Shown: positions 1-64,000 of the stretch, piece after piece | How the letters are laid out: each line of letters opens with the position of its first letter | How positions within the stretch are numbered: position 1 is the stretch's first letter | Source of the DNA: a virus | DNA: 64,000 nt | Strand: one strand, 5' to 3' | Virus record (IMG/VR): IMGVR_UViG_3300009506_000002 | Location: 1 to 64,000 of that record | The notes under the pieces: model-generated | Told to the model about the DNA's origin: nothing | The model's input: only the letters and a program-made list of their open reading frames with translations | Database searches by the model: none | Made by a program: the position numbers and the translations under genes

Positions 1-63
1 TAGCAAAAATGACGCATAAAACCAGCATTGACGGTTTTAAGCTGCATTTCTGCAACATTAAAC

Positions 64-137
64 TGGTCTGGATGGGAGGAATCGAACCTCCATACCGTGG
101 TTCCAGGCCACAGCGTTTACCATTAACCTACATCCAG
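64..137 (-). tRNA. tRNA-Pro (UGG), non-canonical C33/A37
   Basis: Reverse complement folds as a cloverleaf: acceptor CTGGATG/CATCCAG, A73, CCA; T-loop GGTTCGATTCC; anticodon loop CCTGGAA. Confidence 0.8.
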
Positions 138-138
138 A

Positions 139-213
139 TGGTGCCGCCGGTTGGTATCGAACCAACCTCTTGGGTATTTCACACCCACGCTAATCCATCT
201 CAGCTACAGCGGC
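139..213 (-). tRNA. tRNA-Phe (GAA)
   Basis: Cloverleaf, anticodon arm TGGGT-GTGAAAT-ACCCA, encoded CCA. Confidence 0.9.
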
Positions 214-214
214 A

Positions 215-288
215 TGGTGGTCAGGGGAAGAATCGAACTTCCACTACGCGGTTATCGGCCGCGGGTCCTACCGTTAAACGACCTGACC
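215..288 (-). tRNA. tRNA-Ile (GAU), C33
   Basis: Cloverleaf, anticodon arm CGCGG-CCGATAA-CCGCG, encoded CCA. Confidence 0.88.
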
Positions 289-297
289 AAATTTTTC

Positions 298-375
298 AGC
301 GTTGCCTTGGATTCGAACCAAGCTGGGTTCCGTCGAACCGTCTCATCTAGAATAGTTGCCATCACGTACAACGCT
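298..375 (-). ncRNA. tRNA-like RNA / degenerate class II tRNA
   Basis: Acceptor stem GCGTTGT/GCAACGC, intact T-arm CTTGG-TTCGAAT-CCAAG and long variable-arm hairpin GGTTC-GACG-GAACC, but poor D/anticodon stems and no CCA. Confidence 0.55.
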
Positions 376-378
376 ATC

Positions 379-455
379 TGGTGCGCCCGGAGAGATTCGA
401 ACTCTCACTGTCAGGAATCTCGGTCCTGTGCCTCTTCCAATTGGACTACGGGCGC
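379..455 (-). tRNA. tRNA-Leu (GAG), short variable arm, C33
   Basis: Cloverleaf, anticodon arm CAGGA-CCGAGAT-TCCTG, A73, CCA. Confidence 0.8.
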
Positions 456-464
456 TCTCTAAAC

Positions 465-805
465 TGGTGGAGTCGAGGGGAATCGAACCCCTGTCTTGAA
501 ACCTTGTTTCATGCTTTCTACACGCTTAGTTCGTTTCTATACTCGGTGTTCACGTAAAACGAACAAACCGTGGTTGCCGAGTTGGCTAAATTTTCGTCTG
601 ATGACGCGCCAGTTCATCAGCTTATCCCTTCTAAGTAAACTCTCTTGGAACCGCCGAAGGGCGAGCAATTCCTGAGAGTGATTACGCTACAGCGCTAATC
701 GGAGTATCGTCGTTTGCGACTATTTACATGCCAACGTTTAACGTGGTCAGCCTACGTGCGTGCTTACGATGCCGTCCGTGTCTCAATCGAAACCTGTACG
801 ACCCC
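465..805 (-). ncRNA. ssrA: tmRNA; tag peptide (A)ANDDTPISAVA*
   Basis: 5' end GGGGTCG..., 3' tRNA-Ala-like end GGTTCGATTCCCCTCGACTCCACCA with G3-U70 pair; resume codon context TAGTC-GCA AAC GAC and tag ORF at 717..682. Confidence 0.93.
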
Positions 806-812
806 TGAAAAT

Positions 813-888
813 TGGTGGAACCGAAGGGAATCGAACCCTTCACAGTATGGTTGCAAACCACTCTCACCCCCTTGGTACATGCGGCCCC
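813..888 (-). tRNA. tRNA-Ala (UGC), atypical D-arm
   Basis: Acceptor GGGGCCG/CGGTTCC with G3-U70, loop TTTGCAA, CCA. Confidence 0.8.
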
Positions 889-997
889 ATTTGACACTAT
901 GTAAAGGCGCTTGCGCGCTCTCGCGGAGGAGTAAAAGCTCGTCGGCCGCGTTAAACATACTTTCCTTGACTAGCTAAAGTCAATTTCTTGTTGCGCA

Positions 998-1026
998 ACT
1001 CTAGCATATCGAAACCGAGTTGTCAA
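998..1026 (-). promoter_or_regulatory. sigma70-type early promoter TTGACA-N17-TAGAGT
   Basis: Consensus -35, 17-bp spacer, TG-extended -10. Confidence 0.8.
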
Positions 1027-1040
1027 CATCTTTTTTTAAC

Positions 1041-1114
1041 TGGTACTCACGGATAGAATCGAACTATCGTCTTCGCCTTGTCATGGCGGCGTTCTCCCAT
1101 TGAACTACGCGAGC
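1041..1114 (-). tRNA. tRNA-Val (GAC)
   Basis: Cloverleaf, anticodon loop ATGACAA, CCA. Confidence 0.9.
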
Positions 1115-1115
1115 A

Positions 1116-1189
1116 TGGTGGAGTCCCGGGGAATCGAACCCCGATCTTCGCCTTGCAAGGGCGACATAATCCCATTATACTAGGACCCC
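1116..1189 (-). tRNA. tRNA-Ala (UGC)
   Basis: Cloverleaf, G3-U70, anticodon arm TCGCC-CTTGCAA-GGCGA, CCA. Confidence 0.92.
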
Positions 1190-1267
1190 AGTCGATATGT
1201 GTTTTGGTTGTTTGTTGTGCGCTTGCTCCTTTTCAGTTTTGAAGGGCAAGCTGATTGGGCTTAACCC

Positions 1268-1432
1268 TTAAATGTCAGTGGGATCTCGTTGAATATCGCC
1301 TGACTTAGGTCGATATGGCAATTCCTGCCAATTGGTCACGAGGCCATCCACTTCTGCGCCAAAGGCGGCGAGAGCGAGGCACGCCGATTCAGACGAATGG
1401 TTAAACAGACTTTTCATTGTGCGTGTGCCCAT
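1268..1432 (-). CDS. 54-aa small ORF/leader peptide upstream of tRNA cluster
   Basis: AAGGAG Shine-Dalgarno, then MGTRTMKSLFNHSSESACLALAAFGAEVDGLVTNWQELPYRPKSGDIQRDPTDI*; below the ORF-track length cutoff. Confidence 0.5.
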   Translation of the reverse strand: MGTRTMKSLFNHSSESACLALAAFGAEVDGLVTNWQELPYRPKSGDIQRDPTDI

Positions 1433-1538
1433 TTGAATCGGCTCCTTTAGTTGATCAGGACTTGTAGACGTCCTGTGTTATATTTATGCACGAAAACTTC
1501 TTCCTAGGGAAAATATTTTCATCCACTTGATATTGCGT

Positions 1539-1644
1539 ATTATAGCAACATCTGAAGGGCTTGTCAAGAACTTTTTCTCAACTGCATTGAATGAATCAAT
1601 CCCTTCAATGGCGCAAGTCTAGCACAGCGGCAAGGACTTGTCAA
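1539..1644 (-). promoter_or_regulatory. Two tandem sigma70-type promoters driving the tRNA cluster
   Basis: TTGACA-N17-TATAAT (1567..1539) and TTGACA-N17-TAGACT (1644..1616). Confidence 0.85.
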
Positions 1645-1647
1645 GAA

Positions 1648-2259
1648 CTATTTATACGGGTTCGCTTTGATTGAATCTCGCGTTCCTGGAGGCATGTCCT
1701 GTAACTGCTTCACCAGGTTGCGTAGATTGACCACGGTGGCAGGGAAGAACTTGTCAGGTATGTCCATAATGCCCTCAAGCATTGGAGCAGCCATTTCAGC
1801 GATCTCAAGCGCTCTCAGATGGCTGTTTGCCATAATCATGTCGTGCCACTTAGGCGTGATTTCATCACCGTCTGGCGTGCGCGTGACAATCTCTGCGCCA
1901 GAATCACGGAATGCCCGTATGATTTCATTCGCATGAAACGCCGAGTTGCCAGAGTTGTAGGTCACAATACAGGTCTTCTGCATGTGAGGCGGTGTGCGCG
2001 CACCAAACATCGGATGGATGCTCAATACCCTACGCGAGTGTCTCAGACAAATCTTGGTTGAATCATCCTGAATGGAGCAAACGTTCACAAGGTACTTTCC
2101 TGCGTACTTTGCTGCCACATCGTCATAGGCTGAAAATGGCACCGCCAATACAACGATCTCTGCGTCATCTGCCAGCTCGATTCCCTTCACTTGACTGAAA
2201 AGCCCCATGAGGAAAGAGCCGAATGCGCCATCACCTACAACGTTAATCTTTGTCATCAT
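1648..2259 (-). CDS. Prephenate dehydrogenase-like (TyrA family) NAD-binding protein
   Basis: Rossmann GDGAFG, 'VVLAVP', 'NVCSIQ', 'LSIHPMFG' and 'HDMIMA' motifs typical of TyrA. Confidence 0.75.
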   Translation of the reverse strand: MMTKINVVGDGAFGSFLMGLFSQVKGIELADDAEIVVLAVPFSAYDDVAAKYAGKYLVNVCSIQDDSTKICLRHSRRVLSIHPMFGARTPPHMQKTCIVTYNSGNSAFHANEIIRAFRDSGAEIVTRTPDGDEITPKWHDMIMANSHLRALEIAEMAAPMLEGIMDIPDKFFPATVVNLRNLVKQLQDMPPGTRDSIKANPYK

Positions 2260-2752
2260 AAACCCATGTCTTCATAAAATTTGCGCACGCGTTCGCGTAG
2301 TACTCGTCACTATCTTCCCATGCAGTCATGCAACCTTCATAGACCGCAGGATGCAATAAATTCGTTTCGATGACCGTAGGAAGAACCTTACCTACGTCAT
2401 CATTCTTTCCGATCTTCATGTAGGTGATCGGGATACCCAACTCATGTGCTCTACCGATGCCTTCATACATTCCGGGTCCTATTCCGTAGTCACAGAAAAC
2501 AAGAACGCGTTCTGCTTGTGGTAGCCAAGCAAAACCGGCGCCCATGCCAAGTTTTCGCTCTGCTGGGATATTGTCATCCAGGATACCCTCTTGGGTGAAG
2601 AGCAAATGGCTGGCAATGGGCGCCATGCCTTGATGTACACAAAAGGAGACCGCTCTGCGCGCGTAGGTTACGTTGCGTTCAATTTCACCATCGAGCGCAA
2701 AGGGGCTCTCAATTACGACACGCTGCATAAGAGTCATTCCGTTTCCAAACAT
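2243..2752 (-). CDS. Conserved phage protein, nucleoside deoxyribosyltransferase-like fold
   Basis: 'VVIESPF...NVTYARRA...PIASHLL...G..W......V..DYGI..GM..GI..A' pattern; start moved to the SD-supported ATG at 2752. Confidence 0.6.
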   Translation of the reverse strand: MFGNGMTLMQRVVIESPFALDGEIERNVTYARRAVSFCVHQGMAPIASHLLFTQEGILDDNIPAERKLGMGAGFAWLPQAERVLVFCDYGIGPGMYEGIGRAHELGIPITYMKIGKNDDVGKVLPTVIETNLLHPAVYEGCMTAWEDSDEYYANACANFMKTWVYDDKD

Positions 2753-2786
2753 TTCCTTATCTCCACATTGTGTATTTTTGTTGAAA

Positions 2787-3254
2787 TTAAGCCGCAGCTT
2801 CTGCTGGGGCAATGTCACTCACCTCGAGAACCGGACGCAAGGTACCGTTTCCTTCATACTTTGAGCGATCTTGTAGGCGGCGAGACTGCATGGCAGTTTC
2901 AGCAGTCGGCTTGACCTTTGGCTTGCTGGTCAAGCGTGCGATCATCGCGCGCATGTTCAATCCCTGGACGTACTCAACCCAGGCACGCTTCGCCTTTGGA
3001 AGCGTATAGTTCGAGCCGCGCGGCTTCTTAGGCTGTTGGCCGGCAGCAGGCGCCTGCGCCTGATCCAGGATTTTTTGTGCAGCATCACCCTGACCGGGAA
3101 AGGTCACCTGTGTCGGTTGCTTCATGAATTTCAGGTCTTCGTCCATCTGAGCCTGATCAGCGGCGGCAGCAATCTTTGCAGACAGAGCTTCGGCCTCGCC
3201 AGAGTTCTTCATATCTTCTGCGGCCATTGAAGCCACTTCTTTGTCGTCCATCAT
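2787..3254 (-). CDS. Hypothetical protein
   Basis: ORF with GGAG SD before MMDDK. Confidence 0.7.
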   Translation of the reverse strand: MMDDKEVASMAAEDMKNSGEAEALSAKIAAAADQAQMDEDLKFMKQPTQVTFPGQGDAAQKILDQAQAPAAGQQPKKPRGSNYTLPKAKRAWVEYVQGLNMRAMIARLTSKPKVKPTAETAMQSRRLQDRSKYEGNGTLRPVLEVSDIAPAEAAA

Positions 3255-3256
3255 AA

Positions 3257-3484
3257 TCAATCTTCTCCTAGATAGTATTCTTGGTATTCTTCTGGCAGTG
3301 ACGCAGGGTTGATAACTTTCTTGCCCACGCACCACTCAAATTCGACGGGTATCAATTTGTGTACACGCTTCTTGTCGATCCCGTTCAGTCGATCAAGAAT
3401 CTGGGCGTTGTCAACATAACGTAATTCTTCACAAAACGGCCCTTGAAACGTGCCATTCTCGTTCTGAATTATCCAGCCCTTCAT
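3257..3484 (-). CDS. Hypothetical protein
   Basis: Translationally coupled ORF (ATGA overlap). Confidence 0.65.
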   Translation of the reverse strand: MKGWIIQNENGTFQGPFCEELRYVDNAQILDRLNGIDKKRVHKLIPVEFEWCVGKKVINPASLPEEYQEYYLGED

Positions 3485-3921
3485 GCGGTAGCAGTCTCCT
3501 TAGCCTGTTTGACTTCGGTACGAATGACGTACTTCACGCACTCGAGGATTGCACAACTGATGATCAGACCGATCATGGTAGCAAACCAGCCGTAGAACAT
3601 GGCGAAGCCGATAAGTGAAGCATACCAGGCGCGCGACCACAGATAAGTGTACCACTTGCCAACCCGATCCAGCTTCTCTGGATTCTTCTCGTAAACCTTG
3701 CGGAGACCTTCAGCCATCTTCTCGCCATCAATGGCATATCCGACCATGAACAGTGCGCCGGTGATAATGCTCATGATTGCGCCGAACCACACCCAGGTCA
3801 TGAAGAGGTTACCGGACCAATCGACGCCCTTGATCATGGCAAAGTAGCCCAGCGTCCAGATGGTGGCAGACAGTGCGTAGGCAGCAGCCGTTTTGAGGCC
3901 TGTTTTCAGAGACGCTTTCAT
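3481..3921 (-). CDS. Hypothetical membrane protein
   Basis: Several hydrophobic helices; coupled to its neighbours. Confidence 0.75.
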   Translation of the reverse strand: MKASLKTGLKTAAAYALSATIWTLGYFAMIKGVDWSGNLFMTWVWFGAIMSIITGALFMVGYAIDGEKMAEGLRKVYEKNPEKLDRVGKWYTYLWSRAWYASLIGFAMFYGWFATMIGLIISCAILECVKYVIRTEVKQAKETATA

Positions 3922-4166
3922 TACGCACCTACCTCATCGGCTACTGCCTCGTCTGAATAGTCCTGCTCAGGTTGCAGGTGCTTGGTCTGGAAATACCAGG
4001 ACTCGCCGTTGGTCAGTTCAACGCCAAAGTAGACGTGATTAGCCTCTTCCATGATCTCTTCAACGACGCCAGAAAGACCTTCGACGTCTGCCGGCGTCAT
4101 ACCGACGTAATCTTCATTTGTTGGGGCAGCTACAACGACTACCTTATCACCTTTTGAATAACTCAT
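3921..4166 (-). CDS. Hypothetical SH3/KOW-like small protein
   Basis: 'KGDKVVV...G.V..I...GVEL..GE.WYF...HL' pattern; GAGGAG SD. Confidence 0.65.
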   Translation of the reverse strand: MSYSKGDKVVVVAAPTNEDYVGMTPADVEGLSGVVEEIMEEANHVYFGVELTNGESWYFQTKHLQPEQDYSDEAVADEVGA

Positions 4167-4334
4167 TCTATACTCCTCTTGTTAGTTCCATTATTTCTTG
4201 TACCATGCCATCCAGGACGGCATATTCGTTTTGATCAGGCGTCATCGTGGTAAGGCGATGCACCTCGCGTATGATGGCCTTCAACTTCTTGTTTTCGTCA
4301 TCGTAGGCATTCTGCGCTTGCAAGTCGTATCCTA

Positions 4335-4910
4335 TCATACTTCGGACCCCTTGTCAACATCTTTCTTGAACACGCCCTCTTTGAACATGCGGACAGGTTC
4401 CTTCTTGCCATTGTCAACAACAAGCTCCAGTGGTGCCTCAGACTTCTTACCTTCAGTCGGGCCGTTGTCGACCACGAGTTTCAGTTCAGCCTTCTTAGGT
4501 GCCTGCTTTGCTGGCGCTTTCGGTGCTGCCTGTACTGGCTTAGGAGCTGGCTGCTCGGTAGCCTCAGGCGCAGCGTTTTCCTGTGACAGGTCATGGAAGG
4601 AAATACCCTCCTCCTGATAGGAATCTACGATTGAGATGATTGCATGGGATGGCACGACAACGGTATAACCCACGTGGTTGAACTCGACGTACCAAGACAG
4701 CTCCTGCTTGTCAAAGTCAAACTCAGGGTCTGGGTATGCGTCATTACGGATTGACAGCATCATGACCGGGTTGTTGGCCTGCTTGTACTGCTCCCGGATA
4801 TGCTTCGGGATCTGTACGTCATCAGTGATCAGGAAGTAGACTTCGTAGCGGAATTGGTAGTTGCCAGCGTTGACAGCTTCGCACAGAGAGTTAAGGAAAA
4901 TGTCTTTCAT
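4335..4910 (-). CDS. SspB-like ClpXP specificity adaptor
   Basis: 'VQIP...VMMLSI...LSWYVEFNHVGYTVVVPSHAIISI' resembles the SspB core; Pro/Ala/Lys linker, then L(K/E)LVVDN motifs resembling the ClpX-binding tail. Confidence 0.6.
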   Translation of the reverse strand: MKDIFLNSLCEAVNAGNYQFRYEVYFLITDDVQIPKHIREQYKQANNPVMMLSIRNDAYPDPEFDFDKQELSWYVEFNHVGYTVVVPSHAIISIVDSYQEEGISFHDLSQENAAPEATEQPAPKPVQAAPKAPAKQAPKKAELKLVVDNGPTEGKKSEAPLELVVDNGKKEPVRMFKEGVFKKDVDKGSEV

Positions 4911-5134
4911 TGTGCGAACTGAACCTCAAAGGTATTGGTGGCAACTTTGTAGTCTACAATGATGGTGACTACCTCGCCGTTGGTAAGCTCGATGTCTGCA
5001 GAGTAGAACGCGCCCCGCGTGCCGCTTTTGCAGATGCCCTTGATGACATCCTGACGTTGTGCAATAACAGAAATTGCCATCCGGCAAGCTTCGACGTCAT
5101 GCGCCGATTTGATCATAATATTTGGATATTTCAT
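4907..5134 (-). CDS. Hypothetical protein
   Basis: Coupled ORF in early operon. Confidence 0.65.
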   Translation of the reverse strand: MKYPNIMIKSAHDVEACRMAISVIAQRQDVIKGICKSGTRGAFYSADIELTNGEVVTIIVDYKVATNTFEVQFAQ

Positions 5135-5334
5135 AGGTACCTCAATTCAGCTTCATAGCGATAATTTTCGTCGTCCCAGCGCATACGGATTTCATAGCCA
5201 AGATCCCTGAAAGTATGAACCCACACTTTGTCGGGATGCAGACCATCAAGGATGTTCTGACATTTGACGATGCTGGCAAAGACTTCTTTGGCCTGCAGCG
5301 CATTGCCTACATTCTTGAGAAGTACGTCAGCCAT
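5131..5334 (-). CDS. Hypothetical protein
   Basis: Coupled ORF in early operon. Confidence 0.65.
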   Translation of the reverse strand: MADVLLKNVGNALQAKEVFASIVKCQNILDGLHPDKVWVHTFRDLGYEIRMRWDDENYRYEAELRYL

Positions 5335-5591
5335 TATTCGATGCCCCAGGATGCGTTAAAGTAAGTCGGGTAGTCTGCTGGGTCAACGCTTTCTTCATGC
5401 ACAAACTCCTCCAGATTAACCCTGTTGTAAACGGTGATTGCCTGACTCAATGAAAGTCGGTGAACAAGATTGAGCGCATACAAAACGCGCTCTGCCTTTT
5501 CAGGCTCATCGTGATTCTCATGGTAATTGATAGCCTCGATGCATTCTTCAATCAGCTTCTCTTTGCAAGTCAACATTGACAACTCCTTCAC
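5334..5591 (-). CDS. Hypothetical protein
   Basis: First ORF after an early promoter; start uncertain. Confidence 0.6.
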   Translation of the reverse strand: MKELSMLTCKEKLIEECIEAINYHENHDEPEKAERVLYALNLVHRLSLSQAITVYNRVNLEEFVHEESVDPADYPTYFNASWGIE

Positions 5592-5606
5592 TCACTCAAT
5601 AATGAA

Positions 5607-5635
5607 AGTCTACACGAAAGCGAAGGAGTTGTCAA
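5607..5635 (-). promoter_or_regulatory. Early promoter TTGACA-N17-TAGACT
   Basis: Consensus match; followed by the conserved ATTGAGTG element. Confidence 0.85.
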
Positions 5636-5651
5636 GTTCTTTTTCACCTTT

Positions 5652-6965
5652 TTAGATGGACGCCAGTTCCCTGATGCGCTCGAAGTTGGTCTTCAGCAGC
5701 AACTTGCCATCACGGAACACAACGTTCTCCAGGTTGAAGCGGCCTGCCTTTGACGCCTTGCTCGGATCAGTTTTCGGCGATTTATATACGTCTTTCCAGA
5801 CTCCATCTATACAAATTGCGCTTGCTTTTTGGGCAAATCCGTAAGTATCACGGTTGCAGTGTTGCAGCAGACCGCCACCCATGCCGAAGGCGATGTTGTC
5901 AATAGACAGCTTCTCCTCCATCATTGCTTCCAGCACCAGTGGCAGCGTATCGACGTCCATACCATCACCCTGAATCACGCGGATGCAGTCTGGCAGGACC
6001 TTGTAGCCCTTGCTGTTCACGGTGTAGCCATATTTGTCCATCAGTTGGTTGATGGTACGGCACACGATGACGCGCGGCTCACCAGAGTCAGGACGGACGA
6101 CTATAGTCTTACCCGAACTGACAACTTCTGCCTTCAGTTCACCGGCCCAGCCGTTGACCACGGCGTTGTCCAGATCGTACGAGTCTGAAACTACAGCAAC
6201 CAGAGGAGAATCCGGGAATGCCTTGATCATGTTGCGGTAGGCGTCGAACTCTCGCTCCTTGCCCCATGAAGTGATGGTGCTGTGCTCTGCAGCCGGGATT
6301 GAGTACGCCGGCATATCTGCGCCATAGTAGCGACGCGCGTACATGAGCGCAGAGACCGTGTCAGTTCCCTTGAAGTTGACCAGGTGAGCCATACCACCCA
6401 GACCAGCGGACTCTTCAGATGAAACGCCACGTGCACCGAAGTCGTGCAGCTTGAAGTCCAGAGACTCGATTGGTGCGTCAGATGACTGCTCCCAATACTT
6501 CTTCATGATCACCTTCAGGCGGTGGCTGTTTGTTGCCACAGTGGTCGGATACCAGATGGCGCGCAGGAGCGCGGTTTCCATGTAGTTGGTCAGCCACGGA
6601 ACATTCGGGTCAGTGTTCACCATTGTTGCGATGACTTGACGCAGAGGTACCTTTGAGCCTTCCTCTACCATGCGGATTTCCAGTGGCAGATAGCCGCCGT
6701 GCTCTTTCAGGATGTACTCCCAGCCCTCACGATTGAAAGGTACACCGTGTGCCTTGAATACTGCATCGGCTTCCTCGATGTCAGCCTGAGTGAATGGCTT
6801 GGTCAGGTACTCCATGCCGAATGCCTGCATGCCGAGTACAATCACATACGGGTTCATGCCGTAGCGCGCCTCGATGTAGGAATAGACGTATTCGGTACCT
6901 GGCGGGTACTGTTTGAAGTGGCTCGTCTTGTACGAGTCGGTGTTTAAGATCAGATTGTGTGTCAT
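5652..6965 (-). CDS. nadV: Nicotinamide phosphoribosyltransferase (Nampt)
   Basis: 'TDSYKTSH', 'LHDFGARG', 'PAAEHS', 'VSDSYD', 'VRPDSG', 'IQGDG', 'FGMGGGLLQ'. Confidence 0.96.
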   Translation of the reverse strand: MTHNLILNTDSYKTSHFKQYPPGTEYVYSYIEARYGMNPYVIVLGMQAFGMEYLTKPFTQADIEEADAVFKAHGVPFNREGWEYILKEHGGYLPLEIRMVEEGSKVPLRQVIATMVNTDPNVPWLTNYMETALLRAIWYPTTVATNSHRLKVIMKKYWEQSSDAPIESLDFKLHDFGARGVSSEESAGLGGMAHLVNFKGTDTVSALMYARRYYGADMPAYSIPAAEHSTITSWGKEREFDAYRNMIKAFPDSPLVAVVSDSYDLDNAVVNGWAGELKAEVVSSGKTIVVRPDSGEPRVIVCRTINQLMDKYGYTVNSKGYKVLPDCIRVIQGDGMDVDTLPLVLEAMMEEKLSIDNIAFGMGGGLLQHCNRDTYGFAQKASAICIDGVWKDVYKSPKTDPSKASKAGRFNLENVVFRDGKLLLKTNFERIRELASI

Positions 6966-6989
6966 GTTAGACTCCCTAACTTCTTGAAT

Positions 6990-7394
6990 TTACTGGTCTA
7001 AGCCCAGTACGGCTTGTTCTTCGGGGCTCAATTTTGCGAGTGCTGCCTGACGCAACTCTTCTTCCGCGCGCTCTTTGGCTTCGCAGGCTTCACGCTTGCG
7101 ATCAGCCTTTTCATGGCGTTCCCACCATGTTGCCAGCTTGCGCGATTCCTTGCTGTGAGCGTTGTAGACAACACGCTCAAAGTCATCTGGTGACATTGCT
7201 CGGATGGTAGAGCAAAGCATGACGACAGCTTCGTTGATACGGTTAACGTCACCGTAAGAGCTAGATGCTGCCAGCTTCACCCAGCGAGGGATTGGTTGAC
7301 CAGTATCGTTGAGGGCATAGAGTAAGCGCTGGCAAGTATCCTTGCTCTCACGCTCGTATTCGGTTGGTTCCATGTAGTCACATCTGCAAGGCAT
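6990..7394 (-). CDS. Hypothetical phage protein (MPCRCD...)
   Basis: SD-supported start at 7394; C-terminal 'ALAKLSPEEQAVLGL' common in phage proteins. Confidence 0.7.
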   Translation of the reverse strand: MPCRCDYMEPTEYERESKDTCQRLLYALNDTGQPIPRWVKLAASSSYGDVNRINEAVVMLCSTIRAMSPDDFERVVYNAHSKESRKLATWWERHEKADRKREACEAKERAEEELRQAALAKLSPEEQAVLGLDQ

Positions 7395-7396
7395 AA

Positions 7397-8467
7397 TTAT
7401 TTCCTCCCTTTGCTTCGAGCAATCATGTGTTTGGCAAGGTGCCAGTGATCTTCGTACATCTTGAATGACATCTGTTCGAACTCGGCAAACGTGAACCATT
7501 CGACTTCTTCAAAGTCATCCGCAGCTTTCACACGCGGCAGCTTCTCGTTCTTCAGTTCAATCAGGTATGCGTGCGTGATTGTACGACCACGCTCTGAACG
7601 TGCAGGAGAATCAAAGACCTCCTTGTGCGTCATTGAACCACGCAGAACTTGCTCGGGTACCTTGATACTTGTCTCTTCGACCAGTTCACGGAATGCCCCA
7701 TCAATGATGCGCTCGTTCTTCTCAATGAAGCCACCTGGCAGTGCCCAGAGTCCTTTACCTGGTGAGAACTTGCGCTTGCCAAGCAGGATATGTCCTGACT
7801 GAATGACCACGGCGTCGGTTGTCACGAAGGTTGGGGGATACGGAGCAGACTCCCATGACTTCTTGTAGTCTTGAATGAAGCACCACTCTTCCTGAATGGT
7901 GTTGAACACCGGAGAGCTTGCAAACTCCTTCATGACGTTCAGAGTCGTCTCAGGAAGCATGTCGATGTAGTGGCTTCTGAAGAACTTGCCAGGATGATCA
8001 AAGAACGCATCACGGATTTCTGTGCCATTGATCGGCGCGTTGTAGTGGTGGTGCTCGCATGAGAAGTAGGTGTGCCAATTCGGGAAATGGCTCAGGTAGT
8101 AGCTGCTCTCATCTCGGTTGAAGCCCAGCAGGACAACTTCACTTCCCTTGTAGCCAGTGAGCGCGACCTTGTGTTGGATTTGCTCAATCCACTTGTTTTC
8201 GTCATAGGTATAGTCGAAAATGCCCGTGGTAATGACGCGGTTCATGTACCCAGGAGGCGGATTGATAGGATTGAAGATCGGCTCAATCATTTTCGAGCGC
8301 TCGAGTTTTGTGTATGGGTTCTTTGCAGTGCGCGGGGTGTTGTATGACCCCAGCATGACCAGCACACGATCGGCTATCTCGAGACCGTCCTCGATTACCT
8401 TTTTGTGCCCGTTGTGAAATGGTTGGAAACGGCCGATGTAGACGGCCAACTTGTATTTGCGTGACAT
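7397..8467 (-). CDS. Bifunctional NMN adenylyltransferase / ADP-ribose Nudix hydrolase (NadM-Nudix)
   Basis: 'GRFQPFHNGH' HxGH motif; Nudix box 'PGGFIEKNERIIDGAFRELVEET'. Confidence 0.95.
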   Translation of the reverse strand: MSRKYKLAVYIGRFQPFHNGHKKVIEDGLEIADRVLVMLGSYNTPRTAKNPYTKLERSKMIEPIFNPINPPPGYMNRVITTGIFDYTYDENKWIEQIQHKVALTGYKGSEVVLLGFNRDESSYYLSHFPNWHTYFSCEHHHYNAPINGTEIRDAFFDHPGKFFRSHYIDMLPETTLNVMKEFASSPVFNTIQEEWCFIQDYKKSWESAPYPPTFVTTDAVVIQSGHILLGKRKFSPGKGLWALPGGFIEKNERIIDGAFRELVEETSIKVPEQVLRGSMTHKEVFDSPARSERGRTITHAYLIELKNEKLPRVKAADDFEEVEWFTFAEFEQMSFKMYEDHWHLAKHMIARSKGRK

Positions 8468-8537
8468 CGTATTAGACTCCCTAACTTTGATGGTATGTAA
8501 ACTTTATTTAGTGCAACTCTAGCATATTGTCAAGACT

Positions 8538-8906
8538 TTATTTTGCTTCCATGCTCTCAACCTGCTCAAGAGCAACTTTTTCCAGCTCTTCAAGGAATGA
8601 GAAAATCTGCTTGGCATCATCATTGCTAATAATGACTGCATGAGCGCGGCGCTCTATACGTTTACCAAACGGACTTGTCTGCATCTTGCAAGGCAGCTCG
8701 GAGGTAGACACCTTGCCTTTCTCCTTTGCTGCCTGTGCCAGATTCCAGATCAGTTCGTTGTCAACTGACTCGAGGTACTCTGGGTTTTGGTGGAGTAGGT
8801 GCTGCTCCGAAGTGATATAGGTCGTGATCGTTGACAACCTAAAGATCTTCTTGCACGCACGAACCTGCTCCAGAAACTGTAGAACGTTTCCGTTATGGTT
8901 GACCAT
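8538..8906 (-). CDS. Hypothetical protein
   Basis: ORF downstream of the polymerase; start trimmed to avoid overlap. Confidence 0.55.
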   Translation of the reverse strand: MVNHNGNVLQFLEQVRACKKIFRLSTITTYITSEQHLLHQNPEYLESVDNELIWNLAQAAKEKGKVSTSELPCKMQTSPFGKRIERRAHAVIISNDDAKQIFSFLEELEKVALEQVESMEAK

Positions 8907-8928
8907 GCGAGTCAGCACTTCACCACGA

Positions 8929-11532
8929 TTAGCCAAAGAAATCCTCCAGTGATACGGTGTTCTCACTCTTCCAACCTACAGCGTCCAGGATGGCGCGCAA
9001 AGGCTGGAAAAATGCCTTGTCAAACTGTTCATCGTAGTCCACGTATTTCGCCAGTTCGAACTCTGGTGGGAGTGTCGTGTGAGACGGGAATGCGATGATA
9101 TTGTCATGCAGCGGGTTAGGCTGTTTCAGCGTTAGGAACTTGATCTTCTCGCCTTCCTGAATTGGTGCGTCTACTTTGTTGCCTGACTTCTTCAGCAGGT
9201 AATTGTAGTTGAGAGCACCCTTCACGTGTCTTGGTGTTCCTGTTCTGTAACGGGAATCATCGTTGACGCCGTACTTGCGCAAACCAGCCACAGAGCGAGG
9301 GAATGCCACGTCTGCAGGATCGAGCCTTGTGAACTCACCACGAGTCTTCTCAATGAAGTCAAGGACATGGTTGTTGTCGCCAGTCAGAACAAGTTTGATC
9401 GCATCCTTCAGCTTGTTACGGCAGAACTCTGGCGTTGATGACTTCACAACCTCAAGTCCCATGATCTTTGGCTTTGGCTCTGCATAGCGCACGCCTTCTG
9501 AGTCGTAGACCATCAGCGCATAGCGCTTCTTGGCAGTCCAGAAACCACGGGATGCGATTACTTCTCGCTCCATGACCATTGCGTTCCTGTAAGAGTGCAT
9601 GTACTCTGCCAGTTCCTCATAGCCCTTGGTGATAACTGGTTGAATCTTCTCCTTAACCACCTGATCGAGGAAGTCCACAATCTTGGTGTGGTTAGCAGGA
9701 TCCTTCGCGCGTTCACCAAACGCAACCTGCACAATGTCGTTGAGATTCACGTACACCGAGTCGGTATCGCAGTAAATCACGTAGTCCACGTTGCCCGTAC
9801 CAATGATCTTGTTGAGATACTTGTTGATGCGTGCCTGAATCCATTTGATTGAAAGCTGACCTGAAAGCGTCACGGCTTCCGCAACGCGCGGATCGAAGAA
9901 CTGGAAGTAGGCGTTCGCAATAGCGCCATAGCCAGAGTTCATCAGAATCTTGTAGGCAAGCTGCTTGTTATTCAGTGCCGCAATCTCCTTGGTCAACTCT
10001 GCGCGCTTTGCAGGATCCTTGGTGTTTTCCTTCTCCTGCTGCTTTGCCAGCATCAGCTTCTTGGTCTTCTTTCTGTCAGCGTACAGCATCTCCATGAGGC
10101 ATGAGAACATGCTCTGGTGATCCTTACGGTAGTAGGTCTCGTTTGCTGCCATGCAGCGTTCCATCTCGACCAGCTCTGACGTATCAGCGGTGCCCTCAAC
10201 ATAAGGAGTCAGTCTGCGCGCATTCTGCGCATCCTTAGAGGCCTTGTCGGGGTGGCTCAGGTACTGTTCAATATAGGACTCAACCGAACAGGTCAGTTCC
10301 TCATCCAGTGTGTCGGGACCCAGATTGTACTGCATGATCAGGTGAGGATACAGCGAGTTCAAGTCACAGGAGATAATCCAATCGTGTACGCTTGGATCAA
10401 TTTCCTTCACATACGCGCCAGCGATCTGCACCTTTTTGTTGCCAGATACATTCTTGACCTTGGTAAAGATGCTCTGATCATAGAACCAGTTGTAGATGAG
10501 CGCTTCCCATGTACGCACAGGAGAGAACGTATCTGTAAAGTTCTGGTGCGTCATGAAGGCGATGGTGTAGACCAGATACAGCAGGAGCATCTTTTCATCA
10601 ATGCGCTTGACCAGCTCCACGTCCTTGATGTTGTAATCAATGAACTTCTGGAAGTCCGTCTTGTAGAGACTGTGCAGCGTGCCAGCTTCTGAGTAGTCGA
10701 GCTTTCTTTCCTTCAACTCCACGTAGGCGATGTGATCCAGTGAGTAGGACTCCTGTGCCGAATAGGTGTACTTCTTGTACAGGTCAAGATAGTCAAGCGT
10801 TGAGATGCCTACAAATTCGTAGGACTGGTGGTCGCGTCCGTAGTTGTCACGGATGTTCTTGTTGTTGACCATGCCCCACGGAGACAAGCGCTTGACTTCT
10901 GCCGCGCCCAAAACGATCTCAATTCTGTTGACCAGATATGGGATATCGAACATCGCAATGTTCCAGCCAGTGATAACGTCAGGGCACTCCTTGTTCCAAA
11001 AGTCAAGGAACGCGCGCAGCATACCTGCTTCTGTCTGGAAGCCGTGATAGTTCACGTCCTCGCGCTGGTTGTCATACTCACCAACTGCCCAGACGTAGTA
11101 GCGGTCTGTCATGCTGTCATGCAGAGCAATTGAGATTACAGGATACTTGGCATCTTCTGGATAAGGGAATCCCTCATCGGATGCAACTTCGATGTCGAAA
11201 TTGAACAGGCGAATCTTGGTTACGTCATACGCGAATTCGCCAGGATACTTGTCTGTGATATATTGGGATGTCCAGTTTGAACTTCCGTAGATTTGGAAAC
11301 CAGATACATCTTTGTACTGGTCAATGAACTCCTTGGCATCAGCAACGGAGTCGATCTCGAGCTTTTCGAGATTGTTACCACGTTCGTCATGGAACTCTGT
11401 GTGGGTGTTGGAAGTGGGAACCAGAAGTGTAGGAGCAAATTCCTTGGCGCGGAAATTAGCGCGAGACCCATCACGGATCTCGCGCACTAGCAGAGTGTTG
11501 CCTCTACAATAAACGTTTGTGTAAAATCTCAT
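8929..11532 (-). CDS. 43: Family B DNA polymerase (T4 gp43)
   Basis: Exo 'FDIEV', 'DLNSLYP', 'KILMNSGYG', 'YCDTDS', 'KKRYAL'; C-terminal clamp-binding SLEDFFG. Confidence 0.98.
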   Translation of the reverse strand: MRFYTNVYCRGNTLLVREIRDGSRANFRAKEFAPTLLVPTSNTHTEFHDERGNNLEKLEIDSVADAKEFIDQYKDVSGFQIYGSSNWTSQYITDKYPGEFAYDVTKIRLFNFDIEVASDEGFPYPEDAKYPVISIALHDSMTDRYYVWAVGEYDNQREDVNYHGFQTEAGMLRAFLDFWNKECPDVITGWNIAMFDIPYLVNRIEIVLGAAEVKRLSPWGMVNNKNIRDNYGRDHQSYEFVGISTLDYLDLYKKYTYSAQESYSLDHIAYVELKERKLDYSEAGTLHSLYKTDFQKFIDYNIKDVELVKRIDEKMLLLYLVYTIAFMTHQNFTDTFSPVRTWEALIYNWFYDQSIFTKVKNVSGNKKVQIAGAYVKEIDPSVHDWIISCDLNSLYPHLIMQYNLGPDTLDEELTCSVESYIEQYLSHPDKASKDAQNARRLTPYVEGTADTSELVEMERCMAANETYYRKDHQSMFSCLMEMLYADRKKTKKLMLAKQQEKENTKDPAKRAELTKEIAALNNKQLAYKILMNSGYGAIANAYFQFFDPRVAEAVTLSGQLSIKWIQARINKYLNKIIGTGNVDYVIYCDTDSVYVNLNDIVQVAFGERAKDPANHTKIVDFLDQVVKEKIQPVITKGYEELAEYMHSYRNAMVMEREVIASRGFWTAKKRYALMVYDSEGVRYAEPKPKIMGLEVVKSSTPEFCRNKLKDAIKLVLTGDNNHVLDFIEKTRGEFTRLDPADVAFPRSVAGLRKYGVNDDSRYRTGTPRHVKGALNYNYLLKKSGNKVDAPIQEGEKIKFLTLKQPNPLHDNIIAFPSHTTLPPEFELAKYVDYDEQFDKAFFQPLRAILDAVGWKSENTVSLEDFFG

Positions 11533-12548
11533 TCGGTAGTTTCGTCCTCGTCCAATTCTACCACAAAGCCTTCGGGATTGCAAGCCTTCAGGCCGTAAAC
11601 GTCAGTGTAGATTTCCTCAAGCAGACCAAGCCAGAACTGACGGTCAACCTGATCAGGGTAAGCTGATACAGCAGAAAGCTTCTCAACTTCATCAACCAGA
11701 CGATCGAGTTCACCCTCAACCTCTTCCTTGAAGTTAAGCGAACCAGACTTGACCTTTTTCAGGAACTCGGTCTCGGCGAGTGGGTAAGTGAAACCACCCT
11801 CCTTGAAGATTGCGCGTGCCTGATAGCCAGCGCGCAACGCATGAGAGACCGCTTTCCAGTCAACGCCCACGCTGCTCTCGGCAGCTTCGGCACGCTTGCC
11901 ATAGGACTTGAGGATCTTGTTCAGACGATCTTCAAACTCCTGGAAGCTGATTGTGTTCTGGAACTTGCGGCCACAGACCACGTAGAAGTATTGAGTGCCA
12001 AGCTGCTCGTGCTCGGTGGTCTCAAACTCGGTGTGTTCTGTAACTGGCAGGAATTCCCAGTAATCAGCCAGCCGGTCTTCTTTGTCACGGATGTGTTCAC
12101 AAACCTTCAGGCACATCTTGACAGTTGCCAGACGGCGACCTTTTTCACCATACTTGTTGGCCTGCGTGCGGACGTAGCCCACAAAGGACTGCATACTCTT
12201 GGTGTATGCTCGTGCGCGCGCGGCCTGCAGCTTCTCCCAAACAGGAGAAGATGAAAGCAAGGCGCTCTCTGGTGCGTGCAGCATATCCAGGACGGTGGTG
12301 TTGCCCTTGATGACTTCATGCACGAATTTTGGCAGTGAGTAGAATACGCGGTCTACGTCATCTGCTGTGTTCTTGCTCTTACTGTCGCCAGTTGACAGGT
12401 TGACGCAATCAACCACCTGACCAGTTAGCACTTCTGTGAGAGATGGCATGTAGACGCCCATGAAGTCCAGGTCGGACTCAGGAGTTGCCAAACCATACAG
12501 GTGGCTACCGTACTGCATCTCACAAACTAATGTTCTTTCAAAACTCAT
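11529..12548 (-). CDS. Nucleotidyltransferase (T4 NrdC.11-like, Pol-beta superfamily)
   Basis: 'GSHLYGLATPESDLDFMG' and 'DWKAVSHALR' motifs. Confidence 0.85.
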   Translation of the reverse strand: MSFERTLVCEMQYGSHLYGLATPESDLDFMGVYMPSLTEVLTGQVVDCVNLSTGDSKSKNTADDVDRVFYSLPKFVHEVIKGNTTVLDMLHAPESALLSSSPVWEKLQAARARAYTKSMQSFVGYVRTQANKYGEKGRRLATVKMCLKVCEHIRDKEDRLADYWEFLPVTEHTEFETTEHEQLGTQYFYVVCGRKFQNTISFQEFEDRLNKILKSYGKRAEAAESSVGVDWKAVSHALRAGYQARAIFKEGGFTYPLAETEFLKKVKSGSLNFKEEVEGELDRLVDEVEKLSAVSAYPDQVDRQFWLGLLEEIYTDVYGLKACNPEGFVVELDEDETTE

Positions 12549-12571
12549 GGGTATCTCCTCTTACGGATGAA

Positions 12572-12600
12572 AGTCTAACACGAAAAGGTGCCGTTGTCAA
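12572..12600 (-). promoter_or_regulatory. Early promoter TTGACA-N17-TAGACT
   Basis: Consensus match upstream of the NTase-gp43 unit. Confidence 0.8.
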
Positions 12601-13250
12601 GCAGATTCCTGACGTAGTGGGTATGAGCGAATCACCGTCTTGGCAACGTTCTGCTTTTCAAAGCCGAGATCCTTCATGCGCGAATCAACCAGTTCGTGTA
12701 GGTCTTCGAGTGTGCCAGTGTTGAAGAATACGACATCCTCGTTTGCAGCTTCAACGCCCTTCTCAGATACATGGTCGCGGATGACTCCATTGCCAAGCTC
12801 TGGTCTGATGACATGCCACATTTCGCCACCCATTGCACGAATCCATTCCACTTCATTCTCAAAGCGGATATCTGGAATCACAAAGATGCTGTGATCAGCG
12901 CCACGCAAGCGAGTGTGGATGCCGTTGTGATTCAGGCCCTTTTCAGCCAGAACCTTCATGTATTCAAGCTCTGCACGTTTCAGCCAAAAGTCCTCTCGGA
13001 ACTGCTGTCTCATACACTCGGTGCCGAAGTGCTGTGCAAAGTGGCGCGGCGACAGTCCCCAGAACGGGTTATCAACTTCCTTGGTATCCTCATTGTAGAA
13101 GTCATCGAGTGGGATACCCGTTGCAATTGCAATCGCTTCTTTCAGTGGGTCAGCCAGCGCATAACGGTGACCGTTGTAGTGTCCTACCAGATGGGATGCG
13201 ATTGAGTCTTTTCCTGAGCGAGCCTTGCCCGCAATACCGATCAGTTTCAT
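12597..13250 (-). CDS. Deoxynucleoside monophosphate kinase (T4 gp1-like)
   Basis: 'GKARSGKD' P-loop, 'LADPLK', 'FGTE', 'DIRFENE', 'HVSE'. Confidence 0.92.
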   Translation of the reverse strand: MKLIGIAGKARSGKDSIASHLVGHYNGHRYALADPLKEAIAIATGIPLDDFYNEDTKEVDNPFWGLSPRHFAQHFGTECMRQQFREDFWLKRAELEYMKVLAEKGLNHNGIHTRLRGADHSIFVIPDIRFENEVEWIRAMGGEMWHVIRPELGNGVIRDHVSEKGVEAANEDVVFFNTGTLEDLHELVDSRMKDLGFEKQNVAKTVIRSYPLRQESA

Positions 13251-13259
13251 CGTTTCTCC

Positions 13260-13673
13260 TTAGGATATATCTTTGACTCGGATGTTACCCGCAATTGATC
13301 TGTCGAGGCAGAGTGGAATCAGCCAATCAAGGTTTGGCATGGTGCGCTCGAATTCGATGTCTGCAACGTTGTACACTGCAACAACCTCCTCTTCCATTGT
13401 CTCTACGTCAAACACGATGTCTGAGAATGCTCGGAAGAAGTGGCACTCAAAATGCTCGTTGTACAAGCAAACCATGTGCTCCCAGTCGAAGTGCAGTACG
13501 CCAGCCTCTTCGAAGAACTCACGACTCATAGCCTCATGTGGTGGCTCGTCTCCTTCGATCTTGCCGCCGATGGCATTGAGTTTACCTGCCTGCCAATCTG
13601 GTTTAATTTTCCTGATCAGGGCGACCCTTGAGCCGTCCTCTGAGAACATGAATCCAGCGGAGTATCTGATCAT
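13260..13673 (-). CDS. Nudix hydrolase
   Basis: 'GGKIEGDEPPHEAMSREFFEEAG'. Confidence 0.92.
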   Translation of the reverse strand: MIRYSAGFMFSEDGSRVALIRKIKPDWQAGKLNAIGGKIEGDEPPHEAMSREFFEEAGVLHFDWEHMVCLYNEHFECHFFRAFSDIVFDVETMEEEVVAVYNVADIEFERTMPNLDWLIPLCLDRSIAGNIRVKDIS

Positions 13674-13935
13674 ACTTTGTTGCTCCTTTGATAATTTTCA
13701 TTGCCCATGCCTGGGCAAGTTTGTGAGCGCCAGCGTTGAAGAAGCGGCGCCAGAAATAGCTTCGTGAAATAGATAGCACAGTGAAGAAACAAGTGATTCC
13801 AAACGCGGTGCTATAATTGAATGGGAGATGATAGATCGGAACAATGACAAGCATCCATCCAATATATGAAAGCAAGAAGCCGCTTAGAGTATTCAGTGCG
13901 GCTTCAATGAAACTTTCTAGACGGGATTGTTCCAT
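13603..13935 (-). CDS. Small membrane protein, common in phage nucleotide-metabolism clusters
   Basis: 'QSRLESFIEAALNT..G...S...FFTVLSISRSYFWRRFFN' with two TM helices. Confidence 0.75.
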   Translation of the reverse strand: MEQSRLESFIEAALNTLSGFLLSYIGWMLVIVPIYHLPFNYSTAFGITCFFTVLSISRSYFWRRFFNAGAHKLAQAWAMKIIKGATKYDQILRWIHVLRGRLKGRPDQEN

Positions 13936-14903
13936 ACGATGTACCCTCTTCCTTTCTCGCCATTGAGGCTATCTTTGAAGCCACGACGGACATCTTTGAT
14001 ATCCTCGCGGTCATAGCGACGTGACCATGTTGAATCGAGCATTCCAGGATACTCGAACGCAAACTCTTCAGCCCTCTTCATTGCGTCTTCGAATTTGAAG
14101 TGACCACGAGGTGACGGGAACAGCCAGACCATTGATTTCCACAGCGGGTAACCAAAGTTGCTCTGGAACGGCTCAGACTGCTGTGCAGCCATGACCATGA
14201 TTGCTCCATCTGTCAGGAGGTTGTAGTCAAACAGTGAGCCAAGGTAGGCAGGATTGCCCTTCAGGTCGATGACGACATCAAACGGCTCATGAGATCGATT
14301 TGATGCAAATGGATCATGAGATCGATTTGATGCAAACACCGCATCCTTAACAGAATCAAACTGATTGATGCCCAAGTCAGCGAAGAACTCTGGGTTTGCT
14401 TTGCCAATGACAACCGTCTCAATATTTGAGTCGGCCAAGCATTGCGCGCAAATCTTTGCGAGGAAGCCAGTGCCCAGAATCATGACACGATCAACAGATT
14501 TTTCAAGCGAGCGTGAAGTCACATCTGCATATTCCAGGATGTTCATTGCGCAACCCACTGGCTCCAGAATGAAGCGAGGGAAAGGCTTGTCAACAGGAAT
14601 GAACGTGCCGACGGGCGCGTTGTAGTAGTCAGCGAAGCAGTTGTCTGCGTTCGTGGCAACATAGTCACCAACATCCACAGTTTCTACATCCTCACCGACT
14701 CGAGTGACCACGCCAAGACCCTCATGGCCGTGCATGTGAATAGGTAGTGTCATCTTGCCAGTGAATAGATCAACGTCAGAGTTGCAGATGCCAGCAAACA
14801 GAGTTTTGACTTCAATCTCATTCGGACCCGGTGCAGGCTTGTTGAAGATCCCCTCAACAACGTTTTCCTTGCCATCAAGGTAGAATCGTCTAACAGCCCG
14901 CAT
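13917..14903 (-). CDS. Zn-dependent medium-chain (alcohol/sugar) dehydrogenase
   Basis: 'GICNSD', 'GHEGLG', 'EPVGC', Rossmann 'ILGTGFL'. Confidence 0.85.
   Translation of the reverse strand: MRAVRRFYLDGKENVVEGIFNKPAPGPNEIEVKTLFAGICNSDVDLFTGKMTLPIHMHGHEGLGVVTRVGEDVETVDVGDYVATNADNCFADYYNAPVGTFIPVDKPFPRFILEPVGCAMNILEYADVTSRSLEKSVDRVMILGTGFLAKICAQCLADSNIETVVIGKANPEFFADLGINQFDSVKDAVFASNRSHDPFASNRSHEPFDVVIDLKGNPAYLGSLFDYNLLTDGAIMVMAAQQSEPFQSNFGYPLWKSMVWLFPSPRGHFKFEDAMKRAEEFAFEYPGMLDSTWSRRYDREDIKDVRRGFKDSLNGEKGRGYIVWNNPV
14287..14336. repeat. In-frame tandem duplication with 27-bp period (FASNRSHDP/FASNRSHEP)
   Basis: TCATGAGATCGATTTGATGCAAA at 14287 and 14314. Confidence 0.9.
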
Positions 14904-15813
14904 CTTTGATGCCCTCCATTGTTTCATATACCCAGTCATCGATCTCTGAGAAGACCTCATGCTGTCCTTCACTCATGTTGAGGAATGTTTCGAACATGCG
15001 CTCGTATGCCTTCTCAGGACACAAGCCAAGTTTCTCGCGGTGGATGCAAACCGGCAGCTCCAGCTCTGCAATGTCATCCTCGAGGCGCAATGTCTGCGCG
15101 CGCCGCTTGAAGAATGAGATGCTAATGTCATCAGGGTTACCAGTTTCCCAGTCTGCAATCAACATGTCGTCACCGCTCAAAAGGCAGCAGTAGTCGTCCA
15201 CATTGTATCTGCCCTTGCGGTTGATCTCACCATAGTCGGTGTATTTGATGTTCTCGAGAAGGTGGTGCTGCTCTTTGATTGACGAATCAAACGTACTGAA
15301 ACCCTTGATCGCATAGTAGATGTGCAGCAAGTGAGGCATCAGATCACGAGAGACCCCGCCGAAAGCTAGGTCTTTGTCAGTGAACCATGACCCAGGATGT
15401 GGGATGCGATTCTCATTCTGCCACGAAAGCACAATGCTATCTGCAGAGATGTTCTGCCATAGTGCCAAGCTGTCACGGAACAGATTGTTCTTGACCATCT
15501 GCAAACGGATGTTCGGATAGTGGCGCTTGAAGTTCTTCCACGAATAGTGATCGCGGAAACCTGGCTTGTCAACCACGATGAGGTCAGTCAGACACATATT
15601 GGCAACGTCATAGGCCACAGGCTCATGCAGGTAGTTTGGTGTGGCAATTACGACGATGTCGTAGTAGTCCCACTTGACATCGCTCACATACTTGTAGGTT
15701 GCCTCTTCCTTGTTTGGGTCAACCGTGTCAACATGGTATCCCATATCTGACAGGATGTAGGCGTACATCTGACCGATACCGAGACCGATGACCAATGCGT
15801 AACCTCTAACCAT
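14890..15813 (-). CDS. Gfo/Idh/MocA family NAD(P)-dependent oxidoreductase
   Basis: 'VIGLGIG', 'IATPNYLH', 'VDKP', 'GGVSRDLMPH'. Confidence 0.85.
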   Translation of the reverse strand: MVRGYALVIGLGIGQMYAYILSDMGYHVDTVDPNKEEATYKYVSDVKWDYYDIVVIATPNYLHEPVAYDVANMCLTDLIVVDKPGFRDHYSWKNFKRHYPNIRLQMVKNNLFRDSLALWQNISADSIVLSWQNENRIPHPGSWFTDKDLAFGGVSRDLMPHLLHIYYAIKGFSTFDSSIKEQHHLLENIKYTDYGEINRKGRYNVDDYCCLLSGDDMLIADWETGNPDDISISFFKRRAQTLRLEDDIAELELPVCIHREKLGLCPEKAYERMFETFLNMSEGQHEVFSEIDDWVYETMEGIKDAGC

Positions 15814-17002
15814 TGTCGTCACCACCAAAGAAGTTTTCTAGGGAGGACATTTCTGACTCTGTGTCCTTGGTTGTAAACTCACGGTCGATGATCTCATACG
15901 CTCCCTCAAGGTTCTGGAATGCCTTGTAAATGGTGCGCACGTTCTTCTTCACCTCTGCAGGGAATGAAGCATCAAACACCTCAGGCATGTCCATGTTGAT
16001 CAGGCTGTCGATGGTGTTCTTGTAGCGCATCATGAGATACAGGTTATGCTCAAGGCCAAGCATGTAGAAGTCACGCGGACTCTTCAGCCAAGCCTTCACG
16101 CTGCCAACGTCACGGCATACAGGACAGTCGCATGGCATACCTAGATCGTCAGGAACATTCTTGTAGTCATGACGGTTTGAGTAGTAAATCTGCTGGATGC
16201 CAGTGTAGCCTGGGAAGATGAAGTATCCACCAAAGGCCAAGTTGCGCTGGAAGTATGACGAGTCAAAGATGATCTGAACGTCAACACCCAGGCGATTGAG
16301 GTTCTTCTGAATGGCAGCGAAGTAGATCATCGCGTCCATACGTGACACGCCGAAGATGTGGTGATACTTGACGTTTGGCTTGTCGTATTCACCCTTCTTG
16401 AGCAGGAAGAAAATGCCTTTCAGTGTGGCCTTGAAGTTGCGGTTTGTACCACCGTGTGCCCAGCCATCAAACTCGAAGTCCGATACAGCCTTGTACCAAC
16501 GTTCCATTTCTGGCACGTTCTTTGCTGATAGCACATTTAGGATAGAACAGTCCGATTTCGATCTGTTTTCGTGATAGTAGCGAGCAGCCTCATGTGACAG
16601 GTCAAGGCAGCGCTGAATTTCACCCTCACTACCTGCATTGGTAACAGGGCGATCGAGGATCGGGAAGATGTTGCCATTGCGCTCTGACCAATCAAGGGCG
16701 ATCTTGTTGTTCCAGTTCTTTTCAGACAGCGCGCCAGTTGAAAGCTGATACCCGCCTGAGTCCACAAAGATGCAAGCATGTTCATCGATGCTCAAATCCT
16801 CACGGATGTTGGGATACTTCTTGGCATGATGCGCAGCAGAGAACAGAACATCGGGATGGTAGAAGTAGTTATCAGCGTCCTTGTTGAAGAAACGCAATGA
16901 TTTGTGGATGCAATCAGACGTGCTGATAATATCCTGATCTGACTTCTTCAGGTAGCTGGTAGTTGCGCAGCTAAGTGAAGCAAAATATCGGGTAGTTCTC
17001 AA
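15806..17002 (-). CDS. dpdA: TGT-like DNA-guanine transglycosylase (DpdA-like)
   Basis: 'FVDSGGYQL', 'ILD.P', 'HHIFGVS', 'FDSS', Zn motif 'CDCPVC...HN'; located in the que cluster; ends with SLENFF. Confidence 0.8.
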   Translation of the reverse strand: MRTTRYFASLSCATTSYLKKSDQDIISTSDCIHKSLRFFNKDADNYFYHPDVLFSAAHHAKKYPNIREDLSIDEHACIFVDSGGYQLSTGALSEKNWNNKIALDWSERNGNIFPILDRPVTNAGSEGEIQRCLDLSHEAARYYHENRSKSDCSILNVLSAKNVPEMERWYKAVSDFEFDGWAHGGTNRNFKATLKGIFFLLKKGEYDKPNVKYHHIFGVSRMDAMIYFAAIQKNLNRLGVDVQIIFDSSYFQRNLAFGGYFIFPGYTGIQQIYYSNRHDYKNVPDDLGMPCDCPVCRDVGSVKAWLKSPRDFYMLGLEHNLYLMMRYKNTIDSLINMDMPEVFDASFPAEVKKNVRTIYKAFQNLEGAYEIIDREFTTKDTESEMSSLENFFGGDDNG

Positions 17003-17004
17003 AC

Positions 17005-18108
17005 TTATCTCCTAGTGAGGACAGTTGCGTAGAATTTCGTGCCAGTGAAGAACTTCTCAAAGATCTCCTGAGCATTGCCCTCTAGCAGGTCAGTGTAGTG
17101 ATCATAACCGAGAACCATATTCTCAATGTGGTCAACCAGATCGTTCTTGTAGAACTTGTACAACTCAAAGTTCTCAGTCCACAGGGACGGATAGTTGAAA
17201 GTTGGGTCATACATTTCGGTATATGACAGGCGATTCGGCTGCAACGGAATTGCACCATGCAACATGCCTTCGAACTGTGCAATGCCAAGAGTCTCTTGCC
17301 ATGAAGCAGAGAAAACAACTTTGGCCTGTGCAAGTTTAGCATGATACTCGGTAGTTGTCAAGCCTTTTCCTTGGCAGATATACATCTCAATGCCTTTTTC
17401 AGCCAGTGCTTCTGAAAGGTCTTCGGCAATATCGTGCTGCTTTTCAGGTGACTTGCGGTGAGGGAAGATCACCATGTTTTCTTTGCGCGCCTGAATTGCA
17501 AACTCCTTGAGTGAGCCATTCTGCATGTACTCCATTGGGAAGCCACATACAACGCTCTTCCACGGCGTAATGCTCTCGCCAGCCTTACGCATGACATCCT
17601 CAAACATATTTCTGTGGAATTCGGTTGCAAAGATGTTGGTGTCATAGGCCTCGTACATTGAAGCCTCTACCTTGTATGACCACTTCTTGTTCGGGAAGGT
17701 CTGACCCAGGATGTCCCAACGGTCATAGCTGCCAGCGTGCCACACGCCTACAATGCAGATATCCACACCTGTCAGGTCGGCCATGTAGCGCAGTTGGTGA
17801 ACAGCAGGATTCCATGCGTCAGTGATCAGGAAGACGTCACCGTCACGCACTCCACCCGCAGCAAACCAAAGAGCAACCTGCTTCATCTGCTCTGACTTCC
17901 AGACGTTGGTGTCGATGAAGTTGAGGAACGCGCTGGTTCCAGAGTTGCTCTTCTTGTACTCGCCGTTGATGTTGTAGACTTCGAATGGCAGATCGTTTTC
18001 ATCAATGAAATCGATGAACTGCTTCTGCATGAATTGATGCCAGTGACCTGGGTAGCGGTTCTCGATTGGCTCAATTGGTAGGATGTAGAGTGAATTGCGT
18101 TCTGTCAT
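17005..18108 (-). CDS. Glycosyltransferase (GT-B fold)
   Basis: 'VIFPHRKSPEKQ' and 'SASWQETLGIAQFEG...P..P.RLSY.E' nucleotide-sugar-binding pattern. Confidence 0.8.
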   Translation of the reverse strand: MTERNSLYILPIEPIENRYPGHWHQFMQKQFIDFIDENDLPFEVYNINGEYKKSNSGTSAFLNFIDTNVWKSEQMKQVALWFAAGGVRDGDVFLITDAWNPAVHQLRYMADLTGVDICIVGVWHAGSYDRWDILGQTFPNKKWSYKVEASMYEAYDTNIFATEFHRNMFEDVMRKAGESITPWKSVVCGFPMEYMQNGSLKEFAIQARKENMVIFPHRKSPEKQHDIAEDLSEALAEKGIEMYICQGKGLTTTEYHAKLAQAKVVFSASWQETLGIAQFEGMLHGAIPLQPNRLSYTEMYDPTFNYPSLWTENFELYKFYKNDLVDHIENMVLGYDHYTDLLEGNAQEIFEKFFTGTKFYATVLTRR

Positions 18109-18109
18109 G

Positions 18110-18499
18110 TTAGTCCATCCACGGCATGTACAGCCCGATTGCGCCATTCTCGCCGTCCTCTGAAACTTCAACAGAGAAGCCTCCGCGCTTAGGGTAGTGC
18201 TCGAGGATGTAGTCAGCGATGTCGTCGCAGATCATTTCGCATGATTTGCCGTTGCATTGGTTTTGGTCTTTGAAAAGCGAAAGCAGTTCGCGCTTGAACA
18301 AGATGAACTCGATGTCCCTGTCATCATGGAACACTTGGAGCTCCACTTTCACGTGGAACATGTGCCTGTGAGGGTTGCGCAAGAACGCTACCTCATCTGG
18401 TGCATCTGCCCAGTAATGCTCACCTTCGAACTGAAATTTGACGAAAATTGACTTGCGTACAATCAGGTCTTCGTTTTTGATTCTATCTGGAATACTCAT
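18110..18499 (-). CDS. QueD-like T-fold protein (DpdL-like, putative CDG decarboxylase)
   Basis: 'FEGEHYW', LxxxHRHxF motif (LRNPHRHMF), 'SCEM', 'VSEDGENG'. Confidence 0.75.
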   Translation of the reverse strand: MSIPDRIKNEDLIVRKSIFVKFQFEGEHYWADAPDEVAFLRNPHRHMFHVKVELQVFHDDRDIEFILFKRELLSLFKDQNQCNGKSCEMICDDIADYILEHYPKRGGFSVEVSEDGENGAIGLYMPWMD

Positions 18500-18505
18500 A
18501 CGCGA

Positions 18506-18534
18506 ATTATACCACCTTCAGAAGAAATTGTCAA
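18506..18534 (-). promoter_or_regulatory. Perfect-consensus promoter TTGACA-N17-TATAAT; predicted leaderless mRNA
   Basis: The -10 ends 6 nt before the ATG at 18499. Confidence 0.8.
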
Positions 18535-19387
18535 GGGAAAATGCGCCCTCAAGTGGCACGACAACCTCGTTTGGTGCGCGCCAGTATCGGAAGATAAACT
18601 TGCCACGTTGTACATTTCCTTTCGAGTTAAGTACAACCAGATCATCCTTGTACTTCTCCGCGATGTAGTTCTTCCATTCCTGGACATCCTGCATACGGTC
18701 TTGATCAGAGAACAGAACGGAGTAGTCACCATTCGCCATCTCATTGAGGACAATGTTTTCACACTTGTAGAAGTGCAGGCCGTGTTTCAGCATCTGCATG
18801 GCGAACTCATCGTCCTCCATCTGGAACATGGCTTCATCGAAGAAGATAGTCACGCCATCATACTTCTTGAAATTGCGGATTGTGAAGAATGATCCTTTCA
18901 GGTGCATGTTGCGGCGGAATACGAAGTTATTGTCACGCAAGTCCTTCTCCGCTTTGTAGTCACCAGTGAAGGGCTCGTGGCGCGGGATGATCGGACGGAA
19001 GCCAGCTACAGACGATTTCTGTAACTCATCCCATACATTTTCGAGATTTGTAAAGAATGAGCTACCAAAAATGTGCTCGTAGAGGATCGAGTCATTGTCG
19101 ATGAAGTGAGCCACATCGTAATCCGAGTCATAGAAGTGGCGTAGCAGAGTGTTTCGACCCTTACCTGGGTGTTGTGGTACGTCAGAATGAATGAAGCAAA
19201 TCTTCTCAGATTCATAGAGGGAGATTTCATCTTCGTTATAGCCCTGAGAGTACACGAAAACCCTGTCAATTGATTCTTTCGAGCAGAGCCACTCCAACTG
19301 TCGTCTGTGGTACTCCAAGCGCTTAGAATAGAGCTTAGAGCTACGATCAGCTCCCAGGTATGATACGATGAATACAGCCTGCTTCAT
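18518..19387 (-). CDS. Glycosyltransferase-like protein (GT-A fold)
   Basis: 'GKGRN.LL', DxD 'FIDND', 'EDDEFA' motif; C-terminal SLDNFF. Confidence 0.65.
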   Translation of the reverse strand: MKQAVFIVSYLGADRSSKLYSKRLEYHRRQLEWLCSKESIDRVFVYSQGYNEDEISLYESEKICFIHSDVPQHPGKGRNTLLRHFYDSDYDVAHFIDNDSILYEHIFGSSFFTNLENVWDELQKSSVAGFRPIIPRHEPFTGDYKAEKDLRDNNFVFRRNMHLKGSFFTIRNFKKYDGVTIFFDEAMFQMEDDEFAMQMLKHGLHFYKCENIVLNEMANGDYSVLFSDQDRMQDVQEWKNYIAEKYKDDLVVLNSKGNVQRGKFIFRYWRAPNEVVVPLEGAFSLDNFF

Positions 19388-19388
19388 C

Positions 19389-20075
19389 TTAGCCCTTCAT
19401 ATCAATGAGGGACAGGAACTCTGCTTTCAGGCTTGGCTCATCGCGGAACTCACCACGCATGACCGAAGTCACCATGTCGGACTCGTGCTCTTTCACGCCT
19501 CGGTGAGTCATACAGTGATGCTCTGCGCGCACTACCACGGCGATGCCCTTAGCTTCTGTCAGCTCTTCGATGATGTCAGCAATCTGCTCTGTCATCTCTT
19601 CCTGGATGGTAGGACGCGAAGCGACCCAATCAACCAGTCGGTTGAACTTGCTCAGACCAATGACCTTCTCACCTGGCTTTACGCCAATCCAACATTTACC
19701 AGTGATATTCTGGAAGTGGTGCGCACAGGTAGAGCGTACAGTGATAGGCCCCACAGTGTAGATCTGGTCGTACTTTTTGGCATTTGGAAACGCGGTAACG
19801 TCGGGCATAGGGTAGAAGCGACCACGGAAGATCTCGTCGACGTACATTTTGGCAATGCGTTTAGCAGTGTCTCGAGTGTTATGGTCGTGTTCTGTATCGA
19901 TGCAGAGGGCATCAAGAACTCCCTGGAAAGCGAGTTCAACGTTTGTTCTAATCGCTTGGCGATGAATATCCGCAAGTTCAGGGATATTGTCATTGCATGA
20001 CATAGGCTCTTTGTCGAGCTCGCAAACCTTGATTCGTTCACGCAATCTTTGCTGTGCATAAGCATTGTCTTCCAT
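19389..20075 (-). CDS. folE: GTP cyclohydrolase I
   Basis: 'STCAHHF', 'IGLSKF.R', 'IQE', 'AEHHCM..RG'. Confidence 0.96.
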   Translation of the reverse strand: MEDNAYAQQRLRERIKVCELDKEPMSCNDNIPELADIHRQAIRTNVELAFQGVLDALCIDTEHDHNTRDTAKRIAKMYVDEIFRGRFYPMPDVTAFPNAKKYDQIYTVGPITVRSTCAHHFQNITGKCWIGVKPGEKVIGLSKFNRLVDWVASRPTIQEEMTEQIADIIEELTEAKGIAVVVRAEHHCMTHRGVKEHESDMVTSVMRGEFRDEPSLKAEFLSLIDMKG

Positions 20076-20084
20076 CTGTTCTCC

Positions 20085-20513
20085 TTAAATCCGTATGCTA
20101 TCAAAATTTAGATGACTTGTCAAGTCGGTTGAAGGGCCTTGGCCTTCATAATACCACAACCTTTGAATCTTCTGATTCCACACCCAGAGCGGTCTACAAA
20201 ACTGCATTGAGATGTGAATCATGCTCTTCGTGCCTCGTGACTTACCATCCCAAAACACTGCCGCCGCCTCAGAGTTCTTTGACATTTTCTGGTTGCGCAA
20301 GAACCCTGCGCGCTTGCCATGTAGGTCCCACTTTGCTGGCATGCGCACGCACTCGTGACCGTAAACCTCTGCCCACTTTTCACCAAGTTTGTCTGCGCCC
20401 TCGGCTGTACCAGAAATAATGGTGCAACAACGATGTACCAATAACCAAGATGAGGATTTCAAAGTCAAAATATCTATCCCATGAAATACACTCATCTTGG
20501 ATCGGAAAAACAT
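20085..20513 (-). CDS. YspA/SLOG-family protein (N-terminus possibly degenerate)
   Basis: 'IISGTAEGAD..GE.WA', 'AGFLRN..M', 'FWDGKSRGT..MI'. Confidence 0.75.
   Translation of the reverse strand: MFFRSKMSVFHGIDILTLKSSSWLLVHRCCTIISGTAEGADKLGEKWAEVYGHECVRMPAKWDLHGKRAGFLRNQKMSKNSEAAAVFWDGKSRGTKSMIHISMQFCRPLWVWNQKIQRLWYYEGQGPSTDLTSHLNFDSIRI
20095..20123 (-). promoter_or_regulatory. Promoter TTGACA-N17-TAGCAT for folE
   Basis: Consensus spacing; embedded in the end of the upstream ORF. Confidence 0.65.
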
Positions 20514-20536
20514 CCTACCAAGTTGGGTTTGGTAGG
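20508..20536 (-). terminator. Putative intrinsic terminator after queE
   Basis: CCTACCAA-ACCCAAC-TTGGTAGG hairpin followed by a T-rich tract. Confidence 0.55.
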
Positions 20537-20537
20537 A

Positions 20538-21407
20538 CTAAGTAGACCACGAATTTCCGAACAGATGACAGTGAAGACGCGGACTGAAGAAGTAGCCGTG
20601 GCGCATAGCCAGTTCTGCAACCCCACGCTCGGTTAGTTTGAGTCCTTCAATGGTTGCACCTTCCGGCATCAGGTAGATGTCTCCGATGAAATTGGTGTAG
20701 GTGGCTTCTACCTTTTCAACTTCCTCAATGTCCTGCTCGTCACGGATAACGAACTTGAGGTAAACATCAAAGTCCTCAGGGCTCCAGTCGTACAATTCAA
20801 CAACGTACTGGTCAACAGCTTCTGCCACAATTGCTTTCTGGAATGGTTCGCCAGAGATGCTCAATTTTGGCGAGACCGAGAACGTTACCTTGCCTCGTCC
20901 GTTGGTAGTATAATCTCGCAACGCCTGAACGAATTCTGGCAAGAGAGTCTGCGTACCATTTGTTTCGAACGTCAGGTCCATCTGGAAGTTGGTTCCTGCA
21001 AAGAACTCGACCCAGAACTTCTGATACTTCTTGAGCAATGGTTCGCCACCAGTGATAACGAGGTCTGGTGTATTCCACATATCCGCGTCGGTGAAGTAAC
21101 TCTGAATCCGGTTGTTAAGTTCGTCGACAGTGAAATCCTCTGAGAGATGGCGGTAACGCTTGCTCCATGCTGCGGAACTGTCACAACCGAAGTTGAAAAC
21201 TGGCAAGTCCTCAATGCTCTCAACCTGAGATACGTCGAATGTGTTATGGGGCATTTCCTCAATTGGAATCATATTGCCACGCGGCTGACCAAAGCCCGGA
21301 CAGTTCAGATTACAACCAAACACCCGGACAAAGACTGAGGGAACTCCAACCCGACGTCCTTCGCCCTGTACTGAATAGAATGCTTCTGTAATTTTAATCT
21401 TGCGCAT
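20538..21407 (-). CDS. queE: 7-carboxy-7-deazaguanine synthase (radical SAM)
   Basis: 'FYSVQGEG', C-x3-C...CD, 'ITGGEP', 'FETNGT', 'SVSPK', 'SPRLH'; own AAGGAG SD. Confidence 0.94.
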   Translation of the reverse strand: MRKIKITEAFYSVQGEGRRVGVPSVFVRVFGCNLNCPGFGQPRGNMIPIEEMPHNTFDVSQVESIEDLPVFNFGCDSSAAWSKRYRHLSEDFTVDELNNRIQSYFTDADMWNTPDLVITGGEPLLKKYQKFWVEFFAGTNFQMDLTFETNGTQTLLPEFVQALRDYTTNGRGKVTFSVSPKLSISGEPFQKAIVAEAVDQYVVELYDWSPEDFDVYLKFVIRDEQDIEEVEKVEATYTNFIGDIYLMPEGATIEGLKLTERGVAELAMRHGYFFSPRLHCHLFGNSWST

Positions 21408-22319
21408 TTGTTCTCCTTGCCTTTCAAGAAATAGTGCAACCTTCTTGTGGTGTTCCAGAACTTCACTGTCCAAAGAGTCACCTTTCATTCTGTTGCACAT
21501 TGCGCACAAAGGCTGGATGTTTGTGAAAGTGTATCCAAAATCGGAGTTCTGTGAAGGCTTAGAAAAAATGCGGTCAATAGACATAACATTATGCTGTCCG
21601 ATATTTGACTTAACCTTACGAGAAAGTTCCATTCCACAATGCTGGCACATAAGGAATCCGTCCTTCATAACATAATAATGCATCTTTCTATTGATTCCCT
21701 CAATAGAAAGTTCCATTGGAATATTACGCTCTTCTGCCGATGAAACAACCTTCTTGTAGAAATGTGCATCAATGAAGGTGGTTTCTTGAAATTTTCTATT
21801 GTCGAGAGATTCATCTGCGCCAGCGGTGCCGAACTCATTTGCGCCACGAGCCGAAGATTCATTCAGATGATGAACCTTAAATCCGAACACGTGGTCTGAA
21901 ATATCTTTGCTGTAAGAATCTGAATAGATAGCAGACAGCACACGACGAGGATTGCCACTTTCATCATCGTAGACAGTAACTCCTAGAATTTTGAAAACGT
22001 TTCCTCTCAGCTTTGAAACAAAGACACGTCCTGCAAATTTACTCTTTCCTGCGCGAGGATTTGACAACTTCTGGAGTGAAACATCTTCCGAACCCTTTAC
22101 AAGTTCCCACGATTTCTGAACAGATGAGCGTGTAATGGAACCAGTCTCTCCTGTGCCAATAACGGTATATTCTATACGAACATCACGAGATGGGCGACCC
22201 ACTCCCGTCACACGATCAACACGAATAAGGCGGTTGTGAGAACTGCGGTTGTCGATTTTTGGTGTGTAGATGTTTCCTTTATATTTGGAATTAATCTCAT
22301 AGCGTTCTTCTATGATAAT
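21408..22319 (-). mobile_element. HNH endonuclease-like ORF, in frame with queE without an intervening stop
   Basis: 'CQHCG...SIDRI...GYTFTNIQPLCAMCNRMK' His-Me finger pattern; more AT-rich than flanks; inserted between queD and queE. Confidence 0.7.
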
Positions 22320-22333
22320 AAACTCCTGTTCTC

Positions 22334-22909
<576 letters not shown>

Positions 22910-22918
22910 TTACACTAT

Positions 22919-23200
22919 TTAGACTTCGTTGTCAATCAAAAATGCTTCTAGCTGTGACTCTAGCACACGCAGTCGCTCTTCGAGTTCAGGAAGTTGGCCT
23001 TCAAGCAAGTGACCATAGAGATCCCATGGTACGTTGACAGTCAGCGGCGGGCCTGAATATCCGAGGTGTGAATAGTCCTGCACGTAAATCAGCAGTTCCT
23101 TTTTCTCCTCAATGTCGTGTTTGATCTGTGTGATGATACCACGCAGGCGCTCGTACTCACGTCCTGCATCGTGTAGCTTTTCTTTGTCGAGGATTCTCAT
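22919..23200 (-). CDS. Hypothetical protein
   Basis: Coupled ORF. Confidence 0.65.
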   Translation of the reverse strand: MRILDKEKLHDAGREYERLRGIITQIKHDIEEKKELLIYVQDYSHLGYSGPPLTVNVPWDLYGHLLEGQLPELEERLRVLESQLEAFLIDNEV

Positions 23201-23430
23201 CGTCTATCTCCTGGGATTGATGTTGCCCACGCGATCCACACATCTAAGAAAATCCACATGAAACTAGCAGAAGCAGCGATTGCGCCAGTGTAGTATCTCC
23301 AAGTGTATTCATCCATCTCGGTAGGGTAGTAGGCATAGAAGGCGTATTGGGTTAAATAGAACCCGGCCACCATTACGATAAATGCAATGGCGACGCGGGT
23401 TCTTAGTTGACTAAAAAGTCTGGTGATCAA
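23197..23430 (-). CDS. Hypothetical membrane protein
   Basis: Two hydrophobic helices. Confidence 0.6.
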   Translation of the reverse strand: MITRLFSQLRTRVAIAFIVMVAGFYLTQYAFYAYYPTEMDEYTWRYYTGAIAASASFMWIFLDVWIAWATSIPGDRR

Positions 23431-23987
23431 TGGGTGCCTGTTGAACCAAAGCCGCCTACGCGGTCGGTCTTCTGAGTAGGCGCATCAACGATCTCTGTGA
23501 TGTGGCAGCGATTAACAGGGACGAGCTCTGCTTGCGCAATACGCTCGCCGTGTTCGATGACGGCATACGTACTCGAGAAGTTGTACAGCATGACGAACGT
23601 CTCGTGATAGTAGTCGTGATCGATGATGCCCTCACTGTTTGCCAGCATGAGACCCTTTTTCCATGCCAGACTACTGCGCGCGTGCAAGCGCAAAGAGTAG
23701 CCCTCAGGGATGTCAAAGATCAAGCCAGTTGGTACGAGTACACGTCCGCCGGGCTCAATTGTGATCGTCTCAGGGCCATCTGCAGGCTCGATGTAGTGAT
23801 ACGGCACCTTAAGGTTGCACATATCATAGCAGTTGATTGTCTGGCCGGGAACGATACACGCCGAAATATCAAAGCATGCCGCGCCCTGTGTTGCTTCCTT
23901 TGGCATTACCGCCTCAGGATGGATCTTGTAAACACCCAGTATTGGGTGGAGGGGCCCTTCAACCCCACCGAATTCGTTCTTTGCCAT
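23427..23987 (-). CDS. dut: Trimeric dUTPase
   Basis: 'ARSSLA', 'GIIDHDY', 'GERIAQ', 'RVGGFGSTG'. Confidence 0.94.
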   Translation of the reverse strand: MAKNEFGGVEGPLHPILGVYKIHPEAVMPKEATQGAACFDISACIVPGQTINCYDMCNLKVPYHYIEPADGPETITIEPGGRVLVPTGLIFDIPEGYSLRLHARSSLAWKKGLMLANSEGIIDHDYYHETFVMLYNFSSTYAVIEHGERIAQAELVPVNRCHITEIVDAPTQKTDRVGGFGSTGTH

Positions 23988-24385
23988 CAGTGATTTGCTC
24001 CGATTGTGTACTTCGAGATCAGCTTCCATTGTGGCTTCTCCCAGTGTTTCAGCACAAACACCTTGACGCGATTCTCACCTTCGAGCACCTCGACAGGGTG
24101 AGTCAAGTTGACCAGTCCCCAGTCTTCGAGCAGCTTGGCGATGTGATTGCGACGGAAGATGTCTTCCTCAGAAATGTTTGCTGGCTTGCCATCCAGCGCG
24201 AACATCTCCTTGAAATGCACGACGTAATACTTGCCCTTCTTCTGCAGAATGTGGCACGACTGATAGAGCTCGTGCTTCTTGAAGTTGGCAATACCGACTC
24301 GCTCCAGTGTTTCCTTCACCTGCAGAAACGAGTCATCCTTTGGAAGTGTTACTTCCAACATATCATTTGGAGTCCATTCACTCAT
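23987..24385 (-). CDS. regA: Translational repressor RegA
   Basis: 'FLQVKETL.RVG', 'LYQSCHIL.K.GKYY.VHFKE.FALDG'. Confidence 0.96.
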   Translation of the reverse strand: MSEWTPNDMLEVTLPKDDSFLQVKETLERVGIANFKKHELYQSCHILQKKGKYYVVHFKEMFALDGKPANISEEDIFRRNHIAKLLEDWGLVNLTHPVEVLEGENRVKVFVLKHWEKPQWKLISKYTIGANH

Positions 24386-24834
24386 GTTTTTCCACCTTTA
24401 TTCATACGTTGTCTTAACGTTTCGATTTCTTCTGGCTTGAGGATTCGCAGTGCCTCGAGCGCTTTTGATTCGTTGTAACCATAGTAGTCCATGATCAGTT
24501 TCACGTCTGCTACATTGGTTTTCTTTGCCCATCCATACCGTTTGCCCTTGCGAATTGAGTGGATATAATAGTCATAGACCATCTGCTTTGTCATGGTTGG
24601 GCGACGGTTGACTTCATTGGCGTACAGGACGCAATCAAGATGCATAGACATTGCCCTGTTGATAATGAAAGCCTGAAAATCCTTCTCCGCTTCCGGATCC
24701 TGACGCAGCAAGTTAACCTTGTGCTGGGTCAGGTCTGGAAGGAAGTCCTTGAATAGGTCAAGGCGTTTGCGCTTTGCTGGCGCAACCTCTTCTGGCTCGA
24801 CGATGTCGTTGCCAAAAAGATCAATGCCCGACAT
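24382..24834 (-). CDS. 62: Clamp loader small subunit (gp62)
   Basis: 'FIINRAMS..DCVLYANE.N', 'YYGYN..KA.EAL.IL'; synteny. Confidence 0.92.
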   Translation of the reverse strand: MSGIDLFGNDIVEPEEVAPAKRKRLDLFKDFLPDLTQHKVNLLRQDPEAEKDFQAFIINRAMSMHLDCVLYANEVNRRPTMTKQMVYDYYIHSIRKGKRYGWAKKTNVADVKLIMDYYGYNESKALEALRILKPEEIETLRQRMNKGGKT

Positions 24835-25016
24835 TACCGAGCCTGCAAGCGATTATCATGGTACTCAATACCTGGCACTTTGCCTTTCTTGATCATCTCG
24901 ACACGCTGCTCTTCTTTGTACTTCTCATATTGACCAGCGCCAATCGAGAACAGGATGCCGATAATGGCGATCGCGATCATCAACTCAATGAGGGTAAATC
25001 CTTTCTGCTTTTTCAC
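24834..25016 (-). CDS. Mini type IV pilin-like protein (prepilin N-methylation motif)
   Basis: 'KKQKG/FTLIELMIAIAIIGIL'; GTG start with AAGGAG SD. Confidence 0.8.
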   Translation of the reverse strand: MKKQKGFTLIELMIAIAIIGILFSIGAGQYEKYKEEQRVEMIKKGKVPGIEYHDNRLQAR

Positions 25017-25028
25017 TTCATATTCTCC

Positions 25029-25973
25029 TTATTCGAAATCACAATTCATCATAATTTCGACGCAGGCAGCAACGGTATTGATTTCTGCGTCGGCCACAAA
25101 GGCAGCCTTGTACTGTGCATCGTTCAGTATCAGGTCAGCCTGTGGAATGCTTGAGGGTTTGAGGTACTCGTAAGCGCCATCATATATCTTGCGGAAAATG
25201 GTGGCTGGGTCAAGGTCAGAGTTCTGAGCGACCCACTTGCGCATATCGGAGTACTTCTTGGCTTTCAGGAATCTCATCAGCTCGTCAATTGAAACGTCGC
25301 CAATGGTAGCCAGAAGGCCTGTGTCAATACTACCAGAAGTAGAGTACCTTTGCAACTCATTTATTGCACGTCGGAAGTCTGGGTAGAACTTCTTGACAAA
25401 TTCAGCCAGTACCTTTTCGTCATACGTCACGCCCTCTTCTTCAAGGATGTGGCGCAAGCGCGCCCAGAAGCCAGCCTGCATCTTCATCTTTTCATCTGGT
25501 GTGAATACGAATTCGATGACTGCACAGCGGCTATGAATTGGCTCAATCAGTTTGTTCTTGAAGTTGCAGGTCAGAATGAACTTGCAATTGCTCGAGAACT
25601 CTTCCATGAACGCGCGCAAAGCAGGCTGGAAGCTCTGAGCGTTTGAGTAGTCCGCCTCGTCAAGGATGACCACTTTCTCATTACCCATCATCGAGATGGA
25701 TGACGCGAATTGTTTGATCTTGTTGCGCAGTGTGTCGATGTTACCCTCAATAGAGGCGTTGATGAACAACACGTCTGCACCAATCTCAGAACAAAGCGCG
25801 CGAGCAATTGTGGTCTTACCAATGCCAGCGCCACCCGTCAGAAGCAAGTTCTGAGGAAGGCGCCCACCGGCTACGAATTGCTTGAATACGTCCTTGATTC
25901 GCGTTGGCAGAATACAATCTGAAATCGTCTGTGGGCGATATTTTTCAACCCACAAAAACTCTTCACGGCTCAT
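25029..25973 (-). CDS. 44: Clamp loader large subunit (gp44)
   Basis: 'LWVEKYRP', 'GGAGIGKTT', 'LDEAD', 'SRC'. Confidence 0.97.
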   Translation of the reverse strand: MSREEFLWVEKYRPQTISDCILPTRIKDVFKQFVAGGRLPQNLLLTGGAGIGKTTIARALCSEIGADVLFINASIEGNIDTLRNKIKQFASSISMMGNEKVVILDEADYSNAQSFQPALRAFMEEFSSNCKFILTCNFKNKLIEPIHSRCAVIEFVFTPDEKMKMQAGFWARLRHILEEEGVTYDEKVLAEFVKKFYPDFRRAINELQRYSTSGSIDTGLLATIGDVSIDELMRFLKAKKYSDMRKWVAQNSDLDPATIFRKIYDGAYEYLKPSSIPQADLILNDAQYKAAFVADAEINTVAACVEIMMNCDFE

Positions 25974-25983
25974 GATCTGCTCC

Positions 25984-26667
25984 TTAGGCTTCGTATGTAG
26001 AGCTCTTCTCGAGGGCAATGAAATACTCGGCGTTGTTCTCTTTGCCAACCCAGTGAGTGATCAGCTTTGAGGATACCTCGACGGTATAGTCGCCTGGCAG
26101 GACCTTCATGTTTTCAGCGCGGATGTAGAAGGTGAAGTTGGCATCGCCATCGTAGTCTCCTACATGCTCGGCATAGCCATTGGAGTCGTCGTTGCCCTTG
26201 TCGGTGACTCCGAGCATCAGCTTGTTACCCTCACGGCGAATGACCACATCTGGCAAGCCAAGCACGGATGCCGACTTGATGATACGATCGAACTGCTTCT
26301 GGGTGATGCTGAATGATACGTCGGGAGAAGGCATCTGAATCTGCTTCTCAGGCGGTGAGACGATGATTGATGGGTCGGCGTAGTTGTAGACCAGTGTTGC
26401 GTTGGTCTTGCCTGACGCATCAGAGATGGTGACGAAGTTCTCGCCAAAGTTGAATTCTGGTTCGTCGAACAGTGAGATTGCGGCGATGAATTCGTTGAGG
26501 TCATAAATGCCAAAGTCCTTCGGCAGCTTGTCGTCAATCTCGATATAGCCGAAAACGTTTTTGGCTACCGAGATGGTCTTCTGCGCAGTGCCCTTTCGGA
26601 ACAGCAGGCTCTGGTTGATTGTAGCAAAGTTCTTCAATGCTGCAATCGTGCTATCACTTAGATGCAT
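25984..26667 (-). CDS. 45: Sliding clamp (gp45)
   Basis: 'LS..T...LKNFATINQS', 'FGIYDLNEF', 'PGDY.V', 'YFIALE'. Confidence 0.96.
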   Translation of the reverse strand: MHLSDSTIAALKNFATINQSLLFRKGTAQKTISVAKNVFGYIEIDDKLPKDFGIYDLNEFIAAISLFDEPEFNFGENFVTISDASGKTNATLVYNYADPSIIVSPPEKQIQMPSPDVSFSITQKQFDRIIKSASVLGLPDVVIRREGNKLMLGVTDKGNDDSNGYAEHVGDYDGDANFTFYIRAENMKVLPGDYTVEVSSKLITHWVGKENNAEYFIALEKSSTYEA

Positions 26668-26694
26668 AGGTACTCCTTTCAGATATAATTGCGT

Positions 26695-26723
26695 AGTCTA
26701 TACGAAACAGACTACCTTGTCAA
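26695..26723 (-). promoter_or_regulatory. Promoter TTGACA-N17-TAGACT for gene 45
   Basis: Consensus match. Confidence 0.8.
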
Positions 26724-27262
26724 GTGGTTATTCGTTGGAACTTGACGTTCGGGTATTGCTTGGCATATTTATCCAGCAATTCCGCTGCCTTGTCGTCAGT
26801 CATGACGTTGATCGAAGCGCAGCAACCAACCAGTTTCGGAAGCATTGCCTCAATCTGCTCGAGGTCAAGAGCGGTGGTTTTGAGATACAGGTTGATCTTG
26901 CCGACAGCGTTCACTCCCCACATTGTTTCGCGGAATGTGCCATCAGTCACGCAAGAGCGGAGATTTACGATTGACGAATACTGGATTCCTTTGTCTGCAA
27001 GGTAGCTGACAAGCTCTGAATCAATCTCTGGCGCGTTTTCGAGAACCAAGTTGCTTGTAGAGTAGTCGATATTGACGCTCTTGGTGATAGGGACTTCGTC
27101 AACTTCACACTCGGATTCGATGTTGTAGACGCTCGGGTCGAATTGTGAGTAGCCAAACCTCGAGGAGAAGCAGATGCTTCCATGCTGACCAAAGACTGTC
27201 CGAGCAGTGTCAAGGTAGCGCTCGAGCGCGTTGTCAACGAACAGGTCGATCATGTGTGGCAC
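26720..27262 (-). CDS. Hypothetical protein
   Basis: ORF in operon. Confidence 0.65.
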   Translation of the reverse strand: MPHMIDLFVDNALERYLDTARTVFGQHGSICFSSRFGYSQFDPSVYNIESECEVDEVPITKSVNIDYSTSNLVLENAPEIDSELVSYLADKGIQYSSIVNLRSCVTDGTFRETMWGVNAVGKINLYLKTTALDLEQIEAMLPKLVGCCASINVMTDDKAAELLDKYAKQYPNVKFQRITT

Positions 27263-27489
27263 TTTTCAATGCCGAGCATAATGGCAGAGCCCTTCTCCAA
27301 ACAGGAGATAGGACTGCGCCCGTGGTAATGCTGCAGGTTGTATGAATCAAAGCCACGGTAGATTTTCTGCTCCTCGCGCGTCAGCTTCTCGACGTATGCA
27401 AGGATTTTCTCAAGGTCGCAAACGGCATACGCCACGAGCAAGTCGTGGCGTTTACCTAGGTGATCAGGCTTAGTGGTGATCAGTTTCAC
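27250..27489 (-). CDS. Hypothetical protein
   Basis: Coupled ORF. Confidence 0.55.
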   Translation of the reverse strand: MKLITTKPDHLGKRHDLLVAYAVCDLEKILAYVEKLTREEQKIYRGFDSYNLQHYHGRSPISCLEKGSAIMLGIEKCHT

Positions 27490-28637
27490 GCTTCGGCCTC
27501 GTCAATTTCAACCTTGCGGAGGCCTGCGTCGATCTGCTGGTACAGCTCTACGAAGCTTTCCTTCACGTCATCGTTGAAGCGGTTGGTCGCGTAGTTGACT
27601 GACTTCTGGATGTCCTTGCCAAAGATGAAGTAGGACTTCACAGTGTCAACCAGTCGGCGAGTAGAGATCAGCTCGTCAATTGCGCCTTCCAGGAAGGTGT
27701 CACGGGTGATCTTGCCCCACTGTACGAGGTTCTGAAGGACCTCTTCAGTGCGATCGTCAACAGTGCCGAAGTCCATTGCGTAGTTGCGCAGGATCTTGAG
27801 CTCGGTTGCAGCGGACGGGTATGGCTGCTCGATGGTGATTGAGAAGCGGTCGAGGAAGGCTTCGTTCAGGTTGTTGGTGCCCATGAAGCGGCCATCGTCT
27901 GAACCCTTACCCTTAGTGTTGGCAGTTGCAAACACCTGGAAGCCTGGTGTTGGCATCAGCTTCTTGCCCAGCTTCTTGATGAAGATCGGCTTGCCCTCAA
28001 GTACAGCCTGCAGAACCACGACCTTGTTAGAGTCAGCCAGATCAAGCTCGTCAAGGATCAGCACAGCGCCACGGAGGTAAGCCTCGGCAACCGGACCATA
28101 CTGGAACACAGTGTCACCTTCAATGAGTCGCATACCGCCAAGCAGGTCATCCTCATTGGTTTCGCGCGTGAAGTTTACGCGGATGACTTCACGGACAGAG
28201 CTGGCGCAAGCCTGCTCGATTGAAGTGGTTTTACCGTTACCGGAGAGGCCAGTAACGAAGGTCGGGAAGAACATGCGGGATTTCACGATCATGTTGATGT
28301 CGGTGAAGTTGCCCCACTTGATGAAGTGTGGGTCAATCTGCTGAAGGTAGGTTTCATCGCTGTTACGCACAGCCTTGATTGAACCAATCATCTCAGACTG
28401 CATGGCTGGCGCTGGCGTATCTTCTTCGGAAGTGGCAGCGGTAGCAGAAGGAACGTTGACAGTTTCGCCAACAGAGAACATGCCCTCGCCTACTTTCTCT
28501 TTCCAAATCTCGCCTGGGATGAAAACGTTATTCTCGGCAGCTACTGCCTTGATCTGAGAGTCACTCAGAATGGTGGTTTTGAACATGGCCTGAGCCAGGG
28601 TGCTGAACTCCAGCATTGTTACACGACGTTTAGACAT
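27486..28637 (-). CDS. MoxR/CobS-like AAA+ ATPase
   Basis: 'GLSGNGKT', 'EDDLLGG', 'LILDE', 'ATANTKGKGSDDGRF.GTN.LNEAFL.RF', 'ISTRRL'. Confidence 0.93.
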   Translation of the reverse strand: MSKRRVTMLEFSTLAQAMFKTTILSDSQIKAVAAENNVFIPGEIWKEKVGEGMFSVGETVNVPSATAATSEEDTPAPAMQSEMIGSIKAVRNSDETYLQQIDPHFIKWGNFTDINMIVKSRMFFPTFVTGLSGNGKTTSIEQACASSVREVIRVNFTRETNEDDLLGGMRLIEGDTVFQYGPVAEAYLRGAVLILDELDLADSNKVVVLQAVLEGKPIFIKKLGKKLMPTPGFQVFATANTKGKGSDDGRFMGTNNLNEAFLDRFSITIEQPYPSAATELKILRNYAMDFGTVDDRTEEVLQNLVQWGKITRDTFLEGAIDELISTRRLVDTVKSYFIFGKDIQKSVNYATNRFNDDVKESFVELYQQIDAGLRKVEIDEAEA

Positions 28638-28653
28638 AATTAACTCCTCTAAT

Positions 28654-28781
28654 CACTCAATAGTGAAATTCTAGCATAATTCGGCGCCTTTGTCAAGAAC
28701 TTTCTTTGAGCTCTTTTTGACCAGTGCGCCTGCTCACTCACTCAATGGTGATATTCTAGCAGAAACGTGGCCTTTTGTCAA
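28654..28781 (-). promoter_or_regulatory. Two tandem early promoters TTGACA-N17-TAGAAT, each with a downstream ATTGAGTG box
   Basis: Matches at 28696..28668 and 28781..28753. Confidence 0.85.
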
Positions 28782-28862
28782 GCAAAAGATTGCTAGTCAG
28801 GAACCTATTCACAGTGACCAGATTCCTGATTGTTTCTAGTAAGTTACGCAAGAAAAATCTAT

Positions 28863-29051
28863 TCAGCGAAGCGCAGGAACCTGGTTCCAGTTCTTCTCGG
28901 CGAGTGCTTCTGCCTTGATGATCAGCTCTTTCGTCAAGGTCACATTCAGGTCACCTGCAGAGATACGCAATGTCTCGTTGACATTGATGGCGTAGATCCA
29001 TGAGCAGGTGATAGCCCATGCCAGTTCTTCAATGATCTTATCTTGTGTCAT
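28863..29051 (-). CDS. Hypothetical protein
   Basis: Coupled ORF. Confidence 0.55.
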   Translation of the reverse strand: MTQDKIIEELAWAITCSWIYAINVNETLRISAGDLNVTLTKELIIKAEALAEKNWNQVPALR

Positions 29052-31162
29052 GCCATAGTCTCCATGAATAGTGAGATGAATACCTTGCTTCCAGCACGCG
29101 CACGCGCCAGTCGACGGAATGATGCCGCTGCGTCCTTGCCCTCTTTTACTTCCAGGCCATCGGCTACAGAAAGCTTGTCACGGTTTGCCATAACCATGTA
29201 GAGGTCAACCACGCCCTCAAACATGCCACGCAGAGGAGCAACGGTGTTCTTTGAAGATGCTGCAATTGCATCATCCAGACCATCTTTGCTCCAGTGAGCG
29301 TGACGGATCTCTTTTGGTGAACCCATGAAGAGCACAGTCATACGCGAACCAGTCCGTGACTTGTAGATGTCGTAAGCGGTCTGGGTGTGGTTTGAGTAGC
29401 CAAACTTGTAAGCCTTGCGAGTCACAGTGTCAAGCAGACGTGGAGTCGGAGACCGAGAACTTGCGCCGCCGATAGTGTTAATGTCTGAGGAAGCGCCATC
29501 AGTCAGGAACACGCTGTTCAGGATTTCAATGCCGTTCTGGACGCGCCACTTTGCAACAACAGATGACAGGACGATTGCCGTTGAGGTCAGCGGAGTTGTG
29601 CCGCTGATGTAACGGAACCATCTATCTACATCGTACATGGTTTCCAGTGCGCGATGGAAGTCCTTGTTGCTCTTGGTATCAACCAGCTCCAGGATGATGG
29701 TGCCTGACTCGGCTACAACGCTCTTCACAGAAGAATCAACGAAGCGCTCGCCACGCTTGTCTTCGATGATCTTGTTGAAGCGGTAGGACGAAGTGAAGCC
29801 ATACACCTTGAGCGGGATGCCTGCCTGCTTGGCAAACATTGACAGCAGGATAGCTTGCTTCATGACGTTGGAGATCTGCTTGTGCATTGAGCCGGACAGG
29901 TCAATGGTCAGTACCAGGCCATGATTCTTGCCCTGCGGAGCACGATCTTCGCGGATGAAGATGTCATCGTTGAACTTGTACTCGGAGAGACGTGAAACGT
30001 CAAGCTCGCCAGTCTTGTGAGAGCTAGTGCCAACCCACTCAGAAGCGCGGCGCTTGGCTTCGAACTGTTTTACCATAGTCATGACCTGAGGACGCAGTGA
30101 AGCAATGAAGTTCTGTGCCTTTGCGCCGCCAGACATAACCCATGACAGGTTCTCGTCAAGGTATGCTGCCCACTCTTTGTAGGTAATGATGTTTGCGTCG
30201 TCAAGGTGACCGCAAACTGCATCTTCTGCCATGTTTTCACCGTCAACCAGTGACTCTGCCATCTTCTCAAAGTGGTCGTAGGTCTCAGACTCAAACTCTT
30301 CGTCATCCTCGTCCTGCTCTTCTTCGTCGGTGTCAGGAGTCTCGTCAGTTTGTACAGTGGTCTCTTCCTCAGTCTCAGACTCATCCTCGTCCTTCTCTTC
30401 TTCAGTCTTTTCAGACTTGTCAGTGGCAGTATCTTCAGACTCTTCTGCATCACCCTCATCGGATTCAGTAGTGATCTTTGAGGTCTCTTCATCAGCAGGA
30501 GGAGTTGCATCTTCCTCGTCGTCCTCGTCAGCCATTGGGACAGGGCGGATTACGCTGTCTTCATCTTCAGGCATTGGTGGCAGTACAATCTCTTCCTGCG
30601 CTTTCTTCTGAGCCTTCAGGAATGCTTTGACTTCCTTACCCAGGGTCAGTACATCTTCGAAGGATGAAGTCAGGAATGCTTTGTCAACAAGCTTCTGCTC
30701 TTCATCGCTGAACTTGACATCGAGGCCTGGAACAGCGTCACGGCACTTTGCGTAAACGTTCAGGCGATCAAGGAAAGGACGGTTGTTGATGCTGATCTTG
30801 TCAACACCGAAGAAGTTGTCATTGAACAGGTGCTCGCACATCTCAATCATGTACAGAGCGGAACCCTTGTACTTGCGCTTGACGAGCTTCTCGATGCGCA
30901 CGTCTTCCAGGATGTTGAGGATTGAAGTAGGCTTAGTGCCAGCCGGGGTGTAAATGGCGTGGCCGATCTCATGAGCGTTGAAGCCAAAGCGCACGCACTC
31001 TGGAGCTTCTTTCACGAAGTTTGGTAGCGTCAGGACGCGCGTATCAGGATGAAAGGAAGCAGTCGCCGTGTTGGCAAAGCGCACAACCAGGTTTTCCTGC
31101 GCCATCATACGCGCCAGGGTTGCTGCTTTCTGCTGATATACTGTGTCTACGTTGTGATTCAT
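29048..31162 (-). CDS. CobT-like peptidase/vWA-domain protein (partner of the AAA+ ATPase)
   Basis: HExxH 'HEIGHA', 'NILEDVRIE', acidic linker, MIDAS 'DLSGSM', 'TPL', 'LTDG'. Confidence 0.88.
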   Translation of the reverse strand: MNHNVDTVYQQKAATLARMMAQENLVVRFANTATASFHPDTRVLTLPNFVKEAPECVRFGFNAHEIGHAIYTPAGTKPTSILNILEDVRIEKLVKRKYKGSALYMIEMCEHLFNDNFFGVDKISINNRPFLDRLNVYAKCRDAVPGLDVKFSDEEQKLVDKAFLTSSFEDVLTLGKEVKAFLKAQKKAQEEIVLPPMPEDEDSVIRPVPMADEDDEEDATPPADEETSKITTESDEGDAEESEDTATDKSEKTEEEKDEDESETEEETTVQTDETPDTDEEEQDEDDEEFESETYDHFEKMAESLVDGENMAEDAVCGHLDDANIITYKEWAAYLDENLSWVMSGGAKAQNFIASLRPQVMTMVKQFEAKRRASEWVGTSSHKTGELDVSRLSEYKFNDDIFIREDRAPQGKNHGLVLTIDLSGSMHKQISNVMKQAILLSMFAKQAGIPLKVYGFTSSYRFNKIIEDKRGERFVDSSVKSVVAESGTIILELVDTKSNKDFHRALETMYDVDRWFRYISGTTPLTSTAIVLSSVVAKWRVQNGIEILNSVFLTDGASSDINTIGGASSRSPTPRLLDTVTRKAYKFGYSNHTQTAYDIYKSRTGSRMTVLFMGSPKEIRHAHWSKDGLDDAIAASSKNTVAPLRGMFEGVVDLYMVMANRDKLSVADGLEVKEGKDAAASFRRLARARAGSKVFISLFMETMA

Positions 31163-31175
31163 AATAACCTCTATT

Positions 31176-31218
31176 CACTCAATAGTGATATTCTACACGA
31201 AACGGCACCGTTTGTCAA
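31176..31218 (-). promoter_or_regulatory. Early promoter TTGACA-N17-TAGAAT plus ATTGAGTG box
   Basis: Consensus match. Confidence 0.85.
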
Positions 31219-31239
31219 GAAAAAGATTTCATCTTTTTC

Positions 31240-31458
31240 TCAAGGCTTGATGTGCTTATGAGACTCCTCGATACCGGGCATGGCAAACTCACAGAGCTTG
31301 CGGTAGACATGCGCAGGGATCTTGATAGCCACGCGCTGATCCTGATCATCCCAGCAACCCAGAACAACGTAGCGAGCAGGGTTGATGTTGTCGTCGGCGA
31401 TCTCGCGCAGCAGGTCCTCTGCTTTGGCGGTACGTGCGTCGATGGTTCTTTCGTTCAT
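31240..31458 (-). CDS. Hypothetical protein
   Basis: GAGGAG SD. Confidence 0.65.
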   Translation of the reverse strand: MNERTIDARTAKAEDLLREIADDNINPARYVVLGCWDDQDQRVAIKIPAHVYRKLCEFAMPGIEESHKHIKP

Positions 31459-31468
31459 GATAAACTCC

Positions 31469-31687
31469 TCAGAACTTCAATTTGCCTTCGTAGAAGCGTT
31501 TGTGAACCACGCAAGAACGCACGAAGCGAGAGCGATATGGCTCTACCTGCGTATGGTTGAACTTCTTTGAAAGCAAAGACTTCTTGTAAATGGTATAGGT
31601 GCGACGGGCAAAGTCTTTTGCGTATTCCTCACCATGCTTTTCAGTCAAGAATTTCAGTCGCTGTCCGTCTTGGCATAATGTAGTCAT
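31469..31687 (-). CDS. Hypothetical protein
   Basis: GAGGT SD before MTTLC. Confidence 0.6.
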   Translation of the reverse strand: MTTLCQDGQRLKFLTEKHGEEYAKDFARRTYTIYKKSLLSKKFNHTQVEPYRSRFVRSCVVHKRFYEGKLKF

Positions 31688-31695
31688 CTTTACCT

Positions 31696-31738
31696 CACTC
31701 AATAAGTGAAGTCTACACTAAACGGGACCTTTTGTCAA
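31696..31738 (-). promoter_or_regulatory. Early promoter TTGACA-N17-TAGACT plus ATTGAGTG box
   Basis: Consensus match. Confidence 0.85.
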
Positions 31739-31740
31739 GT

Positions 31741-32553
31741 CTAGATTTCAACAACCCGTGATCGGTCAAACAGATTAACCGCTGGCTCAAAACCAAGGTA
31801 TCCGTGAGGGTTACAGACAACGCGAGTATCGTAGACAGTGTAGTCGAGCTGCTCGTGAGTGTGCCCGTGAATCCAGAGCTTGACGTTGTACATATAAGGA
31901 AGCATGTCCGTGCAGTAGTAGCCGTTCATGAACGTGTCGTGCTTGTACTTTGCATGAATCGATTTCGTGCATGGCAGGAAGTGACTGACCACAACGTCGA
32001 TGTCGCGCTCGCGTGATTTGTTCAGCAGTCCGTTACAGAACTTCTTATGCTCACGTCGCATGTCATCAGGACGGAACAACTTGATTTTCTTGAAGTCGTT
32101 TAGCTGGCGCTGATAGAGGAAATCCCATGCAGGGTCAAGGCGTGACCACTGGGTGCCTCCGTAGAAATTGACACCATCAATCTCCGCAATCTCATTGTAG
32201 AGAATGTGGATGTTGGGATTTGATGCGTAGCGCATCTGTAGCTCGTGAACTTTGCACAGGCGAGAGCGCCAGAAATCGTGGTTTCCAGGAACGAACAGAA
32301 CATGGCGTGCCAGTGTGAGTGCTTCGTTGAAGATCACATCGTAGTCCTCGAATCGGCGCATGTATTCAATGTCGCCAGCAAGAACCAAGACATCGATGTC
32401 ATCGCCTGCATAGTCGAAGTAGAAGTGCGCGCCAGTGCCAAAATTGTCTGCACGCATTTGAGCCTCAGGACTCAGGCGTGGGTAGCCACGAACTCCTTCG
32501 ATGCTGTTACGTAGAAACTCTCGATGTAGGTCGGATCCGAACTGAATTTTCAT
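31741..32553 (-). CDS. Calcineurin-like metallophosphoesterase
   Basis: 'SDLH', 'LAGD', 'PGNHD', 'WIHGHTH', 'CNPHGY'. Confidence 0.92.
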   Translation of the reverse strand: MKIQFGSDLHREFLRNSIEGVRGYPRLSPEAQMRADNFGTGAHFYFDYAGDDIDVLVLAGDIEYMRRFEDYDVIFNEALTLARHVLFVPGNHDFWRSRLCKVHELQMRYASNPNIHILYNEIAEIDGVNFYGGTQWSRLDPAWDFLYQRQLNDFKKIKLFRPDDMRREHKKFCNGLLNKSRERDIDVVVSHFLPCTKSIHAKYKHDTFMNGYYCTDMLPYMYNVKLWIHGHTHEQLDYTVYDTRVVCNPHGYLGFEPAVNLFDRSRVVEI

Positions 32554-32559
32554 GGCGTA

Positions 32560-32588
32560 ACTCTACACGATTTCATTCGGTTTGTCAA
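32560..32588 (-). promoter_or_regulatory. Promoter TTGACA-N17-TAGAGT; predicted leaderless mRNA
   Basis: The -10 ends 6 nt before the ATG at 32553. Confidence 0.75.
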
Positions 32589-34309
32589 GACTCCATCATC
32601 ACCGAAAAGTCATCTACCAGTTTGTACTCGAGACAGCGCGCGAACTGATCGGTGATTGTGTTGTCATGAGTGATGACAAAGATGTTCGAATTGTCTGTTG
32701 TCTCTTCAATGATGCGCATAAAGGCTTCTGTTCCTGCAGCGTCAAGCGAGCTCGAACCAATTTCGTCCAGAACCAGCAGGTTGCAGGAAGCAGAGTTGCG
32801 CAAGCGTGCCAGCTCGCGCCAGGTGAAGAGTAGTGCCAAGTCAATTCGCATCTTCTGACCTTCAGAGAAGTTTGCATAGCTGAATTGGTCGCGGTGGCGT
32901 GACTTCAAGGTCTCGTTGAAGCTCTCATCGAATGTGAACTCACAAGGGAACTCTAAGATTTCCAGATACTTACGGATCAGGCTATTGATTGTTGGCAGAT
33001 AGTTCCTGATGATCTGACTCTTGATGCCGCTGTCCTTAAGCAGTGATGAGATCAAGGAATAATACTGACCAGTATCTGCCAAGCCACCCTTGTCCTTGAT
33101 CATTTTCGACAAATCATCACCGAGGCCCTGTATCTCTTTGTCTACGTCGGAAGCGCTCTCGTTGGTGTTTTCATCCTGAATCTTCTTATTCGCAGTCTCC
33201 AGGGCTTTTACGTGCTCTGAGATGGTCCGAATACGAGTATTGTTGCTCGCAACCTTTCTTTCATTCTCAGAAATGTATTTTTGTACTTCTGAGATGTGAC
33301 CCAAGCGCGCTGACAGTGAAGACAGTCGGCTTTCAGCCATATCGATAGCCTTAGAGCACTCGTCAACCTTCTTCTGGCATGAATCAATTGATTCTGCCTT
33401 GAACTCTTTGTGGATTGGCTGGCTACACGTAGGGCACTCATCGTTCTCCTTGAAGAAGACGATCTCACGCTCATTCTTGTTCTGGTTCTTTTTGATGGTT
33501 GAGATAAGTAGCGATAGCTCGGATGATGTCTTGTTGACCTTTGTCTCGTCAGTCACTTCCTCAAGAGCTTCATCAATGGCAGCATGAATGATCTCACTCT
33601 CTTTCTCAATGGCTTCAATATCGGCACGATACTGGGCGATCTGGCGCTCGTTTTCAGCAACCTGCTCACCTTTGGCAGCGGCCAATTCGTCACGGTGCTG
33701 TTCCTTGAGTTCGATCTTGGTGCGCACCATCTTGATCTGGTTTTGCAGTTCGGAGTATTTGGTTGCCAGCGTTGCGCCGCGCGTCTTGAGGATTTGGTTC
33801 ATCAGTGAGAAGACCTGAATGTCTAGGATCTCCTCAATCACCTTGCGGCGATCATTGGTGCATAGGCGCATGAAAGGCACGAAGGTGGTTGAACCCAGGA
33901 AGACGATCTGCTTCATTGTGGTAGAGTTCATCTTCAGGATTGAGTTTTCAAGGTAGTCTTGGTAGTCCTTCAACCCTGCAGAGTTTTCCTTCAGAACACC
34001 ATCAATGAAGATGTCAAAGATGTTGGGCTTGATACCACGGCGCACCTTATATTTCTTCTTGTCGATGGTGAAGTCAAGCTCTACAAGACAGTTCTTCTGG
34101 TTGATGCTGTTCACAACCTGCGCCTGTTTCAGCTTACGATACGGCTTGCCATACAGAGCAAAATAAACCGCATCGATGATGCCAGCAGACTTGCCTGCGC
34201 CATTGTCTCCAATGATCAGTGTCGTGTTGGTCTTGTCTAACTGGATTTCAATGAAACGATTACCGGCTGATAAGAAATTCTTATACCTAACCTTGTTGAA
34301 TACGATCAT
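32585..34309 (-). CDS. 46: Recombination ATPase gp46 (Rad50-like)
   Basis: 'GDNGAGKS', CPTC zinc hook, 'FSEGQKMRIDLALL', 'LDE'. Confidence 0.97.
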   Translation of the reverse strand: MIVFNKVRYKNFLSAGNRFIEIQLDKTNTTLIIGDNGAGKSAGIIDAVYFALYGKPYRKLKQAQVVNSINQKNCLVELDFTIDKKKYKVRRGIKPNIFDIFIDGVLKENSAGLKDYQDYLENSILKMNSTTMKQIVFLGSTTFVPFMRLCTNDRRKVIEEILDIQVFSLMNQILKTRGATLATKYSELQNQIKMVRTKIELKEQHRDELAAAKGEQVAENERQIAQYRADIEAIEKESEIIHAAIDEALEEVTDETKVNKTSSELSLLISTIKKNQNKNEREIVFFKENDECPTCSQPIHKEFKAESIDSCQKKVDECSKAIDMAESRLSSLSARLGHISEVQKYISENERKVASNNTRIRTISEHVKALETANKKIQDENTNESASDVDKEIQGLGDDLSKMIKDKGGLADTGQYYSLISSLLKDSGIKSQIIRNYLPTINSLIRKYLEILEFPCEFTFDESFNETLKSRHRDQFSYANFSEGQKMRIDLALLFTWRELARLRNSASCNLLVLDEIGSSSLDAAGTEAFMRIIEETTDNSNIFVITHDNTITDQFARCLEYKLVDDFSVMMES

Positions 34310-35383
34310 TTACTGGTCTCGTCCTAGCGCAACTGCTTCGGTGTAGAGCTCTTGTACGAGCTCTAGCATCTTATCTTCATTCAATTCCTCGTTTTCAGCA
34401 ATTGTTGAAACTGCTGCCTTCAGTACGGTCAAGGTGTCAAGTGCCTCAAAAGCCTCAACGTCTACGCCATCAACCAGCACAACATCGGACTCGACAATTG
34501 TGTAGTCGTGTGGCATTGCTGCCGCGATTTGGTCAAGGAACCAATCGTATTTCTTGGTATCCTTACGGTCGCGCACAATGACCTTGACGATTGCATCCTT
34601 CAGCTCTGTGAAGTCAAACTCGTCGTAGTCGACATCAGAGCAAAAGAATGCTTTGTGAAACATTCTATACGGATTCTCAACAAATGTCAAGTCTCCCGTT
34701 TCAGTGTCAAGGACATGGAAGCCGCGAGGGTCATCGTAGTCGCTCCAGGTGATTTCGTATGGCGTGCCAACGTAATCGATATTCTTCTGAGAAGATTTGG
34801 TGTGGTAGTGACCAGTGATAACCCTGTCGTAATGGCCGAACACGTTTGACTTGAGGCCACCATGTCCTGGGATGCCAGCGTACATATCGAAGCCCACAAT
34901 TTCAAAGTGGCCGACGCAGTAGTGGCTCTTGCTGTTCTTCATGAACTTGACAATCTCTTTCGAGTTGTACTTGTTGATCCATGGAATCATATCAATCGGG
35001 ACGCCATCAATGTCGATGGTTGTAGGCCCCGCGTCATGCACGTGGACGCAGTCACGCCACGCGAACAGCTCTTGCAGTGAGTTGATTTCGTTTGTGTAGC
35101 GATAGTAGATATCGTGATTGCCTGGGATGACGTGGAATTGCAAGCCATCAGCCAGCGTAGGCAGAACATCCATAAATCTGCGGTTGACTTCATGCAGCGT
35201 CTTGAAATTGACGCTCTTACGTCTGTCTATGAAGTCACCCGTCTGGATAACGTGGGTGATACCATGCTCTTTGATGTACGGGAAGACCACGCGCTCAAAG
35301 AACTTGAAGAAGTACTCTAGGAATACCTCAGAATCATTTCTCGCACCAAAATGGGTGTCGCCAATGATCACGACTTTAGCCAT
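34310..35383 (-). CDS. 47: Recombination nuclease gp47 (Mre11-like)
   Basis: 'GDTHFGAR', 'GNHD', 'GHFE', 'GHYH', 'W.D..D.RGFH'. Confidence 0.97.
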   Translation of the reverse strand: MAKVVIIGDTHFGARNDSEVFLEYFFKFFERVVFPYIKEHGITHVIQTGDFIDRRKSVNFKTLHEVNRRFMDVLPTLADGLQFHVIPGNHDIYYRYTNEINSLQELFAWRDCVHVHDAGPTTIDIDGVPIDMIPWINKYNSKEIVKFMKNSKSHYCVGHFEIVGFDMYAGIPGHGGLKSNVFGHYDRVITGHYHTKSSQKNIDYVGTPYEITWSDYDDPRGFHVLDTETGDLTFVENPYRMFHKAFFCSDVDYDEFDFTELKDAIVKVIVRDRKDTKKYDWFLDQIAAAMPHDYTIVESDVVLVDGVDVEAFEALDTLTVLKAAVSTIAENEELNEDKMLELVQELYTEAVALGRDQ

Positions 35384-35933
35384 CGCATACCTCGGTCAGA
35401 TCAACAGTGTCAGAGGTTGCCCTCTTCTTTCGTGGTGTTTGTTCCTCGTCCTTTTCATCCAAGTCGACTTCATAGAAGTCGCGCATGTAGTCAAGATATT
35501 GGTTGGAAAAATCGCAGTCATCATCGTGGGACTGGGTAGAAGCCTGCTGTAGCATTGCACCCGAGCGCTGCACGTAGCGCACCTTGGTGAAAAACAACTT
35601 CTTCTCTTTTTGGATACGGCGGATAAAAGCGAAGTAGCAAATCTGCGTGAAGTACCCGAACGGATTGTTGCTCTTGTCCGGGTCAAAGTTGTCAGCGTAC
35701 ATGACGCAATTCTCAATCGCGTCATCTACCATCTCATCCCTATAAGAATAGTTGATGAAATTAGGCTTGTATGAGAGTCGTTCGGCGATGAGCATGATTT
35801 TCTTGCCAATTGCGTCAGATAATCTTGGCTTTGGCTTACCAGCAGCTTCTGCCTCTTTCGCTAGGCGCTTGTATTCGACGAAATCAGAGAGGAACTCTTT
35901 GTTCGAAACGTAATGCGTTTTCTTCTTGCTCAT
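35376..35933 (-). CDS. 55: Late transcription sigma factor gp55
   Basis: 'HYVSNKEF', 'PNFINYSYRDEM', 'NPFGYFTQI...AF.RRI.KEK'. Confidence 0.96.
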   Translation of the reverse strand: MSKKKTHYVSNKEFLSDFVEYKRLAKEAEAAGKPKPRLSDAIGKKIMLIAERLSYKPNFINYSYRDEMVDDAIENCVMYADNFDPDKSNNPFGYFTQICYFAFIRRIQKEKKLFFTKVRYVQRSGAMLQQASTQSHDDDCDFSNQYLDYMRDFYEVDLDEKDEEQTPRKKRATSDTVDLTEVCDG

Positions 35934-35971
35934 GATTCTCCTAAATCATTGTATAGTACCTCACGGTGCAA

Positions 35972-36000
35972 ATTGTACAACATATTGGGGCACCTGTCAA
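35972..36000 (-). promoter_or_regulatory. Promoter TTGACA-N17-TACAAT for gene 55
   Basis: Consensus match. Confidence 0.8.
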
Positions 36001-36062
36001 GTCATATTTTTTCCTTATACCTAATTGCCCTTCCTATAAGAAATTGTTATGGTTATTTGGAC

Positions 36063-36091
36063 TTGACACGCGCTAAATATTCATGTATCAT
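36063..36091 (+). promoter_or_regulatory. Plus-strand promoter TTGACA-N17-TATCAT with an overlapping CTAAATA late-like motif
   Basis: The only clear promoter facing against the gene flow; points into a non-coding region. Confidence 0.7.
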
Positions 36092-36097
36092 TACAAC

Positions 36098-36600
36098 CTT
36101 GAAGAACACATCCATGATCTTGACGGTTATCTTTCAGGACCGATCATGGCAACAACTGAGAGCTCTCTGATCAGTCAAACGTGATGAGACCGCAACCATT
36201 TGACCCCTTGGTTGAATGCGAGCGCTTAATGAAGTCCTTGTGTTGGGACTAGAGGTTAAGCGGCAGCCAATATAAGTATCGCACGAAGTTTGGTTAGTCG
36301 TCAAAAAATGCCCTTGCCTAAGTCTTTTGATATGGTGAGGGATCGGCCGTGGGATTGAGGAAACAAAAAGTCACATCGTAGTTGAACGCCAGCTATGATC
36401 CCAGATGACGGAATGGCAATCGGTAATTCGTAAGCCGATACTGTCACGTCTATGTTCAATCAACAATTACAAAAAGCACCACGAGCTTCGAAGAAGCGAG
36501 ACCTGAGCAAAGCGAAGGTTAGATGGTTCACCACAATGCAAACCATTCAGGTTTGCTCCGCAAACCAGCTCGCTTCGCTCGCTACGCTCTCCCTCTGCGC
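36098..36600 (+). ncRNA. Putative structured non-coding RNA / R-loop origin region
   Basis: About 500 nt without a credible ORF; many nested inverted repeats; upstream promoter. Confidence 0.5.
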
Positions 36601-36606
36601 ACATTT

Positions 36607-38103
36607 CTATATTTTGATTCGCTTCAAAGAGAATTCAAACTGCTCTCTGTTGTAGTAGTCAACGCGCACCAAGAAGTGCTCCATCGCATAGTTCTTATGT
36701 CTCTTCCAAGTCAAATCATCAGCAATATCGTACAGGATGAATGAATCCTTTTCTGAATTGATTCTCAAGCCGCGGCCAATCGACTGGAGCGTGCGGATTT
36801 TTGACTTCGATGGTGATGCAAAGATGCCCCAGTGCAGGTTCTTGATTGAAACGCCAGTAGAGAACGTTCCAAACGAAGCTACAATGATCGAGTCCTTTTC
36901 CTTTTCGACCCAATGACGGATTTGTTCGCGCTGGTCAGCAGGTACTGAACCGTCAACGAAGTGAACAGTGCGGTTAGGGTCAATATCTTTGATCCGCTTG
37001 TAGATATCCTTACCATGCTCGATGTTGTTGAACAGGATCAGTCCGTTCTGAGTTTGAGCCAGAGCCAGTTTCGCAATGAAGTCTGTTCGACGCGGGTGTT
37101 TGATCAGCCACTTAACCTCATCTTGATACTTGGCCTTCTTCATGAACTGCTTTTCCTCATCCGTGTAGATGAGAGACAGCGCCTTGATATTCAAACGCGC
37201 TACCTTCTTTCTGTCCATCAATTCCTTGGTTGTGATGGTTCTCTTGACAGGGCCGAGCAATCCCTCGATCACAAGGCGAGAGGTCTTTGAATCGTCAAGC
37301 GTACCAGTGAGTCCGATCTTATAAGGGCATTCAGTCATCTTCTCACAGATTCCGCGCAGCGATTCAGATGTTGCCAAGTGAACCTCGTCAATCATCAGGG
37401 TGCCGAACTTCTCAAAGTAGCCCTTGTGCTTACGGAAAATAGACTGCCATGTTGAAACGTAGATACCGCACTCAGAATCCTTTTCGCGGCCACCCATGAT
37501 CATGTGAACCTCGTCATCTGCTGTCCAGTGGACGTGAGATGAGTAGTCCGCCATGTCACCTGCCATCTGCGCAACCAGTCCGGTTGTTGGCACGACGACA
37601 AGTACCTTTTTGCCTGGGCGAGTGAGACGCAGCCAGCGCGCCAGCGCATAGATCATCAGAGACTTACCCGAAGAAGTAGGAGACAGCAAGATGCATCGCT
37701 TGTATTTGAGCGCGCACCAGATGCCGAAGAGCTGGTAGTCATGTGCCTCAATCTTTTCGCCATTTGAGTGGACGTTGAGAGTTTCAAGGAACTTGACCAC
37801 ATCCTCAGGCTTGACGTTTGTTTGTGGCATAACGTCATCATCGATGTGGATGCTGTATTTGTGTTGCTCCGCGAACTGCTTGACGTATGAAGTCAATCCA
37901 GAGTAGAGCTCGCGATTGCGAATTGAGAACAGGTGGATCTTACCATCCCACATCTTGTTCTTGAACTTTGGCATGAAGCGGTAGCCAGGAACGAAGAATG
38001 TGAAGAACTCGTCCAGTGAGAATGCAATGTGTAGCTCGCACTCAATCCAAACGTAGACGTCGTCAACCCTATGTACGGTGATATCTGCTTTTCTTTCAGC
38101 CAT
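36607..38103 (-). CDS. uvsW: RNA-DNA/DNA-DNA helicase UvsW
   Basis: 'WDGKI.LF', 'SPTSSGKS', 'DEVH', 'GLTGT', 'FSTGVSI', 'LQSIGRGLR'. Confidence 0.96.
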   Translation of the reverse strand: MAERKADITVHRVDDVYVWIECELHIAFSLDEFFTFFVPGYRFMPKFKNKMWDGKIHLFSIRNRELYSGLTSYVKQFAEQHKYSIHIDDDVMPQTNVKPEDVVKFLETLNVHSNGEKIEAHDYQLFGIWCALKYKRCILLSPTSSGKSLMIYALARWLRLTRPGKKVLVVVPTTGLVAQMAGDMADYSSHVHWTADDEVHMIMGGREKDSECGIYVSTWQSIFRKHKGYFEKFGTLMIDEVHLATSESLRGICEKMTECPYKIGLTGTLDDSKTSRLVIEGLLGPVKRTITTKELMDRKKVARLNIKALSLIYTDEEKQFMKKAKYQDEVKWLIKHPRRTDFIAKLALAQTQNGLILFNNIEHGKDIYKRIKDIDPNRTVHFVDGSVPADQREQIRHWVEKEKDSIIVASFGTFSTGVSIKNLHWGIFASPSKSKIRTLQSIGRGLRINSEKDSFILYDIADDLTWKRHKNYAMEHFLVRVDYYNREQFEFSLKRIKI

Positions 38104-38240
38104 ATCAATAATTTATGCGTTTCTTAAGAGTGATTTCTCCAAGAAAAACATACCACTTTTTCATGACAGAATCGCGCCATAATGACGCAATAAATGGTGG
38201 AATTCGGCCTAGAATCTCTTTTCGTCGGAGAATCGCGCCA

Positions 38241-38642
38241 TTAGTAGGCTCCTGCTTGGAACTTGCGCCATTCGATGGCGTCGCGTATGTTGAATGAAAG
38301 ACCTGAGATGATCTTCAGTACAGTTTCGAGGTATTCAGCTTTGCGCTTTTCGTAGTCGAGTTTCATGCGTGACTCTTGGAGCTCTCCGTCTCCGTCAATC
38401 ATAATCTCGATCTCACCACGATTCTTGAAGATGACGTTATGATCATTTCGATAGTGAAGGAATTTCTGGCGATATATGAGGTCGTAGTCGCCCTTGAGTT
38501 TCGCGCATTTCAGTTGTGACTTGTGCAGCAGGTCAAGGTACTTGACATACAGCATAGGGATATTGACCGCAGTACGATCGAGATTTGCTTCATCGATCTT
38601 TACGTCACGCGCTACTTGTTTCTTAAGGTCTTCTAGAGTCAT
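38241..38642 (-). CDS. uvsY: Recombination mediator UvsY
   Basis: 'D.KID...L....IP.L..KY', 'F.I..AIEW.KF.AG'. Confidence 0.92.
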   Translation of the reverse strand: MTLEDLKKQVARDVKIDEANLDRTAVNIPMLYVKYLDLLHKSQLKCAKLKGDYDLIYRQKFLHYRNDHNVIFKNRGEIEIMIDGDGELQESRMKLDYEKRKAEYLETVLKIISGLSFNIRDAIEWRKFQAGAY

Positions 38643-38650
38643 AGAATGGT

Positions 38651-38679
38651 AGTCTACCAGAATCCGAGAAGCCTGTCAA
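38651..38679 (-). promoter_or_regulatory. Promoter TTGACA-N17-TAGACT for uvsY (near-leaderless)
   Basis: The -10 ends 8 nt before the ATG. Confidence 0.75.
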
Positions 38680-38680
38680 G

Positions 38681-39133
38681 TTATTCTACGAACTGGAATT
38701 GAGTGTACGCGAAGGTGATGTTGCAAATGTGTTCTGTTGGCTCTGCGTCCTGTGTGGTAAACTGCGCTTCTGCTAGGATGACGGGGAAGACACCCTCGAA
38801 TCGAATCTTCTTCAGTGGTTGCTTGTTGTTAGACAGAATTGTCAGTGTGGCATCGGACCAGATATCTTGGAAGTCGTTGCCTTTGTATGCTCGGCATTTC
38901 TGCATCCAGTCAAAGAGCTCTTTGTAGTTGTCGAACTGCTCGTCAATCAGGAACTCTACGTTCAATGGGTCGTAGGTCATCTTGTTGCCTGGAGTGGCAA
39001 TGTCATGTGATGGCGTATGCCACGGAACGTTCGTGATTGAGTGAGTAGGCAGAGAGCATCCTGTAACCGTGAAGTTGGTCTTAGGGATTCTGCTTAGGAC
39101 AAATTCAAAGTTGCTTCTGAGTGCGAAGTTCAT
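38681..39133 (-). CDS. 3: Tail completion / sheath stabilizer gp3
   Basis: 'YDPL.V.FLIDE...NY.E...W', 'SDATL.IL'. Confidence 0.88.
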   Translation of the reverse strand: MNFALRSNFEFVLSRIPKTNFTVTGCSLPTHSITNVPWHTPSHDIATPGNKMTYDPLNVEFLIDEQFDNYKELFDWMQKCRAYKGNDFQDIWSDATLTILSNNKQPLKKIRFEGVFPVILAEAQFTTQDAEPTEHICNITFAYTQFQFVE

Positions 39134-39152
39134 ACTTTTATTTATGGCTAGG

Positions 39153-39184
39153 CAAAAAGAAAGGCGCCCAAGAGGGCGCCCTTC
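39153..39184 (-). terminator. Intrinsic terminator after gene 23
   Basis: GGCGCCC-TCTT-GGGCGCC hairpin plus T-run; followed by late promoter CATAAATA. Confidence 0.85.
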
Positions 39185-39206
39185 AGGTTGTTATGAAACT
39201 GGGTTA

Positions 39207-40478
39207 TTAAACGCCAGTTACCAGGAAGTCACGGTAGTAGTCGTTCTGACCAGCAATACCTGATACGAATGGGTTGTATGCGATTGCATAACGGGTCTTC
39301 ATACCGATACGTGGCTGGAAGTCTTCCTCGCCGACGGCCTTCATCATCTGCAGAGGTACGTATGGGCAGTAGAACATACCAGCGTCGTAGACGTTAGCGC
39401 CCTTGTAACCCACAGTCACGAAGTCTGCAGCAGCATACGGATCGACGTACACCTTGAATCGACCACCCAGGATACCCGCGAAGGTTGCTCCTACGAAGTC
39501 ACTGTTCAGAGTGCCGCTGATTGCAGCGGTGTCGAGCTTGGTAGCCTGCTCGAGTGCAGCCATGACGATTGGCGAACATACAATGAAGTTACCAACACCA
39601 CGGCGGGTAGTGGTAGCAATCAAAGATGCTTCACGGACGATCTGCATGTACAGGTTCTTGTACTTTTCAATCTCCCAACGACCATCAGTGTCGTCGTTTG
39701 CGCCACCGGTCATGTCGAATGTACCAGCTACGTTGGTGTTCTGCGCGCCAGTACGAGCCTGAGAACGCATGGTTGCGATGATTTCACGGTTGATTTCACC
39801 CACAACTTCGGTTGACAGGATGTTTGCCAGTTCGGCTTCTGCATCCATACCGTGGATTGCCTTCAGGTCCTGGGCCAGTTCAATGGTGTACTTAGCCTTC
39901 AGAGCACGAGTGCCAGCTTCGACTGACTTCTTATCGATGCTGAATGACATCTCAGCCCATGGGTTGGTCTGAGCGATGTTGGTTACATCGGTGAAGGCAG
40001 TACGCGCGGTAGTGCCATCAGTTGTACCGTCACCTTGGATGTCAACGCCAAGTGCTTCACCTGCCGCAGTTGTCATTGCTGCGCCTGCGCCGTTACCAGA
40101 GTGGTTGACGTCTGGTGCCGAAGTACCGAACGCTTCTGCGCCAGTCTGTGGGTCGCCAGTGTAGCGAGCACGCATTGCAAAGATGAGGCCGGTTGGGCCG
40201 CTCATTGGCTGAACACCGACGATGTCATGCGCAATCAGCGATGGCATGGTACGGCGAACCATTGAGATCAGGATAGGGTCAAAGCCCTGTCCGCCACCAG
40301 AAACCATGTTGCCGGTGTTTACGCCCTCTTCAAGGGCAGCTTTTTCTGTGTTTTCAAGCAGACGGATGGTTGTGTTTCGAACGTCGCGGTTCTTGATCTC
40401 ATCAACGCCTTCAGCAGTGATGACAGGTTCCCACTTCTGCTTTACTTCTTCAGACAATAGTGGCTGATTAGTAGTCAT
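39207..40478 (-). CDS. 23: Major capsid protein gp23
   Basis: 'GVQPMSGPTGLIFAMR', 'ELAQDLKAIHG.DAE.ELANIL', 'FYCPYVPL', 'FQPRIG.KTRY'. Confidence 0.99.
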   Translation of the reverse strand: MTTNQPLLSEEVKQKWEPVITAEGVDEIKNRDVRNTTIRLLENTEKAALEEGVNTGNMVSGGGQGFDPILISMVRRTMPSLIAHDIVGVQPMSGPTGLIFAMRARYTGDPQTGAEAFGTSAPDVNHSGNGAGAAMTTAAGEALGVDIQGDGTTDGTTARTAFTDVTNIAQTNPWAEMSFSIDKKSVEAGTRALKAKYTIELAQDLKAIHGMDAEAELANILSTEVVGEINREIIATMRSQARTGAQNTNVAGTFDMTGGANDDTDGRWEIEKYKNLYMQIVREASLIATTTRRGVGNFIVCSPIVMAALEQATKLDTAAISGTLNSDFVGATFAGILGGRFKVYVDPYAAADFVTVGYKGANVYDAGMFYCPYVPLQMMKAVGEEDFQPRIGMKTRYAIAYNPFVSGIAGQNDYYRDFLVTGV

Positions 40479-40526
40479 ACCTTTTTATTCTCCTAGTTAA
40501 TTTTGAACCAGATAAACTTGTTCAAT

Positions 40527-40535
40527 TATTTATAG
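40527..40535 (-). promoter_or_regulatory. T4-type late promoter TATAAATA
   Basis: Upstream of gene 23; similar (N)ATAAATA motifs precede genes 22, 20, 18, uvsW, 13 and the amidase. Confidence 0.8.
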
Positions 40536-40553
40536 AATTGCAATTCTTGCGAA

Positions 40554-41468
40554 TTACTTTTCAGATTTCAGCAGACGCAGGGTCTGTTCGATGAGTCCGC
40601 TTGGAGAACCTTTGTTCTCCTTACTTCCTGCTTCTTCCTCAAGCTCTTCAGCAGGCTTGCCGCCGCTGGTCTTCTTGAAGTAGCTTTCCTTCAGCGTTGA
40701 TACCTTAGACTTGTAGTCCTCGATATTGTCTGCGTCAACGCTTTCGGCAAGCTCTGTCAGTTTCTCGACCTGAGTGTCAGCAAGACCCTCGGCGAGTTCT
40801 GCAAATGCCGCCTTCTTTTCAGACTCAAAAATGGTGGCAGTTGCTTGGATGTTCTTCTCGATCTCTTCGTCGAGCTTGGTAGAAAGGTCTTCAACCTTGT
40901 TAGCCAGCTCTTCAACGAGGTCCCAACGGTCATCCGGAACCTTAACGTAGTGCTCTTTCAGCAGTGTAGCCAGACCGTCAAGGAACTCTTCGTTCATCTT
41001 GGCCTTGATACCATTTTCTACCGTAGGCTTGTTAGCCTCGAGCCACTCGTTGACAACGTGAGCGAGGTAGCCATCAACTTTCTTCTCGAGCTCTGTACGA
41101 GCATCGGCGATAGCCTCATCCAGCTTTTCAGCGTAGGCTTCCTCGATGCGCTTCACCTCGGCCTTGACGCGAGATTTTACAGCGGTCTCGATGATAGTTG
41201 CGGCTTTTGACTTGAACTCTTCTGAAAGCTCTTCACCTTCAGTCAGTGCAGCGATGTCTTCGTCGAGATTGCTCACAACGATTTCACCTTCATCATGCTC
41301 TTCTTCAAGCTTCTTGACTTCTTCCTCTTCGGCAATACCAATCAGTTCGCCTTCCTCGAACAACTGGGTAGCTTCATCTAGAGAAAGAGTCTTCTTGCAA
41401 GATTCGCATACGTGCTGCTCTTCCTGAAGATTCATTGTAGCTTCACATTCAGGGCACATAAAGCGCAT
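40554..41468 (-). CDS. 22: Prohead core scaffold gp22
   Basis: 'LSEEFK.KA.TI.ETAV', 'YL..VV.EW', 'TLKESYF'; acidic coiled coil. Confidence 0.93.
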   Translation of the reverse strand: MRFMCPECEATMNLQEEQHVCESCKKTLSLDEATQLFEEGELIGIAEEEEVKKLEEEHDEGEIVVSNLDEDIAALTEGEELSEEFKSKAATIIETAVKSRVKAEVKRIEEAYAEKLDEAIADARTELEKKVDGYLAHVVNEWLEANKPTVENGIKAKMNEEFLDGLATLLKEHYVKVPDDRWDLVEELANKVEDLSTKLDEEIEKNIQATATIFESEKKAAFAELAEGLADTQVEKLTELAESVDADNIEDYKSKVSTLKESYFKKTSGGKPAEELEEEAGSKENKGSPSGLIEQTLRLLKSEK

Positions 41469-41536
41469 ATCTTCTCTCCTTTTTAGAATACCTTAGTATT
41501 TTTTATATTTATAAATCTTGATCTTTAGATCGCCAT

Positions 41537-42187
41537 TTACAGCTTGTTTACGAAGTCTTGGAAGGCTGCAAGCTGTGTTTCTTCCAAACGCGCCTTTGGT
41601 GTGCGCTTGATCAGCTTGTAGATCTTCTCAGCTTCTTGCTCAATCAACTTGCCATTGTCCCATACCCATTCATGGCCTTCCATGATGCCATTTACAAAGG
41701 CATCTGGCGCTGACGGGTCGGAAACAACGTCAACACAGACAAGGCGGAAGTCAGACTGAACCTCGTTAACGCCTCGACTGTTTTGTCTTACAGTACCAAG
41801 GCCACGCGATGAAACACCCATCTGGGTGCCGCCCTCGATCAAACCACGAACCAGGTTGCCCATTGGTGTGTTGAGAACGAGTGCCTTACCCACAAAGTTG
41901 TTGCCCTCTGATGTCAGCTCGACGATGCGATGGCTGGCGCGCTCAGGATTGACGACAGGGCTCTGTGGGTGATTGAGTTCTCCAAGAGCGCGATTCGTGC
42001 GCACATACTCGGTCACATAGCGATTGACCTGTGCTTCAAGAATCGATCTTGGGTAAATACGTCCGTTGCGGTTTCTCTGCTCTGCTTGCATGAAGATACC
42101 CTGCAGATACAGGTCCTTGCTACCGTTCTTGCCTTCTTCAATGTAGGCTCTGGTAGTATCTTCGAGATATTCGGTGATCAGTAGCAT
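41537..42187 (-). CDS. 21: Prohead protease gp21
   Basis: 'NRNGRIY', 'GELNHP', 'GVSSRGLG', 'DPSAPDA'. Confidence 0.97.
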   Translation of the reverse strand: MLLITEYLEDTTRAYIEEGKNGSKDLYLQGIFMQAEQRNRNGRIYPRSILEAQVNRYVTEYVRTNRALGELNHPQSPVVNPERASHRIVELTSEGNNFVGKALVLNTPMGNLVRGLIEGGTQMGVSSRGLGTVRQNSRGVNEVQSDFRLVCVDVVSDPSAPDAFVNGIMEGHEWVWDNGKLIEQEAEKIYKLIKRTPKARLEETQLAAFQDFVNKL

Positions 42188-42200
42188 TTCAATTTACTCC

Positions 42201-42452
42201 TTAGGAAGCTACGTAGACCACGTAGAGGCCTTTTCCGTTAGCCCACTTTGCAGCCTGTTTTGCAGCCTTTGCATAGGTATCGGTGATGATAACGTAATCC
42301 TCACCTTCGACAGCTTTTGACCAGTTTTCAATACCCCACTTCTCTTTGGTGAACATCCAACGTCCAGAGCCCTTTGGCTTTTTGCCGTGGGCTCCTTCGA
42401 ACGTTGACGTATCAACACGAGCAGCTTCCTTGAGCATGGTCAGGAATCTCAT
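42201..42452 (-). CDS. Hypothetical protein (possible internal head protein)
   Basis: ORF in head operon with an N-terminal 'LKEA' gp21-cleavage-like motif. Confidence 0.65.
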   Translation of the reverse strand: MRFLTMLKEAARVDTSTFEGAHGKKPKGSGRWMFTKEKWGIENWSKAVEGEDYVIITDTYAKAAKQAAKWANGKGLYVVYVAS

Positions 42453-43138
42453 TAGATTCTCTTAACCTGTCTCTTACCGTATGCTGTCTGACCAATACGA
42501 GACTTGATCTTTGCACGCTTGCGCCATCTCTTGTAGTGAGAGGTCTTACGGAAGCGCTTCTGGCGAAGTTTGATGGTGGCCTTGTTCTTACGGTAGGCCT
42601 TCTGGTGTGCCAGCTTGTCAGCGGCGGCAGTGTGTACTCGCTTGCGTGATGAAGCAGCGACCTCGTCAAGGTCTTCCTCATTCATCTTCTTTTTGCGCTT
42701 GCCCTTGCAGACTTCGCAAAGCTCGAGTTCTTCACCCTCTTGCATCTTTTTCTTCTTGGTCTTGCAAACTTCACAGAGCTCAGACTCGTCTAGGCCCTCT
42801 TCCATTTCCATCTCGCCATCCATCTCATCTTCCGACTCATCGCTGTATGAGATCTCTTCATCGTCAAGTGCCGCAAAGAATGCGTCCAGCTTGTCTTCAT
42901 CGTCTTCGAGAATTTCAATGCTGGTTCCTTCGTCATCGAGCTTGTAGGCGATACCAACTTTGTTCGCGACCTGAATGACCTTGTGCATGTCTTCTTTCGC
43001 AAAGCTGATTTCTACCTCTGAGTCCGCCATGTCAGCAGCCATTTCGTCAATAGCTTGCTCTACCATCTCACAAAGCTCTTTGCTGGCTAGTTCGGTAAAC
43101 TTACCAGCGCTTTCGAGTACTTCTTTAGTCAGTTCCAT
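42452..43138 (-). CDS. Prohead core protein (gp68-like position)
   Basis: Acidic N-terminal part and very basic C-terminus; synteny between genes 20 and 21. Confidence 0.65.
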   Translation of the reverse strand: MELTKEVLESAGKFTELASKELCEMVEQAIDEMAADMADSEVEISFAKEDMHKVIQVANKVGIAYKLDDEGTSIEILEDDEDKLDAFFAALDDEEISYSDESEDEMDGEMEMEEGLDESELCEVCKTKKKKMQEGEELELCEVCKGKRKKKMNEEDLDEVAASSRKRVHTAAADKLAHQKAYRKNKATIKLRQKRFRKTSHYKRWRKRAKIKSRIGQTAYGKRQVKRI

Positions 43139-43274
43139 CTTCGTTTTCTCCTGATGGTTCACCGTTGGTCAAGCGCTCTCTTTCAGCATCGATTGCTTCC
43201 TCACGCTTTTGGTCAAGGAACTCGGTCACGCTTGAGGCGAAGTTAGACGGTGAGTTGAAATCTAAATCCTTCAT
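43125..43274 (-). CDS. Small prohead core protein (gp67-like), 49 aa
   Basis: GGAG SD; MKDLDFNSPSNFASSVTEFLDQKREEAIDAERERLTNGEPSGENEDGTD*; directly after the portal gene. Confidence 0.6.
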   Translation of the reverse strand: MKDLDFNSPSNFASSVTEFLDQKREEAIDAERERLTNGEPSGENEDGTD

Positions 43275-43286
43275 ATTGTGCTCCAA

Positions 43287-44864
43287 TTATTTATTTTCTT
43301 GATCGTTTTGGTTATCAGGCTCTACGATCTTGACTGGGGTAGGCGCTGGCTCACCGCCAGGTTGATCTTGCATATCAAAGTCACCCTCACCCTCACCAGG
43401 TTTGATCTTTCCGTCAGCCTTTTCCTGTTCGATGCGATCATTCACCTCTTTGATCTCATCATCGTTACGCTTCAATACCTGCTTGTGAACGTCCTCGATT
43501 GAGTAGTAACGTCCTACATACTGGTCAATTGTTGCCAGCAACTCGAGACGTCCACGCAAAATTTCATTCTCCTTCAGCTCTGTGAAGTGTGAGTCTGAAT
43601 TGAAACGGAACTGGATTGCTTCATTGATATCGAGCCAATCGTCCTCAGTGATGATATTCTTGAGGAGCAGTTGTGTCTTGAGTGCCTGACGGAACAGGCG
43701 CGAGAACTTCTTGCGCAGCTTGTCAATGAACTTCGAGAACTTGATCTCGTTACGCGAAATTTCCGCAGATACACCCATGTTGAACACTGCTTCGGTGTCG
43801 ATACGCGATGCTGGGATGCGGAGTGCTTTGTACAGCTTCTTGACGAAGTATAGGACATCATCCATGTCGCCCAATGAAGTAGCGCCTGGGAGTGTTGAAA
43901 CCTCAGTACCTCGGTTGCCTTCACGTCTTGGTAGCCAGATATCCTCAAGCATAGACATGATATGACGGTTGTCTTTGACTGTGCCAGTTGTGGCATCATA
44001 GACCATCTTGTTCTTATGCTTGTTGATGATGCTCTTCATGTACTGCTCTGCCTTTGTCTTTGGCAGGTTACCAGTATCGATGTAGAACACACGGCGCTCT
44101 GGCGCGCGCGAGATTCGGTAAATTACTAGCGAGTCTTCGAGTGCGACAAGCTGATTCAGTGGCTTGATCGCAGCGTCAAGGTATGAGATTACCTCTTTGC
44201 CTTCCGAGTCCATGAGTCCTGACGGAACATACAGGACGGCCTCTTTCGGAATCTTGACTGCTTCTTTTTTGACATAGTGCTTTGAGCCGGGATCGTTGTA
44301 AACGAAGTATTCCTCAACGCTCTTGACAATTTCGACTCCGCCTGGGCCCTTTTCCTTTTTGACATCGCGTACTTTCTTGATGAAGCGCGGATCGATGTAA
44401 CGTAGCTCTGCCACGCCATCCTTCTGGGCCTTCTTGTCGATGATAACGTGGTAGAAGATACGTCCGTCTACGTACCACTTGCGGAACAGGTCGTCTCCGA
44501 TCTCATTGAAATTGAGCAAGCGGAGAACTTCTTTGAACTCTTCGGAAATCTTTTTCTTGATGCTGGCTGAAACGTCTGCGTCATCTGAGAACATGATGTC
44601 AACAGGTGTCTCTTCAGCGTCAAACACGATGGCATCGTTGATGATTTCGTCTAGAGCGTCATCAACGTCCGAATTGGCGGCAGCCTTGCGATAAAGCTCG
44701 ATCTGCTCTTTCGTGTTCTTGTATGACGCATCGAAGTCGAAACCAATCGTGTTGGTTATTGCAACTTCTACAGCGCCATCTGTGTCTGTCGGAGGTACGA
44801 ATGAAGGAGAGAGCTTCTCATCCTTCTTCTTGCTTCCGATTTCGATGCTTCCAAAGAATTCCAT
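43287..44864 (-). CDS. 20: Portal vertex protein gp20
   Basis: 'WYVDGR', 'IYRISRAPERRVFYIDTGN', 'WLPRREG..GTEV.TLPG'. Confidence 0.98.
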   Translation of the reverse strand: MEFFGSIEIGSKKKDEKLSPSFVPPTDTDGAVEVAITNTIGFDFDASYKNTKEQIELYRKAAANSDVDDALDEIINDAIVFDAEETPVDIMFSDDADVSASIKKKISEEFKEVLRLLNFNEIGDDLFRKWYVDGRIFYHVIIDKKAQKDGVAELRYIDPRFIKKVRDVKKEKGPGGVEIVKSVEEYFVYNDPGSKHYVKKEAVKIPKEAVLYVPSGLMDSEGKEVISYLDAAIKPLNQLVALEDSLVIYRISRAPERRVFYIDTGNLPKTKAEQYMKSIINKHKNKMVYDATTGTVKDNRHIMSMLEDIWLPRREGNRGTEVSTLPGATSLGDMDDVLYFVKKLYKALRIPASRIDTEAVFNMGVSAEISRNEIKFSKFIDKLRKKFSRLFRQALKTQLLLKNIITEDDWLDINEAIQFRFNSDSHFTELKENEILRGRLELLATIDQYVGRYYSIEDVHKQVLKRNDDEIKEVNDRIEQEKADGKIKPGEGEGDFDMQDQPGGEPAPTPVKIVEPDNQNDQENK

Positions 44865-44879
44865 ATTTGTATTTATAGA

Positions 44880-44912
44880 AGAAAGAAGGGGCTAGTTGAA
44901 AACCAGCCCCTA
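44880..44912 (-). terminator. Intrinsic terminator after gene 19
   Basis: GGGGCT...AGCCCC hairpin plus T-rich tail, then late promoter CTATAAATA. Confidence 0.7.
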
Positions 44913-44922
44913 TGTTTCCAGA

Positions 44923-45417
44923 TTACTGAATTCGAGTCCAGTAGTCGTATGCGATAGTCACAGAGTATTCCATGACCGTGTCGTTTGAATCAAACGCCAA
45001 CTCTACTGAACCGATTTCTTGTGGGAAGCAGCCAACCAGCTTGTATGAAGCAATGACCGATTCGTCATTGCCAAGCTGCTCTACGATCATGTCGTACTTG
45101 TAATCCTCTGCCGCAGCAGGTCCTACGTTCAGAACGTGATCATTGATTGAGTTTGACCAATCCTCGAGTTGCTTGCGGATGGTGAATGTCTCGTCCTGCT
45201 GAATGGTAAGTGTCCACTCGACGAATACACGGTCACCAGCGATCTTGATCTTGCGACCAAGATATGGCACTTCGATGATTCCAAGCTGTGAAGAAGGAAG
45301 CTGGGCGCCTTTTGCAAGGAACTGCAACTTACGATCTAGTACAGCAGGAGCAGATACTCGGAACAGCGTAGGGCGAGCAAATTGTGCGACTTCTGCTTTG
45401 AAATTGTCAACTGACAT
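44923..45417 (-). CDS. 19: Tail tube protein gp19
   Basis: 'ARP.LF.V', 'GR.IKIAGDR.F..W', 'YDYW'. Confidence 0.95.
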   Translation of the reverse strand: MSVDNFKAEVAQFARPTLFRVSAPAVLDRKLQFLAKGAQLPSSQLGIIEVPYLGRKIKIAGDRVFVEWTLTIQQDETFTIRKQLEDWSNSINDHVLNVGPAAAEDYKYDMIVEQLGNDESVIASYKLVGCFPQEIGSVELAFDSNDTVMEYSVTIAYDYWTRIQ

Positions 45418-45428
45418 TTACTTACTCC

Positions 45429-47015
45429 TTATCCGATTACTTCTTCAAACTGTACAGCGGTCTTGACAGCCACGAAGTTGAGGTAGATGTAGTTGATTGA
45501 ACGAGCAGGCTTGATGTAGATATCACCAACGAACTCGTTTCTGTCAATCACTTCACCTGTGTTGTTTGTTTCGTCACATACAACACGGAAGTCGTAGATA
45601 CCACGACGACCCTGAACTTCACGCAGGAATGGCTCAACCATCTGAACGAAGCGGTTACGTGTGAACGAGTCATTGAACTCGAACAGTGTGTACTTCGCAG
45701 CGGTTGCAATTGCCTTCTCAAGGACAATGAACAAACGACGCACATTGATGCGATCGAATGCGCTTGGCTTGGTCTGCATGGTCTTGTCACCATACAGAAC
45801 TGTTCCTTCACCTGAGAACGCAACAACTGGGTTGATGCCTCTCTTGTAAAGCTCGTCGCGCTGTGCCTTGTTCGGGTTGAACGCCAGCTTGACAACGTTC
45901 TTGATCTGACCACGGTTGAATCCACCCGGAGACCACCATGCGTCTGCCACGTTGTCGGTACGAGCACACAGACCAGCAATGTCGCCGTTCAACGGTACCC
46001 AACGGTAGACGTCGTTATAGCGGTCGTACTGGTATTTGTAGTTGCCGTCCATTACACCGTAGCTTGAAGAGAAGTTGTAGTCGCCAGTGTCACGCAGAGT
46101 AGCAAGCTCCCCTTCAGGTGTAGTTGCTGGGTTGACGACGTCAGCCTGATCAGGCGAAACGAACGCCACGCAGTCCTTACGTACTTCGGCGATGCTCTGC
46201 ACGATGTACGCACCGGTTGCAGTTGGTGAGCCACCCTGCATAATCAGGTTGACATCGATCGATTCTGCATCCAGGAACAGGTCAAAGCCAGTGCGGTAAT
46301 CTGCGTCGACCAGAGCAGCGCCGTCAGCGCCAGAGCTCAAGGTGTAGACGACAGGAGAACCTGCGTTGTCAGTGACCAGTGCAGCAGAATTGATACACCA
46401 GACGTACTTCGATGCTCTTGCGAGGTAGTCTTCGCAGTATTTTGTGTCTCCCTGGAAGTTCTTTGTGCCAGCAGTCTTGTCTACGATGTGTGTTTCAACA
46501 ATCGTACCTGCTTTCAGAACTACCACGAAGAATTCTGTACCTGTAGGCGCATAGTCAAACTGTCCTTCGTAAGTCCAGCCTACGAAGTTGTTGACGTCTG
46601 CGACATGAACCACGATATCGTTGCCTTCCACGCCTGGGTACTTGGCGATGAACGCATCAGTCGCCGCGGTCTGCAGGGTTGGTAGCTGGGCTTCGTAGTC
46701 TGCAAAATTCTTGATTAGTACGCCAGTGCCTGAATCCGCAGCGTTGAGAGCTCCGGCGCCTACGACACGAACGAGTTTAGCGTTTCGTGAGTAAGACAGG
46801 AAGTTAGCGATAGTGAACCAATCCTTGTAATTTGCATCAGTAGGGCCGTAGAAACGGGTGACAATATCAGCTTCTCGAGCCAATAGAGTTACTTCTTCGA
46901 CCGGACCCCATGAGAATGCGCCAGCCATAGCACCAATAGAAGTTGCTACTGCAGGAACAGATGTGGTTAGATCTTGTTCATTTACATCTACAATAGCAGA
47001 CAATGAGAATCCCAT
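45429..47015 (-). CDS. 18: Tail sheath protein gp18
   Basis: 'F.WGPVEE', 'YD.YND..RW.P.NGD.AG', 'SAFDRINVRRLF', 'KPARSIN'. Confidence 0.98.
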   Translation of the reverse strand: MGFSLSAIVDVNEQDLTTSVPAVATSIGAMAGAFSWGPVEEVTLLAREADIVTRFYGPTDANYKDWFTIANFLSYSRNAKLVRVVGAGALNAADSGTGVLIKNFADYEAQLPTLQTAATDAFIAKYPGVEGNDIVVHVADVNNFVGWTYEGQFDYAPTGTEFFVVVLKAGTIVETHIVDKTAGTKNFQGDTKYCEDYLARASKYVWCINSAALVTDNAGSPVVYTLSSGADGAALVDADYRTGFDLFLDAESIDVNLIMQGGSPTATGAYIVQSIAEVRKDCVAFVSPDQADVVNPATTPEGELATLRDTGDYNFSSSYGVMDGNYKYQYDRYNDVYRWVPLNGDIAGLCARTDNVADAWWSPGGFNRGQIKNVVKLAFNPNKAQRDELYKRGINPVVAFSGEGTVLYGDKTMQTKPSAFDRINVRRLFIVLEKAIATAAKYTLFEFNDSFTRNRFVQMVEPFLREVQGRRGIYDFRVVCDETNNTGEVIDRNEFVGDIYIKPARSINYIYLNFVAVKTAVQFEEVIG

Positions 47016-47085
47016 GTTATTAACTCCTTATTTATTTGCCGTATGACATCTATATTTGTATTATTTATTAAAGTCCGTCTTTCAT

Positions 47086-48672
47086 TTAAGCAGACGACCA
47101 GACCAGTCCGTCAGTATCAACCTCATAATGAGGTTCGTCGGAATCTAGTCCATCCTCGATGAAGCCGAATGGTGAAAGATCCTCTTCAATTTGTTGCAAT
47201 TCGTTGGCGAAAATCATCTGGCTAAGGTTGAAGCCAGCACGGAGTTCGTCAAAGAACGTGCGTGTGGTGAGCCATGCAAAAAGAACAAGCGTCATTACAA
47301 GGTCGTCGTGGAATCCAACGTCCGCCTCGTATGACGTTCCCTTCTGAATGAATCCGCCAAGCTCGAGGATTGTGTTCTTGTCTTTGATGATCAGTTTCGA
47401 GTTCTCGAGCAAATCTCGAAGTGTTGAACATCCAAGCGCTTTAACAGACTTGGTTGTTCGTATTCCAAGTGAATATTTCTTGTCCCCACCAATAGAAACA
47501 AGATTTTCGTACTCGTATTCATAGTTAAGGATATTGACAACTTGCTCGCCAATGTCATTCGTTTCTACCAGTACGTAGGCATCATTGTACTTCTTACCTA
47601 CTTCGTTGATGACCTTAGGGTAGATCAATGGTGAAATAAGGCTGTCGTAGAATGTTGCAACTTGCACAAACGGGTACTCTGTGACATCTATCACAGAGAA
47701 CGCTGAATTGTCTAATCCCTTACCGCGTGAAGTGTCAACAACCAAACAGTAAGAATGTCCTAGGATAGGATTAATGTAGGTGCGTAGATTGCCATCGCGC
47801 AGCTTGTATTCTGGTTCTTCGACAAGCATCTTGCGCAGGTAGCCTGATGAGATCAGCGTATTAGCTGAACCCAAGAAGTGGTTTTCGTGTTCCTGCAGGA
47901 ATGCTTCGTACGAGGTGTTCGCAATTGTTTCAGTGCGCCACTCCTCATCTCGTCCGGGTACGTCGCGCCAGTTAACCTCAAACGGGTGGAATGAACTCTT
48001 GCCATTGATGGCATCCTGCCACATTCGGTAGTAGTGGTTCATGCCGTTAGCAGTTGACACTAGAACGATTCGTGATGTCTTACCTGACGCAATTGTCGGA
48101 TAGGTTGAAGCGTAGAACTCCTCCCAGATGTCAAGGAACGCGCACTCATCCACGAATAGATAAGCAACTGGCAAACCACGAATTGAGTCTGTTGACGTAC
48201 CAGCGGTGATTATCTTTGAGCCGTTCTCAAGTTCAATTGATCCTTTGTTCCACTCGATTACGCCCTGTTGCAGCCAGTACGGCAGGTTCTCGTAGGCCAT
48301 TTGGATACGAGACAAGATTTCGCGCGCGGTTGCACCCTTGTTAGCAAGGATTGCGCATGTCTTGTGATCATTGAAGAGGATATAGTGGAGCATATCCACA
48401 GTGATCGTGGTTGTTTTACCAGACTGACGAGACTGCAAGATGATATTGAAGCGATGGTCGCCCAAGTGTTGCAGCAGGTTCTTCTGATATTCATAGAGCG
48501 GAATGTTGATCAGTCCGTGGTCGACGTGGACGATCTTCATGTACTTCTCTGCGAAATACACCTTATCATTCATGCAGCGCTCGTACTCGAGCACCTGCTC
48601 TTTTGTGAAGTTGATTTTCTGACCAGCGCGCTTTAGGTTAGGATTGCCTAGGTAGGTCTGGTAGACAGTCAT
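47086..48672 (-). CDS. 17: Terminase large subunit gp17
   Basis: 'YLGNPNLK', 'RQSGKTT', 'DECAF', 'HDDLVM'. Confidence 0.98.
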   Translation of the reverse strand: MTVYQTYLGNPNLKRAGQKINFTKEQVLEYERCMNDKVYFAEKYMKIVHVDHGLINIPLYEYQKNLLQHLGDHRFNIILQSRQSGKTTTITVDMLHYILFNDHKTCAILANKGATAREILSRIQMAYENLPYWLQQGVIEWNKGSIELENGSKIITAGTSTDSIRGLPVAYLFVDECAFLDIWEEFYASTYPTIASGKTSRIVLVSTANGMNHYYRMWQDAINGKSSFHPFEVNWRDVPGRDEEWRTETIANTSYEAFLQEHENHFLGSANTLISSGYLRKMLVEEPEYKLRDGNLRTYINPILGHSYCLVVDTSRGKGLDNSAFSVIDVTEYPFVQVATFYDSLISPLIYPKVINEVGKKYNDAYVLVETNDIGEQVVNILNYEYEYENLVSIGGDKKYSLGIRTTKSVKALGCSTLRDLLENSKLIIKDKNTILELGGFIQKGTSYEADVGFHDDLVMTLVLFAWLTTRTFFDELRAGFNLSQMIFANELQQIEEDLSPFGFIEDGLDSDEPHYEVDTDGLVWSSA

Positions 48673-49118
48673 TAGTTACTCTTCAGCTCTTTGATTGTCT
48701 TACGCAGATCCTCGGTAGTCCCAACGTGGATGTGGTTGTGCTGCTCTTTCGGCGCATTAGGGTCCGAGTTCTTTTCAGAATCAATCTTGGCAGCTTTGCT
48801 TGACAATTCAAGTAGGTCTTGTGATAGTTCAGACATCTGCTTCAAGATATTGGCAGCAACCTCAAGCGCGCGCGGGTGCTTTGATTCTTGAGCGACGAGA
48901 ATCGCATCATTCAGCACTTGACCACCCTTCTCGATCAAATCGTGAAGAGTGCCGCGTGCGTAGTTGTAATCGTCAGTGATGTCCTGATCTGTAGGTCGAA
49001 GCGTACCCTTCTGTCTCTTGTGCATCTGCTTGAGAGCAGGCTTTGCGTCCTTCACTTCAACAAGGAAAGAATCGGAGATTTCAAGTGCTTCTACAATTGC
49101 TTCATCTGTACCAGACAT
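48672..49118 (-). CDS. 16: Terminase small subunit gp16
   Basis: 'DYNYAR..L..L', 'HPRA.EV', 'VG.T.DL'. Confidence 0.92.
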   Translation of the reverse strand: MSGTDEAIVEALEISDSFLVEVKDAKPALKQMHKRQKGTLRPTDQDITDDYNYARGTLHDLIEKGGQVLNDAILVAQESKHPRALEVAANILKQMSELSQDLLELSSKAAKIDSEKNSDPNAPKEQHNHIHVGTTEDLRKTIKELKSN

Positions 49119-49135
49119 AGTTTAATATGTAGCGT

Positions 49136-49915
49136 TTATCCTAATTGCGATGGGTCGATTGTGATGACAGTTACCGGAGTCCAGATGTCCTCTTTGTTAG
49201 CTGCCAGCGGATCAACCTGAACATTGATGTCTTCGAGCAGGTTGGTCATCGAAGGATCATTGTACATATTGACAATCGCAGTTTTAATCGGCTTGCTATC
49301 CACTGTACGGTGGTAGATGTAGCCTTTGGCAACAATGTCAAACGACCAAGAGATGAGACGATTCTTTACAAATCCGTCTTGGTAGTTGTCATCCTTTACC
49401 ACGTTTGAAATTGAGATCGGAACGTCCTGAGTTACCAGCGCGCCATTCTCATCAATCATCTTGATGACGAGGTTATAGCTCGGCGCGAAGTATGGAAGAA
49501 TCTGTTCCATCATCTGCAGACCATCCTCTACACGGTTTGAGTAGACGGATAGGTTGAACATGAAATTATACGGAATCGGCTGGTACATCTGCGTGCGCAG
49601 TGTTGAACCAGTAGCCGAAGGCATGTTGATTTTCTGTGTCGTATTAAGCTGGCGAGTCGGATCGTACACAGGACCCTCAAAGTCAAACGACATTCTTGGT
49701 AGCGTTTTCTGAACCCAGTCTTCAGTCATACCACCTACGTCATCGCGCAGCTTTGACCAGTAACCTGTTCGTGGCGCAAACGCCAGCGGGACCTTGATGT
49801 CTTTGATCAGTGTACCCACGGCATCCTTCTGCAAGACGTGGACATCGTTGAACAGTGTGCCGATTGCAACTGTCAGCTTTCTGATGGTTTCATGATAGAA
49901 CGGTGTTCCGAGCAT
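49136..49915 (-). CDS. 15: Tail sheath stabilizer / completion protein gp15
   Basis: 'FYH..IRK....GTLFN', 'LPRMSF', 'EQILP.F.P'. Confidence 0.95.
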   Translation of the reverse strand: MLGTPFYHETIRKLTVAIGTLFNDVHVLQKDAVGTLIKDIKVPLAFAPRTGYWSKLRDDVGGMTEDWVQKTLPRMSFDFEGPVYDPTRQLNTTQKINMPSATGSTLRTQMYQPIPYNFMFNLSVYSNRVEDGLQMMEQILPYFAPSYNLVIKMIDENGALVTQDVPISISNVVKDDNYQDGFVKNRLISWSFDIVAKGYIYHRTVDSKPIKTAIVNMYNDPSMTNLLEDINVQVDPLAANKEDIWTPVTVITIDPSQLG

Positions 49916-49925
49916 TTATTTCACC

Positions 49926-50546
49926 TTATGGTTGACCAAATGGATTACTCTCACTAAAGTCGAGAATTGTGATAGCCTCATTCTCAATATTTACGTTGTC
50001 AGCATACGGATCAAGAGCGTCAAGATTTGTCTCGACATCGTCAACGGCAGGAATGCCAGTATTGAGTCTCTCGCCAGAGTAGTCAAACAGCTCGCATCTC
50101 AAGCGATATGTAGGTAGCGTTCCGTTAGGGTAGAACTGATTTTCGTGCTCTACGAATTTGATTTCAAACAGTGAGCCAGACAGCGGGAAGTGAATAAGGT
50201 CACCTTCAAGTGGCTTCGACATACCAGTGGCCTCAACAAAGCGCTCTCTTGAAACTGCCAGCTCCACTTGGTCGTTGATGCTGAAACCGAAGTTCATCAG
50301 CATATCGCCATCGCCCTCAAAGCCATCGAATGACTCGATGTACATTTCAAGCGGATAGTTGCTCTCGAATGATGAGATTATATCCTCATGAAAGAGCGTG
50401 TCTTCCTTTTGCAGTGTACGAGGTAGGTAGTTGCACTCAATACCAAACATCTGGATTGACTCGGTCACCCATCCTTGCACAAGGGCACGCTCGTTGGCAT
50501 TGCCAGCGTCTTGGCCGTGTAGCTTGAAATATGGATTAACAGCCAT
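49926..50546 (-). CDS. 14: Neck protein gp14
   Basis: 'E.IQ..G....YLPR', 'P.EGDLI.FP', 'FEIKFVEHE..FY', 'DFSE.NPFG'. Confidence 0.95.
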   Translation of the reverse strand: MAVNPYFKLHGQDAGNANERALVQGWVTESIQMFGIECNYLPRTLQKEDTLFHEDIISSFESNYPLEMYIESFDGFEGDGDMLMNFGFSINDQVELAVSRERFVEATGMSKPLEGDLIHFPLSGSLFEIKFVEHENQFYPNGTLPTYRLRCELFDYSGERLNTGIPAVDDVETNLDALDPYADNVNIENEAITILDFSESNPFGQP

Positions 50547-50549
50547 CTA

Positions 50550-51716
50550 TTATCCCCACATGAAGTCAATTGGGAGTTCGTAGTCTAGGCTGAAGGCCTC
50601 TTCGAGTTTGGTGATCTCTTCCTCAGCCTCATCAAAGATGTCCTTACCGTTCATGGTGATTCCACCTGGAAGCTGTACGCCATCAAATTTCTTGATGTTG
50701 CTTCCCCACTGCTTCTTGATCAGTGCAGTCGCATACTTCTTAACCCAGCGCTCGTTGTAGACGTTCGTTGATTCAATCGGATCGAGAGCCTTGTAGCCAT
50801 GCAAGATGAGCATTGAATTGAAGTAGAGGTATGGGTTGTAGACGAAGAATGTTTCGCCAGCGCTAGCGGCTGTACCTTCAACAATGACCTGAATGTCGTC
50901 GACGTGACCATCTGCGAATGTAGCAGTCACGTACTCGCCCTTCCATACATTTGACGGAGTGACAATCTTCGAGCCAACGATAGTTCCTGCAGAGTCCTTC
51001 AGGGTGATTGTGACGGGCCCTGTGTATGTGCCCGCACGCAATGACACCCAGATAGTGGCAACGCCACGAACGTAGGAGTCAGTTAGATAGGTTTGTCTCA
51101 ATCCAAACGCACCAGCAGCCCCAGACGCCACCGTATGCGCTTTTTCTGCGCCCAGAGGGTCTGTGGTATCATTAGACGTCAAAACAGCGTTAATGGCTGT
51201 CCAGTTAGCCGTTGTGATGTCAGTATTGTCCTTGAGAAGATTCTGTGTACCAACATCTGAGAGCTTCCAACGTGGCAGCAAGCGGTTAGATGCTGAATTG
51301 AACGAGAACGATCTTTCAGGTGTGAACAGATTGCGCAGCAATGCGATATGCTGCATTCCGATGTAGTATTCGGAAAGCTGTGAACGCATCAGATCCTTGT
51401 GGTTTTCCACCATGAACTGATATTGAACATCGGCCATAGCCTCAGATGAAAGTTGCTGGTTCTGGCTCATGATGTCAATTACCGCAACAAACTCATCTGG
51501 AACGTTCAGGTAGCCGCGCTCGATGTCTGGACGACGTACGACGTATCTATAGTAGACTTCTTCAACGCCGTTGTAGTGGCGCTCGGTGAAGTATTCGATT
51601 GCCTCATCGATTCTGTCGTAGGCCTGCGTGTCGTCAATTTCAATGTTGATGACAGGTGAGCCTAGCTTTCTCAGGCAATAGTTTTTAAGGTCTTCTGCAG
51701 ACTCAATGATAGCCAT
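50550..51716 (-). CDS. 13: Neck protein gp13 with an inserted beta-sandwich domain
   Basis: 'YCLRKLG.PVINIE', 'W.K.YATALIK.QWG.N..KF.G.QLPGG'. Confidence 0.93.
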   Translation of the reverse strand: MAIIESAEDLKNYCLRKLGSPVINIEIDDTQAYDRIDEAIEYFTERHYNGVEEVYYRYVVRRPDIERGYLNVPDEFVAVIDIMSQNQQLSSEAMADVQYQFMVENHKDLMRSQLSEYYIGMQHIALLRNLFTPERSFSFNSASNRLLPRWKLSDVGTQNLLKDNTDITTANWTAINAVLTSNDTTDPLGAEKAHTVASGAAGAFGLRQTYLTDSYVRGVATIWVSLRAGTYTGPVTITLKDSAGTIVGSKIVTPSNVWKGEYVTATFADGHVDDIQVIVEGTAASAGETFFVYNPYLYFNSMLILHGYKALDPIESTNVYNERWVKKYATALIKKQWGSNIKKFDGVQLPGGITMNGKDIFDEAEEEITKLEEAFSLDYELPIDFMWG

Positions 51717-51865
51717 TATTCTACCTCAGTTAGACTTTGTAGCGGTGCGCCAGTATTTATCTCTATCAGCGCGAACGTATCTTGTGTGTCGGTTATCGTT
51801 GGTGCGTCAACGACCTCCGTCATTACGGCACTGACCGAAACCTCAGACAGTGTGAACGTGATCAT
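51716..51865 (-). CDS. Small hypothetical protein, 49 aa
   Basis: MITFTLSEVSVSAVMTEVVDAPT...; TAATG-coupled at both ends. Confidence 0.5.
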   Translation of the reverse strand: MITFTLSEVSVSAVMTEVVDAPTITDTQDTFALIEINTGAPLQSLTEVE

Positions 51866-52221
51866 TAAGGAGCAACCGAAACAGTGATATCCTGCAGCAC
51901 CTTAACTTTACCAGAAAGCAGTGTCTCGACGTCTGCCGGCGCGCCATCAATCACGCGCTGGAAGTCATAGTAGTAGGTGCCTTCTGGGATATACTGGGTT
52001 TGATTTGATGGCAGGGTAATGTGCATGATGCCAGTTGCAGGACTATCGGCAGCGTCATCGCCAGCCAGTGCCCACACTTGCAGAAGTGCAGCATTATCAT
52101 GGTCTGTCTTGTTTGTCTTCAGTGTGCAAACAATTCGCCAGCCAGTGATGTCGGTGGTTGCGCCGAAGTCAAACTTGTACTTCTTGGTGTCACCACGGTA
52201 AAAATTTGAGATTCCTGCCAT
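51865..52221 (-). CDS. Virion accessory protein (BppU/Ig-like)
   Basis: 'RGDT..Y.F', 'DITG', 'G.Y.YD.Q', 'TLL.G.V.V' pattern. Confidence 0.65.
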   Translation of the reverse strand: MAGISNFYRGDTKKYKFDFGATTDITGWRIVCTLKTNKTDHDNAALLQVWALAGDDAADSPATGIMHITLPSNQTQYIPEGTYYYDFQRVIDGAPADVETLLSGKVKVLQDITVSVAP

Positions 52222-52231
52222 CAGTCAATCC

Positions 52232-53608
52232 TTATGTTCTGATTTCTCTCCAAGTGATTGCCGCATACATTACACCAACAAGACCAGTGTCGCTGGTTGC
52301 AGCGATGGTGATTGAGTCGTGGTGTCCGTCTGGGTTAATGATCATCTTGAAGCCAATTTCTTGTGAGCCTTGTGTCTGGGCCTTGACAACGCCACCTGAA
52401 GCCAGATAGCCTTCGAGAATCTCACGACCCTCTTCTCCTGGAGTGGTTGAACGTTCAGCAGTACCGCCTGTGTTGATATGGTATTCTGCAACAGATTCAG
52501 TACCGTTGTCTGTGTAGCTGACAATCGCACCTTGGCCTGCTGCTCGGATTATCGCATCCTCAAGGATAGCCCAGTGAACGGTGTTGTTTTCTGCCATGAT
52601 ATTGATATCGAGTGCAATCATGGTTGACTTGTTCGTAACGCCCTTGAACAATGATTTAGGACGGATACTGAGAACTGGTGTAAGAACACCAGGAGTTTGA
52701 GACAGAGGAACTGAAACAAGCTCGGTAGAGCGTGACTTCAAGAATCCTCGCTTTTCATATCCTCCCTCTGAGAATGCAGAGCAGCAGATTTGGTTCAACG
52801 TGCCAGTATTTGCACCTGTGACGTTCTCAATCTCGTATGCCATGAACAGACTTGGGTTGCTCATGTAGACTGTATCAATGTTGTTTGCGTTGAGAATTTC
52901 ATGCACGTAGATGAACTTGCCGTCGATGTTCAGACCAAAGCGGATACGACCAGCACCGAGCCACTGGAAGTCAATCAAAAAGATTTGTGACTTAGCTGGG
53001 TTTAGTAGAATTCCAGACTCATTCACTGTTTCGACTGAATTTGTGCCGTCGAGTCGATCAATGTTCCATGATGACTGCGGGATCTTTGTTTCAAGCGGCG
53101 CACCTGATACTGACGAGCGCAAGCAAACGCCCATCTCGGTACCGTCAGAATAGAAGTACAAACCATCATCGTCATCAAACAGACCAATACGCTTTGTGAT
53201 GCCAGCGGTATGGCCGTTAAAGTTGCCAGTGAAAATCGTCAGCAAAGAACGTCCTGGCTGGTAGTGGATTCGCTCTGAAGAGTAGTTGCCAGCTTTTGAA
53301 CCAACGGCAGCAGTTACCGAAAGAACCTGAGAGGCATTTGGTGTATCGTTTGTGACCGCACCGCCGTTGGCAACAACCTCAGTAAAGAGGTGTGTCTGCT
53401 TACCGTAAACGAATGAGGCGTCAAAGATCGCGTATGGGTTTGATGTTCGTAGACGTGAGAACGCATCAATTGCCGCGCCATCACCTAGACCAATATAGAA
53501 CGGTCTGTCGAGTATGCCGTTTTGTTCGCCTCGGTCATCAACAGTGGCTACCGCATTGAAGAGTTCACCGTCGGTATTTACATCGTGTTGCTTAATTTTT
53601 GGTGGCAT
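52232..53608 (-). CDS. Putative virion structural protein with a lectin-like beta-sandwich
   Basis: 'DAF.RLR.S', 'YQPG', 'RIG.FD..DG.YF', 'W..D.LDG', 'W.G.G..RFG'; late promoter upstream. Confidence 0.7.
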   Translation of the reverse strand: MPPKIKQHDVNTDGELFNAVATVDDRGEQNGILDRPFYIGLGDGAAIDAFSRLRTSNPYAIFDASFVYGKQTHLFTEVVANGGAVTNDTPNASQVLSVTAAVGSKAGNYSSERIHYQPGRSLLTIFTGNFNGHTAGITKRIGLFDDDDGLYFYSDGTEMGVCLRSSVSGAPLETKIPQSSWNIDRLDGTNSVETVNESGILLNPAKSQIFLIDFQWLGAGRIRFGLNIDGKFIYVHEILNANNIDTVYMSNPSLFMAYEIENVTGANTGTLNQICCSAFSEGGYEKRGFLKSRSTELVSVPLSQTPGVLTPVLSIRPKSLFKGVTNKSTMIALDINIMAENNTVHWAILEDAIIRAAGQGAIVSYTDNGTESVAEYHINTGGTAERSTTPGEEGREILEGYLASGGVVKAQTQGSQEIGFKMIINPDGHHDSITIAATSDTGLVGVMYAAITWREIRT

Positions 53609-53636
53609 GGTATTCTCCTGCTATCCGATTATTTAT

Positions 53637-54533
53637 TTAGAACACTGAGGTTAGTGTTGCAAAAGGCTTCTTGTCAAGCGTAATACCCGCACCTAGGTGA
53701 AGGTCTTTAATCAATGGCAAGTATTCACCAAGATTGACCGAACCAATTTCCAGACCGACATTGTAGCTGCTAGGAGCTGTGAGCATGAACGTAGGCGACA
53801 AAATCTGGAACACAGGCAACTGCTTTTCGTAGCCGTAGTTCATAAAGTTGAATTTGCCGATGATGCCATACTCTGCAGGTATTGCAGTGTACGCGCCAAG
53901 AGACACGGTAGGGTTCCACCATGACCAAACAAGCGGCTTATCCTGCAGTTCCTGGAATTGTGCGTCTTTTATGTTGAGGCGTAGCTTGACATCTTCATAA
54001 CCCTTTCTGCTTGGCGATGATGCCCATACAGAAACAGTATTGTGAACGCCTCCGTCGTAATCCTCAGATCGGACTATTTGTGCAGTGTAGTCAATCTGAT
54101 ATGTCTTTGAGAGCCAAGGATCAATTCCCTTTGCATCCTTGTTTGGTGAGTACAACGCGACACCGATTGGCAAGCGCGCGCCAGTTTCATCCTGCCAGTA
54201 GAGCTCTTTCTTCTTTACGCCATATTTCTCAACGTTTGTGCCGCCTTCATTGGATCGCTCTTGCCACTTGGCATCGATGGTGGCCTTGATTTCACCACGA
54301 GCCTTGATCATGTGAGAATTTACGCTCTTGGCGATGATCTCATCAATGCCAGCCATGTCAATCTTGTGAACAATCTCTGTTCGTCCTTGAACCACGCCTG
54401 GGGCAATATTCTGGAAATCCGTTCCGTGCTTTGTGCCTGCTCCTTGATCAGTGAACAGTGAAAAGGCGATGAAAGCCGCCATTGCTACAAGAAGGATGTC
54501 CTTAAGGTCAAATGACTTGCTGAAGAGTTCCAT
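53637..54533 (-). CDS. Membrane-anchored hypothetical protein (lysis cassette)
   Basis: N-terminal TM helix; C-terminal amphipathic beta strands ending in F. Confidence 0.65.
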   Translation of the reverse strand: MELFSKSFDLKDILLVAMAAFIAFSLFTDQGAGTKHGTDFQNIAPGVVQGRTEIVHKIDMAGIDEIIAKSVNSHMIKARGEIKATIDAKWQERSNEGGTNVEKYGVKKKELYWQDETGARLPIGVALYSPNKDAKGIDPWLSKTYQIDYTAQIVRSEDYDGGVHNTVSVWASSPSRKGYEDVKLRLNIKDAQFQELQDKPLVWSWWNPTVSLGAYTAIPAEYGIIGKFNFMNYGYEKQLPVFQILSPTFMLTAPSSYNVGLEIGSVNLGEYLPLIKDLHLGAGITLDKKPFATLTSVF

Positions 54534-54895
54534 TATTTACCTGAGAGCCAATCCGCAAGACCTTGCTTGAATCCGCCTTCGGGGCCCTTGCGCAGCCATT
54601 TGATAGTCGGCACGTAGAGTGCAGAGATGGCAACTGAAAGCGCAAGACCAAGTCCTACACCTGACTGCCAATCCGTACCTTCGGTGAGCAAGATAAAACC
54701 ACCAAGAGCACCAATCGAACCAGAGATAAGGCGAGTGATCAGTCGGTGTGTCTTGTCTTGGAGCTTACCGCCAAAGTACATCTTACCGATCTGGGTTACA
54801 GACACAATCATCAACACAACCCAGAGAGGCTTGTAGGCTATGATCTCTTTTGCAAAAGTCCAGCCTTGATCTAGATACTGAAAGAATTCTTCCAT
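54533..54895 (-). CDS. Putative holin-like membrane protein
   Basis: Three TM helices; adjacent to the amidase. Confidence 0.55.
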   Translation of the reverse strand: MEEFFQYLDQGWTFAKEIIAYKPLWVVLMIVSVTQIGKMYFGGKLQDKTHRLITRLISGSIGALGGFILLTEGTDWQSGVGLGLALSVAISALYVPTIKWLRKGPEGGFKQGLADWLSGK

Positions 54896-54896
54896 G

Positions 54897-55475
54897 TTAT
54901 GCCTCGAATGCTCGGACCGCTTCTACGAGGCTTTCGGCAACTTTAGTGAGTCCTTCCTTCGTTGTCAAGAACTTCTTGGCGAATCCGTTGTTATCAATGT
55001 ATCCTGGCTCAGGAATGAACGCAGGACAATTGGTTTTGTCAGTGAAATAGTCAGGTTTTGTTCCGGGGTCAGAACCACCCCAATAGAGCCCTTTGCGGCC
55101 GCCTAGATCCCTTTCTCCAAGCTTCTTTGCGATTGCAGCCGACATTTTATCAGCTTGACTCTTTCGAGCGGCACTGGTCGGATAGTGCATGACCATTACG
55201 CCATAGCCCTTCTTATCATCAGTGTCCTCGAGCTCTGCATCAGCATTGAAGTGGAGGTCGAATGCAAGATCGAATTTTGGCACGGTAGCATTGATGCGCT
55301 TGACCTTTTCAGATAGCTTGCCAGCGAAGACCTGAACGGTATGACCGTCAGCTCGCAGCAATTCCTCCGCTATCTTGATGATCTCGATAGCGACGTCGTT
55401 TTCAGTCAGCTTGTGCTTCTTGTTTTCCGCGCCTTTCGCGTTTGTGTGGTGTCCTGGACAAATTGCTATTCTCAT
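54897..55475 (-). CDS. N-acetylmuramoyl-L-alanine amidase (Amidase_3), endolysin
   Basis: 'I.I.PGH', 'E', 'DLHFNA', 'PA.I.E.GYI'. Confidence 0.9.
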   Translation of the reverse strand: MRIAICPGHHTNAKGAENKKHKLTENDVAIEIIKIAEELLRADGHTVQVFAGKLSEKVKRINATVPKFDLAFDLHFNADAELEDTDDKKGYGVMVMHYPTSAARKSQADKMSAAIAKKLGERDLGGRKGLYWGGSDPGTKPDYFTDKTNCPAFIPEPGYIDNNGFAKKFLTTKEGLTKVAESLVEAVRAFEA

Positions 55476-55483
55476 AATGTTAT

Positions 55484-55894
55484 TTATGAGAGATTGTTAT
55501 GTGACTCCGGGTAGATAGTTTCGTGGTATCTGCCACTATCAGACTCTTCTTGGTTCATGTGACGGATTATCCATGCGTATGCAACCAGCATGAAGGTCTC
55601 GAAGATCTTACCAGTGACGTTGACAAACTCACTGACCTTGTCGAGGTGCACGGGTGCGTGAGCAGACAGCCATAGGTGAGCGCCGTATGAGATGACAAGG
55701 AAGAATGATACAATAGATGTCAGCAATGAGAAGGAGATGTGGTCGGTGTTATGCTGCTTCTCAGTCTGCGAAACGACCTTTTTAGCGTTCCGAATTGAGA
55801 CGAAAGACAGCTTTGTTGAGATTGCGAAGATGTAGATCGTGATCAGCAGTTGCACGAGATCTTCAAGATGGCTATTGATTAGATCAATCCACAT
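55484..55894 (-). CDS. Hypothetical membrane protein
   Basis: Three hydrophobic helices. Confidence 0.65.
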   Translation of the reverse strand: MWIDLINSHLEDLVQLLITIYIFAISTKLSFVSIRNAKKVVSQTEKQHNTDHISFSLLTSIVSFFLVISYGAHLWLSAHAPVHLDKVSEFVNVTGKIFETFMLVAYAWIIRHMNQEESDSGRYHETIYPESHNNLS

Positions 55895-56313
55895 TATTTC
55901 TTATCCTCCGGTGATGGAGCCTCCTCAGACTTCCAGCGTATCCATGACAATCCTTTCTTCTCAGCCAACTCGAGAATATCTTTGGTCAACATACCAGTGA
56001 GAACCATCAACGCGCTTTCGGCGCGGATGTTCATTGCTGGCTCAATCCATAGAGCGATGTTGTCGACCAGAAAAGCTATGACAAGTGCCAGAGCAATGTT
56101 AATCAACCAAACAGAGAATACGAAAGTTCCCGCGAGCTTACTTTTTGCCAGCGACACAATCCCGTTGGAGATCATTGCAATCGTGAGCATGACGACAGTC
56201 TTGAACCATTCGGGAAAGACTGCGTCTAGAGTCGCCGGAATTTGATCATGAGGCATCCTGCTCAAATCTCCGTTTTTTAGTAGTTGTACATCGTCCCATA
56301 TTGCTAGAAGCAT
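55894..56313 (-). CDS. Putative holin-like membrane protein
   Basis: Three TM helices, charged C-terminus; start uncertain. Confidence 0.55.
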   Translation of the reverse strand: MLLAIWDDVQLLKNGDLSRMPHDQIPATLDAVFPEWFKTVVMLTIAMISNGIVSLAKSKLAGTFVFSVWLINIALALVIAFLVDNIALWIEPAMNIRAESALMVLTGMLTKDILELAEKKGLSWIRWKSEEAPSPEDKK

Positions 56314-56413
56314 TTCATATCACCTGGCCTTTTTATCCGGTGGGTGCTTCCTGCACTACTTGGATATTCTCAACGGCTTAGTAATATTTATAGAAAATGT
56401 GCTCTAAGTCACA

Positions 56414-56956
56414 TTAAAGTTCGTGCGGCATCAGATATGGGGTATCGATGAAGAAATCTTTGCCGCTGGTTTCACAGTCAGCGCGTGCAGAGAACATGCC
56501 TTGATAGGTCAACCACATATCGTCGATGATCAGTTGAAGAACATCGAGAGTTACGTTGTGGTGCGCATTAAACGCATCTCTCAGAGAAACCGATGTCTGG
56601 CTTGTTCTCTGAGCCCACGCAAGAAGTGATTCGAAGATAAGGATGGTCTTTACTCCACCATTGAAGATGATGTCTTGGGCTTTGATGAAGTTTGAAGCAA
56701 GACCAAAGTCTTCAGAGATCTTCTTCTTCTGTGATTCCTTCTCATTCTCATCAATCATGATGGTGTCAAGCGCGATGACCTTGTTTATTTTGTCGAAGCA
56801 AATTTGCTCAAGAGTTGATCCTGTTCTCAGAAGCAGCATGATCTCTTCGTAGGTTTGCTGAGAGATCTTTGTTGATCCTTTCTCGCGCTTCTCTGAGAGA
56901 CGGTCGATGTGAGAACCGTCTTCAGAAAAGATGATGTAGTATGTTGTATCTGCCAT
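56414..56956 (-). CDS. Putative tail fibre assembly chaperone
   Basis: Directly downstream of the fibre gene; 'F.GG...LRDA.N..H..T' pattern. Confidence 0.55.
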   Translation of the reverse strand: MADTTYYIIFSEDGSHIDRLSEKREKGSTKISQQTYEEIMLLLRTGSTLEQICFDKINKVIALDTIMIDENEKESQKKKISEDFGLASNFIKAQDIIFNGGVKTILIFESLLAWAQRTSQTSVSLRDAFNAHHNVTLDVLQLIIDDMWLTYQGMFSARADCETSGKDFFIDTPYLMPHEL

Positions 56957-56966
56957 CTAATTATCC

Positions 56967-59900
56967 TTATGAAACGCTGTAACCTACAGGGCCAGAACAA
57001 GCAACCTGCGCGTAGCAGTGGTAGTAAGAAGTCGTGTTGTATGTGTAGTTGTAGTACGGACCATATCCATATGCCTGCAACTGGAATGAGTCGCCATTTG
57101 CAACATCTCGTACAGCCCAAGCTGACCACCCTGTCGTATTCGTTACCTGTGCAACGTTAACGCCGTTGTGAAGTAGACGTGTGTACGTTGTGGATGCCTG
57201 CTGGAAAGCCTGATAGCATCGTGCCTGAACTTGACCATTAGATCCTGCGTAGTACCATGTGGCAACAGTCTGCCAAGCAATAGCAGTGTTCTTTCTGTAG
57301 TCCGGACCGTAGTAGAGCAAGTTGTATGCAGTACCAGACACTGGTCCACTGATCTTGTCAGTTGTGATAGCACCAGCGGCAATCTTATTGGTTACAACTG
57401 CGCCGTTTGCAATCTTCGCAGATGTCACGTTGAGATCAGCGATATTGGCGGCGCCTACAACACCTGCGCCGAGTTCAGCAGTACCGATAGAGCCGTCAAT
57501 GATGTGGCTTGCGCCAATTGAGTTAGCCGCGATCTGAGAACCACCGATTGCGTTTGCATCAATACGTACCCATGCCTGCCATACGCCGGCTAGCAGAACA
57601 CGTGACCATGATGCCGCGTTGTTGAAGTCAGTCATCTTCTGAATGACGTAGGTTGAAGAGTGACGAATTACAGTCACAAATCTCCACCAGTGAGCGCCGG
57701 CAAGAGCAGGAGCATTTAGCAGATCATTGCCGCGGTAGAATCCGGTGTTGACGTAGTTATTCCAGTCGCCAGTAGCGAAGATAGCCTCACCATTGACCGC
57801 ACCTTCAGTTGTCAGCAGAATCTGGTGATTTGCTGGAACATCGTGCGCCGCAAGGTCACTAACAACGGTGTCGATGTTTGACTGCAAGGTTGTGTCATTT
57901 GCCGAACGAGTATTTGCCTCTACAATGTCGCGTTCGATGTAGTCAGCATCTTCGATCTTGAAGTAGTCGAGCTGAATCGTACCGCTACCGTCACCGCCGG
58001 TTGGGTAATTAACGTGCATGAACGGACGGAAGAACTTGACGTTATCATGTACGCCTGATGGTGCTTCTGGGTCGGTTGCGTTTGGAACATAAGCACCGTA
58101 ACCCTTGAAGTATGCGACCAGTTCGACCCAAGTGTTCAGGCCATCAGTTGCCAGGTCTCTGCCGTTTGCCAAGACGTAGTATTGGTTCGCAGGAGAGTTA
58201 GCGCCTGCGGTATTGCAGTAATTGTAGTCGCGATCCCAACCTGCGAAGCCCATGTAGATGACTGCCTGACCAGCAGAGTCAAGTGCAGTCGCTCGCACGC
58301 GCGCAGTTACCTTGTAGAGCTGGTGAGGGTTGAATGGAATCTTAGTCTTGTACACATCTGCACGGTAGCCAGTGACCTCACGGACACCCCAAGCAGATGA
58401 GCCAGCAACAGTAGGTGATCTTGGGTACGATACCGCACCAGAACCACTAACATTATCCCACTTGAAGTCCATATCATCGTCAAAATTGGTAATCCAGTCA
58501 GCGCGTTCGTGGATGAAGTCTTCCTGCAGGTGGATGTTCTTGTCAAGTTGTGCAGTGTTATCAAACGCGTCCTGACGCAGAGACTTTCTGTATCCAAGCT
58601 GGATGTATTCCATGTCGTTCGGGTCGTTGGTGCGAAGCGCGAACGGCTTGGTTCCGTAGAACTTCCACATACGGTATGGCGCTTTGGTGAGTGTGCATGT
58701 CGCACCCGAAGTTCCACCAGTTACTACGTTCACAGTGTCGAATGAGCCAGAGATTGAAGTCAGTACCAGACGGTTTGGGTAAACTTCCTTGATGACTGCG
58801 GTTGCACCTGTTACAGCCTGTGTGATGGTTTCGTCATCAACGAAGGTGCCTGTTGCAGTAGATGTGTCGAAGTCAACGTAACCAACGGTAGGGAACAGTG
58901 AAGCGACAGATGGTGCGCCAGAAGCATTGTTACCGACTGCATGGTAGACTGGATTAGTTCTTGATGCCGCAGTCAGATCAATGTCAGCATACAGATTGTC
59001 TGCACAGAACACGCGGATGTCGCATGGCTCAATTGCAAGAATCTGGAAGCCAGCAATGTCGTGCTCGAACATGTATGAATCACCACACATCGTATATGGA
59101 ATACCGGTGTGACCAGAAGAACCTACTCCATCATCGTTTGCGAATGCCTGCATGACATCGTCACAGACATAGTAGCCGTTTCCGACGTGGGTTGGTGTCA
59201 AGCCAGTGAATGAAACTGCCTGTTCTGCTGCCAAGCCGCTCCATGGAATGAGGATTTCGCGTGACATTGGGTACACGCACATATTATCGGCAGCGGCACC
59301 TTCCTTTGAGATGACCATAGGGCCATTTGAGTGGAAGTAGTGATGACCAATTTCTGATGCGTTTGCAGATGGAGGTGAAACACCTGGAGTAGATGCTGGG
59401 TCGTACTGTACGAAGACGGACTTTGTCTTGCCCTTTGGTACGTGAATGACGTTTGTCTCACCGCCACCTGAAACAGCAGGGTCCCAGACATTTTCTGAGA
59501 CAGCGAAGTTGGTGTCAGTAGAGTAGATGACGTCGATGTCCTGCTCTGGTGCGTAGATGGTTACTTCGTGAGGAGCAGAACGATCTGAGTAGAACCAGAA
59601 GTGTTCAGCCGCAGCAATGAGCGCAGGCACAACGTTACCGTCGAGCTTGTCTTTCAGTGCAATTGGCTTGTTAGATGATACGATGTCACCTGCAGATAGA
59701 ACCATTTCGCCAACGCTATCATCTGGCAATCCTGACAGTACGGTCTGACCATTCACCACAATTGAGGTATCGTCTTCGAATGTACCGTAGACGACGGTCA
59801 TGTTGTAAGGGATAACACGGCGTGAAAGCGCACCCATTGATGAGAAGAGCTTAGGTTCGTCATGCTGCTTCTCAATGTCGTCAAGAACGGCGATTGTGCC

Positions 59901-61244
59901 ATGCTTGTTCGGAATCTTCAGAATACGCTCTGTGCCAGTGTCAACCGGTGATACGTCGAATGACGCCTTCTTTGAAACGTCAACGTCGTTGTAGATCTGG
60001 AAAGCGTTGTCTGAGAATGTGGTTGCACCAGATGACGCAAAGTTCTGAGCGTTCAGAACAGATTCAAGTGATACGATGTTCGCATTGCCTTGCTGTACGA
60101 TAACGCGTCCAATCAGAACGCCAAGGTAATCGAGTGGCGATGGAAGATTCTGTGGTGGGGTTGCAGTTGCAGCCTCAGCCTGAGTTGCATATTCTGCATC
60201 GCCGTAGATTGTGTACAGAGTGGTCTTGTTTGAACCAATCTTGAGGTACAGCCAGTCCGTCTTGTAGTAGGTGGCTGTCATTGCAGCAAGACCTACACCG
60301 AAGTTATTGTACTGGGTGTTGTCGAACTTGTAGCCAGCGTTTTCCTTCCAAGTACCGTCGTTGTAGTAATACTCGAACGAAGCGGTAGTGGTTTCCCACG
60401 AAGCAGACGCAGTTGATGTGCCTAGGGTTCTGTCTAGAACCATCGTGTCATTTGTGCTTGTGGTAGTCGCGAACGAAGCGACCTTAGCGTGCTGGCCGTT
60501 GGTGATGTCCCACACATCGTCACCTACTGAAATACCAAGAACAACAAGGTCTCGGCTTGCAGAGTCGATGATTTGAGTTGTAGTTGAGGCAGCAGTAGCA
60601 GTACCGCTCTGATCAAGAACGGTGCTCTGTGATGGTGTCAGGTATTCACCTACACCGTAGTAGAATTCACCGCCAGTGATAGAGAAGCGGAGCGGAGATG
60701 GCTCACCAATCTGCGCGCCAGTTGCGCGCTTGAAGCCGTCAGTATCGCGCAGTCTGTGAGTGATACGGCGCTCGAAGTCGCCTGACTCGCCAGCAATCTG
60801 CAGGATGGTCAGCTTCACACCGTTCTTCTGAACGATGGCGATCATTGCGCGGTCTCGGTCATTTACGTCACTCTTGATTGTGGTTGCCACAATCTGAGGA
60901 GTACCTGAGTTGTAGTCGGCGTAGACGAAGTTGGTTGTCTGATCAGTCAGCGCCAGTGATGCAACCGCAGCAAAGCCAACCGAGCGAATCGGTGCAGATA
61001 GTGAGTTGCTCTCACGTAGCAGTGCCTCACCAGAAGTGAGGGCGATAGTGCCGTCGCCGTTGTCAGAGACCGTACAACCAATGTGGACACCAGCCGATTC
61101 GGTGATGTTGAACGTTTCAACACGGGTGCCCAACGTTACAACGGTACCGGTGGTAGGCATGTTGAAGACATTGATCAGATCATTAGTGATCAGTCTCCAT
61201 GTCTTAAAGGTGTCTGTTCCAAGAACGGTTTGAATCTGTGCCAT
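56967..61244 (-). CDS. Large tail fibre / receptor-binding protein
   Basis: N-terminal 'DTF..WR..TN' anchor, Thr/Ser/Gly-rich modules, knob-like 'DWNNY..TGFYRG', 'I..G.I...KI' repeats. Confidence 0.85.
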   Translation of the reverse strand: MAQIQTVLGTDTFKTWRLITNDLINVFNMPTTGTVVTLGTRVETFNITESAGVHIGCTVSDNGDGTIALTSGEALLRESNSLSAPIRSVGFAAVASLALTDQTTNFVYADYNSGTPQIVATTIKSDVNDRDRAMIAIVQKNGVKLTILQIAGESGDFERRITHRLRDTDGFKRATGAQIGEPSPLRFSITGGEFYYGVGEYLTPSQSTVLDQSGTATAASTTTQIIDSASRDLVVLGISVGDDVWDITNGQHAKVASFATTTSTNDTMVLDRTLGTSTASASWETTTASFEYYYNDGTWKENAGYKFDNTQYNNFGVGLAAMTATYYKTDWLYLKIGSNKTTLYTIYGDAEYATQAEAATATPPQNLPSPLDYLGVLIGRVIVQQGNANIVSLESVLNAQNFASSGATTFSDNAFQIYNDVDVSKKASFDVSPVDTGTERILKIPNKHGTIAVLDDIEKQHDEPKLFSSMGALSRRVIPYNMTVVYGTFEDDTSIVVNGQTVLSGLPDDSVGEMVLSAGDIVSSNKPIALKDKLDGNVVPALIAAAEHFWFYSDRSAPHEVTIYAPEQDIDVIYSTDTNFAVSENVWDPAVSGGGETNVIHVPKGKTKSVFVQYDPASTPGVSPPSANASEIGHHYFHSNGPMVISKEGAAADNMCVYPMSREILIPWSGLAAEQAVSFTGLTPTHVGNGYYVCDDVMQAFANDDGVGSSGHTGIPYTMCGDSYMFEHDIAGFQILAIEPCDIRVFCADNLYADIDLTAASRTNPVYHAVGNNASGAPSVASLFPTVGYVDFDTSTATGTFVDDETITQAVTGATAVIKEVYPNRLVLTSISGSFDTVNVVTGGTSGATCTLTKAPYRMWKFYGTKPFALRTNDPNDMEYIQLGYRKSLRQDAFDNTAQLDKNIHLQEDFIHERADWITNFDDDMDFKWDNVSGSGAVSYPRSPTVAGSSAWGVREVTGYRADVYKTKIPFNPHQLYKVTARVRATALDSAGQAVIYMGFAGWDRDYNYCNTAGANSPANQYYVLANGRDLATDGLNTWVELVAYFKGYGAYVPNATDPEAPSGVHDNVKFFRPFMHVNYPTGGDGSGTIQLDYFKIEDADYIERDIVEANTRSANDTTLQSNIDTVVSDLAAHDVPANHQILLTTEGAVNGEAIFATGDWNNYVNTGFYRGNDLLNAPALAGAHWWRFVTVIRHSSTYVIQKMTDFNNAASWSRVLLAGVWQAWVRIDANAIGGSQIAANSIGASHIIDGSIGTAELGAGVVGAANIADLNVTSAKIANGAVVTNKIAAGAITTDKISGPVSGTAYNLLYYGPDYRKNTAIAWQTVATWYYAGSNGQVQARCYQAFQQASTTYTRLLHNGVNVAQVTNTTGWSAWAVRDVANGDSFQLQAYGYGPYYNYTYNTTSYYHCYAQVACSGPVGYSVS

Positions 61245-61250
61245 TTATTC

Positions 61251-61508
61251 TTAATCCTTAGCCGCTGGCTTTGTTGCCTTCTTCTGCGATGCCTTCACTT
61301 GCGCTTGGAGGTCTTCTACTGTGCGCGTCAAAATTGCGACCTGACGCTCCAGAGCAATGAGGCGATTTTCCTGAGCAGCCTGCTTCTTGACTTGCTGCTT
61401 TCGCTGCTTGGCTTGCAAATATTTATTGTGATCTGTAGAAACTAAGGCGCCCGATTTTGGATCGCGCGCCAAAGCTCTACCTTCTACTGGAATGAGGTCA
61501 GGTCTCAT
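61251..61508 (-). CDS. Small conserved protein ('L.RD..SGA....D' plus coiled coil)
   Basis: Motif typical of genes following large baseplate proteins in T4-like phages. Confidence 0.7.
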   Translation of the reverse strand: MRPDLIPVEGRALARDPKSGALVSTDHNKYLQAKQRKQQVKKQAAQENRLIALERQVAILTRTVEDLQAQVKASQKKATKPAAKD

Positions 61509-61518
61509 TTACACCCCC

Positions 61519-64000
61519 TTAGATGACTGCAATTGCTCGGAAGTTGGTGATCTTTGGAATGTCGACCACTGACAAACCACGCATTTCGACCTTGATCGCG
61601 AATGTGTTGAACTCTTCGTTCGCGTTTTCATCAGGAACGTAGGTGTACTCACCAACGCCCTGCAGGTCGATAGTTGGGGTCTTCTCCAGCTTCATTGGTC
61701 TCCAAACAATCGCATCCTCTTCAACCAGAACGTCGTTGGTGAACACGCCAGGAACCTGTGACCAGTCGGTGCCGTTCTTGGTTGGCTCTGCGGTTGTTGC
61801 AGAAGTTACGTTGCTCTTCCACAGCAGGTCCTTATGCTTGACAAGGTCGCCTACTGTACGTGCTGTACCTGACTCCCAAACAGAGTCGATGTGGTCAGCC
61901 GCTGGCAGCGCGCCAACGTACTCGGTTGTGAGCAGAACGCTGTTCGCACCGTTAGGGAAGATGGTGACATTAGAGATTGCCTTCAGGTAAACCTTACCAG
62001 TGTCATCAATCTTGGTTACGACTGCCTGCGCAGGCTCTGTTCCGCCAGTTGGTGAAACAAAGTTCTGGAACTCACCGGTACCAGCAGTCAGGTAGTAAAC
62101 AAACACTTCCTGACCTACAACGATCTGCTCCAGACCAGCGTAAGCGCTCGTTGGAACTAGCCATTCTGCAGCGCCAGCCTGTGACTCGGTGACGTACTTA
62201 GGCACGTAGGCAGTTGATGAGTAGAACACGTTGAAGAATGCGTTCTGTGGTGTGTACGCATCAAAGATGACACGCAGGTCATCTGCCGGGTTGATGATCT
62301 CAACTGGGATGGTTACGTAGGTACCCAGATCGCGGTCTTCAGCCGCTGAACCCGGCATGTTGACGTTTGCAGTAACGCCAGATGACACGTTACCAGTGAT
62401 CTGCTCGTTGTTCTGGAATGCAATGTCATTGTGCCATGCCAGAGTGAGAACAGTTCCGTCATCAGCAACAAGAACGCCGGTTGCGCCAGATGTTCCGCCA
62501 GTGATTGTCTCACCAATGATGAACACGCCGCCAGCCAAAGTATCGTAAGGAATCAGCTTACGGTCAGAGTTGTTCACCATCGTTACGCTAGAGCGCTCGA
62601 GTGAAATCACAGGTGAGATGTTGCTGTCAGTGGACGCAATGGTCATCTTCACATCTAGTGGGCTGGTGTCTGAGTCGACTGTCTTACGGACATTTGTGTT
62701 GATGTTTGTGCTGTTCTCGAAGCTGGTGTATGCCGCGTCACCGGTGAACTTGTATTCTGCGGTGATTGTGGTATCATTCAGCGCAAGCGCATCAATGCCG
62801 AAGTTGACTGTTGTTGCCTTTGCATTGACCTCAAGCGGAGTTGTGTATTCCACAGAGTTTGCAGTAGCAACCGACGCGCTGCTCTGACCTGTCAGTCCTT
62901 CGCCATTCTGGAACGCAATTGCGTTGCGAGTGCTGAAAGTCAGCGCTGTACCGCTGTCGTTGATGACCACACCGGTTGCACCTGAGGTGTCACCGACCAC
63001 GGTTTCACCTAGCTCGAATGAGTTAGATGGGCTTGTGTAATCAATGAACGAAGCCTTAGTGGTCAGGTCGTAGATACCTGGAGCAGCGGTGTCGAATACA
63101 CATTGCTTGATCTTGAACTTGATGTCTGAGTTCTGGTCAGCAGTCCAAGTAGATGCATTCTGTGAGGTGAACATTACACCTGCGTATGGCTGCTCGGCAA
63201 TACCCTTACCGTCAATCAGGTCAACTGCACCCATCTCTGCGCGGAACACTTTGTAGTTGGTGCTGTTCGTCATGACGACAAACGCATACTCGGTGCCTTC
63301 CTGTAGGTAAACAGGGTCAGAGAAGTCGAACACAGTTGCAGCCGAACCGTTGGTTGAAACGTTTACGTCGACTGGATTTACTGTTACTTTAGAGAATGGC
63401 AAGATTCTCTGAGTTGGGTATCCGTTCTCCATCTCAACGAGGTGGACTGAAACTGGCAGGCTTGCATCCTTTGTCTCAAAGTAGAGAGTGATGCTTGACA
63501 GGAACACGCCGTTCTTGCTTGGTGTGCTGACAAGGAATGACTGCGCAAGTGGGTCAGACCATGTGGTACGTACCCATGGAGTTGTTACAGTCTGGCTCTC
63601 AGAGACAGGTGTACGAGTGACCTTTGAACCGTAGATTGTGGTGATGGTAGCCTGATGTGTCTCAGTAATACCCTCAGCGGTGTAGGTCGCAGTTGCGCGT
63701 GAGATGTCCTCACCCAGCTCGTTGTCGTACAGCAAGAATTCCTTCGCGCCTACTGTGAATGTACCACCCGGGAGGTCGAAGTAGCCGACACATGAACCGA
63801 TGCTGTCTGTGGTCAAGTTGGTGCAGTATCCTGATACGTTCACACCGTCGAACTTAGCTGCCAAGCCGATACCTGGACGCATGTTGACCGCAGAGTACCA
63901 GATTCTACGCGCGCGCATGAATGGAATGACTTCGCGTGAAACGATCTTGTCTGAACGCTCGGTACGAACTGTAGGAATAACGTCAGTACGAACACCAGAA
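61519..64000 (-). CDS. Large baseplate/virion structural protein (VrlC-like), 5'-truncated by the window edge
   Basis: 'DPLAQSF', 'F.F.DPVYL....EYA.V', 'F.SQNASTWTA.Q..D.KF', 'F..FAIK', 'FRAIA'. Confidence 0.88.
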   Translation of the reverse strand, partial: SGVRTDVIPTVRTERSDKIVSREVIPFMRARRIWYSAVNMRPGIGLAAKFDGVNVSGYCTNLTTDSIGSCVGYFDLPGGTFTVGAKEFLLYDNELGEDISRATATYTAEGITETHQATITTIYGSKVTRTPVSESQTVTTPWVRTTWSDPLAQSFLVSTPSKNGVFLSSITLYFETKDASLPVSVHLVEMENGYPTQRILPFSKVTVNPVDVNVSTNGSAATVFDFSDPVYLQEGTEYAFVVMTNSTNYKVFRAEMGAVDLIDGKGIAEQPYAGVMFTSQNASTWTADQNSDIKFKIKQCVFDTAAPGIYDLTTKASFIDYTSPSNSFELGETVVGDTSGATGVVINDSGTALTFSTRNAIAFQNGEGLTGQSSASVATANSVEYTTPLEVNAKATTVNFGIDALALNDTTITAEYKFTGDAAYTSFENSTNINTNVRKTVDSDTSPLDVKMTIASTDSNISPVISLERSSVTMVNNSDRKLIPYDTLAGGVFIIGETITGGTSGATGVLVADDGTVLTLAWHNDIAFQNNEQITGNVSSGVTANVNMPGSAAEDRDLGTYVTIPVEIINPADDLRVIFDAYTPQNAFFNVFYSSTAYVPKYVTESQAGAAEWLVPTSAYAGLEQIVVGQEVFVYYLTAGTGEFQNFVSPTGGTEPAQAVVTKIDDTGKVYLKAISNVTIFPNGANSVLLTTEYVGALPAADHIDSVWESGTARTVGDLVKHKDLLWKSNVTSATTAEPTKNGTDWSQVPGVFTNDVLVEEDAIVWRPMKLEKTPTIDLQGVGEYTYVPDENANEEFNTFAIKVEMRGLSVVDIPKITNFRAIAVI

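Follow-up and report, generated by a model that had tools for sequence, protein, structure and literature searches.

Polymerase-like C-terminal tails on a transglycosylase and a GT-A-fold enzyme of a T4-like phage suggest docking on the sliding clamp

Why would two putative DNA-modifying enzymes of an uncultured T4-like phage end in the same peptide as its DNA polymerase? The genes of both enzymes, a TGT-superfamily (DpdA-like) transglycosylase and a GT-A-fold protein, sit in the replication module (Table 1). They lie within the window, the 64,000-nucleotide stretch analyzed here, and the whole genome comprises 142,377 bp. Hypermodifications with 7-deazaguanine and sugars shield phage DNA from restriction and CRISPR, and tethering of the responsible enzymes to the sliding clamp through a polymerase-type tail would be a concrete answer to how a fast-replicating genome becomes densely modified.

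Table 1. Replication and putative modification genes, with the coding stretches of their C-terminal tails.
Feature	Position	Strand	Basis or remark
gp43 family-B DNA polymerase	8929..11583	-	Pfam DNA_pol_B_exo1, DNA_pol_B
gp43 tail SLEDFFG, coding stretch	8932-8952	-	sequence read
TGT-superfamily (DpdA-like) transglycosylase, 398 aa	15806..17002	-	Pfam TGT, E 9e-8
Transglycosylase tail SSLENFFGGDDNG; SLENFF coding stretch	15827-15844	-	sequence read
GT-B-like protein	17005..18171	-	between GT-A and transglycosylase genes, directly upstream of the latter
GT-A-fold enzyme with DxD motif, 289 aa	18518..19387	-	AF2 and Foldseek
GT-A tail ...EGAFSLDNFF; SLDNFF coding stretch	18521-18538	-	sequence read
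gp62 clamp-loader small subunit	24382..24834	-	Pfam Phage_clamp_A, PHROG 225
gp44 clamp-loader large subunit	25029..26048	-	AAA+ clamp-loader features in sequence
gp45 sliding clamp, proposed docking partner	25984..26667	-	Pfam gp45-slide_C, E 1.9e-15

A polymerase-type tail at three C-termini

The original prediction had read closely similar C-termini on gp43, the DpdA-like protein and the GT-A protein, and the translations bear this out: gp43 ends ...TVSLEDFFG, the transglycosylase ...SSLENFFGGDDNG and the GT-A protein ...AFSLDNFF. Among ORFs of at least 40 aa, the pattern [ST]L[DE]xFF occurs four times genome-wide and is C-terminal in three, these same proteins, with one, six and zero residues, respectively, between the motif and the C-terminus. 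The fourth match falls inside UvsW, at residues 29-34 (AFSLDEFF), within its Pfam N-terminal folded domain. A ranking of 231 ORF calls by how closely their tails resemble that of the polymerase puts the transglycosylase first (score 28) and the GT-A enzyme second (23), with the 95th percentile at 11. A baseplate-hub protein ending GLDSFFV ranked third (score 18), so loose matches can arise without a role on DNA. By a rough estimate from residue frequencies, S-L-[DE]-x-F-F has a chance of ~1e-6 per position, and ~2e-3 chance matches are expected at the last residues of ~200 proteins.

The three motifs are spelled with different codons: TCA CTG GAG GAT TTC TTT in the polymerase, TCC CTA GAA AAC TTC TTT in the transglycosylase and TCC CTT GAC AAT TTC TTC in the GT-A gene. 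The DNA 3' of the three tails is unrelated, which together with the differing codons rules out a DNA repeat at gene ends. The codon differences point instead to selection on the peptide.

The polymerase itself is ~46% identical to cyanophage gp43 across 99% of its length, and its tail most likely holds the sliding clamp. A gp45-type clamp and a gp44/62 loader are both encoded in the same genome as the tails. In three related contigs (L008, L010 and L012), Pfam AAA, DNA_pol3_delta2 and Gp44_lid match the genes syntenic to gp44; the listed TTG start of gp44 overlaps gp45, and the true start probably lies further downstream. Two further proteins of this phage, gp55 (ending DTVDLTEVCDG) and gp33 (ending TTAELPI), are without a polymerase-type motif, so the case for a clamp role of the motif in this phage is built on the polymerase tail being homologous to its T4 and RB69 counterparts.

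Catalytic domains and their appended tails

The transglycosylase has the TIM-barrel fold, Zn site and DSGG sequence of TGT enzymes. A profile of 57 homologs matches ArcTGT and TGT in the PDB, and the best Foldseek matches of its AF2 model (pLDDT 93.4) are again ArcTGT and TGT (1iq8, E 3e-11). Across the family, D81-S82-G83-G84 (with the catalytic Asp in DSGG), LD.P and H319 are invariant, and C291, C293 and C296 of the CxCxxC...H Zn site are nearly so. The folded domain stops at about residue 375-380; the tail lies beyond it in the lowest-confidence stretch of the model, with residues 381-398 below pLDDT 50.

Searches turned up no close cultured relative of this transglycosylase. Megablast of the region found nothing, and tblastn against cultured phages with three family members returned only jumbo-phage hypothetical proteins at ~25% identity or less; in the phage collection, the transglycosylase comes closest to such proteins of PA5oct-like jumbo phages, at ~25% identity. 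DpdA3 is the subfamily to which complete replacement of G is credited, and we considered and dropped a link to it: the family profile has no match in the DpdA3-carrying phages phiST and CP220 (a comparison covering DpdA3 among the DpdA subfamilies 1-4), and phiST DpdA3 ends ...YLRELLKK, with no such tail. The phiST DpdA3 protein itself finds no homolog in CP220. Membership of the TGT superfamily and the neighboring FolE, QueD and QueE genes point to insertion of a 7-deazaguanine derivative into DNA, which is probably what the enzyme does. Its clamp-type tail and its place in the replication module would make DNA, not tRNA, the substrate.

The GT-A enzyme matched no Pfam, PHROG or NCBIfam entry, a single-protein scan of viral contigs gave no relatives, and single-sequence PDB searches with it or with the transglycosylase gave no match. 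Its AF2 model (pLDDT 95.2) aligns in Foldseek with GalNAc-T2, K4CP, TarP, TarS and AvpGT (E 2e-8 to 1e-6), and both the Rossmann-like fold and the DxD motif of GT-A enzymes are present. Across 121 homologs, D97 is invariant and D99 is conserved in at least 90%, within the consensus F.DND..LY. The domain stops at about residue 278, leaving the tail outside the fold as the lowest-confidence stretch of the model (pLDDT ~71).

Between the two tailed enzymes lies a GT-B-like protein without a clamp-type tail. Its homologs stand directly upstream of the transglycosylase in four other contigs (L006, L012, L013 and L015), marking it as a conserved partner gene, and these homologs show a faint match to Pfam Glycos_transf_1. 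In the libraries searched, none of the enzymes of the gene cluster matched a named DNA-modification family.

Conservation and co-variation of the tails

We then followed the tails through homologs. In the transglycosylases, [ST]-L-[ED]-x-F-F is kept down to ~27% identity, with exceptions in some clades. Among 48 anchored homologs, the S/T is present in 35, the L in 41, the first F in 41 and the second in 37. Information content is 1.5-3.2 bits at the motif's S/T, L, E/D and F-F residues, against 0.5-1.1 bits at each of the ten linker positions. Some clades end GLGL or GLGI. In a large, abundant marine clade, the transglycosylase has ANALDV or PSVFDL as its C-terminus, against SLESFF on the polymerase.

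The GT-A family numbers 294 homologs, and those at 79%, 62% and 31% identity end SLDNFF, ALDKFF and SIDNFL. A hydrophobic-aromatic C-terminal pair closes 52% of family representatives versus 9% of background proteins. About a dozen homologs stop at most three residues past 'IPK', a conserved segment at the end of the domain, and these have no tail.

Where polymerases have lineage-specific tails (IEDMFG, NKFFKF or V-E/D-x-YF), the transglycosylase tails of the same contigs track them. Transglycosylase and polymerase end SIEDMFG and DIEDMFG in contig L077, NFNKFFKF and NANKFFKF in L081, AVENYF and LVDSYF in L078, and NSLEGFF and STLEGFF in L076. The mean tail-pair score of 33 dereplicated pairs was 14.4, against 10.2 +/- 0.9 after permutation, and none of 20,000 permutations reached the observed match; shared ancestry is uncorrected in this comparison.

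Polymerase-like tails occur on 16 of 37 transglycosylase homologs versus 4 of 687 other proteins (odds ratio 130, Fisher p 2e-19, shared ancestry uncorrected). The four other carriers include a GT2-like protein, an N6/N4 DNA methylase (E 2e-45) and an RNase H. A similar tail is borne by a gp33 homolog from related contigs. The GT2-like protein, from contig L077, aligned with the GT-A family studied here at an hhalign probability of 3%, and we therefore treat it as a separate family.

The proposed docking partner and comparison with known systems

The appendage, conservation and co-variation results agree with the original prediction that both enzymes dock on gp45, and together they make it likely that the two tails are sliding-clamp interaction peptides of the polymerase-tail type, with binding itself inferred from sequence. 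Each enzyme would consist of a compact catalytic domain, a short flexible linker and a docking peptide, the last settling on the trimeric gp45 ring, at a hydrophobic patch or a subunit interface. Once the gp44/62 loader had placed the ring on phage DNA, gp45 could carry the polymerase and the modification enzymes jointly or successively, as a 'toolbelt', its three sites leaving room for both. The base-exchanging and sugar-adding enzymes would thereby stay on newly made duplex, which would make modification co-replicative or immediately post-replicative. The tails thus suggest that phage DNA is modified at the replication fork, and they favor DNA over tRNA or the cell surface as what the enzymes of the gene cluster act on.

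The same peptide might instead bind a common partner other than gp45, such as gp32, the helicase loader, the clamp loader or a replication-compartment scaffold, or might serve as a sorting or turnover signal. This would accommodate the motif-free gp55 and gp33, which leave the motif with no independent tie to gp45 within the genome, and the sequence-level nature of the support for gp45. We nevertheless consider it rather unlikely, because gp45 is encoded in the genome, because, in position and chemistry, the polymerase tail is the equivalent of the gp45-binding gp43 tails of T4 and RB69, and because the RNase H and the gp33 homolog of related contigs bear similar tails. Quite improbable is a structural or catalytic role within each enzyme, as a C-terminal lid or oligomerization strand that resembles the polymerase only incidentally. 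AF2 does place short helical turns at residues 388-392 of the transglycosylase and 285-288 of the GT-A enzyme, and the GT-A tail reaches a pLDDT of ~71, but the same peptide occurs on at least three unrelated folds, follows a variable linker, is dispensed with by the dozen or so GT-A homologs ending near 'IPK' and tracks lineage-specific polymerase variants. Chance likeness of short acidic-hydrophobic C-termini is already very unlikely: the motif is short and has look-alikes in the baseplate hub and inside UvsW, yet three of four exact matches are C-terminal, and the tail is conserved to ~27% identity, co-varies with that of the polymerase and is enriched with an odds ratio of 130.

If clamp docking is the correct reading, it extends the list of gp45 ligands. 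It also suggests a practical rule, that C-termini in phage 'dark matter' copying the cognate polymerase tail flag DNA-acting enzymes, and hints that reconstitution of such pathways might profit from expressing the cognate clamp and loader alongside. More broadly, the polymerase clamp-binding tail could be a portable 'address label', added repeatedly to unrelated DNA-modifying enzymes in T4-like phages; the carriers seen are the TGT-like transglycosylase, two GT-A-like families and the N6/N4 methylase, and we regard the idea as evenly balanced. Were it true, hypermodification would be a function of the replisome toolbelt, the tail would serve to predict, from sequence alone, a DNA-acting role for functionally uncharacterized phage proteins, it would offer one way to account for the very high occupancy that post-replicative base exchange can attain, and such enzymes might need their cognate clamp in heterologous assays.

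The T4 precedent behind the original prediction holds. T4 gp43 ends SLDFLFG and gp55 ends SLDFLYEAND. All three of gp43, gp55 and gp33 bind gp45 through hydrophobic-acidic C-termini, which are interchangeable and follow a divergent flexible linker (PMC2988020). The tails described here share with the gp45-binding peptides of T4 and RB69 their place at the extreme C-terminus, an S/T-L-D/E sequence followed by an aromatic pair, a divergent flexible linker and a clamp and gp44/62 loader in the same genome; an optional trailing G or acidic residues recall SLDFLYEAND of T4 gp55. They differ in consensus, SL(D/E)xFF rather than SLDFL(F/Y), and in their carriers, which are DNA-modifying enzymes rather than a polymerase or late-transcription factors; the motif-free gp55 and gp33 are a further departure from T4.

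A closer functional parallel is T4 alpha-glucosyltransferase, which binds gp45 (Sommer et al. 2004, as cited and confirmed in PMC13216743) and has been proposed to act on DNA while it is being replicated (PMC13216743). As is predicted for the enzymes here, this phage DNA-glycosylating enzyme physically associates with the clamp. Its interaction with gp45 was reported not to be what mainly sets the modification level in T4 (PMC13216743), which counts against the clamp reading. It belongs to a fold family other than those of the GT-A and TGT enzymes and ends ...KEQFDIITK, without a polymerase-type tail, so its mode of binding gp45 may differ.

Known phage DpdA DNA transglycosylases include DpdA1-4 and bDpdA (PMC6884629, PMC10516641). 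The present enzyme shares with them the TGT superfamily and genes for FolE, QueD and QueE alongside; it differs as a divergent clade without a close relative in cultured phages and, relative to phiST DpdA3, in carrying the tail. The 2023 paper on DpdA subfamilies never mentions the clamp (PMC10516641), no paper in the literature searched that names both DpdA and the sliding clamp concerns such a link, as judged by title and abstract, and we found no report of clamp docking by 7-deazaguanine-type transglycosylases.

Outside phages, DNMT1, through an N-terminal PIP box, and other PIP-box proteins bind PCNA, and the bacterial beta clamp is bound through QL[SD]LF. As predicted here, these short linear motifs tether DNA-modifying or repair enzymes to a clamp and couple an epigenetic mark to the fork. 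They differ in clamp family and motif grammar; in this phage, it is the C-terminus of the cognate polymerase that is copied.

The polymerase tail within one genome

The IMG/VR virus record is 142,377 bp long with direct terminal repeats, and the phage from which the window, its first 64 kb, comes is T4-like. Its polymerase, of family B, shares ~46% identity with cyanophage gp43, and the genome codes for gp45 (window 25984-26667), gp44, gp62, RegA, gp46/47, gp55, UvsW, UvsY and gp32; the phage collection contained no close cultured relative. The original prediction held that a transglycosylase and a GT-A enzyme share the clamp-binding C-terminus of the polymerase, and all three C-termini read exactly as it stated. 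Genome-wide, the ORFs of ≥40 aa contain four copies of [ST]L[DE]xFF, of which three are at the C-termini of gp43, the transglycosylase and GT-A. The fourth is internal to UvsW, where AFSLDEFF (residues 27–34) is near-identical to the GT-A tail; this copy is probably structural, because it lies inside the folded Pfam UvsW N-terminal domain. Ranked by tail score, the similarity of a C-terminus to the polymerase tail, the transglycosylase (28) and GT-A (23) top the 231 ORF calls, whose 95th percentile is 11. The sole further polymerase-like C-terminus in the genome is that of a protein of the baseplate hub, matched by Pfam T4_baseplate (E 6e-51), so loose matches do arise in proteins without a DNA role.

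A DNA repeat as the source of the three tails is ruled out by their differing codons and the unrelated DNA downstream; the likeness was therefore selected at the peptide level. Taken together, the resemblance among the gp43, transglycosylase and GT-A tails is real and far beyond chance.

Features discussed in the text; positions refer to the window unless another stretch is named
Feature	Position	Strand	C-terminus
gp43 polymerase	8929-11583	(-)	...SLEDFFG
TGT-family protein (transglycosylase), 398 aa	15806-17002	(-)	...SSLENFFGGDDNG
Gene trio, with the transglycosylase	17005-18499		
GT-A protein, 289 aa	18518-19387	(-)	...AFSLDNFF
QueE ORF	20538-22211	(-)	
gp55	35376-35933	(-)	DTVDLTEVCDG
UvsW	36607-38103	(-)	
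Baseplate-hub protein	genome 76517-77242 = L002:12517-13242 (later part of the same genome)	(+)	TGLDSFFV
gp33	genome 80993-81229	(-)	TTAELPI
Split polymerase gene of a relative	L012:14399-18395		
GT2-like protein, 254 aa	L077:5894-6658		NIEDMFGD
N6/N4 DNA methylase (Pfam E 2e-45)	L078:3933-4700 and 14733-15638 (together with RNase H)		NISDSYF
RNase H	L078, same coordinate pair as the methylase		VYDNYF
Fourth non-transglycosylase carrier, 96 aa, no assigned function			

Two enzymes with appended tails

Pfam assigns the 398-aa protein to TGT (E 9e-8), and among PDB entries a profile from 57 of its homologs matches archaeosine and queuine tRNA-guanine transglycosylases. Its AlphaFold2 (AF2) model (pLDDT 93.4) has ArcTGT and TGT as top Foldseek matches, the family keeps DSGG (with the catalytic Asp), LD.P and a CxCxxC...H zinc site invariant or near-invariant, and the gene is clustered with FolE, two QueD-like genes and a QueE fused to an HNH domain. 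The enzyme is thus DpdA-like and its clade a divergent one, whose profile found no match in phiST or CP220, both of which carry DpdA3. QueC (PF06508) was not detectable in the whole genome, though FolE, QueD and QueE are present, so the phage-encoded pathway would end at 7-carboxy-7-deazaguanine unless QueC comes from the host.

The HNH part of the QueE ORF is an in-frame N-terminal, endonuclease VII-like region (PHROGs 1035, 5718). The gene trio runs from a QueD/PTPS-like gene (129 aa, PHROG 17812) through a GT-B-like gene to the transglycosylase, an order kept in four further loci (L006, L012, L013 and L015) down to ~28% transglycosylase identity; the GT-B-like protein of the trio lacks a clamp-type tail. 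In L012 the polymerase gene is in two pieces (510 aa and 352 aa), and the opposite-strand 333-aa ORF and small ORFs between them suggest an inserted mobile element. In two marine contigs (L008 and L010) the entire 7-deazaguanine cluster (QueE-like, PRTase, PTPS, FolE, QueC and transglycosylase) is inserted between clamp-loader genes 44 and 62 and is accompanied by DNA methylase genes.

The 289-aa protein, which has 294 homologs in a 1.84-billion-protein library, gave no match to the models of Pfam, PHROG or NCBIfam. Within this family D97 is invariant and D99 near-invariant (consensus F.DND..LY), and the AF2 model (pLDDT 95.2) matches the GT-A glycosyltransferases GalNAc-T2, K4CP, TarP, TarS and AvpGT, bearing out the label first assigned to it. 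One tail-less homolog (contig L102) sits in a cluster of FolE, GT-A, QueC, a protein without assigned function and PolB, whose C-terminus, QTKLF, is similar to a bacterial beta-clamp motif.

In the transglycosylase model the fold closes near residue 375–380, and residues 381–398 fall below pLDDT 50; a single helical turn covers the motif. The final strand of the GT-A model stops at residue 278, and pLDDT drops to ~71 in the last block; about 12 GT-A homologs without the tail end ≤3 residues past the conserved, domain-closing 'IPK' segment. These predicted low-confidence ends and the tail-less homologs indicate that the tail is an appendage outside the enzyme fold.

Conservation and co-variation of the tails

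Conservation of the motif among homologs, implied by the original prediction, held in most transglycosylase homologs and failed in some clades. Most of 123 transglycosylase homologs, down to ~27% identity, end in [ST]-L-[ED]-x-F-F, sometimes trailed by G or acidic residues. Anchoring 48 transglycosylase sequences by the aromatic pair at their ends gave motif columns with S/T in 35/48, L in 41/48, F in 41/48 and F in 37/48, while the ten linker columns carry only 0.5–1.1 bits each. Two phages with an 81%-identical transglycosylase have altered linkers and kept motifs (SSLESFFGE, AFSLDNFF and polymerase STLEIFFG). GT-A homologs end SLDNFF (79% identity), ALDKFF (62%) and SIDNFL (31%), and a hydrophobic-aromatic terminal pair closes 52% of 151 GT-A representatives versus 9% of the 1,146 proteins taken as background (odds ratio 10). 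The exceptions are an abundant marine transglycosylase clade ending ANALDV or PSVFDL, whose cluster sits between gp44 and gp62 and whose polymerase ends SLESFF or SLEDFFGPVN, and further clades ending GLGL or GLGI.

A viral-contig scan gave 80 transglycosylase loci, 50 with the gp43 C-terminus on the same fetched stretch. SLE(S/D)FF(G) ends most polymerases and most cognate transglycosylases, and a drifted polymerase tail is accompanied by matching drift in the transglycosylase: DIEDMFG with SIEDMFG (L077), NANKFFKF with NFNKFFKF (L081), LVDSYF with AVENYF (L078), STLEGFF with NSLEGFF (L076) and DIDEFF with EMNEFF (L074). The two tails have thus visibly changed in concert in at least three or four distinct ways. 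Among 33 dereplicated pairs, with shared ancestry ignored, the same-contig tail score averaged 14.4 versus 10.2 ± 0.9 when shuffled, a mean reached by 0/20,000 shuffles.

Polymerase-like tails, defined as a score ≥18, occur on 16/37 dereplicated transglycosylase homologs versus only 4/687 other proteins of the same loci (Fisher p 2e-19). Of these four, the GT2-like protein matches its own polymerase and transglycosylase and has no detectable homology to the GT-A family of the window, while the methylase and RNase H accompany the LVDSYF polymerase of a distant relative. These carriers indicate that at least four enzyme families predicted to act on DNA carry the tail of their own phage's polymerase. 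The gp33 homolog of L015 ends TSLTTFMEGL, the adjacent transglycosylase TSLDGWT and GT-A TSIDNFL.

Probable clamp tethering, compared with known systems

The explanation that fits these sequences best, and a quite likely one, is that the transglycosylase and GT-A carry gp45-docking peptides copied from the polymerase tail, which would hold both enzymes on DNA, either at the fork or directly behind it. Among environmental T4-like phages, several enzyme families are probably tethered in this way. Clamp-tethered DNA-modifying enzymes are already known; for 7-deazaguanine-type transglycosylases, tethering is apparently unreported. Titles and abstracts of the library papers naming both DpdA and the sliding clamp yielded no link between them, and a 2023 DpdA-subfamily paper leaves the clamp unmentioned (PMC10516641).

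The precedent for a DNA-modifying enzyme on gp45 is T4 alpha-glucosyltransferase, reported to co-purify with gp45 (Sommer 2004; PMC13216743 confirms this). It ends KEQFDIITK, without a polymerase-type tail, and the T4 alpha-glucosylation share is set by expression level, not by clamp interaction (PMC13216743). In T4, the hydrophobic-acidic C-termini of gp43, gp55 and gp33 bind gp45 and can replace one another (PMC2988020), whereas in this phage neither gp55 nor gp33 copies the polymerase tail, which counts against the docking reading. The tails found here share the anatomy of the clamp-binding tails of T4 gp43 (SLDFLFG) and gp55 (SLDFLYEAND), the latter an epitope borne on a divergent linker of 17 residues, in which substitutions and flexible insertions are tolerated (PMC2988020).
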